Virus record (IMG/VR): IMGVR_UViG_3300033143_006358
Coordinates: 1-50,599 of that record
Length of the DNA: 50,599 nucleotides
Strand: one strand, 5' to 3'
DNA from: a virus
Lineage: Duplodnaviria > Caudoviricetes
The notes beneath the pieces are model-generated. The model did not search any database and was not told the DNA's origin. It saw only the letters and a list, made by a program, of their open reading frames with translations. Made by a program: the position numbers and the translations under genes. Below are positions 1-50,599 of the stretch, one piece after another; position 1 is the stretch's first letter, and each line of letters begins with the position of its first letter.

Positions 1-114
1 CGATTGTCGCTCGTATTGCGCCACCGCAGACTGCATGGCCTCTATGCGCTCGTTAGATGTTAAATGACAGCCGCCCACGTACGCCGCCGTTATCAACAGC
101 AATATGCCGGTCAA
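1..114. repeat. Terminal direct repeat / circular overlap, left copy
   Basis: 1-114 is identical to 50486-50599 and an ORF reads continuously across the junction, as expected for assembly overlap of a circular contig. Confidence 0.97.
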
Positions 115-138
115 AATAAATGTTTTGTTCGTTCGCAT
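1..138 (-). CDS. 5' part of the junction-spanning lipoprotein gene (continues at 50485..49997)
   Basis: ATG at 138 preceded by GAAAGGA; reads MRTNKTFILTGILLLITAAYVGGC, in frame with ORF 49997..50599. Confidence 0.85.
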   Translation of the reverse strand, partial: MRTNKTFILTGILLLITAAYVGGCHLTSNERIEAMQSAVAQYERQS

Positions 139-179
139 CGTATTCCTTTCTGTAAAGTTACATCCTAGACACACGCTAT

Positions 180-662
180 TTACTGGCTGGCATCACCGCC
201 TTCCGCCGCTAATTTATGAACAGTTACCATCGCGCCCGGTCTGTCGCCGTAATGCTTGCTCGCTCCCTGGTTTACAATCTGGGCGTCATCTCTCCATATT
301 ACCTTGTTCAAGGCATCCTCGACGGCGCGGAACATCTTAGTTGTATCCGGCTTCACAATATGCGCCATGGGTGCGCTTGGTTTTAATTCGTCGTGGTTTC
401 TGCCGGTGCCGTAATGTCCTTTTGGCCGCGGCAGGTAAAATTCTACGAACAAGGCAATCGGTCCCGTCCATAATTCCCATCCGCCGCCTACCTCCTCCAG
501 CGCGCGGCCTTGCACTGACGCTCGCCATGCCGGGCCGCCTTTGCAACTGTCATGGGCGTACATTTTGCCGCTCTTTTTGCTCCGCCGCGGTGTTTTACTT
601 CCGGCCGTCATTGGTATGCCGGGGACAAAAAAACTTATTATCTCTTTCGCCTTCGTTTTCAT
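180..662 (-). CDS. rusA: RusA-family Holliday junction resolvase
   Basis: FFVPGIP N-terminus, FYLPRPK, KPDTTKMFRAVEDAL and IWRDDAQIV catalytic Asp motifs; ATG at 662 overlaps the upstream stop (ATGA). Confidence 0.9.
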   Translation of the reverse strand: MKTKAKEIISFFVPGIPMTAGSKTPRRSKKSGKMYAHDSCKGGPAWRASVQGRALEEVGGGWELWTGPIALFVEFYLPRPKGHYGTGRNHDELKPSAPMAHIVKPDTTKMFRAVEDALNKVIWRDDAQIVNQGASKHYGDRPGAMVTVHKLAAEGGDASQ

Positions 663-1171
663 TTCACCCTCGCAAATTCTAACGCCCATACCCAGGGATT
701 TATTTCCCGGCCAAAGCCGCGCTTCTCGACGCGGACGGATTTAACCTCTAAGTTAATCCGCGAAGCCCAGCGCGGCATGAACATCGCATTCAGTATCCCC
801 CCGTCATCTTCGATGGGTTGGTTTGGATACGTATAATCGGCCATATATGCACAACTCTTATCAAACCAACTTTTTGCTCCTTCTTCATTGTCGATGAATT
901 TTGGCCATTTTAATTGCCTGTTTTTGCCCACAGGGAGTTTTTCATAACACCAAACAGACTCTTTTACCCACAACATATCGCCGGGCGCGCCGTAGGGACA
1001 TTTGATGCGACTGCCATGTTCGTTTTCCCATCCGGCTCGCCCATTGACAACAATAGGATTCCACCTGACCCCATTCGGCTGCGGTTTTGTCACGCGCCGC
1101 GTCATCGTCTTGCGACCATCGAGGATTGCACGCACCATGTCGCCGGTGAATAATATCGGGTGGTATTTCAT
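659..1171 (-). CDS. Conserved phage protein, ASCH/PUA-like
   Basis: PILFTGDMVRAILDGRKTMTRR, CPYGAPGDMLWVKE, MPRWASRI and NPWVWALEF motifs of a common phage family. Confidence 0.75.
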   Translation of the reverse strand: MKYHPILFTGDMVRAILDGRKTMTRRVTKPQPNGVRWNPIVVNGRAGWENEHGSRIKCPYGAPGDMLWVKESVWCYEKLPVGKNRQLKWPKFIDNEEGAKSWFDKSCAYMADYTYPNQPIEDDGGILNAMFMPRWASRINLEVKSVRVEKRGFGREINPWVWALEFARVK

Positions 1172-1425
1172 CCCAGATCTCCCTGCTCGTTCAGTTGCCG
1201 GAGAAAGTCGGCAATGTCAACAATAACCTCGCCGCTAAGTTCTATTTCGTTATCTACGCTGAACATATATTTCCTGTCTTGTGAACAATAGTATAATGCT
1301 CCTAAATACACACCCTCTTTATTAAGACAATTCCACGTATTCATCAGCGCTGTATCTATAAACGTCACATTTTCATATAACGCTTCGCCTTTATGTTTGC
1401 CGAAAGGCATTGTAAATTCATTCAT
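1168..1425 (-). CDS. Hypothetical protein with MPFGKHKG motif
   Basis: ATGA-coupled on both sides; GGAGG upstream. Confidence 0.65.
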   Translation of the reverse strand: MNEFTMPFGKHKGEALYENVTFIDTALMNTWNCLNKEGVYLGALYYCSQDRKYMFSVDNEIELSGEVIVDIADFLRQLNEQGDLG

Positions 1426-2150
1426 TCCGCACCTCCCGCGGCTTTTACGATTTGCGATCCATACTTATCCATCCATATCGCCAACAAGGACACGTACAGC
1501 TCATATTCATCCACCTGCTCCGGCGTGTAATTATTCTCCGCGGCGCATCGCCGCACATTTTCTTGCCACCACGCTAACGGCTTGTCGATACAGCCGGAAC
1601 GAATTGTATCCGGACCTGAGACCTCCATATAATATCGACTGCCGCTGAAGTGCAGCGGAGGCGTTGGGAATAAATAACCATTTACGATAAACGTGCAGTT
1701 GTCCCGTATGGTGATTGTGTAATTGTCCTGCGTGGTGATTGTGCAGCCGCTCCGCGCGGTGATTGTGCAGCCTCTCAGCGCGGTGATTGCGCAGTTGTTC
1801 CACGCGGCGATTCTGCCGTAGTTCCGCGCGGTGATTGTGCCGTTATCCCCCGCGGTGATTGTGCAGCCACTCCCCGCGGTGATTGTGCTGTTGTTCCACG
1901 TGGTGATTGTGCAGCCGCTCCCCGCGGTGATTGCGCAGTTATCCCCCGTGGTGATTGTGCCGTTATCCCCCGCGGTGATTGTGCTGTTGTTCCACGCGGT
2001 GATTGCGCAGTTGTCACAATCACTAAAATCTATAACTAAACCGCTAATTGTCGAGCTAAACGTTCTTGTATCTTCGTCCCATGAAAATAACTTCAATGCC
2101 AGCGGCTTTCCATCTTTCAGCACTCTTTTTCTCACGTCAATCTTTTTCAT
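1422..2150 (-). CDS. Octapeptide-repeat (TITAGDNG-type) solenoid protein
   Basis: About 13 tandem 8-aa repeats; GGAGG SD. Confidence 0.8.
   Translation of the reverse strand: MKKIDVRKRVLKDGKPLALKLFSWDEDTRTFSSTISGLVIDFSDCDNCAITAWNNSTITAGDNGTITTGDNCAITAGSGCTITTWNNSTITAGSGCTITAGDNGTITARNYGRIAAWNNCAITALRGCTITARSGCTITTQDNYTITIRDNCTFIVNGYLFPTPPLHFSGSRYYMEVSGPDTIRSGCIDKPLAWWQENVRRCAAENNYTPEQVDEYELYVSLLAIWMDKYGSQIVKAAGGAE
1705..2015. repeat. 24-bp coding tandem repeat, about 13 units
   Basis: gtgattg(t/c)g recurs every 24 nt from 1711 to 1999. Confidence 0.9.
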
Positions 2151-2784
2151 CGCTACCTCCGGCGGCTAGTTGCTGCTTCTGCTCGTAAAGCGACATTGTC
2201 GGACGTAGGTTTGCTTTCTTAAGTTGTTCCGGCACCGACACGGGTATCAATTCCTTTCCGGCGATTTTATTACATATATACGTATAATATACCTTCGCTT
2301 TTATTATGCTTTCTCCGTGTTTTTCCAAGTGCAGCCTTTTTCTCTCTGCAATTTCGGCGTCCATTTTTTTTGCCTGCTCTAAAAATACCTGCCATTGCGC
2401 ATAATCATAACCGCCCTCGATGCCGGAATAATTATTCATCCCGTATTCTGCATACTTCGTCCACTGAGCCTTGCGGTAAAACTGGGCGGCGACCGGATTG
2501 TCGTTGGGTATGCCGAACACCACCTTGCGGGGACATGTACTTTTGTGCTTGCGCGTGAACTTCAATAAATCCCAAGCGTCCGGAGTATATGCCTGTTTGC
2601 CGCTTGCGCTCATTGCTTCCCGGTATTGGGACAAGGCGTTTATGAAGTCCTGGAAATACAACTTACGGCGATTGAAGATGTCGCATATTTCAGCTATGAT
2701 TCCATCCGTAAGTTTATTGTGGCCGGAATAATACTTGCTTAGTTCATCATACGCCGCATTTTGCGTCAATTTTGTGGTATCCAT
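2137..2784 (-). CDS. Hypothetical protein, possible replication accessory factor
   Basis: 215 aa ORF coupled (TGATG) directly downstream of the initiator, in the position of helicase-loader genes; function inferred from position only. Confidence 0.6.
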   Translation of the reverse strand: MDTTKLTQNAAYDELSKYYSGHNKLTDGIIAEICDIFNRRKLYFQDFINALSQYREAMSASGKQAYTPDAWDLLKFTRKHKSTCPRKVVFGIPNDNPVAAQFYRKAQWTKYAEYGMNNYSGIEGGYDYAQWQVFLEQAKKMDAEIAERKRLHLEKHGESIIKAKVYYTYICNKIAGKELIPVSVPEQLKKANLRPTMSLYEQKQQLAAGGSDEKD

Positions 2785-3530
2785 CAGTACAATTTCTCTC
2801 TTTCTTCCGCCTCTTTATCTAGGCGGGCATATTTTTCCTTGTCAGTCTCTTTTTTCAGCTTACCTTCGGCAGAGTCTTTGTCCATGCGATTTATGATAAT
2901 CCCCGGCTTAGTGGCAGGGCGTTCTTCAATGTACACTAGGCAGGCTTGTTTGCCGTAGGTCTTTACCGCCACTTTCCATTGCCGGTAATAATGCTCAATC
3001 AATCCTACCTGTCCAGTTTGGTCTGTCCATCTTTGATACACCTCATCAGTGTTTGTGTCTGTCTGTAAATTCATAGGGGGGTAGGGGGGTTCTTCTTCCT
3101 TATTTGGTATTGGTATTGGTATTGGTATTGGATAGCAAGGTTTAAGCATTGCTTGACCGTTGCTTGGGCTTTTGCTTTTAGCACCCTTATTATGCCTTGC
3201 GTTCGCTGCTTTAACTGCCCTATTATGTGTCATAACTCTATACTCTGACTGCTTTTGTAGTTCCTTAGATACTCTCTTGTGCGTTATTTTACCATCAATT
3301 ATCTCGAACTTATTTGAAATTTTCTCATACATTAACTTGGCTTTATCTGATCGTTTAACTCCGAATAACTTAGCAATAACTACCCAGCTAACGTCGAGAT
3401 AACCGTCATTTAACCACAAGTAATGTATGAGTTTGCAGTAACAACCATACTGCTCCATGTCCCAAAACATGACCTCTGTGTCACTAAAAAAGTCAGCAGG
3501 GAATACTTGGCAAGAGTTTGTAGAACGCAT
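2784..3530 (-). CDS. DUF1376/YdaU-family replication initiator-like protein
   Basis: FPADFFSDT...MEQYGCYCKLIHYLW N-terminus, ITHKRVSKEL, and a PIPIPIPIP linker; ATG 3530 preferred over the GTG at 3581. Confidence 0.8.
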   Translation of the reverse strand: MRSTNSCQVFPADFFSDTEVMFWDMEQYGCYCKLIHYLWLNDGYLDVSWVVIAKLFGVKRSDKAKLMYEKISNKFEIIDGKITHKRVSKELQKQSEYRVMTHNRAVKAANARHNKGAKSKSPSNGQAMLKPCYPIPIPIPIPNKEEEPPYPPMNLQTDTNTDEVYQRWTDQTGQVGLIEHYYRQWKVAVKTYGKQACLVYIEERPATKPGIIINRMDKDSAEGKLKKETDKEKYARLDKEAEEREKLY

Positions 3531-3550
3531 ATTTGGTACGCCCAAAAATA

Positions 3551-3645
3551 AAGGTTTTAGCGGGCTGGCAAGACAGAACACAAGGAACTGTACCCGCCAA
3601 AACCTTGAATCTCGTATCGGATTTCATTGTGTCCCATCTTGCCAT
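3551..3645 (-). promoter_or_regulatory. Structured RNA leader (hairpin plus 17-bp loop-upstream pairing) ahead of the initiator
   Basis: Stem 3593-3606/3551-3564; 3628-3644 is complementary to 3566-3582; every mismatch is G-U on the minus strand. Confidence 0.7.
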
Positions 3646-3651
3646 ATCCCA

Positions 3652-3679
3652 ATTATCCCTCATTATCCCAGGCTGTCAA
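3652..3679 (-). promoter_or_regulatory. Putative sigma70 promoter
   Basis: TTGACA (3679-3674), 16 nt spacer, GATAAT (3657-3652). Confidence 0.55.
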
Positions 3680-3715
3680 TGGTTTTTTTGGTGACCCGTC
3701 ACCCTTTATTTTTAA

Positions 3716-3772
3716 GCCGGTCGGTCGGTCGCTCGACCCACATTATTCGCTTGAGTTTCACAACCAACCGGC
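3716..3772 (-). terminator. Intergenic stem-loop, possible terminator or processing site
   Basis: GCCGGTTGGTTG...CGACCGACCGGC 12-bp stem with two G-U pairs on the minus strand. Confidence 0.45.
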
Positions 3773-3782
3773 GAATATGAAG

Positions 3783-4064
3783 TCATTTTTCCCCTTCGAT
3801 CTCAGCCAGGAGTTGCTCAGCTTCGGTCTTTAATTTCTCGTTTGTCCAAATATCCGCGGCGCCCAAGAAAGAATCCAGAAAATCCACCAGCCTGTCGTGG
3901 TAATTCGCGGCCTTGACAATGAAGCGGGCGTTGGCTGTCAGTTCTTTTTCCGGTCTCCCACCTTTTACTAATGTAGCAATTACCTTATTATTGCTGGCCC
4001 TTACAATGTTTTTAAGCGGAGTTGTTTTCCACGGAAGCGACGTATGCGAACTTTTCTTTTTCAT
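3783..4064 (-). CDS. Small phage protein (HTxxPW...ANARFI family)
   Basis: HTSLPWK and ANARFIVKAAN motifs; related to 44856..45179. Confidence 0.75.
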   Translation of the reverse strand: MKKKSSHTSLPWKTTPLKNIVRASNNKVIATLVKGGRPEKELTANARFIVKAANYHDRLVDFLDSFLGAADIWTNEKLKTEAEQLLAEIEGEK

Positions 4065-4171
4065 ACTTCCTTCTCAATCTCGTCCAGGATTTCATTATCG
4101 TCTGAAATATCAGGTTTTTCCGGCCACCAGTCAGGTAGTTTGTCGGTCATATCAATACTCCGCGGTTCCAT
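4061..4171 (-). CDS. Small acidic peptide, 36 aa, not in ORF track
   Basis: MEPRSIDMTDKLPDWWPEKPDISDDNEILDEIEKEV; GAAGGAG SD; ATGA overlap with the next gene. Confidence 0.55.
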   Translation of the reverse strand: MEPRSIDMTDKLPDWWPEKPDISDDNEILDEIEKEV

Positions 4172-4192
4172 CACTCGCTCTCCTTCCCGGCG

Positions 4193-4711
4193 TTAAAATG
4201 GGGGATCATTATTGATTGTGGACCCATTGTCCGTAACTGCTTCTGTTTCCTGATTTGTGTTCACTAGTGGCCTTTGTGGTTTGGCCGGTTTGCTCTGTGG
4301 CTTTTGGCCCTGCCTAAATCTAGCCTCTATCGTTTTGGTCCATTCACGGTCCACGGATTGATATTCTTTGTCGCCACTGTTAAGCATAGTCAGGCTCCAT
4401 TCTTCGTAGCCCTTGATATTGTGCTTACAGGATAATTCTATTCCGTCATATAACTGTTGCTGAAATCGTGGCTCGTCACAATTTCCATTCCAACTGATTT
4501 TCTCTAGTTTTTTCTCTGTGAACGGCCAAGCAGCATCGCTCATATATAGCAATACGTCACGGGTGCAGGGCGAAATGTCGCTCCATTGCTCTTCGTCTGC
4601 TATATGAGTTACTTCAAATCGCAGGTACATAAACGGGGTGCGTTTTTCGTTGTCCATCGCGGCCACTCCGGCTTTAAGTAAATGACCATAATATTGTCCA
4701 GTGTCTAACAT
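4193..4711 (-). CDS. Putative single-stranded DNA-binding protein (DUF669-like)
   Basis: Follows the Sak4-like gene; beta-rich N-terminus, flexible tail ending NDPPF like SSB C-termini. Confidence 0.6.
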   Translation of the reverse strand: MLDTGQYYGHLLKAGVAAMDNEKRTPFMYLRFEVTHIADEEQWSDISPCTRDVLLYMSDAAWPFTEKKLEKISWNGNCDEPRFQQQLYDGIELSCKHNIKGYEEWSLTMLNSGDKEYQSVDREWTKTIEARFRQGQKPQSKPAKPQRPLVNTNQETEAVTDNGSTINNDPPF

Positions 4712-4713
4712 AG

Positions 4714-5604
4714 TTATGCACTCCTTTTGTTAGGTTCAATGTGCTGCCAGATTGTATTCCAGATTTGGGATGGATCTTCCGGTATTTCAATTACATCCGG
4801 CATCCCATAACGATTTTTGGCGTCGAAGGTATCTCTATGCTCGGTATAAAGTACCCGTTCTGTACCGCCAATACCCTTGCCCTTTTTTCCTTTGGTGTCA
4901 ACTTTGTCAACGATTGTAAGAAACGTACCAAACAAAACCGCGTCGGCCCATCTGTGAGTTAGACTCCATGTTTTTTTATGTAGGTCCGCAATATACTTAT
5001 CAAAGTCTGCGCCGACGGGATTTTTGAAATCCTTTATTTGATAGTGACTTGTCAGCACAATGGTTATGCCCTTATCTTTTAATTTGTCTAGCTTGGCTAA
5101 CAGACCGATCCAATCCGTTAAAGCGGTATCGTAACCCTTCTGGTAAGATGCAAATCCCGTATCACCCCAGTCGTTATTATAATCACGACGACAAACGTGT
5201 TCATGGCACAATCGTTCTATGCCATTTAACGCGTCAAAACCAATTATTTGGTGTGGCAATTTGTCATCCATACTGTTTAAGTCGTCTAACAAAGCTAACA
5301 ATTCCGACCAGGTGTTTATCGTTGTGTCATCAATTTGTGGAACTCGGCCCGCACCTAACAAGGTTTCGTACCCGGTTTCACCGCGTATTTGTACAATGGC
5401 TGCATTTGGCGCAAAAGCTATAGCACTGGTTTTGCCCCAGCCCTCAACGCAATTCAAAACAATTCGAGGCGGCTTAAACTCAGCCTTGCTTTTACTAAAC
5501 TTCGGCACGACAACATTAGTTAATTGTTTTAGTTTATTGCCGTTCGTGCTAGACGGTGGCGGCAAGTTGGGTTTTGTCGGCGGTTTTGTTTGTGGAGGAT
5601 TCAT
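4714..5604 (-). CDS. Sak4-like AAA_24 ATPase / single-strand annealing protein
   Basis: Walker A VEGWGKT, Walker B IGFDAL, YQKGY, WADAVLF and DAKNRYGMP motifs; ATG 5604 with AAAGGA SD. Confidence 0.88.
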   Translation of the reverse strand: MNPPQTKPPTKPNLPPPSSTNGNKLKQLTNVVVPKFSKSKAEFKPPRIVLNCVEGWGKTSAIAFAPNAAIVQIRGETGYETLLGAGRVPQIDDTTINTWSELLALLDDLNSMDDKLPHQIIGFDALNGIERLCHEHVCRRDYNNDWGDTGFASYQKGYDTALTDWIGLLAKLDKLKDKGITIVLTSHYQIKDFKNPVGADFDKYIADLHKKTWSLTHRWADAVLFGTFLTIVDKVDTKGKKGKGIGGTERVLYTEHRDTFDAKNRYGMPDVIEIPEDPSQIWNTIWQHIEPNKRSA

Positions 5605-6742
5605 TATTATTTTCCTTTTGTTCCAGTTCAGGATGAACATTTTTAGCTATTTCATATCCTTCGGGTATTAAACCAGATTCGGGGTCATATCCATTGGTGC
5701 ACAAATCAAAATACGGACAAGTGCCATAGCCAATACAGGCGCCGGTATTACGCGGCCAACGGCCATGCCTATAACAATCACGAAGTATTTTTGCTGTTTG
5801 CCAAAGCTCATAGCGAGCATCATCCAGATCAGATTCCAGTCGATGAATTTCCCTGCGTGCGAAGTAAAAGTCCGGGCGCCTGGCTATATCGGCGGTGAGT
5901 CTATCGCCGTACATTTCCAAAGTTTCAATAATGGCAAATCCTTTTTTCCCCGGCACGATTTGTGCTTCTTGTGCGTTTACGGCGAATGAAACCTTATCGT
6001 ATTTCACGTCGTAGGTATCAATTACAGTCAATTTTTCATCCTTAGTAAATTTATGTAAATAGCGACCCGATAAAATTAGCTCTGCCGTAGCCTTTTGCGT
6101 TAGAGTAATTGGTTTGGCCAGCGTCGGCTTACGAGTCACATCATAAAGGGTGGTATTTATGTCATAGCCAAGATACTGAGCGGCCAAGACATACATACTA
6201 ATTTGACTGTCAATCCTTAACCGTTTCCAATAATCGGATTCGGGCGATAAGTCGGTGCTGGTTGTTTTGTGCTCCACATTAGTCAGACGATTATCTGGCA
6301 ACATACCAATTTTATCGACTACGCCGAATGCACGGTATGTACGGGAGGAGCGACCGGTATCGGGGTTCACTATCGGCATTTCAAAGAATCGCTCAGACTC
6401 CAATATCTTGATTTGATGATCTGGCTCGCTCCATCGCCAAAAATAACCACTTAGTAATCGCCCTACAATTTCTCGTTCCAGTAACCAATCGGGCAGAGAT
6501 TCTTCCGCCACATTGTCAAAGCCGGTATCGTAAAACTTTAGCGCTTCGGTCACGGCTTTTTCTGACGATAGTCCTTTGGCTCTTAGGTCTAAGCCTATGT
6601 GGAACACTTTGCCCATACGCAATGGCTTTTCATCAACAATTCGACGTAAGCCAACTACATAGCTTAGAAAGTGTTTACGCAAACAGGTCATGGCTGTTTG
6701 CTTTCTACTATACGTCAATACGTCACTATCCATTGGCTTCAC
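5549..6742 (-). CDS. PD-(D/E)XK exonuclease, Cas4/AddB-like
   Basis: GVVDKI...VEHKTT, SQISMY, one N-terminal Cys plus C-terminal C-x5-C-x5-C (Fe-S staple pattern). Confidence 0.88.
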   Translation of the reverse strand: MKPMDSDVLTYSRKQTAMTCLRKHFLSYVVGLRRIVDEKPLRMGKVFHIGLDLRAKGLSSEKAVTEALKFYDTGFDNVAEESLPDWLLEREIVGRLLSGYFWRWSEPDHQIKILESERFFEMPIVNPDTGRSSRTYRAFGVVDKIGMLPDNRLTNVEHKTTSTDLSPESDYWKRLRIDSQISMYVLAAQYLGYDINTTLYDVTRKPTLAKPITLTQKATAELILSGRYLHKFTKDEKLTVIDTYDVKYDKVSFAVNAQEAQIVPGKKGFAIIETLEMYGDRLTADIARRPDFYFARREIHRLESDLDDARYELWQTAKILRDCYRHGRWPRNTGACIGYGTCPYFDLCTNGYDPESGLIPEGYEIAKNVHPELEQKENNNESSTNKTADKTQLAATV

Positions 6743-6906
6743 TTTCTTTCATATGGCCGGCGGAGCAAAAGGACGGTAATGCCCCGCCGACCTCTTTTTT
6801 CTTTTTGCTCATCAGTAATTGACTTACTGCAAGACTTATAGCACGACTAACAAGTTCTTCGGCTCATCGACACATTGGCTTATAGCCGTCGTCCACGATG
6901 TATCGC

Positions 6907-7152
6907 CTACTTATGAACATTTACTGCGCGACTTATAGCTTGACTTACTGCATTACTAATTTCGCTGTCCGTTCCGGCTAGTTCTTCTTTTGGAATCGCT
7001 ATTTTTAATGTGTACGGCATTTTAATAATCACCTCCTTTCTTGTGATATTGATATTATCATTTCCTATCGCCATATCGATATTGAATCCGAACGACCTCA
7101 TTGATTCGTTTACGCGGTCGATTAGCTCAAATATCTTTTCCATCGCCGTCAC
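6907..7152 (-). CDS. Hypothetical protein
   Basis: GTG start after GAAAGAAA, the same start context as the nuclease gene. Confidence 0.55.
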   Translation of the reverse strand: MTAMEKIFELIDRVNESMRSFGFNIDMAIGNDNINITRKEVIIKMPYTLKIAIPKEELAGTDSEISNAVSQAISRAVNVHK

Positions 7153-7226
7153 TTTCTTTCATATTTAGTCGCGGGCCGGATCCCCCACCCGGCGCCTTCG
7201 CCTGGCAGCCTATTCACTTTTAATAA

Positions 7227-7544
7227 CTAAGTCAGTTGGTTCTTAAAGTGCTTGACAACATATTCGTGCATTGCTTTCAATTCCCCAAGCCGACTTTCGG
7301 TATCTTTTATATGCAAGGCAATTATTTTTGGAATAAGATTTTCCAAGTCTAATGCTGCATGGAAATCGAGCCACTCTGAAACGCCGCCGATAGTAATTAC
7401 AATCCTGGGGTTATCTTCCCACATTGAATACATCTGCCAGCCAAGATCAATGTTATATTGCTTCCGGTATTCCATCATAATATCATGCAACTCATCTAGG
7501 GTGTAGCTGCCTACCTTACGAACATTAACTACTTGGCCGTTCAT
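7227..7544 (-). CDS. Hypothetical protein
   Basis: 105 aa ORF with GAAGGAG SD. Confidence 0.7.
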   Translation of the reverse strand: MNGQVVNVRKVGSYTLDELHDIMMEYRKQYNIDLGWQMYSMWEDNPRIVITIGGVSEWLDFHAALDLENLIPKIIALHIKDTESRLGELKAMHEYVVKHFKNQLT

Positions 7545-7628
7545 ATCTATCTCCTTCCGGCTTATTTGCTGCCCCTACTCCGTTCGCGGGCGTGTTTCTG
7601 CCGCCTGCAATCCAATGGCGACGGCGAG

Positions 7629-7826
7629 TTATTTATCGTCGCCGTCCTTGACAGGTATATATTTATCTAGGTCGGCTTCTGGAATTATTGATTTTCGCGA
7701 GACTTTTATACATTGCGGAGCAACGATACCAATTCTCGTCTTGCCATATTTCCGCGGAAGGTTTTTGATGGCAATATCCTTATTTATATACACAATATCA
7801 TTTAGCCTTAAGGTCAATACTAACAT
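7629..7826 (-). CDS. csrA: Carbon storage regulator CsrA/RsmA homologue
   Basis: MLVLTLRLNDIVYINKDI...RIGIVAPQCIKVSR matches the CsrA pattern MLxLxR...xGIxAPxxxxVxR. Confidence 0.85.
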   Translation of the reverse strand: MLVLTLRLNDIVYINKDIAIKNLPRKYGKTRIGIVAPQCIKVSRKSIIPEADLDKYIPVKDGDDK

Positions 7827-8146
7827 TACACTGCCCTTTCGTCGTCCGTGACTTTGATTCCCAGCTTACCAACCTTAGATAATAATTTGTTGACAAGCCC
7901 GGCGTATCGCGCGTTCCCGTGTTTGATCTTATCAAGCATGTCAATAGCTTCCTGTAACAGCGATTCCTCCGTGTCCTTCGGCTGCGGGCGGCGGATGTTC
8001 AGGAACCAACCTACCTTACAATCGATTTTGTAGCACAGGTTACAATTCCAGTCATCTTTTTTGTAGGTAGCAAAGAACCAGCCGTCCTCCCAATTCTTGT
8101 TATCACGGCTCACTTCCACCTCATCGCCAGCCTTAAACCTATTCAT
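7826..8146 (-). CDS. Hypothetical protein, paralog of 8139..8597
   Basis: Shares GDEVEVS-DNK-WEDGWFFAT...RRPQPKDTEESLL with its neighbour. Confidence 0.75.
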   Translation of the reverse strand: MNRFKAGDEVEVSRDNKNWEDGWFFATYKKDDWNCNLCYKIDCKVGWFLNIRRPQPKDTEESLLQEAIDMLDKIKHGNARYAGLVNKLLSKVGKLGIKVTDDERAV

Positions 8147-8597
8147 TGCTTGCCCTCTCAGCTTTCAGTTTGTCGTTAAACTCTTTAACTTTCGACAAAA
8201 CATTGCGGAATTGGCTATCTCCGTGATCTACCAAGTTACAACCCGCTTTATATAGTTCCTCCAGTAGCGATTCCTCCGTGTCCTTCGGCTGCGGGCGGCG
8301 GCAATGGCAGAACCAGCATACACTGCTATCGGCGGTGTAGCATAGGTAGGAATTCCAGTCCGCTTTTTTGTCGGTAGCAAAGAACCAGCCGTCCTCCCAA
8401 CCCTTGTTATCATGGCTCACCTCCACCTCATCGCCAGGCTGGAATTCAGGGACAGGAAAGATGTCCACTGATAAAGGCATAAGCAAATCACACGTCTTTA
8501 TCCGCACGATCAAAGAAGGAAAAGGAAGATGCGCACCACGAACCTCCTGAACCTTTGCCTTTACAAATACGTCATCGCCAACCTTAACCTCATTCAT
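8139..8597 (-). CDS. Hypothetical protein with SH3/KOW-like GDxVxV starts, paralog of 7826..8146
   Basis: VKVGDDVFV and FQPGDEVEV repeats; 8266-8437 duplicates 7959-8130. Confidence 0.75.
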   Translation of the reverse strand: MNEVKVGDDVFVKAKVQEVRGAHLPFPSLIVRIKTCDLLMPLSVDIFPVPEFQPGDEVEVSHDNKGWEDGWFFATDKKADWNSYLCYTADSSVCWFCHCRRPQPKDTEESLLEELYKAGCNLVDHGDSQFRNVLSKVKEFNDKLKAERASNE

Positions 8598-8740
8598 CGG
8601 TCACACATCCTTTCGTAGTAATCATCGGGATTGTATTCTTCCCTTTCGTCATATTCATCGTCGTATTCATCGTCGTAATCAATGTCTCTCTGGCGAGCCC
8701 CAGGCGGTAGGTTTCCGATATGTGAAGTCATTCTGCTCAT
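8594..8740 (-). CDS. Small acidic hypothetical protein
   Basis: NLPPG followed by a D/E/Y-rich tail; ATGA coupling at both ends. Confidence 0.55.
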   Translation of the reverse strand: MSRMTSHIGNLPPGARQRDIDYDDEYDDEYDEREEYNPDDYYERMCDR

Positions 8741-8904
8741 TTTATCCTCATCAACTTTCTCGCCAGATAGCCCAGGCACGTGCCCACTATCGCAAAGATA
8801 TTGCCTCGATCATCTTTGGCATATTCGCCGTTGCCGATCTTGAGTAATCCCGGTTCGCGAAAACGACTAAGTAGGTTATTACTTTGTATTCGTGTTGGCT
8901 TCAT
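8737..8904 (-). CDS. Small hypothetical protein, 55 aa, not in ORF track
   Basis: MKPTRIQSNNLLSRFREPGLLKIGNGEYAKDDRGNIFAIVG...; stop overlaps the next ATG. Confidence 0.45.
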   Translation of the reverse strand: MKPTRIQSNNLLSRFREPGLLKIGNGEYAKDDRGNIFAIVGTCLGYLARKLMRIK

Positions 8905-9063
8905 GGCGCACTCTTGAAATTAAAATGGGCCGGGGGCAGGAAAAAACACGCAAAAATCCCCCGGCCCGCTCCGCTCTCTCTTTTTCTCCCTCCCGAAACA
9001 GCTTGCGTACCTGCCCCCATCCCCTCATGACCCCGCGATCTTCTGTGTATGGCTTGGGCAGCA

Positions 9064-9366
9064 TTATTTCGTTGGCCCCTTTGCCAGTACGACCATTTTT
9101 TCATGGCCCGCCTTGGCATCTTCGAGGGATGTATAGCGATCTATTTCTTGATCGTGATCCCCGCCAAAAATCATTGTTTCCCACAACATTGGCGGACCTA
9201 CGCCAAAGCGATGGTCGATCCCTAAAAATACAGTTGATACATAGACATCGGGAGAAACGGTGGTTTTCGCCACGGCACGATCGGCGGATTCAAACCATCG
9301 CCCCCATTTATAAATATCGGGCTCTGGCATAGGCTTGCCGTCTTTTAATATATATCTATCCGTCAT
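9064..9366 (-). CDS. Conserved small phage protein
   Basis: VSTVFLGIDHRFG...WETMIFGG...RYTSLEDAKAGHE pattern, familiar from phage hypothetical proteins. Confidence 0.8.
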   Translation of the reverse strand: MTDRYILKDGKPMPEPDIYKWGRWFESADRAVAKTTVSPDVYVSTVFLGIDHRFGVGPPMLWETMIFGGDHDQEIDRYTSLEDAKAGHEKMVVLAKGPTK

Positions 9367-9371
9367 CTTGC

Positions 9372-9494
9372 CTATCTTCCCTGACCGCCATAAAGTTTAC
9401 AAGCCGACCAGTTGTCACGCTCAGGGAGGGGCCTGGAGCCTGGCCGGGCTTGCAAACTAATCAGCAATTTAGTATAGTTAATTGAGCGTGACAT
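9372..9494 (-). promoter_or_regulatory. Structured leader with 40-aa uORF at the head of the leftward operon
   Basis: Stem 9440-9458/9394-9411; loop 9413-9423 is complementary to 9483-9493; the uORF ATG at 9494 has an AGGAG SD. Confidence 0.65.
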
Positions 9495-9552
9495 AATATT
9501 AAGCTCCTATTAAATTATCTGTGATGAATACCCTATGTCCATCACCTATTAC

Positions 9553-9581
9553 AGATTACATCATAATTGCCGATTTGTCAA
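9553..9581 (-). promoter_or_regulatory. Leftward sigma70 promoter
   Basis: TTGACA-17 nt-TAATCT. Confidence 0.65.
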
Positions 9582-9702
9582 ACGGCTCATCCCATTATTT
9601 TTTCAGGTATTAACATAAGTTCTTTCCTGGTAACGAATAATAAAATAGAAGCCTGCGAAGAATTGTTGTTATGGACAGATATGTTCTTCGCAGGCTGTAG
9701 GG

Positions 9703-9731
9703 TTGACAATCCATAATTTATATCGTATATT
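9703..9731 (+). promoter_or_regulatory. Rightward sigma70 promoter, probably giving a leaderless mRNA
   Basis: TTGACA-17 nt-TATATT; the ATG at 9738 begins 7 nt after the end of the -10 box. Confidence 0.75.
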
Positions 9732-9737
9732 ATCATT

Positions 9738-9908
9738 ATGCCATTAAAAAAGGGAAAGTCAAGGGAAGCCATTAGTTCTAATATCGCAGAGCTTGTTCGG
9801 TCCGGAAGGCCGAGGGATCAAGCAGCGGCTATAGCCTACTCTAATGCCGGTAAAGGCCGGAAAAAGGTCATGGCAATCCCAAGAAAAAGAAAAAAGAAAG
9901 GAAGATAA
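9738..9908 (+). CDS. Small basic phage protein (MPLKKGKS...QAxAIA family), 56 aa, not in ORF track
   Basis: [39 protein letters not shown]... Confidence 0.85.
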
Positions 9909-9910
9909 CT

Positions 9911-10951
9911 ATGAATGAAAAACCACAATCAGAGCGTTGGCCGGTAACCGTCACCACTGCCGGGGCAGCTTTCGTGACGCCATTACCGGCGCCGAGTAAC
10001 AGCCTAAGTCATTACGTAACCGGCATAAACTCTTCTGGCGCAGCAGTTTGCGTATTTCCGCGCCGCCAATGCGTACTATTTAATGAGGCCGCCGCCGCCG
10101 ATTTCATTACCGTGGCCGACGCCGCAGGCGTGCAGATAGCAAACTCCAAGGATTTCATCATCCTGTTCTGGTTCAAGGCTGCCAAAGCCCAGGTGTCCAC
10201 CGGGGATTTTGTCTCTAAAATCAACGGCACAAACGGTTATACGGTAGAAATCGACGCATCCGGCAAGCTCAAAGTATCCATCGGCGACGCCGATACCGAG
10301 GCGACAATAACCTCCACGAACGTCGTAAACGACGGGAAATGGCACCATGTAGCCATTTACGGCGAATATGGATCTGCCACCGGCCTCAAGTTGTTTATCG
10401 ACGGTGATTCTGCTGCGACCGCCGTTACGCTGGTCGGGGTCACCGGAATAGGCACCGGGGCAGCGGGCTTGATATTGGGAGGCGGCGCCACAAGCGCTAC
10501 CAAGACGATACACATGAGCCAGTTCGGGATTTACGTAGCTACTGATTTATCAACGACTTATGCGACTATTATCGCCGCTCATTATAACAAAGGCGAATCA
10601 GGCGAGGGCGGCGAAAGGGTCGTCGGTAAGAAGTTTATCGGTACAGAGACAAATTTACAGGTGGCCTACAACCTGGACGAAGGCGCCAGCACGGTAACGA
10701 CGGACCTGGTAGGGGCATTGGATGGTACTGCGGAGGCAACCGTGACCTGGGTAAATGACGGCGTGCCGTTCGAGAATTTCAAAAACAACGTCGCCGAACC
10801 GCTCCCCGCCGTGACTATAACAGCAGTGGCGGCGGGCAATACCAATATACAGTTCCCTCATCCCATCAAGATAGGTCGCAATGCGCCGTTACACGTGTCT
10901 ATATCGGCGGCGGCCACGGTCACATTTTTTGGTTATACAGACGGAGTATAA
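9911..10951 (+). CDS. LamG / concanavalin A-like lectin domain protein, probably virion-associated
   Basis: FIILFWFK, VNDGKWHHVAI, LKLFIDG and LQVAYNLDEG motifs. Confidence 0.85.
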   Translation: MNEKPQSERWPVTVTTAGAAFVTPLPAPSNSLSHYVTGINSSGAAVCVFPRRQCVLFNEAAAADFITVADAAGVQIANSKDFIILFWFKAAKAQVSTGDFVSKINGTNGYTVEIDASGKLKVSIGDADTEATITSTNVVNDGKWHHVAIYGEYGSATGLKLFIDGDSAATAVTLVGVTGIGTGAAGLILGGGATSATKTIHMSQFGIYVATDLSTTYATIIAAHYNKGESGEGGERVVGKKFIGTETNLQVAYNLDEGASTVTTDLVGALDGTAEATVTWVNDGVPFENFKNNVAEPLPAVTITAVAAGNTNIQFPHPIKIGRNAPLHVSISAAATVTFFGYTDGV

Positions 10952-10952
10952 G

Positions 10953-11384
10953 ATGAAAACCAAACCAACTGATTTTCGCAAAGCGGTACGTACCGGAGAA
11001 GAAAAGGTAAAGCTGGGGCCTCCCATGCCTATGCCGGGCTACATCATGGTACAACAGGTTAAGACCCCGAACGTTTCGGAAGGCGGCATCGAACTACCGC
11101 AAACCTCCCAGGAAGATTTGCCCTACGGTATGGTGGTAAAAGAAAACCCATATGATATCGCAGCAAGAATAGAACCCAGACCGGAAGATAGACCTTGTTT
11201 TGAGCCGGCAAGGTCGATGGACCGGGCACTACTTAAAAACGGCACAATATCCATCCAGTTAGGCGACTATGTCCTGTTTCCGCCCCATGCCGGACATTTA
11301 TTGCCGGACGAGAAAGAACGTGGAGTACAATGGGTATTTATCAAACGGACCGATATTATAGCTGTTTTTGAGGCCAAAACTTAG
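10953..11384 (+). CDS. groES: GroES/Cpn10-like co-chaperonin
   Basis: PMPGYIMVQ, SEGGIELP mobile loop, IQLGDYVLF and FIKRTDIIAV; ATG 10953 with GGAG SD. Confidence 0.85.
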   Translation: MKTKPTDFRKAVRTGEEKVKLGPPMPMPGYIMVQQVKTPNVSEGGIELPQTSQEDLPYGMVVKENPYDIAARIEPRPEDRPCFEPARSMDRALLKNGTISIQLGDYVLFPPHAGHLLPDEKERGVQWVFIKRTDIIAVFEAKT

Positions 11385-11396
11385 AATCCTTTCCAA

Positions 11397-11463
11397 GCGG
11401 CGGAGTGGGTTTTTGCGCTCTGGTCTTCCCTGGGCCGTAGTGTCTTTTTTCTCACTCCGCCGT
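11397..11463 (+). terminator. Inverted repeat between convergent genes
   Basis: gcggcggagtggg / ctcactccgccgt followed by a T run; the loop is large (41 nt). Confidence 0.4.
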
Positions 11464-11465
11464 TT

Positions 11466-14400
11466 TTATGGCATAAACGATAGCGAGCCGCCGCCCTGTG
11501 CTAAATCCTCTCCGGTCTGCTCCGCCATTGTCATAGCGGCTATCCCGCCGAACAGTGGTTTGTAGTCGGCTCCCATCGTATTTAGTATCCGCTGTAAACG
11601 GGTCATTTCCCTAGCCTTCTCTACCGCCTTAATATCCGATTTTTTGATCTGTAACGGGCCAAGTTGCGGGTATCGGCGCTGGTATTCCGCCTGCACATTA
11701 CCGGCCTTTTCCATGTCGTTTTCGACCATTGCCGCTATATACTGCCGACGGTAATCATGCAGGATATCTCCCTGTTTTAACAGGTATTCCCCCAGTTGCG
11801 ATTCGGTGGACTGATCTATGGTTCTTAGCCCCATGCTTCGGGCGAATAATTGCAACGGAGAATAACGTCCGATAAGTTTCTGTTTTCGGTCGTACAGGGC
11901 CACTTTGCCCGATCGTTGCACTTCGGAGTAGTCTGCCCGGTAGGGACTCAGGTATTTATAGGCTCGGTGCGCTGCTAATCCGCCCGGAACCGCTACGGCA
12001 AGTTGCTGAGGCAGTTTTTCCGTCTCGCCCGTCCAGGCGGCATGGGCCAGCGAACCGGCGATGCCGGCCACCGGAGGCACAAGCGGCATAGGATAAAAAG
12101 GAGCATCCTGCCACAGGGGGGCAGGCAAGGCCCCTGCGAGCAGCCCTGAGCTAACATCTACCCCCGCCACGTGCTTTGCAGCCTGATATGTCAACGTGGA
12201 GGCTAACATGGCCCTTCCTACGGTCCCGTAGTCCCTGGCGGCCTTAACCGCCCCGGTCGCCGGGTCTATGGCCCCGGAGCCAAAGCGGGTGGAAAGAGCC
12301 AGGAAATCCATCATTCGTAACGGGAACTGGGTAAATTGTCTCAAGGGGCCGGGCACCCTGAGCATGGCTCGTGGAACTCCCAACGGCCCGCCGGGAAACT
12401 GGGTGGCCCTAACCAGGTTGGCGGCGAAATCTACAGCGCCGGCAGCTGCCGGACCGCCTGCGTGGGCAATCCCTGATTCCCAGGCCAAAAGACGGTTAAA
12501 TCGCTCCGTGGCCGTGAACATGCCCATAGCCCCGGCCTTGCCGGTTTCTACCCATTTTCGTATTCCCGTTGCCCATACCTTAGGCAGCATTTCGGTCATA
12601 TCGGCATATTGGGGATTGGCGCCGAGGCCCTCCCTGATAAATTTAGGAAATACCTTCTCCATCGCCATTTCGTCCGAACGGGTCAGAGAATAACCCTCGG
12701 CCTGAGATTTACGCAGTTCTGTAGCATAAGACCGTAACTTGGGAAACAGATTGGCCAGGCCCGCCGCCGTTGCCTTCGGCCCTACGACGTTCAATGAGGT
12801 TATCACCGGCTGCATCAGGTTTTTCATGGCAGGAGCCGGATTTACGCCCAGGGTGGAATAATACATCCAGGACGTTATCTTGGCCGATATACTGGTAGGG
12901 GAAGCGCCGCCGGACGGACTGGATAATGTTTCTGAGAGAAAATTGTGTACCTGATCTCCGCCGGGCATTTTATGGAACATATTCTTAATCTTGGGGAGAT
13001 TCAAGGCGGTGTGATAGCGCAGTTTCATATCGTTATAGTTCATCTGCCGTTCGATCTGCCAGGGCGTTCGTTTGCCCTGTACCAGAGGCAGGTAGTCCCT
13101 TTGCAGAATATTCTTGCGGATCGGGTCCATGTGGGCCGCTTCCCTGGCAATAAGTTCATTATAGGTCTCGGTCATGCCCTTGTGTTTTATACTCCAGCCA
13201 TACGTCGGGCCGGCAGTGTGAACGTAACGGCTGAAATCGTCGGTCAGGTCCAGGTGGTATTCCGGCAGTTCGCCGATAAATTTGGTGTTATCCAAAAAAG
13301 TATCGAGAGTGTTCTTGGCCCCGTTGGTTTTAAATAGTTCACTATACCGGCCCGCCATAGCGGCGCGGGTTCCTTTGTCCGATACGAAATGAGTTTCCAG
13401 AAGATTATCAAGCCGTTTTTCCAAAACCGCCGGTGAATCCGAAGTATTGAATATAACCCTGGCGTCCTCGACGAATCCTCTGCTCACCTTCTGTTGTAAT
13501 TGCTGGATGGCCCCGTAGGTCTTTTTGTTCAGGACTCCCATGCCGTCCAGTTTTCCCAGCATTTCCATATCCGGCAGGCTGATACCGCGTCTCTGTAAAA
13601 ATGAAGTGTCAAAAGGAGTAGCCATTTTACCCTGCTTGGCGTAATATTCCGCCATCTCCGGTACTTCCTGTACCAGGGTGCGCGGTCCCTTCATGTACTG
13701 CGGGCTGTAGTCGGTTAGGAAGCCGCCCAACTGCGCCGTCTTTTTCGTTCCCTTAGAGATAACGCCGTGCGGTGCAGCGATAGGAACGTCGCCCACGAAA
13801 AAATACCGATTCTGCAAGGCCCGTTGTAAGTCCTCCGCCGCGCCCGGGGTTTTGAAAAACACCCTGCCAATCTCATCGTAAATATTTCTCGTACTGGATG
13901 CCATATTTTTCATCGCGGATATTCGGTGGGGAGCGAACCCGGCGGCCTTGAGCGCGTTGAGGTCCAATAAGGCGTCATTCGCCAGATTCACCTGTGTACC
14001 TTCCCGTACCGCCCCGAATAGCTTATGTAGAGAACCGCCGCCCGCTTTATCCGCACCTCGGTTCATCAAGCTCATAATCGCCCGCTCTTCGCGGGTGGGC
14101 AGACTGCCGGCCTTGCCGACAAAGGTTTCTAATGTCTGGTTCATCTTGCCGATATAGTTTTGCATAAAGGCATGGGTTTTGTTCGAGCCGTCGAAAAGGG
14201 TTTTCCATACTTTCGGAAATTCGGCGAAGATACGCATAGGCGTACCCAGATTCTTACCGAACCACGATAGCCCGCTGGCCGCGCCTTTGGCGGTGCGGGC
14301 AAAATTGAATACACTGGCCGCCGGCAATATCGGGTATCTCATGGCTAAAACAGAACCGAGAATAACCAGCGGATTAGTGACTATATCGAGCATGGCCTTG

Positions 14401-14591
14401 ATAGCCGGGTTATCTCCGTACCGTGAGCCGATGGTTTTTCGTTCTTCCGGCGATAGAGAAGCGGGCTGGAATATGGATTTGATGGAGGCGTCGTAGTTGC
14501 CTTGCTGGATATTGGATATTACCAGAGCGGGCCGATCATAGAAATTGAGCGGGAAGTTGTACGTGCTTTGCGCAAGCATATTTTTTGCCAC
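11466..14591 (-). CDS. Large internal virion / DNA ejection-type protein
   Basis: 1041 aa, helical and Ala/Gly-rich, last gene of the morphogenesis arm; positional inference. Confidence 0.6.
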   Translation of the reverse strand: MAKNMLAQSTYNFPLNFYDRPALVISNIQQGNYDASIKSIFQPASLSPEERKTIGSRYGDNPAIKAMLDIVTNPLVILGSVLAMRYPILPAASVFNFARTAKGAASGLSWFGKNLGTPMRIFAEFPKVWKTLFDGSNKTHAFMQNYIGKMNQTLETFVGKAGSLPTREERAIMSLMNRGADKAGGGSLHKLFGAVREGTQVNLANDALLDLNALKAAGFAPHRISAMKNMASSTRNIYDEIGRVFFKTPGAAEDLQRALQNRYFFVGDVPIAAPHGVISKGTKKTAQLGGFLTDYSPQYMKGPRTLVQEVPEMAEYYAKQGKMATPFDTSFLQRRGISLPDMEMLGKLDGMGVLNKKTYGAIQQLQQKVSRGFVEDARVIFNTSDSPAVLEKRLDNLLETHFVSDKGTRAAMAGRYSELFKTNGAKNTLDTFLDNTKFIGELPEYHLDLTDDFSRYVHTAGPTYGWSIKHKGMTETYNELIAREAAHMDPIRKNILQRDYLPLVQGKRTPWQIERQMNYNDMKLRYHTALNLPKIKNMFHKMPGGDQVHNFLSETLSSPSGGASPTSISAKITSWMYYSTLGVNPAPAMKNLMQPVITSLNVVGPKATAAGLANLFPKLRSYATELRKSQAEGYSLTRSDEMAMEKVFPKFIREGLGANPQYADMTEMLPKVWATGIRKWVETGKAGAMGMFTATERFNRLLAWESGIAHAGGPAAAGAVDFAANLVRATQFPGGPLGVPRAMLRVPGPLRQFTQFPLRMMDFLALSTRFGSGAIDPATGAVKAARDYGTVGRAMLASTLTYQAAKHVAGVDVSSGLLAGALPAPLWQDAPFYPMPLVPPVAGIAGSLAHAAWTGETEKLPQQLAVAVPGGLAAHRAYKYLSPYRADYSEVQRSGKVALYDRKQKLIGRYSPLQLFARSMGLRTIDQSTESQLGEYLLKQGDILHDYRRQYIAAMVENDMEKAGNVQAEYQRRYPQLGPLQIKKSDIKAVEKAREMTRLQRILNTMGADYKPLFGGIAAMTMAEQTGEDLAQGGGSLSFMP

Positions 14592-14597
14592 AAGTGA

Positions 14598-15467
14598 TTA
14601 CCCTCCTATAGCGCCTTGTAGCATATTCATAAGGGTCTGCTGGTCGGGCGAGCCTTCCTGCCCCCCGGCGCCGCCTATCAATTCCTCGCCCTGCGCCACC
14701 GCCGGGGCCGACAAGGAAACCGGTAACGCCGAACCCGGACTTTGCAGATTCGCCAGCGCCGTCTGCTTTCCGGCCAGACTGCCCGCCAGGTGTTGAATCT
14801 TCTGCTGGTTGAGCATGTTTTCGGCGATCTCCTCTTTTTTTAGGTCGGGGTTGATTCCCTGCGACAATAGGTTCAGCCGCCCTACAAGTTCTTGCATTTT
14901 TGGCGTATCCTGTGACGCCACAATATCACCGATTGTTTTTTCGACCATCAGTAAGCCGATAAAGATTATCCCCACCGTCGTACCCACTTTCAATAAACCC
15001 CCTTTTTTGGCCACTGCGCCCGCCGCTTCCCCAGCGGTCTCGATGGCTCCTGCCGCGCCGGTCGCACCTTTTCCTACGTTCAGGAACTTGCTCGTTATAT
15101 TCGTGCCGATCTTCGGCATGGTCGGTGATTTCAACATAGGAGATATCAAATTCTTGCCTTCTGTGGCCGACATCTTTTCGGCGGCGCCCCACAAAGATTT
15201 GATACGGTCGCTACTGTGTTTTTTGACATAATTCAGCATGTCTTTCGTGGCCGCCACTTCTCCTTTTTTTCCTTTGACGACTACGAAACGATCCACTATC
15301 TTTTTCGCTTCGGCAGCGCTCTTGGCAATCGGGCCTTTCGCCATAGGCGCAGTGACGGCGGCGCCCATAGCTATTTCGGTAGAGGTCTTGAGGGGTCCTC
15401 TCATAGAACCGGGCTTGACATATCCACGCATGAACTTATTGGTTGTGGGGGTAAAATTTTTGGCCAT
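14598..15467 (-). CDS. Putative ejection protein with a hydrophobic segment
   Basis: Basic N-terminus, VGTTVGIIFIGLLMV segment, Gln-rich C-terminus. Confidence 0.55.
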   Translation of the reverse strand: MAKNFTPTTNKFMRGYVKPGSMRGPLKTSTEIAMGAAVTAPMAKGPIAKSAAEAKKIVDRFVVVKGKKGEVAATKDMLNYVKKHSSDRIKSLWGAAEKMSATEGKNLISPMLKSPTMPKIGTNITSKFLNVGKGATGAAGAIETAGEAAGAVAKKGGLLKVGTTVGIIFIGLLMVEKTIGDIVASQDTPKMQELVGRLNLLSQGINPDLKKEEIAENMLNQQKIQHLAGSLAGKQTALANLQSPGSALPVSLSAPAVAQGEELIGGAGGQEGSPDQQTLMNMLQGAIGG

Positions 15468-15481
15468 AATACATCACCTCT

Positions 15482-15952
15482 TTACTGTAACAGGGCCGCC
15501 ACCGGGAACTCCGGCATAAATACGTCCAGATTTCCGCCGCCCGTCGGCATTTCCGGCGCTACGGGCTGGCTTGCCAACTGCGCCGCGGCTCCTATCGCCT
15601 GCGTTACCGACGGTTCGGAGGCCGCTTTCTGGGCCATCATGGTCATCATAAACTGCTGTTTCATATTCTGCTGTTCGTAGGCGCGCTGGTCCTCTCGTTC
15701 CTGCTTTAACTGTTCGGAGGCTTCTTTATCGTGCTTAGTCAGGTATTTCAGGTATTCGTCGGACGCTATCTGCTGCGCCTCAGCAAAGCCCTTCTGGGCG
15801 GAAATCTGTTTTTGCAGCACTTCCATATCCATACTACGGGGCGATTCCAGGCCCAGGCTATTGAATACGCCCATTTCCCATAGACCCTTGAATGACTCAT
15901 TCAACACATATGCGCCGCCAAGCACCGCCGCCATTATTGCCAATACGTGCAT
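15482..15952 (-). CDS. Putative ejection/pilot protein
   Basis: Hydrophobic N-terminus plus Gln/Met-rich coil; AGGAG SD. Confidence 0.55.
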   Translation of the reverse strand: MHVLAIMAAVLGGAYVLNESFKGLWEMGVFNSLGLESPRSMDMEVLQKQISAQKGFAEAQQIASDEYLKYLTKHDKEASEQLKQEREDQRAYEQQNMKQQFMMTMMAQKAASEPSVTQAIGAAAQLASQPVAPEMPTGGGNLDVFMPEFPVAALLQ

Positions 15953-15970
15953 GATTGTTCTCCTATTTCT

Positions 15971-17608
15971 CTATTCGTACGATCCGGCAGGACGGCCAAA
16001 AAAGGTCGGCGTTTGACTCCTGCGCGCTTTATTAAATTGCTCCGCTTCAAAATCCTCCAGGGATATATTCGGATTGGCTTCCGGATTGAGCGGGTTTACT
16101 AATTCTTCTTCGTCCTGAATATAATCGCTGAACATGGTCTGGCGTTTTTCCTTCTGTTTCGCCAGCCGTTCTTCTCGACGCGCGACGGCGGCAAATTCGC
16201 CCGGCCTCGCCCGGCGTCCTCGTATCATCCCGGTCGCCATGCCCCTTTGGGCCGGTGCGCTTTGCAGCGAACTCGTCGGCTCCGGCGGAAATTCAGGCAG
16301 GCGCTGTTGACGGCGCGGTATCCGAGAGGGCGGATTGCCGTTATAGATTTCGTTCAGGTACGGCCTGTCCGGTCCATGTATTTCGCCGTAAACGCCTTCA
16401 CCCGGATTGAGGTAGGCCATGCGTTCCTTGATTATATCCAAGAATCGTTGCCGGTTCATGTCCTGCCCCGGCCCCGTTACATCGTCCATAATCCGCTGCT
16501 CTAGGTCACCCGGCGAGATTCCGCCGCGTATCGTGTTCATGTGGTCGAACTCGCGCGTAACCTGCGGGTCGTTCCTGCCCGCGCCGGTATGCAGTACGGC
16601 CCCGTCTATGACGGTATGATGCAAAGTCTTGTAATAATTAAGTTTTTCCATCAACTCTATATCACGATTCCAATGGCCTAACACTTCGACCATTTTATTC
16701 GACGACCAGTTTTGTCCTGGATTGTAGGATGCGATCAAACTTTTAATGGGCGAATATTCTTTTGGATTCATTACCGCCGCCATCCATTCTTCCGGCGTCA
16801 TGGACTGTTTCAGTTTATACAGGTCTTTAATGAGCATTTGGCTGGCCTCGTCCGGGTAATTCTGCTCTAGGGCTATATCGTATTTGTCCGCCAATACGCC
16901 GGAAATATCCGCCATGACCGCCAACTGCTGTGCGTTCAGTTTTCCGGCTTTGATCTGCTCTTCCATAGCGGAAAGCAATTTCTCCGGGTCCGCGTCGCGC
17001 GGTATATTTGGGAACGCATCGTAGAATTTATCCCCGGCCCGGTTCAGGGAATTCAAAGTAATATCGTTCTCGTCGAGCGAACCATTGATTTGCTCTCTCA
17101 AATCGTTCCTGGATTGATTATACTGTTTATGGAGTTCGCCCCCTCTATTCACGCCGCCCATCACATCGCGAAGCTGTTTGGTACGTTCCTCTTCGCTGAG
17201 AAAGGCGGACATTATTCCCATGTAAGCCAACTCCATTCCTTCGTGATACCGATACGCCTCCGTACCGGCGCGTTCTCTGGCCAGTTCGTGTTTTCGGTCC
17301 ATCTCAAAAAGTTTATCTTCGCGCGTAATCTGAAAGAGATTGTTCTGCATGTTCATAAGCCAGGCTAATTTTTTGTCCCGGTTCTGCTGCGCCTCGCGGA
17401 TGAAATCCTGGTCGATAAACTTATTGTCGGTTTCATGCTGCATTTGCAATTTAGCAAGTCGCTCATAGACCCGCTGCCCGGACATGGTGGTCATCAAGGC
17501 TTCTTTTTGCATACCGATATTATTATACAGGTTACTGCGCGCCGCCGTATTGCCCAGCGGAGGTTCGGACATATTCGCCAACATCGCGGGATGGGGATTC
17601 ATGCTCAT
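15971..17608 (-). CDS. Putative internal virion protein
   Basis: 545 aa helical ORF within the ejection cluster; AAGGAG SD. Confidence 0.55.
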   Translation of the reverse strand: MSMNPHPAMLANMSEPPLGNTAARSNLYNNIGMQKEALMTTMSGQRVYERLAKLQMQHETDNKFIDQDFIREAQQNRDKKLAWLMNMQNNLFQITREDKLFEMDRKHELARERAGTEAYRYHEGMELAYMGIMSAFLSEEERTKQLRDVMGGVNRGGELHKQYNQSRNDLREQINGSLDENDITLNSLNRAGDKFYDAFPNIPRDADPEKLLSAMEEQIKAGKLNAQQLAVMADISGVLADKYDIALEQNYPDEASQMLIKDLYKLKQSMTPEEWMAAVMNPKEYSPIKSLIASYNPGQNWSSNKMVEVLGHWNRDIELMEKLNYYKTLHHTVIDGAVLHTGAGRNDPQVTREFDHMNTIRGGISPGDLEQRIMDDVTGPGQDMNRQRFLDIIKERMAYLNPGEGVYGEIHGPDRPYLNEIYNGNPPSRIPRRQQRLPEFPPEPTSSLQSAPAQRGMATGMIRGRRARPGEFAAVARREERLAKQKEKRQTMFSDYIQDEEELVNPLNPEANPNISLEDFEAEQFNKARRSQTPTFFGRPAGSYE

Positions 17609-17620
17609 TTTATCATCTCC

Positions 17621-19705
17621 TTATGTCTTAGCAGCTTCTTCGTTAGCAGCCTCTTCGTTGGCATATTTCACATTCATCCGCATACCGGTTCCCCCCAATC
17701 GCCCCAGGCCAATCTGTTCTTCGATAACATTGCTCCAATAATCCATAATCTTGCTCATAGACGGACTTAAAGGCACAAAGGTATTGTCCATGTTGCGCAT
17801 AAAGTTCGCTATGGTTTCCTGGCCTCTCATTTCCAAATTATCGTAACTGATACGATTGGACTCACGCGCCTCGTCATTCATCAACGAAAACTGCGTCGAG
17901 GTGTTCCAGAGATTCGTTATTGCGCCGGCAAGCTCGGTGTGCATCTTGGCCGCGTTCTGCTCGGCCCAGCTTATCGCCTGCAAGCCGGCGGTATCCAGTC
18001 CGCCCTCCATCTGGGCCGCATCTATCCGCGCTTGCAGGGATTTTACGCCCGCGCCCAATTTTAACTGGCCCATCGCCGTTTCGACGGCGGCCACCATATT
18101 GTCGGCGGCGGTTCGCGCCTGTGTGGATAACGATGCCATCTTGGTCTGCGTATCGGAAACAAACCCGGCATATCGACTACGCAAGTCGGCGGCGGTGTCG
18201 TTATAGTGGGTACTGATTTGATTGGATAGCATACCCATTTCGCTGCTCTTGGCGGAATTCAACTGCGCCATGGCCGCCTGTTTCGCCTGTGGGTTGTCGG
18301 CGTATTGCGCATTGATTTGTCTCTCCATGTCGGCGTATCGAGCATCCAGGCCCGCCCGCTGCGTACTGATAGCCTTTGCCGTCATATCACGATAGGCGTC
18401 CAAGTCCTCGGTCCTGAGATTTTCGGCCCGCTCCAATCCCTGATCGTACAGGGTATCGGCGGCGGAAATGGCCTCTACTCTGGTGTCCTTGGCGCCTTGA
18501 ACGGCCTGCCCGGCGCCCGCTTCGGTCCTGCCTACCAGGGCGTTGCCGGCGGCGACGATGCCTTCGGTCCTGCCCTTGGCTCCCTTCTGTAAATCGGATA
18601 CGGTCGCTTTCACTTCGCCCGGCATACCGGAAACGACGCCCTTGGCCTGTCCCAGCGCGGCAGCGCCTACCAGATTCCCCTGTTCAATCTGCGCCTTTCG
18701 CGTATCAAAGGTTCCCTGTGCCTGCGCCTTTCCTTCTTGTACCTCGCCCACGCCGCCCTGTAATGTAGATAAGGCTTCTTCTTCCCTCGCTTTTTTCTCC
18801 TCCAACTCCTTCATTGCCTGCTGCAAATCATACTGTACCGCATTGGGATAAGATTCATAGGACGGTCGACGGATTTTTGTTCTCGTCTGAGCAACTTCGC
18901 CCGCGCCCGGCACCGGTTCCGGCCTGTTTGTCATCGGGTTGATTCGAGTCAGGGCCGGTTTTTTGGTCTTTTCTTTGGTGTAAGTACCGGCGATAATCTG
19001 GGCTAAAATATCCTCGTAGTTCATTGGCTTGACAGTGGCTTCTCCTTCGGGGGATACGGACACTTCTTCCACTCCTTCCTCGCCTACGAAGGCCCGATCT
19101 CCTTTTTTAATCTTCCCACCCTTTGCCATCCACGGCGTTCTCGAAAGCGGAGAGTTGGCTGGCATAATGGTTTGTCTGGCCAAAGGCCCGGGCGCACGAG
19201 GACCGACGGGCGGCTTTTTTCGCTTCGGCCTCGCTTGTGGGTTTATCGTGCTGGGGCCGGGTAAATTCTGCCTGATTCCTACAGGCGGCGGAATTGTGCC
19301 CGAATTAGACGGACCGGTCGGTATCTCTCCGGAAATCGGCTGCATAATCGGTTGTTGAACCGGCGATTGTTCCGGGAGCGGAGTATTGGTTAATCCGGCT
19401 ATGATTCCCGGCGTTGCCGCCTGGGGCGTTATCTGCGGCTGCATTGGCGTAGGAGTTCCGATTATGGTACGTGACGGCGCCAGGCCTCCGGTTATATTCA
19501 CCTGTGGCCCCCGCCTCATGGGGTCGTTATAGGGATCGGCAATTTCTTGGAATCGGTCAAGAAATCTCTGCGCAGGACTAATTTTGTTCGCTTCCTCGCC
19601 CGTAGTTACCACACCCGTTCCGACCATCTTCTGTTTCCTGCGAAACCAATCGGCCATTTCCGGATTGAACGGCCTTGGCACTAGCGGTCTAGCTCGGAAT
19701 GTCAT
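17621..19705 (-). CDS. Putative internal virion protein (Pro-rich N-terminus, Ala/Gln coiled coil)
   Basis: Contains the AKGGKIKKGDRAFVGEEGVE motif (A.GG...VGE.G.E) seen in tape-measure and ejection proteins. Confidence 0.6.
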   Translation of the reverse strand: MTFRARPLVPRPFNPEMADWFRRKQKMVGTGVVTTGEEANKISPAQRFLDRFQEIADPYNDPMRRGPQVNITGGLAPSRTIIGTPTPMQPQITPQAATPGIIAGLTNTPLPEQSPVQQPIMQPISGEIPTGPSNSGTIPPPVGIRQNLPGPSTINPQARPKRKKPPVGPRAPGPLARQTIMPANSPLSRTPWMAKGGKIKKGDRAFVGEEGVEEVSVSPEGEATVKPMNYEDILAQIIAGTYTKEKTKKPALTRINPMTNRPEPVPGAGEVAQTRTKIRRPSYESYPNAVQYDLQQAMKELEEKKAREEEALSTLQGGVGEVQEGKAQAQGTFDTRKAQIEQGNLVGAAALGQAKGVVSGMPGEVKATVSDLQKGAKGRTEGIVAAGNALVGRTEAGAGQAVQGAKDTRVEAISAADTLYDQGLERAENLRTEDLDAYRDMTAKAISTQRAGLDARYADMERQINAQYADNPQAKQAAMAQLNSAKSSEMGMLSNQISTHYNDTAADLRSRYAGFVSDTQTKMASLSTQARTAADNMVAAVETAMGQLKLGAGVKSLQARIDAAQMEGGLDTAGLQAISWAEQNAAKMHTELAGAITNLWNTSTQFSLMNDEARESNRISYDNLEMRGQETIANFMRNMDNTFVPLSPSMSKIMDYWSNVIEEQIGLGRLGGTGMRMNVKYANEEAANEEAAKT

Positions 19706-19721
19706 AATTTATCTCCTAAAA

Positions 19722-21905
19722 TCAGGATGCCTTTTCGCTCAAGGTTATCGTACCGGTAATTAACAATCCTGTCAACTCAATGTCGTATGGGCCTACCACA
19801 CACTCTATGTTTGGCTCAAGAGTAAAACCGTCCAATTTAACGGCCTTGCAGCACGTGGAAGGATTGGTGGTAATATCTATCTGCACTTCGCCTTCCATAT
19901 CGTTCGTACTATCGGCGGCGGAGCCATATACGGTATCGCCCGTTTTGTCCCGAAACATACCAAAGGTGAGATATTCAGGCATATCCGACGCGATTCTCAA
20001 GCGCGTCCAGCGGGTGCATTTAATAGCGACCGCTTTTATTACCTTGCGGTGAAACAGATGATGCACGTCCATTTCCGGCCTTACGGGACTGAATCGCAAC
20101 TGCATATAGAGCGCGTTACAGGCGATTATCGAACCGGCAGCCGGAATAATATCGCCCGCCGAATTACTGCCCTGCCAGGTTGGAGTCGGCGTATCGTTCA
20201 CATAAGTCGTTCCCCGGTCGGACCCGGAAACTACGCGCACCACCCTACCGCCGCTCGGTGCGAGCGTCGCCAGGTCGCTTACGCCGTCCGCTACGGAGAA
20301 CGTGGCGTAACTTGCGTTAGCAGTAGGACATATACCACCGTCCTTATCCTGATTGTAGTCGGGCGTTGCCACCACGCCGTCGCCCCGGACGAAATAGGCC
20401 CGGACGCCGCCGCCCTCGTTAAACTCAACGTCCGGCCCGCTGGTAACAACCTCAAAGGGAAAATCATAGAGCATGGTAATGCTCTGCGTGGAGTCCCAGA
20501 GACAGGCGCATTGACCCAAATCGGCGTTCAAAATAAATACGCAGCCCATCTTAGAGTCATATCCCATAGAGATATTGTCGGTATAGGCGGACCATTCCTT
20601 ATGAAAAATACGGTTAAAGCCCTGTACCAACTGGCGCGCTCCGCCGCCTGCGCCCAATATCATCAATCCCTGCTGAGTGAGCATAACCACTTCCCGGTCG
20701 ATAGCGCATATCGCTTCTTTGCTCAATAGCCCCCTACCGTCCTGCATCCGACTGATCGCCACCTCGCCGCCGGCCTTGCGTATCAGATAACCGGCGGTAT
20801 TCGTAAAGGCATACAGATCGTCGCCGGCCCGGATAAATCGCTGCACCGGCCCGTCGCCCGGCAGTCCGGGATAAGAATATTCGCTGCCAAACTCCTCCGT
20901 ATTGGTTTTGTACGGATTGGTCCATACCAAACCCACGCCGCCGTTGGTATCGGGGTCTTGCGCTGCAAATACGCTGCCTTCGTAATAGGCGCAGGCGCCG
21001 GAGTTCGGCGGCATAATTAACGGATCAGCCCAGGGGTCGTACCGTTTCTGCTGGACCAACGCGGCATCAGACAGCAGGCCCATTGTGGCCTGACCGGCCT
21101 TGGCAATGGTTTGTTCCAGGAAAAGATCGCCCGTATGGTACGGATCGAGCGGGTCGCGCAGGTTCATACTGCGATAGACTTCCATCATATCCCAGTCTGC
21201 ATCACTCGGCGCATCGGGAATGTTAATAACCACTTTACAACCGTCGCTGCTGTCGGAAATCGACATGGTATGGGTAAGGCTCTCGCTTAGCCCGGTATAA
21301 ATCTGTCGTTTGGTATGATAATATTTATAGGCGAACATATATCGTCCGCGATGACTCAGGAAATGATCCGCCGTGTCGCCCGTTTCCGCGCCTGCCGTGG
21401 CCTCCGCCATATCGCCTGTTTTCATTTCGCCAAACGTATCATCGACCGGCCCCATCGGTTCTTCTTCGATACCTGAATCTTCGTAGAGCACTACAGGACC
21501 GGCGCTTTTTCTAAAAACATACAGGTATTCATGGCGCGAGCATACGTCCAGGCTCTTTGAGTCGGCGGGACCAGTTGCCGTCAAGGTTTGGGTCGTACCG
21601 CTGCCGTCTTCTTCTTCCAGTTCCAGGCGCAGGGCGTTGGAATTATATTGATAAAGGAATCCCCGATGCTCCACGCCGTCAACCGTCATGGCCACGTGCC
21701 GGCAAAAAGTTATTTTACCGGACGAAGGCCCGGTAAGGGTCATTACGTGCACGTTGCCCGGATACCGACGCGCGGACCCTCGGTAGCGACCGTCCACGCC
21801 CACCATACGGCTCATGGTATTGTCGGGCAGATTGTCGGGATGGACGGAAGCGTCCATCATGGCCCCGGCAATTCTATATTCAACCTGATAGTCTGCGTTT
21901 GCCAT
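19722..21905 (-). CDS. Tail nozzle / packaged-DNA stabilisation protein (beta-propeller-like)
   Basis: About 727 aa, beta-rich, placed before the ejection genes; true start probably ATG 21905 (TAATG coupling) rather than 22181. Confidence 0.6.
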   Translation of the reverse strand: MANADYQVEYRIAGAMMDASVHPDNLPDNTMSRMVGVDGRYRGSARRYPGNVHVMTLTGPSSGKITFCRHVAMTVDGVEHRGFLYQYNSNALRLELEEEDGSGTTQTLTATGPADSKSLDVCSRHEYLYVFRKSAGPVVLYEDSGIEEEPMGPVDDTFGEMKTGDMAEATAGAETGDTADHFLSHRGRYMFAYKYYHTKRQIYTGLSESLTHTMSISDSSDGCKVVINIPDAPSDADWDMMEVYRSMNLRDPLDPYHTGDLFLEQTIAKAGQATMGLLSDAALVQQKRYDPWADPLIMPPNSGACAYYEGSVFAAQDPDTNGGVGLVWTNPYKTNTEEFGSEYSYPGLPGDGPVQRFIRAGDDLYAFTNTAGYLIRKAGGEVAISRMQDGRGLLSKEAICAIDREVVMLTQQGLMILGAGGGARQLVQGFNRIFHKEWSAYTDNISMGYDSKMGCVFILNADLGQCACLWDSTQSITMLYDFPFEVVTSGPDVEFNEGGGVRAYFVRGDGVVATPDYNQDKDGGICPTANASYATFSVADGVSDLATLAPSGGRVVRVVSGSDRGTTYVNDTPTPTWQGSNSAGDIIPAAGSIIACNALYMQLRFSPVRPEMDVHHLFHRKVIKAVAIKCTRWTRLRIASDMPEYLTFGMFRDKTGDTVYGSAADSTNDMEGEVQIDITTNPSTCCKAVKLDGFTLEPNIECVVGPYDIELTGLLITGTITLSEKAS

Positions 21906-23137
21906 TATGAAGAGATAGTCCTTTTTAATATTTCCATGAATTCCACCGGACTTATCAAGTTTAGCGCTTTTTTCCGGTTTTGTTCCAAGTACGTATAGGT
22001 TAAATCCTGCCCGTTCAAGTTCAGGACTTGCTGTTTGCCCTGTCGGATTACGCCGACGCCGTAATCCGTATCTACCACGAACATTTCCAAATTCGGCTGT
22101 GTGGCGCGCCAGCGGATGAAAGCTCGCCAAACTGTCCCGCAGACGTTCAAAGACTCCGCCCCTGCCGATGGCGGATTGCAATCGTGCATGACAATTGTGC
22201 CGCCTTCATTGATACTTTGCTGTGCATTTTCCATGTCACGAAGCACTTGTCTCTCTTCGTGACAGCCGTCGATAAATATGAGATCGTATTTTTTATCGGG
22301 ATACGAAACAAAAAATTCATCCGATGTCATTTGGTATGTGGACACCGGCTTCGGGTCAATTCCTTCTTTTTGTTTACAACGTATTCGATCAAAACACCCT
22401 TTAGGGTCGCGAACGCCGATTTCAAGATAGGATTGATACCTATATTGATTGATTAGGCGGCGTATAATGTCAAACCGAAAACGAACATTATGATAGGTCA
22501 AGCCCAACTTACGTTTCCAATATGTAAAGTCGCCCCAATACGGGATATGCGTTTCATGCGTTTTGCACTCTCGGTATCCGGTAAAATTATTTCCATGCCG
22601 AATATCCAGGACCGGAAACTCTTTATCTATTTTTTCCGTTCGCCACGGGTCGGTCGTGGTCGCTCCTGGTTCTGGACGGGAAAAGAATTTGCCATTTTCC
22701 GTCTCTTCTTTACGAGATTGAAACGCTTCCTTTAGGATTTGCCGATGTCCACAGCAGCAACTTAACGGACCTGTCGCCATCTTGTCGCCGTATCCTTCAT
22801 AATTCAATAAGCGGCGAGGCCCTTGGTAATAAATGACATCCTTTTTCTGGGGTTCAAAATCGAAATATTCTTCTGGGTACAACACATCATGTTCTGCAAT
22901 AAACAGCACCTCGGAAGAACAAAAATCCAATCCACAATCAATCTGTTTGAATATAGTCTTTTGATGTCTGCCGAATTTCGTGCCGATACAGATATTCCGA
23001 CCAAATGGTATTGGCTTTTGGGATATGGATATAATAGGGATTTCTCTGGCCGCCTTGCGAAGTTGTTCCTGACAGCATTTTTGTATGGACGGTTTTAATG
23101 CGTTATCCGTTATGTAAATAATCTCTTTATGACTCAT
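21905..23137 (-). CDS. Glycosyltransferase (GT-A, EHD variant) fused to a class I SAM methyltransferase (Methyltransf_24-like)
   Basis: N-half IIYITDN...LFIAEHDVLY; C-half YLEIGVRD, YDLIFIDGCHE and GGTIVMHD. Confidence 0.85.
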   Translation of the reverse strand: MSHKEIIYITDNALKPSIQKCCQEQLRKAAREIPIISISQKPIPFGRNICIGTKFGRHQKTIFKQIDCGLDFCSSEVLFIAEHDVLYPEEYFDFEPQKKDVIYYQGPRRLLNYEGYGDKMATGPLSCCCGHRQILKEAFQSRKEETENGKFFSRPEPGATTTDPWRTEKIDKEFPVLDIRHGNNFTGYRECKTHETHIPYWGDFTYWKRKLGLTYHNVRFRFDIIRRLINQYRYQSYLEIGVRDPKGCFDRIRCKQKEGIDPKPVSTYQMTSDEFFVSYPDKKYDLIFIDGCHEERQVLRDMENAQQSINEGGTIVMHDCNPPSAGAESLNVCGTVWRAFIRWRATQPNLEMFVVDTDYGVGVIRQGKQQVLNLNGQDLTYTYLEQNRKKALNLISPVEFMEILKRTISS

Positions 23138-24350
23138 TATTTTCAAACCTGTCGTATTCTTCCAGTCGCACTTCATCGCGCCAGTCCACAATGGCTTTAG
23201 TCGCCTCCACAGGATCTTCGCCCACGTTCAAAACGCCGGGGCCGCCGTGGTACAGGATTCGTCTCTCCGTAACCGTATGGTCAGTTTTATTTACCTTAGA
23301 GCATCCCACAGCCGCCTGCGCCCCCAGCGTCTTATCCCAGCCGGGCACGGGCCAGAATTTACCTACCAGCCACTCTACTCCATGAATTTGACGCGGACCC
23401 ATTCCTCCGTAAAACATTTCCTGAATTTTTCGTCTGGTTTCGTCAACCTCTTCCGGCTTGGTGTCATGCGACGCTTTCGAGTTAAAAAGATGTAAACATT
23501 TTACATCGTTATGCAAAAGACAGCGTCCGCCGGAAAGCCATACTTTCAGCGACATTTCTGAACCTTCCGCCCCCCACTTGCTCCATGACTCATTTCTGCC
23601 TTGTAGCTGCCAATATCTGCTTTTACGCATCATCCATCCGCAGCCGGTAATGGACATAGATTCGATAACCGTTTCTTGTTCGTTTTTCTTTCCCCACCAC
23701 TTATCCACCAATTCGGGCGTCAATCGCACTCTGCCGTAATTGTGGTTCTTGTTTATCCATTGTTCCCCTTCTATTTTTACCGCGTCCAGTTTGCCAATAA
23801 CCAAATCCATAGGTCCGCAAATCGCTTTCAGTTTTTCGTCCCACCCCTCGCTCATTTCACAGTGGGCGTCCACGATAAAGATAAATTCGCCTCTTGCCTC
23901 TTTTGCCGCTTCATTCATTAAGACTCTTCTGCCCTGATTATTTGCATCTAGTTTCTTGATAATTTCCACGGAACCATTTGCGGCTTTTCTTATTTGTTCT
24001 TCAGTTCGGTTCAGATATATTTCGGACGGTAGCGAAATAATAATCACGCTCACCTTACCGGGATCGCAGGCCGTCCACTGGTTCTCCGGGCAGGACTCAC
24101 TGGCCCATTCCGTCTTTTTCTGCATGTGACAGCCGCATTTCCGGCAGCGCGTGGATTCCCTTACCTTGCCGTTTTTCTCCACGGTCCGTTTAATCAGCAT
24201 ATCGCATTTGAGACAGCCTTCCTCCCAGCGCAGGATTCTTTCTTCCGGGGAGACGTTTACTTTTTCCCGCCGGGCTCTCTGTTTAGCGCGTCGATGCACG
24301 GCTCCGGCCAGGTTCAATGCCTGACGTGGTTTGCTCGGTAATTCGCTCAA
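23127..24350 (-). CDS. GT-A glycosyltransferase resembling polypeptide GalNAc-transferases, with an N-terminal Cys-rich domain
   Basis: VSVIIIS, ARGEFIFIVDAHCE, WGAEGSEMSLKVWLSGG...HLF; N-terminal CxxC...CxxCGC...SCP; TTG start after AGGAG. Confidence 0.88.
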   Translation of the reverse strand: MSELPSKPRQALNLAGAVHRRAKQRARREKVNVSPEERILRWEEGCLKCDMLIKRTVEKNGKVRESTRCRKCGCHMQKKTEWASESCPENQWTACDPGKVSVIIISLPSEIYLNRTEEQIRKAANGSVEIIKKLDANNQGRRVLMNEAAKEARGEFIFIVDAHCEMSEGWDEKLKAICGPMDLVIGKLDAVKIEGEQWINKNHNYGRVRLTPELVDKWWGKKNEQETVIESMSITGCGWMMRKSRYWQLQGRNESWSKWGAEGSEMSLKVWLSGGRCLLHNDVKCLHLFNSKASHDTKPEEVDETRRKIQEMFYGGMGPRQIHGVEWLVGKFWPVPGWDKTLGAQAAVGCSKVNKTDHTVTERRILYHGGPGVLNVGEDPVEATKAIVDWRDEVRLEEYDRFENNES

Positions 24351-24361
24351 GATTCATTCTC

Positions 24362-25369
24362 CTATATATAAGTTACGTCCCATTCTATCGTACCCCCGTT
24401 GCCGTCTCCGGTGCAAATGCCCCCGGTACAGTAGTTGTCCGCCACGTTGCAGGAATCGCTCCAAATCGCACCGCCCCATACTTCCTGAATAGACACACCG
24501 GCGTAGGTATTATCGTTCGTACCAAGGCCTGACGGACCGCAAAATGTAATCTTAACATGATCGTAATTAGGGGGATTAGTAAATCCGGCGTCATCCGTCG
24601 TCCAGGAACATTTTGTGGGTCGAACGTTGCCGCACTCCCAGAAGCATCCGGGTTCTGAGGGGGCCTTACCGAGCGAGGTCGTGTAATAGTAACCGCCCAG
24701 TCGGTAGGTGACGGTGACGGTATCGACGGAGCCACAACAGTCCGTACAAGCCTCCGGCGTCGTAGTCGAGGTAGTCGAAGTGGTTGTCGATGAAGTTGTA
24801 GTCGAGGTGGAACTACTTGTAGTGGTAGTGGTGGTGGAGGTTGTTGAGGACGTCGTGCCCGTAGTCGTTGTCGTAGTTGTCGTGGAGGTCGGAGTCGTCG
24901 TGCTGCTCGTCGTTCCCGTAGTCGTCGTAGAAGTCGTCGTAGAAGTCGTAGAGGTCGTACTGGTGCTTGTGGTCGTTGAAGTCGTGGTGGTCGTACTACT
25001 ACTAGTACTGCTGCTGGATGTCGTACTGCTCGTCGTGCCCGTAGTCGTCGTAGAGGTCGTAGAGGTCGTAGTGGTCGTAGTGGTCGTAGTCGAAGTCGTG
25101 GCACAGCAATCGTCCGGTATATAAGCGTACAAATTGTTTTTATTAGTATCGTAGCATACCATGTAATAATCGTCGCAGTCCGGTACGTACACTTCCAGCC
25201 AGGTCGGGTCGGATGTACCGAGCACTTCGGATGGATTATTGTACCCGGCGCAGAGTTCGCCGATGGCATAGAGACAGCCCGGCCCCACATCGACTTCGGA
25301 GCAGTTCTCGATAAGACCGTCGCCGTCGCCGTCGGGATCGTAGCCAAAGTATTCCAATACGTAAGCCAT
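24362..25369 (-). CDS. Mucin-like Thr/Ser-rich protein with Cys-rich N- and C-terminal domains
   Basis: About 115 nearly pure T/S residues between CC motifs; DPDGDGDG Ca-binding-like motif at the N-terminus. Confidence 0.85.
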   Translation of the reverse strand: MAYVLEYFGYDPDGDGDGLIENCSEVDVGPGCLYAIGELCAGYNNPSEVLGTSDPTWLEVYVPDCDDYYMVCYDTNKNNLYAYIPDDCCATTSTTTTTTTTTSTTSTTTTGTTSSTTSSSSTSSSTTTTTSTTTSTSTTSTTSTTTSTTTTGTTSSTTTPTSTTTTTTTTGTTSSTTSTTTTTTSSSTSTTTSSTTTSTTSTTTPEACTDCCGSVDTVTVTYRLGGYYYTTSLGKAPSEPGCFWECGNVRPTKCSWTTDDAGFTNPPNYDHVKITFCGPSGLGTNDNTYAGVSIQEVWGGAIWSDSCNVADNYCTGGICTGDGNGGTIEWDVTYI

Positions 25370-25392
25370 TCCACTATACGGTTCCTATCTGC

Positions 25393-25899
25393 TTACGGAC
25401 ATTCAAAAATAGTTTTAATATCTATCTTAGGTATGAACGGGCCGGTAAACCATTGCCCGTCCCTGGTCTTAAATACCATAATCTTATCGTCCTCATCCCA
25501 TTGCGGTACGCAGTCCTGGATTGCCAGGCCGTTCGGAAGCAATAAAGTAACATCCTGCGTGCTCCCGTCTTCCAACAGAGTTACTTTTACGGAGTCATCG
25601 TCGTCATCTACATCCGCCGCTACCGTGGCCGGATGCGGTTCGTATATTTTCATCGGGTACGTGGCGCCGGGATCGTTAACGGACGGTTTGAATCCGTCAT
25701 TGTAATTTATCGCGCCCGCAATGTTTGTCGATAATAATTCCGGCACGGGAGACGTTATGGTTTCAGACGGGTCTTGCGGCTCCAGGTAATTCACATTCTG
25801 TGATTTTAACGCTTGTGTAGCTTCCCGACCGGTGAATACGGGGACCGGTGCGGGGCGTTGCAGCGTGAATTGTCTGCCGGTGGGCGGATAGTTCTGCAT
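25393..25899 (-). CDS. Hypothetical structural protein
   Basis: 168 aa ORF between the adaptor and the mucin-like gene. Confidence 0.7.
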   Translation of the reverse strand: MQNYPPTGRQFTLQRPAPVPVFTGREATQALKSQNVNYLEPQDPSETITSPVPELLSTNIAGAINYNDGFKPSVNDPGATYPMKIYEPHPATVAADVDDDDDSVKVTLLEDGSTQDVTLLLPNGLAIQDCVPQWDEDDKIMVFKTRDGQWFTGPFIPKIDIKTIFECP

Positions 25900-25900
25900 C

Positions 25901-26809
25901 TTAAAATCCCCTCATTCGCCGAGTGGTCCTGCCGTCCTGGTTCCGGGTGGACCCCTGGCTATAATCCTTCTGGGATATGAACATACGCAGCGACCGCATC
26001 TGGGCGGAATATTCCTTGCCTACCATGCCGTAGCGGATGGTATTGCCTTCCGCCAGGATGATTTTAAGCGCCGCGCGGGTGGCGACTACCAGGTCCATCG
26101 CCGACGGGAACGGCGGTATGATCTCAAAATCAACGTTATCTGTGGAAGTCACCAAGGCGGGACTCCATCCCGGCTCCACGGTTAATACGGAATCGCTCTG
26201 GGCGCTGACGACCTGATATTGCTCTACCGTATTATCGGTATTGGGCATGATATGAACTACGCTGCCCAGGTAAGAATTCGCCCGTCGGTCCCTATACCCG
26301 GCGGTGACGGAATCCGGTATGGTGATGGTATTGGCCGTATTATCGACGGTAGCGCTATTGGCCGCGAATAATCGGGCACAACCGTCCGGCTGAAACCGAA
26401 CCGTAACGGTGGTTCCGTCGGCGATATAACCGGGCTGAAACCGAATCCAGTTATTCTCAATGATACATTTCGTGCCGTAGGGTGAGAGCCGACTGCCCTT
26501 TTTGTAAAATATCTTGGTTCCCGTATCGTCGTCGTCTTCGCCGATACTGATAATCTGTCCGACCGTGGGCGGAACGGCGTAGAGTTCGGTGGCGGAGGAA
26601 TAAGTAAAGGTATATTTGGCCACGATTTTCGTATTACTGCTGCGCTGTAATTCCTGTAATACCTCAGCATAACTTTCTTCCAGGAGTTGAATAATTTCCT
26701 CCACCGAATACTTGGCGTTGGTTGCCGGTTCGTCGGTAATCTGTCGAACCTTGGCGACGGAGCGCACCAGAAAGGAATCCGAACCGCCGGTGATCCCGTC
26801 ATCGACCGT
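25901..26809 (-). CDS. Putative head-tail adaptor/connector; start unresolved
   Basis: Helical N-terminus (VAKVRQITDEP...YSVEEIIQLLEESY), YAVPPTV, and IIPPFPSAMDLVVATRAA C-terminal helix. The frame is open up to the TAG at 26810-26812; the GTG at 26767 has no SD. Confidence 0.6.
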   Translation of the reverse strand, partial: TVDDGITGGSDSFLVRSVAKVRQITDEPATNAKYSVEEIIQLLEESYAEVLQELQRSSNTKIVAKYTFTYSSATELYAVPPTVGQIISIGEDDDDTGTKIFYKKGSRLSPYGTKCIIENNWIRFQPGYIADGTTVTVRFQPDGCARLFAANSATVDNTANTITIPDSVTAGYRDRRANSYLGSVVHIMPNTDNTVEQYQVVSAQSDSVLTVEPGWSPALVTSTDNVDFEIIPPFPSAMDLVVATRAALKIILAEGNTIRYGMVGKEYSAQMRSLRMFISQKDYSQGSTRNQDGRTTRRMRGF

Positions 26810-28441
26810 CTAGGTTCCTACGACCGCCGTACCATACAGGTAGGTCTGTGATTTATTGGCTCCGCTGACCACCAGTGTTTCATCGTTGTCCCAGGTATGA
26901 CCGGCCCCGGCGCAGAAGACATAGTAGGTGGCGTCGTCCAGCCAGAATACGACCTGCCCCAGATTGTCCGTAGTCAGGAATCCGGCGTAGGCCGGCGAAC
27001 CGGACGAACTGAGACTTAACCAGCAGCGTGCGCCTTCGATGGCTACGCCGCCGGTCGTTTGGATAGTAAGCGTGCATTGATAGGCCCCGGCAACCGGCTG
27101 GCCGAGCGCTTCCAACGTATCGGTTATGCGGACGAAATCGCTGGTGTCACCGCCCGCCGTCATTAGGTTCGACAGTACCGAGCCGTCCACTACTTCCACC
27201 GTCATGTCGTCGCCGTCGGCGACCGCTGTCTTCATCAGGTGATCGAGATTGTTGGACACCATCACGTCCTGGGGCGTAGAGTTGAGAGTGCCCGAACTAG
27301 AGGAATAATTGCAGTTCATCACGTATAATGTTGCTGAATCATTCACATCAATATCGGTTTCTCCTCCACCGACACTATTACTATGTAATGTACAGTTAAT
27401 TAAGGCCGCTTTCGTATCCGCATCATTAAGCTGTACGCATATAGCGTTGCCTGTATGATTGGAAGTGCCGCTGCAAAATACCTGCACATTTTCTACGACG
27501 AAGTTCGCTGCACCCAACGCATCGCCGATCATTAGGCCGACCATATCTTCAGATGAAACATCGTTACGATAGTTGTATATAGTGCAGTTGCGAATGATGC
27601 CGTATCCATCGCTGCCTACTATTATCCCCCTACACTCATTACCCACTGCTGATGGGGAATCCATGTATATGGCACAATCTTCGATGATGATATTCTGTGC
27701 CCCTGATGCGTTAATACCATCAAATTCATGGGTAATCGTACAACGACTGATTCTACAATCTCGTGACCCGCGTGGATACATCCCGTCCGCGACGCCCAAG
27801 ACGATGCAATCTTCAACTACAACATTGCTGTGTCCCAAATAGCTGATCCCATGACCAAAGCCAGAACCGTCAGCCGTTAAATTCCTAATCGTGCAGCCGT
27901 CGCAGGGATTGATTGCATTGCCAGCCGCTGACTGAATAATTACGCCGCCCCTATCCGTTCCCTGAATCGTTACCGCCACTGCGGGCGATACCGTTTCTGC
28001 GTAGGTGCCCGGATAAATGATGATCGTGTCACCTGCGCTGGCGTTCGTTACGGCCTGTCCGATAGTGAGTACGGCGCTTTCAAAGCTATGACCTCCGTTG
28101 GAGTCATTGCCCGTCTTGGCTACGTGATGAACGTGGCTACTCTCCCCTCGGCGGGTAAAGACAGTGCCCGGTACGCCGAGGACCTGGATGTCGCCGGTGC
28201 TGCTGGCTGGGCATATCGTAATCATGTTCCCGTCGGTTTCCGCCGCCGTCAGGTCGAAATAGTAATAGCCGTCCTCCAATTCGGTCGGGTTCGTGTCATC
28301 GACCGCGTTCGCCGCTGCGCCGTCGATGCGGAGGTTGGCGGTGATATTGGCGGCGTCGCCCGCCTTGGGAACGTTGTCCGTCCGGTCGAAGGCGAATACG
28401 ACCCACTTTTGTCCCGTAGTTTTTTTTATCAGGTCTGCCAT
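26810..28441 (-). CDS. Tail spike/fibre-like protein with a right-handed beta-helix (pectin lyase-like)
   Basis: HVAKTGNDSNGG...TIGQAV...GDTIIIYPGTYAE, repeated IEDC/IRNC turns, C-terminal Ig-like TTDNLGQVVFWLD domain. Confidence 0.8.
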   Translation of the reverse strand: MADLIKKTTGQKWVVFAFDRTDNVPKAGDAANITANLRIDGAAANAVDDTNPTELEDGYYYFDLTAAETDGNMITICPASSTGDIQVLGVPGTVFTRRGESSHVHHVAKTGNDSNGGHSFESAVLTIGQAVTNASAGDTIIIYPGTYAETVSPAVAVTIQGTDRGGVIIQSAAGNAINPCDGCTIRNLTADGSGFGHGISYLGHSNVVVEDCIVLGVADGMYPRGSRDCRISRCTITHEFDGINASGAQNIIIEDCAIYMDSPSAVGNECRGIIVGSDGYGIIRNCTIYNYRNDVSSEDMVGLMIGDALGAANFVVENVQVFCSGTSNHTGNAICVQLNDADTKAALINCTLHSNSVGGGETDIDVNDSATLYVMNCNYSSSSGTLNSTPQDVMVSNNLDHLMKTAVADGDDMTVEVVDGSVLSNLMTAGGDTSDFVRITDTLEALGQPVAGAYQCTLTIQTTGGVAIEGARCWLSLSSSGSPAYAGFLTTDNLGQVVFWLDDATYYVFCAGAGHTWDNDETLVVSGANKSQTYLYGTAVVGT

Positions 28442-28929
28442 TATGCGGCCCTCTTGAGAAACATTTCATAATATAAGGTCGGCTTTATCGCCGAGGTCGT
28501 CGTAGAACTCGTAGTGCCGGTCGTTGTGCTGCTCGTCGTTCCCGTAGTCGTTGTAGAGGTCGTTGTCGTACTAGAGGTGGTTGTGGATGTGGTCGAAGAG
28601 GTCGTACTTGTTGTGCTGCTGGTGGTTGTCGTCGAAGTGGTCGTGGTACTACTCGTGGTCGTAGAAGTGGTGCTGGAAGTCGTTGTTGTGGAGGTTGTGG
28701 TGCTAGTAGAGGTTGTCGTAGTCGTCGTGGATGACGTGGTACTGGTTGTCGAAGAGGTTGTGGAGGTAGTTGTGCTCGTGGTTGTCGTCGTTGTCGTGGT
28801 TGTCGTGGTGGTGGATGTGGTTGTCGTAGTGGTAGTAGTGGTCGTGGTGACGGCGGGCGGCGCGGCCTGGATGGCGCCGATGTCCATGCCATCGGTTTGA
28901 ATCGAACCTATATCCATATACGTAGCCAT
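28441..28929 (-). CDS. Short mucin-like Thr/Ser-rich protein
   Basis: MDIGSIQ/MDIGAIQ head, about 120 T/S residues, short aromatic/basic tail; TAATG-coupled to the next gene. Confidence 0.85.
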   Translation of the reverse strand: MATYMDIGSIQTDGMDIGAIQAAPPAVTTTTTTTTTTTSTTTTTTTTTTTTSTTTSTTSSTTSTTSSTTTTTTSTSTTTSTTTTSSTTSTTTSSTTTTSTTTTSSTTSTTSSTTSTTTSSTTTTSTTTTGTTSSTTTGTTSSTTTSAIKPTLYYEMFLKRAA

Positions 28930-28938
28930 AGTTCTACC

Positions 28939-30042
28939 TTACACAGCCGGTGGATTCGTATTATCGTGGGCCGGATCCCATGAGTGCCAAAACGTCATAC
29001 AGAACGAGGCGTCCATACCCGCCCCTACCGAATCGCTGTCGGCATCCTTCGGTGAATAATCACGATGCAGATTAGTAACGTTCCCCGCGTCGGTGAACAA
29101 TGCTGCTTCCGCTTGCGCCGATGCCACATCACCTCGGTCGCCCACGCCATCGCCTGCGGATACGTCTGTGAAGCTGGCGGAGCAATCGTCGGTATTACTG
29201 CAAAATAGATTAAAGAAACCTGTAATATTTTCGTTTATATCCGAACTGGAATCCATCCCTACGCCACAATCATATAATATAGAGTTTAGAACATGAAAGG
29301 CATAGCCATTAGCTCCGTTGTTTATGATTCCAGTAACACCTGCTTCATTTTCTCCGTCGGCAATACAATTGATATATACATCGCGTTGATTGCCTCTAAA
29401 ATCAGCGTGGGCGGTTCCGTTATCGAAGGCGAGACAATTATAAATAACATCTGAACCTCCACAATAAAATCCTTGTTCCGAATTGCTATGAGCAACACAC
29501 CCTATGAACAGGGCCGAAGTGTTTACACTCACGCCACGTGCGCTATTATCAAACATACAGTTAAAAAAGATGCATAGATTATATGGCTGGCACGCATTAT
29601 CGGCGGCATTAGTAAACCGGCAATTGTAAAAATATAGATAATTTCCGACTGTCCCTTTGAATGAATCATTCGACGCTCCGGTAAAGACAAAGTTTTTGAA
29701 AAGAATATGTATTGACGATTGAGTTGAATACACACAGTAGGAAAATTGATCGCCGACCGGGTCCGCATTGATGGTAACAATCCCGCCGTCACCGGGAGTA
29801 GTGTGATACCCCTCAAAAACTATCGGCGTCTCGGAGGCCCCTACCTGGCCTGCGTCAATAAACATAACGCAATCGTTTGCGCCATCCTCTGTTTCGTAGT
29901 CGCCGGATGCCTTTACCCACACTTTTTCCCCGGCGGCTACCATATCAATAGCATGGGCTAGAGTCGCAAAGGCTAACTCTTCCGACAATCCACTATCACC
30001 GTCATCGCCGGTCGTTACATCAACATAATACGGACCTGCCAT
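28939..30042 (-). CDS. Right-handed beta-helix (pectin lyase-like) protein
   Basis: YYVDVTTGDDGDSGLS...AFATLAHA, and FYNC/FFNC/IYNC/YINC repeats. Confidence 0.8.
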   Translation of the reverse strand: MAGPYYVDVTTGDDGDSGLSEELAFATLAHAIDMVAAGEKVWVKASGDYETEDGANDCVMFIDAGQVGASETPIVFEGYHTTPGDGGIVTINADPVGDQFSYCVYSTQSSIHILFKNFVFTGASNDSFKGTVGNYLYFYNCRFTNAADNACQPYNLCIFFNCMFDNSARGVSVNTSALFIGCVAHSNSEQGFYCGGSDVIYNCLAFDNGTAHADFRGNQRDVYINCIADGENEAGVTGIINNGANGYAFHVLNSILYDCGVGMDSSSDINENITGFFNLFCSNTDDCSASFTDVSAGDGVGDRGDVASAQAEAALFTDAGNVTNLHRDYSPKDADSDSVGAGMDASFCMTFWHSWDPAHDNTNPPAV

Positions 30043-30431
30043 TATTCATTTTCCCTATCTACAGGCGTTTCTTTTGGCACATCAAAATATTCATATTCTC
30101 CATTTTCTATAAAACCATGTGTCTTGTGGACGTAGTTCTCCAACTCCAACGATTGGCCGTCTATGGTCACAGAGTCCGAATCTTTATATACATTTCTTTC
30201 CCTAATCGCCTGATTACACAGGGTACACGTACTGCCGGGCGGCGGTTCGCAATTCGATAAATTGCAGCGAATAAACGTGCGGGGCGTATCGTCGCCTGGA
30301 AATAGACGAACGCCTTTTTTTACACCGCCGTCGTCGATACAATCCGGCTGCCGAAAATTACAGGCTATGTACTCCGTGTCCATAACGCTTGGCGTAACCT
30401 GACCGCTAAAGTTTCTGCCGGTAGTCGTCAT
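30042..30431 (-). CDS. Hypothetical structural protein
   Basis: Coupled at both ends; FIRCNLSNCEPPPG. Confidence 0.7.
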   Translation of the reverse strand: MTTTGRNFSGQVTPSVMDTEYIACNFRQPDCIDDGGVKKGVRLFPGDDTPRTFIRCNLSNCEPPPGSTCTLCNQAIRERNVYKDSDSVTIDGQSLELENYVHKTHGFIENGEYEYFDVPKETPVDRENE

Positions 30432-30655
30432 GTTACGTCGTCCTCCCTTAACTTCTCCAGGTATGCCTCCAGGTCCAGTCCCAGCTTTAATACCTTACGT
30501 AAGAGGGGGTCGCGTTGGAGCCATTGCTTCTTCCATGCCAAAGGCATTTTCTTGAACAATTTAAGTCGCGGAGTCACTACGTCGCGCAATATATCAACCC
30601 CTTGCAAGAGTTGCTGGTATTGAGCAGAGGTTGTGTCTATGTTAATATCCGCCAT
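30428..30655 (-). CDS. Hypothetical protein
   Basis: 75 aa, ATGA-coupled to the next gene. Confidence 0.7.
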   Translation of the reverse strand: MADINIDTTSAQYQQLLQGVDILRDVVTPRLKLFKKMPLAWKKQWLQRDPLLRKVLKLGLDLEAYLEKLREDDVT

Positions 30656-30666
30656 ACTGTACGCCT

Positions 30667-30984
30667 TTATTTTAGCAAAATTTCATCCACTTTATCTTCG
30701 ATGCGACGCTGCGACGCTTTCACTTCATTGATATTCTCTTTTAATTCATCACAGGATTTATCCAGGCGCTTCATACACTCATTATGTTCCACCTGCTCGA
30801 CTTTGTCGTCGATCTGTCGCTGCAAGTATATATGTTCCGTATGCGCCTGCTTCGTTTGATATTCCACCGTGGCGCTCAGTCCGCTAAACGTCAAGACAAC
30901 GGACACGATCACAATCGCGCACGCCAGGAGAAATTTCGGTTCGCGCCAACCATTCCCGTTGCGTTTTTTAGTCACTTCCGGCAT
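30667..30984 (-). CDS. Single-TM coiled-coil protein, holin-like candidate
   Basis: FLLACAIVIVSVVLTFSGL TM segment followed by heptads ending RIEDKVDEIL. Confidence 0.6.
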   Translation of the reverse strand: MPEVTKKRNGNGWREPKFLLACAIVIVSVVLTFSGLSATVEYQTKQAHTEHIYLQRQIDDKVEQVEHNECMKRLDKSCDELKENINEVKASQRRIEDKVDEILLK

Positions 30985-30993
30985 AATAACCCC

Positions 30994-31383
30994 TTATCCC
31001 CCCAATACCTGTACCTTTCGCCGCCGTCGTTTTTCCGAGCGGACGTAAGACCGGTCCGTGAGCCGCCGAGCGTCGCGGTATTCGTTTGCGGCCAGAATGG
31101 AACCCATTTGTTTATTGTAGGAGCGAAACGAAAGGCGTCGGCGCAGTTCGTTTATTTCACCGCGAGACAAACGACGAAAATCGCCGCCCACGTTCAATAC
31201 GTCGAAGAACCGGTTATGATAATCGTTTTCCCACCGGGCGATCACCCAGTTGCCGGTCTCTAAGTGTAAATAGAGAAAGAGTCCCGGTGTTTCCGGGAAC
31301 TCCTTCTCCAACCAACGTCCGGTCTCCGTGTTACCGGAGACTTCCACAAAATGCCTGCGCGGATTGTATTTGCAGGGCAACAT
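30994..31383 (-). CDS. Hypothetical protein
   Basis: 129 aa with AGGAG SD. Confidence 0.7.
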   Translation of the reverse strand: MLPCKYNPRRHFVEVSGNTETGRWLEKEFPETPGLFLYLHLETGNWVIARWENDYHNRFFDVLNVGGDFRRLSRGEINELRRRLSFRSYNKQMGSILAANEYRDARRLTDRSYVRSEKRRRRKVQVLGG

Positions 31384-31401
31384 GATTGTACTCCTGTTCT
31401 A

Positions 31402-32331
31402 TTACGTGGCGGAGCCGGCAGCCGGCAGTAGGAATCCGCTCGTATCGACGGTGTCGCAACCGTAACATTCATAGGAGAAGCACGAGCCGGGATCGACCAG
31501 GGCCGCATCCGTATCGCCGGAGTAAACATTCCTCGCCAGCATCCCGGTACTTGCCCCGGTCAGTTCCAGGGCGAAATCGCCCGTCTGGTCGTTTTGCAGG
31601 TAACAGCCTTCGATAAGAATGTTGGTGTTTACCGCGTCGGACCAAATCGGAGCGTTGGCGAAGTCGCCGATGATCCGACAATTCCTGATAATGACCCGAT
31701 CCTGTGCGTCGTCAATTACAATGCCGCCTTCGGAACCGGCGGCTACGGCGGCGATCAGTAGGCAGTTCTCGATTGTGGTCTTGTCGGCCACATTCGCACT
31801 GGCCAGGGTGATGCCGTCAACCGCTTCGTAAGAGGTCACGTTCATAATCAACTCGCAGTTGCGAATCGTGCATCCGTCCGCATCGACGTCGATCATGGTG
31901 GTCACATCTACGGCGGCAATGGTAAACCTGAGATTGTCCAATATGCAGTTTGCCGCCGCCAGGTCCACGTCGGCCCCGGCTACGCCGGTGGCGCCGATGG
32001 TAATCAGGGGCCTTAGGTCCCCTTCTCCCATACCCTTGATGGTCACACCGGCCACATCGACATCAATACCGCTGGCCGCCGTGACGGACTCGGTATGGCC
32101 GGCGGCCACGTAGATCACATCGCCGTTACTGGCCGTACACTGGCCAATGGCGAAATCAATCGTGGCAAACGGCGTGTCCCAACTGGTGCCGTGAACATCG
32201 TCCGCCGTATCTACGGCCTGAGTGGCGCCGCTATCAACGAAAAACATACTGCCCGACGTGAGCATACCTGTTTCCTGTATCCCGTAACTATTGAGCACTT
32301 CCATAAGTTGTGCCGTTACATTATTAGCCAT
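31402..32331 (-). CDS. Beta-helix protein downstream of the capsid gene, possible head fibre/decoration
   Basis: FFVDS...GTSWDTPFATIDFAIGQCTASNGDVIYVAAGHTE, and IRNC/IENC/IEGC repeats. Confidence 0.8.
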   Translation of the reverse strand: MANNVTAQLMEVLNSYGIQETGMLTSGSMFFVDSGATQAVDTADDVHGTSWDTPFATIDFAIGQCTASNGDVIYVAAGHTESVTAASGIDVDVAGVTIKGMGEGDLRPLITIGATGVAGADVDLAAANCILDNLRFTIAAVDVTTMIDVDADGCTIRNCELIMNVTSYEAVDGITLASANVADKTTIENCLLIAAVAAGSEGGIVIDDAQDRVIIRNCRIIGDFANAPIWSDAVNTNILIEGCYLQNDQTGDFALELTGASTGMLARNVYSGDTDAALVDPGSCFSYECYGCDTVDTSGFLLPAAGSAT

Positions 32332-32351
32332 AATTTAACTCCTTATTTTGT

Positions 32352-32388
32352 CTCGTGCTACGTAGCGAAGCTACTTCGCAGAGTAGTA
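32352..32388. repeat. REP/MITE-like palindromic element, copy 1
   Basis: ctcgtgctacgtagcgaagctacttcgcagagtagta. Confidence 0.7.
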
Positions 32389-32422
32389 AAAGACTTGCGC
32401 CGGTTATGGTCCGGCGCAAGTC
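32388..32422 (-). terminator. Rho-independent terminator after the major capsid gene
   Basis: GACTTGCGCC/GGCGCAAGTC perfect 10-bp stem followed by TTTT. Confidence 0.8.
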
Positions 32423-32424
32423 GT

Positions 32425-33990
32425 TTAATTGGATTCCGTAATACCGGCTATTTTAATGCCTCTGACATCAATCGGAGCCATTTGCGAAAACTGTTGGAAC
32501 GGGGCTTCGAGCATCGGAATCACCCTTGACGTGGTGGCGGCGCGCGCCATATCGAATATGCCGCCGCCTTTCATTGCCATAATGAACTCGAACTCGCCGT
32601 CGAGATCGAAGTTCCCGCCCGAACCCGGCGCCGAAATTCCGCCTACGCTCATGGAACGCGGCGGCACGTACCGACGCAAATTGCCTTCCTTGGTCTTTAG
32701 ACCGTACAGCGTACCGGACGCACAAAACGGACTGATGAGAAGGTCGAACGATTTACCGTCCCACTCGAACCCAATCTTATTGAACCCGCCCTGCACGTTT
32801 AGCGCCTTGCCGGTCCGGTCCCAGTTCAGCCGGGACGCGCCCAGAGACGCCTGTGCCAGGTACTTATTGATCACCTTCTGCGTGGTAATCAGGGTGTCGA
32901 TCTTATTGCCGTAGGCTTCGACATATTGACCAATTTTCTCAATGAAAACCGTATCGGTCAGCGGTCCGGCAAGGTTGGAGGTTACAAAGCTCTTGAACTG
33001 GGGATAATTCGCCAGGGAAAAAGCCGCCGTGGGGTCGTTTTCGTTACGATTCCATGCGGTCGCATCGCCCCCGAACAGGGTTCCGGAGTCAAGAATCCAG
33101 TCCTCGACGCCGTAATGCCCGAACTTATAGACCGTACCGCCGCCGGCGGCGGTCGAATTCGAGTCCTGCAAGAAGACGTACTGGTCCGCTTCTCCGATAT
33201 AATTACCGTCCAGGCCGCCGCCGTTATAAATATCCACTCCGGCCACGGAGGTAATGGTAACGGTGCCGGCCACCTGGTCCACCTTGTCCACGATCATCTG
33301 CGTTCGGGCCGAACTCACCATATTGATTAGCGTCGTCCCGGCGGCGTTGTTGTAAATATCGACGCTCATTCCCTCTTTCCACCAGCGGATACGACTGGAC
33401 TGCGGCGTGAAGGTGACGTGGACTTCCGTGGTCCCGTCCCGCGCCATGCCCCAGTCCAGGTTCGCGTCGTCCGTGTCGATATAACCCAGATACTTGTAGC
33501 CGCTGTTGCCGTTCAGGTAAAAACTGACCGCCTCCAGGTGCGCCAGATATTCGCCCACCGTCTTCATATCGTCGGCGATGTCGGAATAGGCACAGGAGTT
33601 CAGGGATTGAGGTTTCAGTAGATAGGTGGGGATGCCGAAGTTTCCGTGATGGCACGCCAGGGGGAACGACCTCATAATGGTTCCCATATGAGGCGTCTGG
33701 GCCGGATCGGGGAAACTCTGTAAAGCGCTATACACCATCGTCTGGTTGGTTTCCGTCAGGGGCGTTCCGCCATGAATGGAAACCGGGTTTACCAATCCGG
33801 CCACCGAGGTTCTAAACCGGTGATTCACCTTCCAGCTTCTGCCGATCTTATCGGTCTCCACGTTCTGAGAGGTGCGGATCGTCTTGGTATAAATAGGGTC
33901 TATTTCCGGCAAAGACTCCATCGCTATCGTGGGAAGTTCTTCCCGGATCATGGGATCGAGAGTTGCCATTAACGTAGTTGCTACCGCCAT
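32425..33990 (-). CDS. Major capsid protein
   Basis: 521 aa after portal and scaffold, strong TAGGAG SD at ATG 33990, followed by a terminator, with a GIKIAGITES C-terminus. Confidence 0.78.
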   Translation of the reverse strand: MAVATTLMATLDPMIREELPTIAMESLPEIDPIYTKTIRTSQNVETDKIGRSWKVNHRFRTSVAGLVNPVSIHGGTPLTETNQTMVYSALQSFPDPAQTPHMGTIMRSFPLACHHGNFGIPTYLLKPQSLNSCAYSDIADDMKTVGEYLAHLEAVSFYLNGNSGYKYLGYIDTDDANLDWGMARDGTTEVHVTFTPQSSRIRWWKEGMSVDIYNNAAGTTLINMVSSARTQMIVDKVDQVAGTVTITSVAGVDIYNGGGLDGNYIGEADQYVFLQDSNSTAAGGGTVYKFGHYGVEDWILDSGTLFGGDATAWNRNENDPTAAFSLANYPQFKSFVTSNLAGPLTDTVFIEKIGQYVEAYGNKIDTLITTQKVINKYLAQASLGASRLNWDRTGKALNVQGGFNKIGFEWDGKSFDLLISPFCASGTLYGLKTKEGNLRRYVPPRSMSVGGISAPGSGGNFDLDGEFEFIMAMKGGGIFDMARAATTSRVIPMLEAPFQQFSQMAPIDVRGIKIAGITESN

Positions 33991-34092
33991 AATAATTCTC
34001 CTAAAAACAAGGTTCATGTGTACGCGCACAGAGTCCGTACTCTATGTCGCAAAGTGGAACAACCAACCTTGTTGCTTAGGCGCTGGGCAGCT

Positions 34093-34920
34093 TTACCGGA
34101 TGCCTTTGGCTAATTTGTGCAAAACTCTAGTGGCAAAGTTACTGCCGTAGTTCGGATCGGTGCCGGCAACTCGTTTCGGAGGCGTATCGCTCAGTGACGT
34201 GACTTCCAGGCCGTCCGGCGTCGGGCCAAATCCCGGTATCGGGGCATTGACCTTCCTGAACAGGTTCCCGAATTTCTCCAACTGGGTCACGGCGGACGCC
34301 ATGACGCGGTTTACCAATTCGGGCCTGAGCTTTTCACCCTGGTTCATACTGACGATTACCTCGTTCCTTACTTGTCGCATTACTTCTTCTCGAATCTGGT
34401 TCTTCTGACCCGGTTCGAGTTCTTTCGTTAGCGTACCTAGTGTTTCGTTTTTGTCAAGTGCGGATTCGGCCCAATCGGTAAAATTCCGGTTGGCTTCGTC
34501 CGCCGCCCGCTGCGCCTCCATGCGGTCCACGGTTTTAATGGTTTTTTCCACGCGGTCCGGCAACTTGTTATCGCCGGAAGGCGGTGCCTGGGCCGCCGCG
34601 GGCGGCTGTTGGTTCTGTAAATCGTTTACGTCCATGCCGAATAACTCCGCCCAGCGGCTTTGTTCGGCCTCGGAAGCCGTATCGTCGCTGAGTTTCTGGT
34701 ATAATTGCTGAATTTCCAGTCCGAGAGACGCCTGCTTACGCAGATCGGAGGCCTCTCGGAACCGCTCGTCGGCGCCCTGCGCCTTCTCATACGCCTTGAT
34801 CGCCTCTTCTCGGCTTACCTGTCTTTCTTGTCCATCTACCTTGACGGTAAATGTTTCCGGCGCGGCGGCGCCCGGTTCCGGTGTGGTTTGTGGGGCTTGA
34901 TTCGTTGGTTCTTCCGGCAT
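34093..34920 (-). CDS. Capsid scaffolding protein
   Basis: TFTVKVDGQERQVSREEAIKAYEK...ADERFREA motif, helical, between portal and capsid. Confidence 0.82.
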   Translation of the reverse strand: MPEEPTNQAPQTTPEPGAAAPETFTVKVDGQERQVSREEAIKAYEKAQGADERFREASDLRKQASLGLEIQQLYQKLSDDTASEAEQSRWAELFGMDVNDLQNQQPPAAAQAPPSGDNKLPDRVEKTIKTVDRMEAQRAADEANRNFTDWAESALDKNETLGTLTKELEPGQKNQIREEVMRQVRNEVIVSMNQGEKLRPELVNRVMASAVTQLEKFGNLFRKVNAPIPGFGPTPDGLEVTSLSDTPPKRVAGTDPNYGSNFATRVLHKLAKGIR

Positions 34921-34931
34921 AATTTACTCCT

Positions 34932-36857
34932 TTACAGTTGATATTGCGGCTCCTGCCCTTCCATAGGCGGCGCCATAGAATCCATTTCGGGCGCACCGGG
35001 ATAGGGTAGTTCGTCCGGATAGGTTCCCAGCGCGGATTGATGTGCCTTGAGATGGTGGGTAAAGGCATCGCGCACTTCGGTACTGGCCAATTTGAATTCG
35101 GGTCCGCCCATAAAAGAAAGCAATACTTCAATGTCGATCACGTGCATATCGTTTTCGGAAACAATCACTTTGCCCGGCGATTCTCCGTCCGCGTACAGAA
35201 TCACGTTTTCCAGTTTGGCGCGTCGGTAATTCTGCCATTCGATTTCAGCGCCTACGGGGATGTCCAGTCCCAGTTCCCTGACCTTGAACCGATATTCGCG
35301 CGGGGTGACGATGCCGTTCTGCAGCGCTTCGGTAAGGTCGCTGCGCTGCTGGGTCGGCGATTGGGGCATTTTCGAGCCGATACTGATTCGCACTTCGTGC
35401 GGGGAGGGTACGGAGTCCTGATCGAGTTCGATTTCGCCGCTGCGCACATTGTAGCGCACGCCGACGAGCGCGTCGTCGGAAAGCGTCAGCGATACGGCCT
35501 GCCGGTCGCCCCAGAGATTACGGGTGAGCCATAACAGGGCCTTATACGATTCGACCATCATGGACGCCAGCGATTGCATCGGTCCGTTCAGGGGGATATT
35601 CGCGGTTTCGTAGAGCAGCGAAAGAGCCTTGGAACTATCGACCCGACCCGGCGCATCGCCTTTGAACAAATCCGACTGCGCCGACTGTGTTTGCATCAGC
35701 GAGAGTCCCAGTTGCAGCATTTGGTTGGGGAACGGTCCGACGTTGGCCGGTGCGATATTGAACGGCTGTATCTTAGGGTCGAAAGAGCTTTCCTGGTAGA
35801 GTAAACATTTATCGCCGCCGCCGCGCGCTTCCTGTAGTTCTTCGAGGGAAATCCCCATCGTGGCCGACGCCAAAAGCATACCGTACAGGTCCAGATTCTC
35901 CACCTGCGAAAATGCCTGGTTCAACATGGCCTCCACTTCGTCGTTCAGGCCGATAAACTGCTCGACGAACCCCTTGGCGTAGAATCCTCCGACCTGGATA
36001 TAGCGGGCGACATTGACCGGCATGGGCACTTTCTGATTTTTGTAACTATCGTCGCGTATCACCTTTCGACCCGCCATCGCCATGTAACGTTTGAGTATAT
36101 TATCGTTACTGCGCATCCAGCATTCGACGAACCAGCACCATTTCTGGTTGCTGTCGTCACTGCCGCCGGAGGAACGGCCCGTCAACGAGGACGTTTCCTG
36201 CGCCCCCGGCGCCGTACCCATCGGCAGAGAGATAATTTCCAGTTCGGATTCGTCCCCGCTCTTGATCAGTTTTTCGTCGCGCAGCCAGTCGAGAGAGACG
36301 CAGCGCACGCGCAGGAGTCCCTCGACGTTGATCGGGTCGGCGGGTTCGGCGGGAATTCCCATCAATTCCCACGGCGGGATCACTTCCAGAGACGGCTGAC
36401 CGTCCACCGGGAAGGCGCCGACGGCCACGTTGCCGAACTTGATAAACATGGGCAATAGGGTCTCTTTGAGCCGGTCCACTTTTTCTGCCGGCATCCGTTC
36501 ATTCATAATAATCTGCCCGATGGACGCCTTGCGCAGCCCGTCCAGGCCGCGTCCCAGTCGCGTGACGCGGGGGGCGATGTCGATCTGCATCATGCGACCC
36601 AGTTCGGTCTGGTACGTATTGATGATGCCGTCGTATTTGAATCCGATCACGGTCTCGGCGTCGTTCAAATAGCGCACGTTGACGGCCCCGGTCAGGAAAT
36701 TGATGGAACCAAAGTCGCGGATGCCCTGTAAATACAGGTTTAATATCATCCATTTTACTCGTTCCTTGTTGCGGTAAGGACCGGCGCCGTGCGCCAGTCG
36801 ATACAGACATTCGGCCAGTTGTTTTTTATCGGTCGGCAGATTCGATCCTTGTGCCAT
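34932..36857 (-). CDS. Portal protein
   Basis: 641 aa after the terminase; helical with GDAPGRVDS...ALSLL and a disordered acidic/Pro C-terminus. Confidence 0.8.
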   Translation of the reverse strand: MAQGSNLPTDKKQLAECLYRLAHGAGPYRNKERVKWMILNLYLQGIRDFGSINFLTGAVNVRYLNDAETVIGFKYDGIINTYQTELGRMMQIDIAPRVTRLGRGLDGLRKASIGQIIMNERMPAEKVDRLKETLLPMFIKFGNVAVGAFPVDGQPSLEVIPPWELMGIPAEPADPINVEGLLRVRCVSLDWLRDEKLIKSGDESELEIISLPMGTAPGAQETSSLTGRSSGGSDDSNQKWCWFVECWMRSNDNILKRYMAMAGRKVIRDDSYKNQKVPMPVNVARYIQVGGFYAKGFVEQFIGLNDEVEAMLNQAFSQVENLDLYGMLLASATMGISLEELQEARGGGDKCLLYQESSFDPKIQPFNIAPANVGPFPNQMLQLGLSLMQTQSAQSDLFKGDAPGRVDSSKALSLLYETANIPLNGPMQSLASMMVESYKALLWLTRNLWGDRQAVSLTLSDDALVGVRYNVRSGEIELDQDSVPSPHEVRISIGSKMPQSPTQQRSDLTEALQNGIVTPREYRFKVRELGLDIPVGAEIEWQNYRRAKLENVILYADGESPGKVIVSENDMHVIDIEVLLSFMGGPEFKLASTEVRDAFTHHLKAHQSALGTYPDELPYPGAPEMDSMAPPMEGQEPQYQL

Positions 36858-36860
36858 ACT

Positions 36861-37118
36861 TTATCCTATATTATGACTGATTACGAGTTCTTTATCGTCT
36901 GCCTCCGGCGGTAACTTGGTTTTGCGCCGACGGCGAAAATACGTTTGCGTTTTTTTTTGTCGTTGGTTCTCGTGCTTCCGGGCGGAGCGCTGCTTCGCAG
37001 AGTAGTATCGGGTACGTTTTACTTCCTGTATTTCCCCGTGCAGAACGGAGATTGCAATCAGGATGAAACCCTGTAAAACCAGTACGCCTAGGACTCCGCC
37101 AAGAATCAATACGTCCAT
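36861..37118 (-). CDS. Small membrane protein with a basic tail
   Basis: N-terminal TM segment; TAATG-coupled to the terminase gene. Confidence 0.7.
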   Translation of the reverse strand: MDVLILGGVLGVLVLQGFILIAISVLHGEIQEVKRTRYYSAKQRSARKHENQRQKKTQTYFRRRRKTKLPPEADDKELVISHNIG

Positions 37119-38965
37119 TAGACGGCCCTCCGTATCGTTTGGCGTCTCGCATCGTTCGAGGTCCGTGCGCGCCGGTGCGTGCGCCGGGTCGCACGCGGCG
37201 CGCTCTGGCGTACGGCGTCGAGCAATGCCGGGGTGATCCGCTGCGAACCGAGACTATTCAGGTACGGCAGGCCCGTAATCGGTTCGTACATTTTGCCCTG
37301 TAAGATATTTTCCTCGAAGCTCGGCTCTTCTCGTTCTTCGGCGACGTTCACGCCGCTGCGGCGCGGTACGTAGCCGATCATGGCCAGGGCGTCCACGTCG
37401 TCGTCGTTCATTAAAAGCTGTAAATCCACGGTGAAATCGGCCAGGTGCGCACGGAGCATCCGAAACGCGACCTGGGTCTCCAACGGGTATAATTCACCCA
37501 TCGTTTCCGGGGACGCCGGCAGTTTTAACTTGCCGGCGGCTACCCGCCATTCGAGCGCGTTGGCGATCCGCACGCCCTTGGACGTATTCACGGGATATTT
37601 TGGAGATATAACAGCCGGATGCCAGTCGAGATTCGCCGCCGCTTCTTCCACGGCCCGCCGCAGTTCCTCCGCCAGTCGTTTCTGGATGGCGATGGACTCC
37701 GGGGCCAGGACGTGACTCTGCCACCGCGCGCCCTGTGCTAATATAATCTTGCGCACGTCGTCCGGGGACGCCTTGCCGAGCCAGAGGTCCAGGACGTGGG
37801 CGATGTCGTGTCGGTCGAAGCCGGTAGTGACGACGCAGGAAAAATCGCTGGTGCGACTGACCGTATAAGCGAAATCGACCGTCGTCATGCGAAAAAGCGA
37901 GCGCACCCACTTCGCATAGGGGTGTAGCTGCGGTTCCATCGCGCCGTCGGGCAGGCAGAGATTATACGTAACGTCGGCGTCCCCGGGCGCCAGCGGATTG
38001 GCGCTGACGGGGCCGGAGGCGTGATAAAGATTTCTATCCTCTTTCAGGTCCAGTAATCGGTCCTGTTCGCTCATGGGCTTATTCATACATTCGGCGTAGA
38101 AGGCGGCGGCGCCCAAACGCTGCTTTCGTTTTATCAGGACCTCGCTGGTCCATCGTTTCGGCCAGAGCAGGTCGGTAAATTCCCCGCTCGGCATTTCGGT
38201 GCCGGCCTCGTAGATTCTGATATTCCAGAACTTGAATCTCTTGTCCGTACCGCTGCTGGCCCAGTACAGAAAGCTCTTGCGCGACAGGATGGTTCCGATC
38301 CAGAGCAATTTGCAGCCTTCTTCCAGCATGGGCATAATGATACGGAATAACATCCACTCAAAATCTTCGCGCATTTTTTCGCTGGCGCTTTTGGTTTTGG
38401 GATCGTATTCGGGGTCGTCCAGGATAAAGCGGTCCGGGCGGGCGCCGCGTTTGCGCCCCTCGGTGCTGAACCCGCGCAGTTTGGCGCCGTTGGCCAGGCG
38501 CAGGTAATGCCGGTTCCAGACGCCGCTGGCTATTTTTAATTTTCCAAAATCGTCAAGAATGCGGTCGTTGCCGTCCAGCTGCTCCATGATACGGTCGAAC
38601 CGTTCCTCCACCATAGCATCGGTCGATAAACACAGGGCCGTATCGGAATAGGGCATAGTACACAAGTCCAGGAGCGGCAATTCCGTTCCGGCCACTACGC
38701 TTTTGGCGCTGCCGCGCGGCGCGCAGAGAACGTTATAGTCATGTTCCTGTGCGTCGCGTATGATCTGGTAATGGAACGGGGGCGAATCGAACCATCGTTT
38801 GTAGAAGTTAGGGACGGGTTTGAGATACCACTGCCGAAACGCCCACCACGCCGTTACGGTCGCCGCCGCCGAAGAACGGTCTTGCAAAACGCTCATGCGC
38901 GCCTGCTTCTGACCGTCTTTCGTCAAATGCGGATAATCCTGAGGCAGTGGGTAGTAGGAGTTCAT
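37118..38965 (-). CDS. terL: Terminase large subunit
   Basis: Walker A APRGSAKS, Walker B RPDRFILDDPE, WIGT coupling motif, nuclease Asp motifs TVDFA, SDFS and NDDDVDALA. Confidence 0.93.
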   Translation of the reverse strand: MNSYYPLPQDYPHLTKDGQKQARMSVLQDRSSAAATVTAWWAFRQWYLKPVPNFYKRWFDSPPFHYQIIRDAQEHDYNVLCAPRGSAKSVVAGTELPLLDLCTMPYSDTALCLSTDAMVEERFDRIMEQLDGNDRILDDFGKLKIASGVWNRHYLRLANGAKLRGFSTEGRKRGARPDRFILDDPEYDPKTKSASEKMREDFEWMLFRIIMPMLEEGCKLLWIGTILSRKSFLYWASSGTDKRFKFWNIRIYEAGTEMPSGEFTDLLWPKRWTSEVLIKRKQRLGAAAFYAECMNKPMSEQDRLLDLKEDRNLYHASGPVSANPLAPGDADVTYNLCLPDGAMEPQLHPYAKWVRSLFRMTTVDFAYTVSRTSDFSCVVTTGFDRHDIAHVLDLWLGKASPDDVRKIILAQGARWQSHVLAPESIAIQKRLAEELRRAVEEAAANLDWHPAVISPKYPVNTSKGVRIANALEWRVAAGKLKLPASPETMGELYPLETQVAFRMLRAHLADFTVDLQLLMNDDDVDALAMIGYVPRRSGVNVAEEREEPSFEENILQGKMYEPITGLPYLNSLGSQRITPALLDAVRQSAPRATRRTHRRARTSNDARRQTIRRAV

Positions 38966-39210
38966 TTCTTCTTCTTTTTAGCCTTTTTCTTTGGTTTACC
39001 CTCTATCTCGTTACCGAGCGAGCAGGGGACGGGTTTGTGCGTTTGGGGATCTCTTTGGGGCGGGTCCGGGTCCATTGACGGAAGCGGGACCACTTCTTCC
39101 CAGCAGTGTTTCGGGATTTGATTCGCATAGCCCGGCGTCACGTCCAATACCTGACCCTGGTTCAAGCGGCCCAGTACGCCGTCGTATTGTTCGATAATTC
39201 GTATTCTCAT
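38962..39210 (-). CDS. Hypothetical protein with a basic tail
   Basis: GQVLDVTPGYA; ATGA-coupled to terL. Confidence 0.65.
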   Translation of the reverse strand: MRIRIIEQYDGVLGRLNQGQVLDVTPGYANQIPKHCWEEVVPLPSMDPDPPQRDPQTHKPVPCSLGNEIEGKPKKKAKKKKK

Positions 39211-39221
39211 AATTACCTTCC

Positions 39222-39932
39222 TCATAACTTTTCAGAGTTCATAATCGTAAATAAAGCGGCCAGGGTCAGTATGCCGATTGACGCCACGGCGTTCGTCGAA
39301 TAGCCCGGCACAATCCGATGTAGAATAGGCGCCAAGGTCTGGATCTTCTCTTTGTCCTGGATGAATTCATGCACTTTATCGCATAATTCATCGTAAGGGA
39401 GCCGTCGCCCGTCGTCCCGCTCCCAATAGAGAGGAGAGGGCAGGAACCCGATTCGACTAAACGCCTCACGAATATAGATATTCGCCGTGTCCCTATTGAT
39501 CCGGTCGGTCAATAAAAGTATGTCGTCCGGAGATAATGCCTTCCCATAGCGGCTTGGCGATTCGACAGGTTTTTCCGTGTACTGCGCCGCAATATCGCCG
39601 GCGACGCGAAGTGCTTCTTTACTCTCGACCTCCGGCGGAGGTGTTTCATAGGGTTTACCAGACGCAGTCTCAGATAATGTGTTCATGGTTTTTTCCCTCG
39701 TGCTGCGTAGTGAAGTATCGGAACCGGGTTTGGAAATGAATTTACGGCGATTTTTCTTCGCCCGACTGCTCAAACTACGACGTTTGTCCTTCACGCTCTT
39801 ACTGCGAGTGCGACTACTTCTGACGACGCGATACTCCGATTCGTCCACTACGTTGTCGGGAACCTTCGGCGCCAGGGGACCGCTAATATCATTGCTCGGT
39901 ATAACCGTGCCGGGACGCATAGGCATAATCAT
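39222..39932 (-). CDS. Hypothetical protein
   Basis: 236 aa, ATGA-coupled to the upstream gene. Confidence 0.65.
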   Translation of the reverse strand: MIMPMRPGTVIPSNDISGPLAPKVPDNVVDESEYRVVRSSRTRSKSVKDKRRSLSSRAKKNRRKFISKPGSDTSLRSTREKTMNTLSETASGKPYETPPPEVESKEALRVAGDIAAQYTEKPVESPSRYGKALSPDDILLLTDRINRDTANIYIREAFSRIGFLPSPLYWERDDGRRLPYDELCDKVHEFIQDKEKIQTLAPILHRIVPGYSTNAVASIGILTLAALFTIMNSEKL

Positions 39933-40387
39933 TCCTCCGAAGTGTCGTACGTACGCAAAACCTTAACCTCCTCCGGGACATCGCCGGCATCAGGAGTTTT
40001 AAAATCGTCACCCATTAAAAATTTACTCAAAGTGGCCGAGTCCGTAGGAGCGTCGAATACGTTCTTAATGTCCAAATGAGCCATGTCGCCACTATCCAAA
40101 ACTTGCTGAGACACTATATTACGCATCGCCATCTTCACGTTGCGATCAATCGCCACACCAATCAAATCCTCAACCTGACGCAAAGCGCGTAACTGTAAAG
40201 CAGGATTTTCAAAATTGTCCGAAATAGTATGAAGCAAAGTCCCTAAATGCTCCTCAATATTCCAGCCACTATCAGCCAAAACAGCGTTGATACGCTCTAA
40301 ATCAAAGAATCCGCCCAAAGCAGATAACCGACGAGATTTCTTGGCAGGTGCATTATCTTCGACGCTTCTTTTGTCATAATTTAACAT
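39929..40387 (-). CDS. Hypothetical protein, terminase small subunit candidate
   Basis: First gene of the morphogenesis arm, small and helical; positional inference only. Confidence 0.45.
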   Translation of the reverse strand: MLNYDKRSVEDNAPAKKSRRLSALGGFFDLERINAVLADSGWNIEEHLGTLLHTISDNFENPALQLRALRQVEDLIGVAIDRNVKMAMRNIVSQQVLDSGDMAHLDIKNVFDAPTDSATLSKFLMGDDFKTPDAGDVPEEVKVLRTYDTSEE

Positions 40388-40835
40388 AGTCAAAAATTTA
40401 TAAGAAAGTTAAAAGAAAAACAAGAGAAAAATACTACCCACTGTAAGTGAATATTCATCTTTATACGTAAGTGCAGTAAGAGTAAGTAGTTATGGCAAAT
40501 ATCATTATATATAGTAAGTGAATGATGGTGGATATATGAATAAATATTGTAAATGTAAGCGAGATCAATCTCACCCAATCCAAGACTTTTTTGGGGGCCG
40601 ATGATAATCTGATGGAATACAACCACCCGCCGCCGCATACCCATTGTGGGGAAGATTTCCAGGGAATTCAAGTGAAATCCAGGCGGTTTACCTTCGCTTT
40701 TCTAATGCTCTACCTGCGGTTTCCCGGGCGCATCTGGAATCCGCGGCCAGGAAACGGCAAGCAAGGCGCCGGAAAACATCGTGTAAAGCCTTGACATATC
40801 GACGCTTGCGGATTATATTGCCTTCGCAGCGTCCG

Positions 40836-40869
40836 AAGTTATCCACAATCGCTTGTTAAGTTATCCACA
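40836..40869 (+). promoter_or_regulatory. Two perfect DnaA boxes
   Basis: AAG-TTATCCACA, boxes at 40839-40847 and 40861-40869, 22 bp apart. Confidence 0.75.
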
Positions 40870-41295
40870 TTGTATTGCATAATGTTAGATGGAAATAAAA
40901 TGTATGTGGCTATGAATCTATACCCTGGACGTCGGCTATTGTCGGCTATATCGCCCATCTTACCATCGCATTACATGCCGATTACAGGTCAATAATCGGC
41001 ATTGCAATGAAATTCGACGCGACCGCGCACGCATAAATCATTACATCGCAGGCATTTACGCCGATTCTGTTAGCTTTTGCATCGGCAACATGCACATTTT
41101 GAGCGCGCATAAATGATATAAGTCCATACGTGACAGTATAATACGCGCATAATGCCAACGGTTTGGAATCAGGCGTAATCTGTAGTAGTTACGGCGCGGA
41201 ATATAGATATATTATGCAATATCAGTATAAACCCTGATATTGGCATCAGTAATACTACTTAGATAGGTGTCAAATTTATCTCTATCCACGTTCAC

Positions 41296-41356
41296 GTTTC
41301 GTTTGTGCATCATTTTGTTGTTTTTTTACATCATATTGTTTCGTTTGTGCATCATT
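41296..41356. repeat. 19-bp direct repeat
   Basis: gtttcgtttgtgcatcatt at 41296-41314 and 41338-41356. Confidence 0.85.
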
Positions 41357-41635
41357 GTTATTGTATCTTACCTATTTTAACATTCTGATTACCTATTCAC
41401 CCTATCTTGCCTATATTAACACTCATCTTCTCTATTTACCCTATTTTATCCAGCTTACCTAATCGTCACATCTTACCATTTACCAATCTTCGCATTTTGG
41501 TCACTCATTCACCATTTTGCGAACGAGCGATATTTCGCTTTTTTGCTTAATTATGTAAACTCTTTTCGCACAAGCACTTATCAATACTACGTTATATAGT
41601 ATTAAATATTATCTAATAAAAGTGTATCAAATCGC

Positions 41636-41664
41636 TTGACTTTGCATCGTTTAAATGGTATTTA
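41636..41664 (+). promoter_or_regulatory. Possible promoter for the small-gene cluster
   Basis: TTGACT-17 nt-TATTTA with TG upstream of the -10; the -10 box is imperfect. Confidence 0.4.
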
Positions 41665-41714
41665 TTTATAGACGTTGTTGTTGTTATGGATTTTTTTTTA
41701 AAGGGAGCCAAATT

Positions 41715-41975
41715 ATGATTACTGCTGATTCTATTGAGACAAGCGAGCGGATTTTACATGAGTATCTATCCCCTTATGGCTGGTCTATGCTGGACGTTGG
41801 GGTCGGTCTGAATAAGTTTATGGACGTATTCGGGCAAACCGGCCTCGCAGCTATGCTGCGATACATCTCTTTTTCGGCAGAAAATACGGATGAATCCATC
41901 ATTGCCGCGACTATCGGCCATGATCTGATGGGCTGCGAATCTGAGTGTTTTTCTCCGCGTACGTCCGGATATTAA
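41715..41975 (+). CDS. Hypothetical early protein
   Basis: ATG 41715 with AAAGGGAG SD. Confidence 0.7.
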   Translation: MITADSIETSERILHEYLSPYGWSMLDVGVGLNKFMDVFGQTGLAAMLRYISFSAENTDESIIAATIGHDLMGCESECFSPRTSGY

Positions 41976-41990
41976 GCCTAGCGCGTCTTT

Positions 41991-42026
41991 GCGTTCTCCC
42001 GGGTCGCTCCCGGGAACGCGCTTTTT
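41991..42026 (+). terminator. Terminator-like hairpin
   Basis: gcgttctcccggg/cccgggaacgc followed by gcttttt. Confidence 0.55.
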
Positions 42027-42064
42027 GTTAACATTATATAACCTCTAATTCGAAAGGACGAAAA

Positions 42065-42313
42065 ATGAAAAGGGTAATTATCGCAACGACACACACTGTG
42101 CATGGCATGTTGGAGCAAGGCGGCGTCTGTGGCCGGCGCATATCATACGCCGGCGCCGATATAGCCGAGATTATGGAGTGCAACACCAGCAAAGCATCTG
42201 CCTACAATGGTACAGAGTTGGTGCCAGGATGCGACCATGTGACGCTCAATCAATATCTTGTGAAGCATGGTTACAAAGGCCGCGTCGTGCGGAAGGGCGA
42301 GTTAATACAATAA
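42065..42313 (+). CDS. Hypothetical early protein
   Basis: GAAAGG SD. Confidence 0.7.
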   Translation: MKRVIIATTHTVHGMLEQGGVCGRRISYAGADIAEIMECNTSKASAYNGTELVPGCDHVTLNQYLVKHGYKGRVVRKGELIQ

Positions 42314-42381
42314 GTCGGGTAATACTTTTGGTTTGTAATAAATCTATGAGCAACAATAATTTGATTTGAAAGGGATGAAAA

Positions 42382-43182
42382 ATGAACCTCACAACAGATC
42401 ACTCTAGCAGTAGTTATAACTCACCAGTATTAGTGGACGATAGCGGCCAGGCCTACGGGCCGCATGATGTGCTGCCTTGTGGGTCGCGCGCATCTGATTA
42501 TGTCGCAGACCACCCACAATGCGGAGATGAGGATCTCCGATCGGTATATCTATCGCTCGCTCGCCACTTGAGCATTACGCCAAAGACTACCAAATCGCAG
42601 ACAACGCCGAGCATATCATGCTCATTTGGCCGTGATATTGGTATCGATGTTGTTACTTGGGGGACAATGATTACCTCAGATTATGGCCATGCTAGTTACG
42701 GCGATACCCCTGAGCAGCGGCATTATCATCTTTACGATATGCGCGCGCGCGCGATCGCGATAGAGTACCTCGATGCCGCCAAACTGGCGGATTGGGGAGC
42801 CGCTGCTCAATGGTCCTGGAGCGAGGATCTAAAGTCCGCCGCTTATGCAAAAATACACGAAAAACATCCAGGCATGGGCAAAAAAAAGGCCTATAATACC
42901 GGCAATCAACTGGCATCTCAAGCCTTAGCCGCTGCCGAGCAATACTATGCCTCATTGGCGGCGGGGCTGGTGGATATGGTCTATAAGATAGATAAAAAAG
43001 CTCAACAAAGCGGCAGAACGGTTTGGTCCACAGCGGTATATGAGGATCACTACATCGTCAAATTTGTGCCATACCCGACGCCTGAGGGAGCTAATATAAG
43101 CCCCCTAATTACCGTACAGCGTATTACTCGTGCTTCGCAGCGTAGCGCCGCTACGCAGAGTAGTAGTAGATTAGATAAGTAG
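42382..43182 (+). CDS. Hypothetical early protein
   Basis: MNLTTDHSSSSYNSPVLVDDSGQAYGPHD N-terminal motif; GAAAGGG SD; carries an in-frame palindromic insert near the 3' end. Confidence 0.75.
   Translation: MNLTTDHSSSSYNSPVLVDDSGQAYGPHDVLPCGSRASDYVADHPQCGDEDLRSVYLSLARHLSITPKTTKSQTTPSISCSFGRDIGIDVVTWGTMITSDYGHASYGDTPEQRHYHLYDMRARAIAIEYLDAAKLADWGAAAQWSWSEDLKSAAYAKIHEKHPGMGKKKAYNTGNQLASQALAAAEQYYASLAAGLVDMVYKIDKKAQQSGRTVWSTAVYEDHYIVKFVPYPTPEGANISPLITVQRITRASQRSAATQSSSRLDK
43125..43165. repeat. REP/MITE-like palindromic element, copy 2
   Basis: tactcgtgcttcgcagcgtagcgccgctacgcagagtagta. Confidence 0.75.
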
Positions 43183-43192
43183 CATTTTTTAA

Positions 43193-43227
43193 CCCTGCCT
43201 CCCGCGCGGTGCGGGGGGCGGGATTTT
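43193..43227 (+). terminator. Terminator-like hairpin
   Basis: cctgcctcccgc/gcggggggcggg GC-rich stem followed by atttt. Confidence 0.6.
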
Positions 43228-43258
43228 AGGAGCAACAAAATTTTGAAAGGGTGAAAAA

Positions 43259-43516
43259 ATGAATTACCTGGTTCAAATCGACGACGGATGTCTAACATTC
43301 GTCAACCAAAGAGTTTATCGCGAGCGATCATTAGGTGAAGTGATAGCAAACATTCAGCGTCAACGCAAAGACAATGGCGAATCTTATTGGCGACTACAAT
43401 CGCCAGTAGACGTTTACGGTGGCGCTGGGCGGCTATATCGTACTACCGGTCGTAACCACCTGGCTGGCAATGAGTTTGTCATGATCTTTCCACTGGCGGG
43501 CTTGGAGAACTACTAA
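43259..43516 (+). CDS. Hypothetical early protein
   Basis: GAAAGGG SD; ends LENY. Confidence 0.7.
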   Translation: MNYLVQIDDGCLTFVNQRVYRERSLGEVIANIQRQRKDNGESYWRLQSPVDVYGGAGRLYRTTGRNHLAGNEFVMIFPLAGLENY

Positions 43517-43539
43517 ACTTTAACAGGAAGGGTGTAAAA

Positions 43540-43761
43540 ATGAAAAGGCACTACGTAAAAACTTACGGAGTTCGGGAGATAATATGGAAAGGTAAAAAGC
43601 GCTTTTGCGTTGTTTGTGACGGGCGACACCATCCCGACATGAACTACGCAAAGAGGGCGTTTGCCCTCAAAGAGGCGAAGTGTTTCTGCCGTAACGTACA
43701 TGTCAACTTTACTGACTTCCAGGGTAATCACGTAACCTTTGAATATATAGAACAGGAGTAA
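43540..43761 (+). CDS. Hypothetical early protein
   Basis: GGAAGGG SD. Confidence 0.65.
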   Translation: MKRHYVKTYGVREIIWKGKKRFCVVCDGRHHPDMNYAKRAFALKEAKCFCRNVHVNFTDFQGNHVTFEYIEQE

Positions 43762-43764
43762 ATC

Positions 43765-43965
43765 ATGATTATCAGTAAAGACTTAAACGAGGAGATCATC
43801 GCCGTTCTGGATAATCTCATCATCGACCTGGGCGAAGCGCACGCGGTCGAGAAGGACGCCGGTCACTATGGAGATGACGGCTGTAAGTATTGCGACGACA
43901 TCGTAGCGGGTAGTCGGTTACTTAATAAACTCCAACATTTAAAAGAAGGTGATTTAGTTGACTAA
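43765..43965 (+). CDS. Hypothetical protein with H and CxxC residues
   Basis: AGGAG SD. Confidence 0.65.
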   Translation: MIISKDLNEEIIAVLDNLIIDLGEAHAVEKDAGHYGDDGCKYCDDIVAGSRLLNKLQHLKEGDLVD

Positions 43966-44146
43966 AAAACTGTATAGCGTGGAATGTCCTGAGTGTGGGC
44001 GCGAAGGCAGGATCGAAGCTTTTTGCGGGGATATGATCGTGATGTCCTGCCCGGAAGATTGCGGGATATTCTACGCGGACTTTGAGGCAATACTTACTTG
44101 TGATCGGGTATTATCCGGGATCAATGCGGACCTGGAGAACTATTAA
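43958..44146 (+). CDS. Small Zn-ribbon-like protein
   Basis: CPECG...CPEDCG; TTG start overlapping the previous gene; ends LENY. Confidence 0.6.
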   Translation: MTKKLYSVECPECGREGRIEAFCGDMIVMSCPEDCGIFYADFEAILTCDRVLSGINADLENY

Positions 44147-44171
44147 ACTTTAACGTAAAGGAAGGTGTATT

Positions 44172-44429
44172 ATGAGTTTACCCACATTTTTTAGTTATTG
44201 CGGCGCGCATGCGCTGGCGTTTGAAATTGGCGATATAACTGTATATTTCAGTTATCATACGCCGGTCGCTTATTATACTAATGGTTCGGGTTCTGTTGTG
44301 CGGGAGAACGAATGGGGACCGACAACCGGGAAGCACTTAAACGCCATCGACAGCGGCGACAAGGAAAGCCGTATCCCCGGAGATGAATTCGAGAAGCGTT
44401 TGGAGGAATTACTGAATGTCAAAACGTGA
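44172..44429 (+). CDS. Conserved small phage protein
   Basis: VYFSYHTPVAY...NEWGPTTGKHLNAID motif. Confidence 0.8.
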   Translation: MSLPTFFSYCGAHALAFEIGDITVYFSYHTPVAYYTNGSGSVVRENEWGPTTGKHLNAIDSGDKESRIPGDEFEKRLEELLNVKT

Positions 44430-44434
44430 CTGGT

Positions 44435-44467
44435 TACTCGTGCTTCGCAGCGCTTCGCAGAGTAGTA
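44435..44467. repeat. REP/MITE-like palindromic element, copy 3
   Basis: tactcgtgcttcgcagcgcttcgcagagtagta. Confidence 0.75.
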
Positions 44468-44518
44468 CTGGTCTTACTGGCATTTATGGCTTTATGCTGA
44501 AACGGAAAGGTGTGTTAT

Positions 44519-44743
44519 ATGAATAACTTACAACTACAAACCTGTAAATATTGTCAGGCAGAACTTATGCGTATAGCGGGTATAGTTAAATTACACTATC
44601 CGCGAGGTTGCACAATCGCCCAAGTTGAGGAGATTGTGACAAAAAACTGGAGCGCTTTTCAATCAATAAATCCCGACTCAAAAGACGCTGAACTAGTTGT
44701 ATGTGAAGTTGCTAAGAGAATTAAGAGGCTAAAAACCAAATAA
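44519..44743 (+). CDS. Hypothetical protein
   Basis: ATG 44519 with GGAAAGG SD. Confidence 0.65.
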   Translation: MNNLQLQTCKYCQAELMRIAGIVKLHYPRGCTIAQVEEIVTKNWSAFQSINPDSKDAELVVCEVAKRIKRLKTK

Positions 44744-44758
44744 CGTAAGGGTAAAAAA

Positions 44759-44851
44759 ATGAAACAAATCTTGTCTGATATTATGGGCGTCGTGGTGATG
44801 CTCGTACTGATATTTATCGTTTATATGATCCTGGTAGGGATCGGAAGGTAA
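44759..44851 (+). CDS. 30-aa single-TM peptide, not in ORF track
   Basis: MKQILSDIMGVVVMLVLIFIVYMILVGIGR; same AAGGGT-An-ATG start context as its neighbours. Confidence 0.6.
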   Translation: MKQILSDIMGVVVMLVLIFIVYMILVGIGR

Positions 44852-44855
44852 CATT

Positions 44856-45179
44856 ATGAAAACTGAACATACAAAAGGGCCGTGGGAAATTCATAGTGAT
44901 TTGGGGGAACCTATGCCACAGTTTATCTATGGCGCAGATGATACTTATGTCTGCAAGATCAAGCGGGATATTGGCAAACAGCCATCGGACGCGAATATAA
45001 TTAAAAGATTTAACGCCAACGCCCGCCTGATTGCCGCGGCGCCGGAATATGACGATGGGTCCCGGTTGGTGGTGGAGTGGTACGACTTAATCAAACAAAA
45101 TTACCCGGAGATGGCTGGGCTACTCAAAGGGATGGAAATATTAAAGACCGCCATAACCAAAGCGGAGGGGAAAGGGTAA
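44856..45179 (+). CDS. Small phage protein (HTxGPW...ANARLIAAAP family)
   Basis: HTKGPWEI and ANARLIAAAPE motifs. Confidence 0.8.
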   Translation: MKTEHTKGPWEIHSDLGEPMPQFIYGADDTYVCKIKRDIGKQPSDANIIKRFNANARLIAAAPEYDDGSRLVVEWYDLIKQNYPEMAGLLKGMEILKTAITKAEGKG

Positions 45180-45181
45180 AT

Positions 45182-45475
45182 ATGTATAAAGAATCATCGA
45201 CGCAAAAGAAACTAAGGGGCGATTTGACGCGACGGCAATATCAATGTTTAATGTGCATCAAACATTTTATGCAGATCCACCAGATGTCGCCTACCACGCG
45301 GGAGATTGGCAGGCGCCTGGACATCCAAAGCCCGGCGGTTTGCTCGTTGATAAAATGGCTGGTGAGAAAGGGATATATAGCCAAGGCGCCGCGCAAGGTA
45401 CGGGGGCTTACTATTATCAAACTGCCGGCGCCTCGAATCCCCAAGAGAGAACCAATCCCTCTACCGACGATGTAA
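45182..45475 (+). CDS. LexA-type DNA-binding (winged HTH) regulator without a peptidase domain
   Basis: LTRRQ...SPTTREIG...LVRKGYI...RGL matches the LexA N-terminal domain; ATG 45182. Confidence 0.85.
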   Translation: MYKESSTQKKLRGDLTRRQYQCLMCIKHFMQIHQMSPTTREIGRRLDIQSPAVCSLIKWLVRKGYIAKAPRKVRGLTIIKLPAPRIPKREPIPLPTM

Positions 45476-45901
45476 TTTACGCCATCGCAAATAACCATAG
45501 ATGGTAGCCGGGCTTTTAAGGCCCATCAACTGGGCTATCTTCGTCAGCGATAGATTGTACGTGATCCTCAACTTCCACGCACAGGCCCGGCGGCATACAA
45601 CGCGGTCGCTCCCTTTGTATCGCGGCTTTAACTGGCCTGCCGTCATTCCATGCTCCCTCGCGACATCCTCAATAATCTTGCGGCAATCTGCATCGGTAAC
45701 CAATTCGTCGTCTTTGGTTCCGATCGTCTTCGGCGGCTTTAGGCCAAGCCCTCGGTAGAACTCTGCCATTTGCACTTCATCAAGTTGTATGGCGCAAACG
45801 TCGGTCCCTCCCTGCTCGATGCGAATCTGTATCGTGTTTGAATCAAGATTGATAAACAGTGTCGTATTTCGCTCGGGCTGGTTTATTTGGATCTTTGGCA
45901 T
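45461..45901 (-). CDS. Protein with a DnaA C-terminal (domain IV)-like HTH
   Basis: IIEDVAREHGMTAGQL...R..AWKLR...LSLTKIAQLMG.KSPATIYG; ATG 45901 coupled by TAATG. Confidence 0.75.
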   Translation of the reverse strand: MPKIQINQPERNTTLFINLDSNTIQIRIEQGGTDVCAIQLDEVQMAEFYRGLGLKPPKTIGTKDDELVTDADCRKIIEDVAREHGMTAGQLKPRYKGSDRVVCRRACAWKLRITYNLSLTKIAQLMGLKSPATIYGYLRWRKLHRR

Positions 45902-46197
45902 TAGAACAATTCCCCCTGTTGTGGCACCGGCCACCATGTTATCATCTTCGTTGACTGTATTGTGCATTGTCGAATAGGGCCGTTTCTCACGTATCCGGCG
46001 TCTCTCAATTCCGGCAGGCGCCGCGCCGGTTCGTGGCGGTCGAGTCCGCAATGCGCCGCTACCTCTGCCGAGGTCATGCCCGGCTTATCTTGCACTGCCC
46101 ACAAACATATACTACGATGGTTATTCGCCTTGCTCTCCACGTTCGCCGCCGCTATATGCGAGGTCGGCGGGTCTGTTTTTCGCGCTAACGCTTTCAT
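45901..46197 (-). CDS. Winged-HTH phage protein
   Basis: ARKTDPPTSHIAA, GMTSAEVA and RRLPELRDAGYV motifs. Confidence 0.8.
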   Translation of the reverse strand: MKALARKTDPPTSHIAAANVESKANNHRSICLWAVQDKPGMTSAEVAAHCGLDRHEPARRLPELRDAGYVRNGPIRQCTIQSTKMITWWPVPQQGELF

Positions 46198-46598
46198 ATT
46201 TTTAGATGCCTTGATATTTTTCGTATTTTACGCATTAGAAGCAACGCATATTCTTCTCTCTCTTTCCAAGTGGCTGGTTTTTCTATTATATTTTCTCTAT
46301 CTATTTCATCGTGACTATAAAATCTTTTTACGTACATTCTCTGGGCCGCTATCCATAATCGACCCTTGCGGGAATTATAAGCGAAATTTATTTTCATCAA
46401 TTGACAAACCGGGCACACAAAATCTCCCTTTCCTTTCGTTTCTTCCTTCCAGCCCTTTTTTCTTATTGCGACAAGGGCAAACGGATAAGTAAATTTATTC
46501 GTTCGCAGCGTGTGTGTTGTCCTGCACATATAGCATAGGGCAAAGAATCGCGGCATTCTTTTTATATTTGTACCTCTAAAATCCGGGACTGTTCTCAT
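46194..46598 (-). CDS. Hypothetical protein with two CxxC pairs
   Basis: CYMC...CPVC; GAAAGGA SD. Confidence 0.7.
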   Translation of the reverse strand: MRTVPDFRGTNIKRMPRFFALCYMCRTTHTLRTNKFTYPFALVAIRKKGWKEETKGKGDFVCPVCQLMKINFAYNSRKGRLWIAAQRMYVKRFYSHDEIDRENIIEKPATWKEREEYALLLMRKIRKISRHLKI

Positions 46599-46688
46599 TG
46601 TTATTTCCTTTCCAAATTAAAGGGGCGGGGCGCCGGACCGTCCGGCGATCGTTCATTACTTTGTCCAAAAGAAGTAGTTTTTTTCTCA

Positions 46689-47420
46689 TTATTTAGACTC
46701 ATTATCACGCTCCCTTCCGGTTCCTACGTTTTCGTTTTCCCCGCCCCCGACGGTAAACAAACATTGTTCCTCTTTTGGTTTTTCTTCTTTCGATGACTCA
46801 AACAGATACGGCTGACTTAATTCCTTTTCGATCCGCTGCTTGGCAATCTCGTAGTATTTCTGCTCGATCTCGATCCCGATGAATTTTCTGCCCGTGCGGA
46901 TACAGGCCACGCCGGTTGTGCCGCTGCCCATGAAGGGGTCAAGAATAGTTTCGCCCTCTTTGGTCATTCGCTCTACTAATAAACACATATATTCAATGGG
47001 CTTCGGTGTTGGGTGATCTGGCATTATTCCCCGCACCGAAAAACACATTACATTTTGCTGTAGCATTTTTGGTTTAGATATTGCCACAACAGCAGCAATC
47101 CAATTTGAAAAACCTATCGGGCTTCTGGTTCTACTATTAGTATTCCATGCTGCGACAACATCAACAAAATCATTACCTGCGAGTGGTATAGAGTCAGCCA
47201 GCCCAGCCGAGCCAGTTATAATCACAATCATTTTTACAATCCGCTTGGCATCACTATACCATTGTGTCGCAAATCCATTGTCCCAGTCGGCTTTGCCGCA
47301 CCCATACGGCGGGTCGGTTATCACGGCATCCACGCTTTTGTCCTCCATCGTTTTCATTACGTCCAGGCAATCGCCCTGGATCAGAGTCATGTCGCCAATC
47401 TGTTCAGTTTCATGCGTCAT
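46689..47420 (-). CDS. Orphan DNA methyltransferase (N6-A/N4-C, beta class)
   Basis: GDCLDVM, VITDPPY, HPTPKP and ILDPFMGSGTT motifs. Confidence 0.93.
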   Translation of the reverse strand: MTHETEQIGDMTLIQGDCLDVMKTMEDKSVDAVITDPPYGCGKADWDNGFATQWYSDAKRIVKMIVIITGSAGLADSIPLAGNDFVDVVAAWNTNSRTRSPIGFSNWIAAVVAISKPKMLQQNVMCFSVRGIMPDHPTPKPIEYMCLLVERMTKEGETILDPFMGSGTTGVACIRTGRKFIGIEIEQKYYEIAKQRIEKELSQPYLFESSKEEKPKEEQCLFTVGGGENENVGTGRERDNESK

Positions 47421-47638
47421 TTTAGGTTTTCATTTAGCTCTGCGAGGAGCTTTTTTAGTTTCTCTTTGGGAATAACAAATATTTCTTCGGTAACTCTTTC
47501 CTCGCCTTGCTCCCAAATATATAGATACACGTTAATATCTGCGCTCATATCGAAACATTCGTCGTAAAAATGCCAGGATGAAGATAATCCGCTCTCATCC
47601 TCCCACGTAATTTCAGCGTATGTTCCTTTTGTGCTCAT
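47417..47638 (-). CDS. Hypothetical protein
   Basis: GAAAGGA SD; ATGA-coupled. Confidence 0.65.
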   Translation of the reverse strand: MSTKGTYAEITWEDESGLSSSWHFYDECFDMSADINVYLYIWEQGEERVTEEIFVIPKEKLKKLLAELNENLK

Positions 47639-47677
47639 ATTCTCGTCCTTTCATTTCATCCACGCCAACTTTCCTGC

Positions 47678-47974
47678 TTATTTATCAGGCATAAATTCCA
47701 TCGGGTCGCCGTTCTGCTCCATGGTAAAATAGGTGAAAGCTGAGCAGGCGGTCAGTAATATCCAGATCGCATGTTCAGCCTCAAATTCACAGTCGGTTCG
47801 ATTTGCTTGTTCTCGTAATCGCCTACTTACTTTGTAGGTATCATTCTTCTCCTGATCCATATTCATATATATGGTTGTTTTAACCACATACTCTATTTCC
47901 TCCGGGGTCATTTCGGCTGCGATCTTATCGACCCATTCGGGATGTTTAGGGGTTCTTATGCAGACACTTATCAT
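47678..47974 (-). CDS. Hypothetical protein flanked by direct repeats
   Basis: GAAAGGA SD. Confidence 0.65.
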   Translation of the reverse strand: MISVCIRTPKHPEWVDKIAAEMTPEEIEYVVKTTIYMNMDQEKNDTYKVSRRLREQANRTDCEFEAEHAIWILLTACSAFTYFTMEQNGDPMEFMPDK

Positions 47975-47986
47975 GCTTTCGTCCTT

Positions 47987-48190
47987 TCATCCACGCCAAC
48001 TTACGCAATGTCTATACGTGTAAATAGTTACCGCCACATCCAACTGGTCTTTAATCGTCCGCCCTAATATTCGCCCATGCGATTCTTGCCACATTTTCCC
48101 TACTGTGTTTCTGTGATCCCGTCGCAAGGCGAGTGGCAGGCCGTAAAAGATAAACCACAATATCGGGTCGCTAAATCTACATTTTCTCAT
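47987..48190 (-). CDS. Hypothetical protein
   Basis: GGAGG SD; overlaps the upstream gene. Confidence 0.5.
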   Translation of the reverse strand: MRKCRFSDPILWFIFYGLPLALRRDHRNTVGKMWQESHGRILGRTIKDQLDVAVTIYTYRHCVSWRG

Positions 48191-48500
48191 CGCCCGCCTC
48201 CGGTTTCAGTAGAGCCTTGGCTTTCCTTAATTTACAATTATCTTCGTGAACTATTGCATCTGGATTTTCCCAATCTTCATTGGGCGCCCAATGATGACAG
48301 ACAACACAGCGACATCTTGGGCGGCCGTCAAATTCCTCCGTGTGTAGTTGAATATCCACCACCAACTCCTGTAACAGGACGAGGGCCTTATCGTACTCGT
48401 CCTTTAACTTAAACAACTGCAAACCTTCCGACAGGTCCGGGCAATCAACATCGTAAGGGCACAGCAGAGGATTTATGTTACAGGCGTTGCATTTATTCAT
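48177..48500 (-). CDS. Cys-rich hypothetical protein
   Basis: Several Cys clusters; AGGAGG SD. Confidence 0.65.
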   Translation of the reverse strand: MNKCNACNINPLLCPYDVDCPDLSEGLQLFKLKDEYDKALVLLQELVVDIQLHTEEFDGRPRCRCVVCHHWAPNEDWENPDAIVHEDNCKLRKAKALLKPEAGDEKM

Positions 48501-48805
48501 CGTTCACCTCCTGCCGCTTTATTCCTTATGGCGGTCAAGTCTTTTTTCAACGGCTCGTCATCCATGACAAGTAATACATCATCTAACTCTACCGCCAACT
48601 CCTGTAATATGGTGTCTTTTTTCTCAATCTCGGCTTCCAGTTCGTTGACGTAGCAGTTGGCGGACTGCCAAGGCTTTATGCAGGTATAATGCGATCCACA
48701 TTTCCACTCTCGCCTTTTTGGTGTATCTTTTTCTGAGGGACCACATCCGCAAAATGGACAATCCTTTCCTATTTTTCCGTTGTATGTACGCAATCCGCTA
48801 CTCAT
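48497..48805 (-). CDS. Cys-rich hypothetical protein
   Basis: CPFCGC and WKCGS...QSANC; ATG 48805 with AAGGAGG SD. Confidence 0.65.
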   Translation of the reverse strand: MSSGLRTYNGKIGKDCPFCGCGPSEKDTPKRREWKCGSHYTCIKPWQSANCYVNELEAEIEKKDTILQELAVELDDVLLVMDDEPLKKDLTAIRNKAAGGER

Positions 48806-49775
48806 CCTGCGCCTCCTTCCGTTTGGCCTCATACGCCGGGTAATAAGACTCTAGCCACTCTTTTAAATTTGACGGCTTAACGATTCGTAATAATCCTCGT
48901 TCGGCGCATTCCCGGTTAAAATCCTCTATCGTGATCGGCGGTTCGCCCTCATCGCTGCGCCGATACCAGATCATGTGATTGAGTGACGATCCGCCGTAAT
49001 CAACCGCACGCTGCCAACCGGCCTCGTCCATCGGCCAGTGGTTAATTGTCACCCCGTTATAAGTTTTGTTATATGGACTTTCATTGCGGACCGTCCACTC
49101 GACATAAGGGTCAAGGTGGGCGTTCGGCATCGTGCCAAAGGGATTCGTCAGCCAGGATTTAGCGTTTGTACCTACCATTGAAACGGTCTCATGGTGGAAC
49201 AATTTCAGGCCCATACCGTGTAAGAATTGAAATGCCTGAATCGTTTGCAAATGTGAACCAAACCACCCACCGTCAAAATACCACCCTTCCAGGCCCCACT
49301 CTCTGGCGAACTTACACAGGTCTATCGCCTGCGTCTGCCAAGGCTTGTCGCCCCAAATCGGATTGTATGGATTTTGATAGGTGTAACCTAGTACCTTAAC
49401 ACCTTGGGAATGAGCGTAAGTAATAAATTCTCTTACGGCCTGCTTGTCGGTGTATTCATAAAATAGATAACGCTTGCCCTCCAATGGGCTAATACCTAAC
49501 GGCTTTGATCCGCCCGACCACAGTCCACTAAAAAGAATCACGGCGCCTGTCCTGCACTCTTTTAGTTTGTCGATGTTTTCTGCAAACCACTCGAAGTTTC
49601 TGGTCTCATATAAGATGGCCACGTGAGGATCGCCCTTGTGCGGACTTATCTTCGGCGTGTTTACATTGCCGTTGATCCAGTAGTCCCCATCGTCGAGGTA
49701 ATATTTGTCGTCTGCAATACAATCACACGCCTCGCCGTAGCGTATGTCGCGTTTTGATATGACAATCTCATTCAT
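48798..49775 (-). CDS. Putative glycoside hydrolase-like TIM-barrel protein
   Basis: VREFITYAHSQGVKVLGY and WGLEGWYFDG resemble GH (beta/alpha)8 strands 3-4. Confidence 0.55.
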   Translation of the reverse strand: MNEIVISKRDIRYGEACDCIADDKYYLDDGDYWINGNVNTPKISPHKGDPHVAILYETRNFEWFAENIDKLKECRTGAVILFSGLWSGGSKPLGISPLEGKRYLFYEYTDKQAVREFITYAHSQGVKVLGYTYQNPYNPIWGDKPWQTQAIDLCKFAREWGLEGWYFDGGWFGSHLQTIQAFQFLHGMGLKLFHHETVSMVGTNAKSWLTNPFGTMPNAHLDPYVEWTVRNESPYNKTYNGVTINHWPMDEAGWQRAVDYGGSSLNHMIWYRRSDEGEPPITIEDFNRECAERGLLRIVKPSNLKEWLESYYPAYEAKRKEAQDE

Positions 49776-49797
49776 TATTGCGCTCCTTAAATTTAAG

Positions 49798-49910
49798 AAC
49801 AGTCGCAGGCCAGTTTAACCGTCCACACTGGCTCCGTTTATCCGACACGCCACCTTTCATCTCGTGTTTTTTGAGACCACTCCCGGCCCGGTAAGGCCGC
49901 CGCGACTATT
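49798..49910 (-). ncRNA. Candidate multi-stem structured RNA
   Basis: 11-bp closing stem (G-U pairs on the minus strand) enclosing three hairpins. Confidence 0.4.
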
Positions 49911-49933
49911 CACTTTTCATTAACGTTTCAAAG

Positions 49934-49973
49934 GCGTGCGGGCGCAGAGAGATCGTGAGGCGCACCCGCACGC
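49934..49973 (-). terminator. Strong intergenic hairpin
   Basis: GCGTGCGGGTGC/GCGCCCGCACGC 12-bp stem followed by CTTT. Confidence 0.5.
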
Positions 49974-49996
49974 AATAGGAGGCTCTACTACCCCTA

Positions 49997-50599
49997 TTAC
50001 AACGGCTTCACGCTTCGTACTAATTTTTTGGAATCAGTGGGCATAGTTGTTTTCAGCGTCGCCCTTTGCTCGTCTGTCAGAACTGGAGCCAGTGACGTAA
50101 CCATCCCGGTTGCCGCCTTTTTGGTCTTGTGCGATTTATAGCCTGCGCCGATAGCGGCCAAAAACGTTCCCGCAAGACTGAGCCATACGGCAACGGGGGC
50201 AGGGGTTACGCCTGAAATTTCTTTTAATCCCTGCCCCCACAACTCTAACTCTGTACCAAGGTTGGCGTTCGTTTCAATCGCTGCGTCAATTTTTTGTTTC
50301 CACGCCGTCACCTTGTCGTCGATCTCGGCTTTCTTTTGTAAAATTTCATCCGCCGTCGCCATCGCCGCGTCGATATTGTCCTTAATCTTCGCGGCAATCT
50401 CTGGGTCAATATCGGGATTATCTAGCTCTGCCCGCATATCTGCTACGGCCTGGCGCACAATTTCTACCTGGGACTGCACCTCCGCCGATTGTCGCTCGTA
50501 TTGCGCCACCGCAGACTGCATGGCCTCTATGCGCTCGTTAGATGTTAAATGACAGCCGCCCACGTACGCCGCCGTTATCAACAGCAATATGCCGGTCAA
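49997..50599 (-). CDS. Lipoprotein with coiled coil and C-terminal TM segment (u-spanin-like); starts at 138 across the junction
   Basis: Signal peptide ending VGG-C, long heptad region, VAVWLSLAGTFLAAIGAGY followed by KSHKTKK. Confidence 0.75.
   Translation of the reverse strand: MTGILLLITAAYVGGCHLTSNERIEAMQSAVAQYERQSAEVQSQVEIVRQAVADMRAELDNPDIDPEIAAKIKDNIDAAMATADEILQKKAEIDDKVTAWKQKIDAAIETNANLGTELELWGQGLKEISGVTPAPVAVWLSLAGTFLAAIGAGYKSHKTKKAATGMVTSLAPVLTDEQRATLKTTMPTDSKKLVRSVKPL
50486..50599. repeat. Terminal direct repeat / circular overlap, right copy
   Basis: Identical to 1-114. Confidence 0.97.

Follow-up and report, generated by a model that had tools for sequence, protein, structure and literature searches.

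GT27, the family of the polypeptide GalNAc-transferases (ppGalNAc-Ts), retaining enzymes that use UDP-GalNAc to attach GalNAc to Ser/Thr, is regarded as a eukaryotic invention, and the GT60-type polypeptide GlcNAc-transferases (PF11397) are its lectin-less relatives, acting on Ser, Thr or Hyp. In the serine-rich repeat glycoprotein (SRRP) systems of Gram-positive bacteria, initiation falls to the GtfA/GtfB pair, whose fold differs from that of GT27. In these systems, very long Ser/Thr-rich proteins are O-glycosylated in the cytoplasm by enzymes encoded beside the substrate, with variable elongating transferases acting after initiation. Apicomplexan GT27 enzymes are described as acquired from animals (PMC3417536), and the mycobacteriophages Che8, Corndog and Myrna have glycosyltransferases of their own, proposed or shown to decorate structural proteins (PMC12363180, PMC12582341). 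A064R of chlorovirus PBCV-1 is described as a protein with two glycosyltransferase domains and a methyltransferase domain, encoded by the virus for its own glycoprotein (PMC9614988).

The window (the whole stretch of DNA analyzed, 50,599 nucleotides) is a complete phage genome of 50.6 kb, with genes for TerL and the portal. It contains a putative glycosylation cassette, surrounded by large late genes, some of them for beta-helix proteins. The features referred to below are:

23127..24350, minus strand: GT27-like glycosyltransferase of 407 aa (ORF with a TTG start; GT2 by Pfam), laid out as an N-terminal basic helix and Cys6 module, a GT-A catalytic domain and family-specific C-terminal helices (WLVGKFWPVPGW)
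24066..24215, minus strand: Cys6 module, a putative zinc ribbon, residues 46-95 (C46-x2-C49 ... C69-x2-C72-G-C74 ... C87)
23862..23870, minus strand: DxH motif (D161-A-H163), where Mn2+ and the UDP-sugar are predicted to bind, invariant and aligned to the DxH of GalNAc-Ts
23523..23576, minus strand: Gal/GalNAc-T-like motif WGAEGSEMSLKVWLSGGR, residues 259-276, aligned to WGGENxExSFRxWxCGG
23490..23492, minus strand: distal His287, predicted third metal ligand, invariant and aligned to the GHVF histidine
24362..25369, minus strand: mucin-like protein of 335 aa, proposed acceptor, ORF directly upstream of the enzyme gene
28441..28929, minus strand: second mucin-like protein, 162 aa, with an S/T tract, probable second acceptor, 4 kb upstream of the enzyme
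26810-28441: NosD/beta-helix protein of 543 aa, with the gene of the 162-aa tract protein directly upstream
21905..23137, minus strand: glycosyltransferase-like GT-A domain and class I SAM methyltransferase in one protein, directly downstream of the enzyme gene
22493-23137, minus strand: second GT-A domain, residues ~1-215 of the downstream protein
22178-22345, minus strand: methyltransferase part matched by Pfam (Methyltransf_24, 44.8 bits)
46689-47420: N6_N4 DNA methylase (Pfam), elsewhere in the phage genome

The best match to the enzyme, in both sequence and structure and over the whole GT-A domain, is GT27 (human GalNAc-T1/T2/T4/T7/T10/T12, Drosophila PGANT9 and Toxoplasma GalNAc-T3). Both have the DxH with a distal His and an association with poly-Thr/Ser mucin-like proteins, and a Gal/GalNAc-T-like stretch of the window enzyme aligns to the GT27 motif. 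Unlike GT27, the window enzyme is phage-encoded and predicted to be cytoplasmic, has neither the C-terminal ricin lectin domain nor the type II membrane anchor, and carries instead the N-terminal Cys6 module and the C-terminal helix motif. The SRRP systems resemble the putative cassette in their cytoplasmic O-glycosylation of Ser/Thr-rich proteins, in the proximity of enzyme and substrate genes and, as proposed here, in elongation after initiation, but GtfA/GtfB initiation and accessory Sec export are both absent from it. The reported mycobacteriophage acceptors are capsid and tail-tube subunits, whereas the candidate acceptors here are dedicated proteins with S/T tracts of more than 100 residues. 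A tblastn search of 50,697 GenBank phage records with the window enzyme gave no match at E<=1e-5, so at that level it does not belong to the mycobacteriophage enzyme family. With A064R the cassette shares the combination of two glycosyltransferases and a sugar methyltransferase, split over two genes in the window, but A064R belongs to a eukaryotic virus and builds the terminal part of an N-glycan carried by its capsid protein. We found no published description of such a phage cassette in a literature search made largely outside subscription journals.

The first-pass annotation, made from the DNA letters, had placed in this ORF a transferase with GT27-type motifs, no ricin lectin domain and a Cys-rich N-terminal domain. 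The 407-aa ORF lies on the minus strand as described, every string quoted from it is present, and the position given for the DxH motif (23856-23870) is exact, this being DAHCE, residues 161-165. CLHLF (residues 285-289) contains His287, and the Cys-rich end contains CLKC (residues 46-49) and CRKCGC (residues 69-74). In Pfam, Glycos_transf_2 (PF00535) scored 41.2 bits against a gathering cut-off of 23.3; this is a broad family that does not settle the acceptor. Glyco_transf_7C fell under its 23-bit cut-off (19.7 bits, E 6.7e-4), and the only NCBIfam match was far below threshold (TIGR04283, 17.8 bits vs a cut-off of 182). Neither Ricin_B_lectin nor PF11397 (GlcNAc, GT60) gave a Pfam match at E<=0.01, PF11397 appearing in one relative (P0003) as a match of only 22 residues with E 0.018. 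Hydrophobic or membrane segments are absent (maximum 19-residue Kyte-Doolittle mean of 0.96). In the AF2 model, pLDDT exceeds 90 from about residue 100 to residue 340, and the C terminus extends ~65 residues past the catalytic domain as low-confidence helices.

Sequence comparison pointed to GT27 beyond chance. A phmmer search against PDB sequences returned 16 distinct matches at E<=1, all 16 of them ppGalNAc-Ts (best 3.8e-8; the 16th was Toxoplasma GalNAc-T3, 8uhv). In the HMMER alignments, DAHCE stands opposite LDAHCE, WG..E..S.K.W..GG opposite WGGENxExSFRxWxCGG and H287 opposite the histidine of GHVF. The family is large, with 794 representatives at 50% clustering (E<=1e-3). From 107 homologues found, 54 (23-39% identical to the query) were taken into an alignment in which D161, H163, H287 and G275 are invariant, and E265, K269, W271, L272, S273 and G274 are conserved in at least 90% of the sequences. 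The profile of these 54 sequences matched 15 ppGalNAc-T sequences at E values from 1.9e-20 to 3.8e-12 over positions ~6-260, i.e., the whole catalytic domain.

The predicted structure gave the same picture. Ranks 1 to 50 of a Foldseek search were all GalNAc-Ts (E 6e-14 to 1.6e-11), and the VIA-align comparison placed the model closest to GalNAc-T1 (Z 24.7, rmsd of 2.6 Å over 242 aa) and TgGalNAc-T3 (Z 23.1), the best other fold reaching Z 17.0. Identity to GT27 structures is just 14-21%. Uncultured-phage proteins named “Glycosyltransferase, GlcNAc” were also among the fold matches (E 7.6e-10 to 8.6e-9), and one Atlas neighbor cluster consists 100% of PF11397 proteins; this is a likeness to GT60, from which the window enzyme differs in having no PF11397 match. 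Judged by sequence and by model, the enzyme is a GT-A glycosyltransferase of the GT27 structural type, soluble and cytoplasmic and, by prediction, metal-dependent. Because canonical GT27 enzymes have a lectin domain and a membrane anchor, both missing here, we call it “GT27-like” rather than a member of that family proper. Another DxH transferase, found beside a protein with several poly-Thr tracts (L079), was not counted as GT27-like; its single-sequence PDB search retrieved TarP only, over the N-terminal half (1.5e-4).

These comparisons bear on the reading of the gene as a generic GT2 whose acceptor is a polysaccharide or linked to a lipid, and which might, for instance, change the host surface to block superinfection. 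Glycos_transf_2 is indeed the sole Pfam family above its cut-off, phages do carry GtrB-type GT2 genes, and among the BFVD matches to this enzyme rank 33 is a GtrB entry. However, non-GT27 GT2 structures align only to positions ~3-86 of the family profile (E>=5e-10), those of polysaccharide and teichoic-acid enzymes being matched in the nucleotide-binding half alone and with Z<=17 vs 24.7 for GT27. The enzyme has no membrane segment, no flippase, polymerase or Gtr partners were found in the phage genome, and the gene is part of a late operon rather than of a lysogeny module. We consider a generic GT2 quite improbable, and the proposal of the first-pass annotation, a GT27-type peptide transferase, is upheld in silico by the family profile, Foldseek and VIA-align.

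The peptide-transferase reading is also backed by the neighboring genes. Directly upstream, the 335-aa protein consists of a Cys-containing N-domain, an S/T tract, a C-x-D-C-C motif and a Cys-rich C-domain. The tract (residues 91-204, positions 24758-25099) has 114 residues, 78 T, 32 S, 3 G and 1 P, encoded with all four Thr codons and all six Ser codons, and the reading frame was confirmed by residues 20-89, which are 64% identical to the homolog at L002. The tract of the 162-aa protein (residues 28-146, positions 28492-28848) has 119 residues (86 T, 31 S and 2 G), and this protein is without any Cys. The poly-S/T proteins and their neighbors had no PHROG or Pfam match, so gene position alone suggests that the former belong to the virion.

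This arrangement is recurrent. Across viral and metagenome contigs, a poly-Thr gene lies directly upstream in 14 of the 15 loci whose enzyme has the Cys6 module and in none of the 67 without it, with S/T thresholds that were set after the first loci had been inspected. The module-bearing enzymes form one sub-family, and the 14 loci are therefore not independent events. In viral contigs, searched with the 10 closest sequences as query alignment, six loci out of 10 (the window, L002-5 and L009) have both the module and the upstream poly-Thr gene; one small ORF separates poly-Thr and enzyme genes in L003, and the other five pairs adjoin directly. The four viral loci without the module had no poly-Thr gene. 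Among metagenome contigs, eight of nine module loci have a same-strand 20/20 S/T ORF from -24 to +278 bp upstream, and the ninth has just 581 bp of upstream sequence. No such ORF accompanies any of the 63 N-complete metagenome loci without the module, 41 of which offer 1 kb or more of upstream sequence. Two pairs of loci, L220/L221 and L225/L226, seem to be near-duplicates. L025 is an exception to the correlation, with a poly-Thr gene near a family member that has no module. In the reverse direction, starting from (ACN)12 runs in 80 viral loci, a family member was found within 2 kb in just three, so most viral poly-Thr tracts have no GT27-like enzyme nearby. Family members without an S/T-rich neighbor number 4/10 in viral, 63 in metagenome and 23/50 in bacterial loci.

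Could the enzyme modify other virion proteins (capsid, tail tube or tail spikes), the poly-Thr proteins being flexible linkers and chance neighbors? Such a role has a precedent in Che8, Corndog and Myrna, whose glycosyltransferases are reported to modify capsid and tail-tube proteins (PMC12363180), and two short-form family members (L007 and L008) belong to structural modules, the flanks examined there having no poly-Thr gene. Against it, the tract gene keeps its place beside the module-bearing enzyme despite non-homologous flanking domains: outside the tracts, only the proteins of the window and L002 are detectably homologous (E 6e-26), all other pairs having E>=0.18. The same logic recurs beside giant Ser-rich proteins in bacteria, and poly-Thr/Ser is the classical type of GT27 acceptor. 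We therefore regard modification of other virion proteins as unlikely. That the enzyme is inactive or structural, its synteny reflecting only inherited gene order, would agree with the restriction of all module-bearing loci to one sub-family. Yet the sugar-binding motif and all three catalytic residues (D, H and H) have been kept across the whole 54-sequence alignment, and the substrate and initiating-enzyme pair stays fixed while the downstream partners change (GT2, GT2 plus methyltransferase, GT29-like, MptE-like or methyltransferases), which makes an inactive protein hardly credible.

The suggestion of the first-pass annotation that substrate targeting may be a task of the Cys domain finds support, in silico, in the restriction of upstream poly-Thr genes to module-bearing loci. 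Across the 14 module bearers compared, R41, C46, C49, C69, C72, G73, C74, M76 and C87 are invariant. PHROG 13558, of unknown function, matches residues 64-92 of the enzyme (E 7e-6). DUF6171 (PF19668, cut-off 27 bits) gave nothing for the N terminus of the window enzyme at E<=1 or E<=0.1, and it was sub-threshold in relatives (P0004, 24.0 bits; L003, 17.9; L002, 14.5). The module has pLDDT values of 47-76 in the AF2 model. What the poly-Thr proteins do share is a motif just past the tract, of the form CxxC, CC or C-x-[DE]-C-C.

The start of the downstream gene is uncertain (TTG 23191, ATG 23176 or ATG 23137). The N-domain of the encoded protein has its counterpart, by alignment, in the C-terminal domain that fused GT27-like proteins possess; in P0002, L004, L009 and bacterial proteins of 550-600 aa, this second GT-A domain is joined to the GT27-like domain in one chain. 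Within its motif AEHDVLY, D84 and Y87 are invariant and E82 is conserved in at least 90%; H181 is also invariant. The domain is modeled with pLDDT 86-98 over residues 1-210, and Foldseek matched it to SpsA (8e-7) and other GT-A enzymes, domain 1 of A064R appearing at rank 43 (E 1.2e-4), short of specific homology. The methyltransferase part is modeled poorly (pLDDT <50) because the alignment held no homologs of it.

PHROG labels this methyltransferase part “DNA methyltransferase” (phrog_27561, 7.4e-10), and DNA glycosyltransferases exist in phages, so that modified DNA bases might be what the GT27-like enzyme glycosylates, if not some other small molecule, while the neighboring methyltransferase acts on DNA. 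But Pfam revealed no gene for a base-hydroxymethylase or the like in the phage genome, which encodes a separate N6_N4 DNA methylase elsewhere, and the fold of the enzyme is specifically GT27-like. Moreover, Methyltransf_24 proteins, together with TylF-type O-methyltransferases, fill the sugar-modification islands next to the bacterial homologs. A role in DNA modification thus seems very improbable.

On balance, the enzyme is probably the initiating protein O-glycosyltransferase of the mucin-like phage proteins. Late in infection, it would move the first sugar from a UDP-sugar, perhaps a HexNAc if only by analogy, onto Thr/Ser hydroxyls of the two long tracts, whose genes belong with that of the enzyme to what appears to be the same late, tail-region operon. 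The Cys6 module would target the substrate, as the lectin domain does in the eukaryotic enzymes, and may recognize the C-x-[D/E]-C-C motif past the tract of the adjoining protein. The downstream protein could then extend the glycan with its second GT-A domain and cap it with a methyl group through its SAM methyltransferase, and the end product would be a mucin-like stalk, dense with glycans, on an appendage of the virion.

A family with GT27 catalytic architecture is widespread in phages and ultra-small bacteria and genetically tied to proteins with Thr/Ser tracts of more than 100 residues; if the proposed activity is true, mucin-style protein glycosylation extends to both. Confirmation would provide a simple, soluble and cytoplasmic model for the start of dense O-glycosylation on mucin-like tracts, a route to the production of mucin-like glycoproteins in bacteria and a test of the origin of mucin-type glycosylation. 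It would also predict bottle-brush glycoprotein appendages on uncultured phages, which, if real, bear on the adsorption, stability and immune recognition of the phage particle. A wider scenario, tentative and on the doubtful side, would see in phages and Patescibacteria-like bacteria a self-contained counterpart of mucin-type O-glycosylation. Its GT27-like initiator would have a Cys6 zinc module in place of the lectin and dock on the C-x-D-C-C past the poly-Thr of a dedicated substrate; its elongators would be swappable (in relatives, GT29-like, of the sialyltransferase family, or Maf/MptE-like), and the clade would be the sister or the source of the eukaryotic ppGalNAc-transferases.

In bacteria, the fused form of the enzyme precedes a same-strand S/T-rich ORF, coding for giant Ser-rich proteins, in 27 of the 50 loci with at least 3 kb of downstream sequence (the gap is <650 bp in 11 of them), and such an ORF was upstream in 0/64 loci. 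At one locus (L181), genes for an HK97-gp10-like protein and a tail terminator lie past the Ser-rich protein. A tblastn search with these phage genes matched none of the other loci, most of which stop inside the giant gene. The possibility that all the bacterial loci are prophages was rejected: in the four genomes followed further downstream, TatC was found in three of four, and then housekeeping genes. We conclude that most bacterial loci belong to the chromosome and that at least one comes from a phage. The bacterial genomes carrying the fused enzyme are small and of the Patescibacteria type.

The 407-aa glycosyltransferase and the neighbouring genes considered here lie as follows in the window:

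23127-24350, minus strand: glycosyltransferase, 407 aa, TTG start
24362-25369, same strand, directly upstream of the enzyme gene: 335-aa tract protein
28441-28929: second tract protein, 162 aa
21905-23137 (start uncertain), directly downstream of the enzyme gene: 410-aa protein

All the motif strings quoted in the first-pass annotation are present in the enzyme, and its DxH motif has the coordinates given there:

residues 46-49: CLKC
residues 69-74: CRKCGC
residues 161-165 (23856-23870): DAHCE
residues 259-276: WGAEGSEMSLKVWLSGGR
residues 285-289: CLHLF

A large-database search provided 107 homologues, and in the alignment of 54 of them D161, H163, C164 and H287 are invariant, while E265, K269 and W271-G274 are conserved in at least 90%. 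Pfam recognized Glycos_transf_2 (41.2 bits, cut-off 23.3), with Glyco_transf_7C at 19.7 bits, under its cut-off of 23, and found no ricin lectin domain, as already noted from the sequence. No hydrophobic segment was found in the enzyme, which is thus predicted to be soluble.

The enzyme had been proposed to be of the GT27 type, i.e., a polypeptide GalNAc-transferase, rather than a generic GT2, and the comparisons with solved structures agree with this. A phmmer search against all PDB chains (E<=1) retrieved 16 distinct sequences, all of them GalNAc-transferases (best 3.8e-8), the last being 8uhv, Toxoplasma GalNAc-T3 by its structure title. The profile of 54 homologues matched 15 GalNAc-transferase sequences over the whole catalytic domain (1.9e-20 to 3.8e-12) and TgGalNAc-T3 at 5.2e-9. 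Other GT2 structures, among them TarP, SpsA, GalT1, the chondroitin and heparosan synthases and a putative GT of Bacteroides, were matched over the first ~85 profile positions only. The AlphaFold2 model (mean pLDDT 79, mostly >90 for residues 100-340, 47-76 in the N-terminal part) had only GalNAc-transferases at Foldseek ranks 1-50. In a structural search against representatives, GalNAc-T1 (Z 24.7, rmsd 2.6 A over 242 residues) and TgGalNAc-T3 (Z 23.1) were separated by a gap from WrtF (17.0), K4CP (16.6) and GlfT2 (16.5). The best placement is therefore not with GT2 enzymes that act on polysaccharides or lipids, the outcome that would have counted against the proposal. However, canonical GT27 enzymes have a lectin domain and a membrane anchor, both absent here, and Glyco_transf_7C, for which the score is below the cut-off; we therefore call the enzyme GT27-like, predicted to work as GT27 does.

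The tract of the 335-aa protein has 114 residues (78 Thr, 32 Ser, 3 Gly and 1 Pro) and that of the 162-aa protein 119 (86 Thr, 31 Ser and 2 Gly). Each of the four Thr and six Ser codons occurs, so it is the protein sequence that is under selection rather than a DNA repeat. The C-terminal half of the 410-aa protein is a Methyltransf_24 domain (44.8 bits, Pfam), and its N-terminal ~215 residues correspond in alignment to a C-terminal domain present in longer homologues of the enzyme; this second domain and the GT27-like domain form one polypeptide in P0002, phage loci L004 and L009, and bacterial proteins of 550-600 aa. This second domain (model pLDDT 86-98) matches GT-A enzymes, SpsA first (8e-7), as well as WrtF, TarP and GlcAT, with domain 1 of PBCV-1 A064R at rank 43. 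From this arrangement, the three adjacent genes look like a substrate, an initiating transferase, and an elongating transferase with a methyl cap.

A scan of viral contigs detected nine related loci, ten with the window. The N-terminal Cys6 module (C..C...C..CGC), a putative zinc ribbon, is present in six (window, L002, L003, L004, L005 and L009), and in all six a poly-Thr protein is encoded directly upstream on the same strand, with one intervening 139-aa ORF in L003. The enzyme begins at the catalytic domain in L006, L007, L008 and L010, and no poly-Thr ORF was found in the flanks examined (only 5.3 kb upstream for L006). Across 14 bearers, R41, C46, C49, C69, C72, G73, C74, M76 and C87 of the module are invariant. 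With this alignment, metagenome contigs yielded 108 relatives; 80 were retained, and eight loci cut at the N-terminus were excluded from the counts. L235 and L008 are one contig, and L220/L221 and L225/L226 look like near-duplicates by their identical ORF lengths and peptide stretches. Nine of the 80 carry the module, eight of them with a same-strand ORF containing 20/20 S/T directly upstream (-24 to +278 bp). The ninth (L223), with only 581 bp upstream, has a cut Cys-rich ORF and a small L003-like ORF. Of the loci that lack the module, 63 are complete at the N-terminus (41 with at least 1 kb upstream), and none of these has an adjacent poly-Thr ORF.

Outside the tract, no homology was detectable among the poly-Thr proteins, the window-L002 pair excepted. 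Despite this, the tract of the adjacent ones is immediately followed by a shared Cys motif:

window: PEACTDCC
L002: GDCTDCC
L222: PEPCEDCC
L224: PEGCSDCC
L225: PAGCSDCC
L228: IQGCEGCC
L229: GTCDTCC
L220, L004, L005 and L009: CxC or CxxC

The motif is absent from the non-adjacent tract proteins of the window (162 aa), L002 (441 aa) and L228 (203 aa). Downstream partners vary by locus:

L002: GT2, GT2+methyltransferase, methyltransferase
L003 and L221: GT2-type, MptE-like
L228: two GT29-family fragments and a methyltransferase

In L228, a 50,262-bp metagenome contig, two adjacent ORFs of ~190 aa (7111-8261; Glyco_transf_29, the sialyltransferase family, 1.8e-14 and 1.1e-13, Pfam) lie just downstream of the GT27-like gene with its Cys6 module and the poly-S/T candidate substrate. 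GT29 is mostly eukaryotic, so its presence in a phage-like contig is unusual. The MptE-like proteins (PF01973; L221:3278-3952, 5.1e-8; L003:12624-13271, 5.7e-4) are within the cassettes; this domain occurs in Maf-type flagellin glycosyltransferases.

In the reverse direction, at least 125 (ACN)12 stretches turned up in viral contigs, and 80 of the loci were analysed with 2-kb flanks. Of these, 70 contain an ORF with a run of 10 or more Thr, and only three loci matched the HMM of the enzyme family. In L025 (1.5e-37), a protein with ~100 Thr is followed by a GT2 and next by a family member that lacks the Cys6 module; L040 has the second domain only; and L079 has a distant DxH transferase, with TarP as its only PDB match, beside a large protein (964 aa or more) that contains several poly-Thr linkers. 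Thus, viral poly-Thr proteins are common without the enzyme nearby, and the correlation between module and poly-Thr protein is not absolute. The Thr run of L025 is unbroken, in a 192-aa ORF (1664-2239). The large L079 protein (2-3905 of a 113-kb viral contig, L076-L079) has repeated modules between its linkers and lies directly downstream of the transferase (313 aa; SDAHC, YGGGENF).

Among bacteria, with one genome per species, relatives were found in 115 genomes, and 80 were kept. Many records are labelled Woesebacteria, Levybacteria, WWE3, Saccharibacteria, Paceibacterota or "Patescibacteria group," others differently (labels taken as given), and five genomes inspected are of 0.6-1.2 Mb. An S/T-rich ORF (150 aa or longer, with 16 or more S/T in 30 residues) follows the fused enzyme on the same strand in 27 of the 50 loci with at least 3 kb downstream, 11 starting <650 bp away, and precedes it in none of the 64 with at least 3 kb upstream. 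These ORFs encode giant proteins of up to >1,900 aa with [SPSxS]n repeats, mostly 35-51% Ser, and two of nine have LamG domains, as does the phage protein L002 5612-6934. Upstream of the fused enzyme there are additional GT2 genes, several Methyltransf_24 and TylF-type methyltransferases, UDP-glucose dehydrogenase and epimerase/dehydratase. The fused enzymes (alignment A4) have no N-terminal Cys6 module and carry a catalytic-domain insertion with invariant cysteines, FDWVC..GHRRYQG..G.C..C (C120, C134 and C144 in P0023). In three of four small genomes looked at, TatC (L216:15701-16528, L217:2499-3254 and L219:7533-8279) comes after the giant Ser-rich protein, followed by housekeeping genes, and may provide a dedicated export route for the glycoprotein. 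In L181, a contig of a Patescibacteria-labelled MAG, a LamG and Ser-rich protein of 1,187 aa (11254-12984) adjoins the fused enzyme, and HK97-gp10-like and tail-terminator genes (PF12691, 7e-25) come next instead, so this copy lies in a phage or prophage. In L139, L143, L148, L161, L184, L187, L191 and others, the DNA matched by the 596-aa bacterial enzyme extends over 2.2-2.5 kb rather than about 1.8 kb, which points to inserted sequence within the gene, perhaps an intein, an intron or an additional domain.

Fold, catalytic residues, fusions and conserved gene order support a reading in which the enzyme would start O-glycosylation on the Thr/Ser tracts of the phage's proteins; activity, donor sugar, linkage, zinc binding and virion location are inferred. 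The Cys6 module would target the substrate, and the second transferase and the methyltransferase would extend the glycan on the tract proteins. Reports describe glycosylation of virion proteins by mycobacteriophages (PMC12363180, PMC12582341), a GT+GT+methyltransferase enzyme in PBCV-1 (PMC9614988) and, in Gram-positive bacteria, Ser-rich adhesins glycosylated by the products of neighbouring genes. In the mainly open-access literature searched, nothing was found that describes poly-Thr proteins as partners of GT27-like enzymes in either phages or Patescibacteria.

The virus record is complete (50,599 bp, direct terminal repeats) and encodes a large terminase (phrog_38, 2.8e-49), a portal protein (phrog_156, 1.1e-6), RusA, an AAA_24 ATPase, a PD-(D/E)XK nuclease, an N6_N4 DNA methylase, and LamG and beta-helix proteins. 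Among 50,697 GenBank phage records, its terminase has no more than about 27% identity to anything, and the enzyme has no match at E<=1e-5. The enzyme gene is within a long co-directional late operon, with large proteins of no known family and beta-helix proteins on either side. G+C drops to 0.46 over 22001-24000 (0.546 and 0.530 in the flanking 2-kb bins), which hints that the two enzyme genes there may have been acquired as a unit, maybe recently. On the strand opposite to the late operon (9911-11384, plus strand) there is a LamG protein (Laminin_G_3, 9.4e-14) with a Cpn10-like ORF; LamG is also at the head of S/T-rich proteins in L002 and two bacterial loci.

Among 1.84 billion cluster representatives, the family has 794 at E<=1e-3, 321 at <=1e-10 and 61 at <=1e-30, and ~26 of the 150 matches listed cover the N-terminal module. 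BFVD has one unnamed viral UniProt entry (33% identity, 2.9e-34) and phage proteins named "Glycosyltransferase, GlcNAc" (7.6e-10 to 8.6e-9), and its neighbours in the Atlas consist of viral GT2 clusters plus a single PF11397 cluster. Several family matches of 940-1,350 aa (P0126, P0131, P0148, P0164, P0168, P0172 and P0189), with three to five separately matched stretches, are apparently multi-glycosyltransferase fusions.
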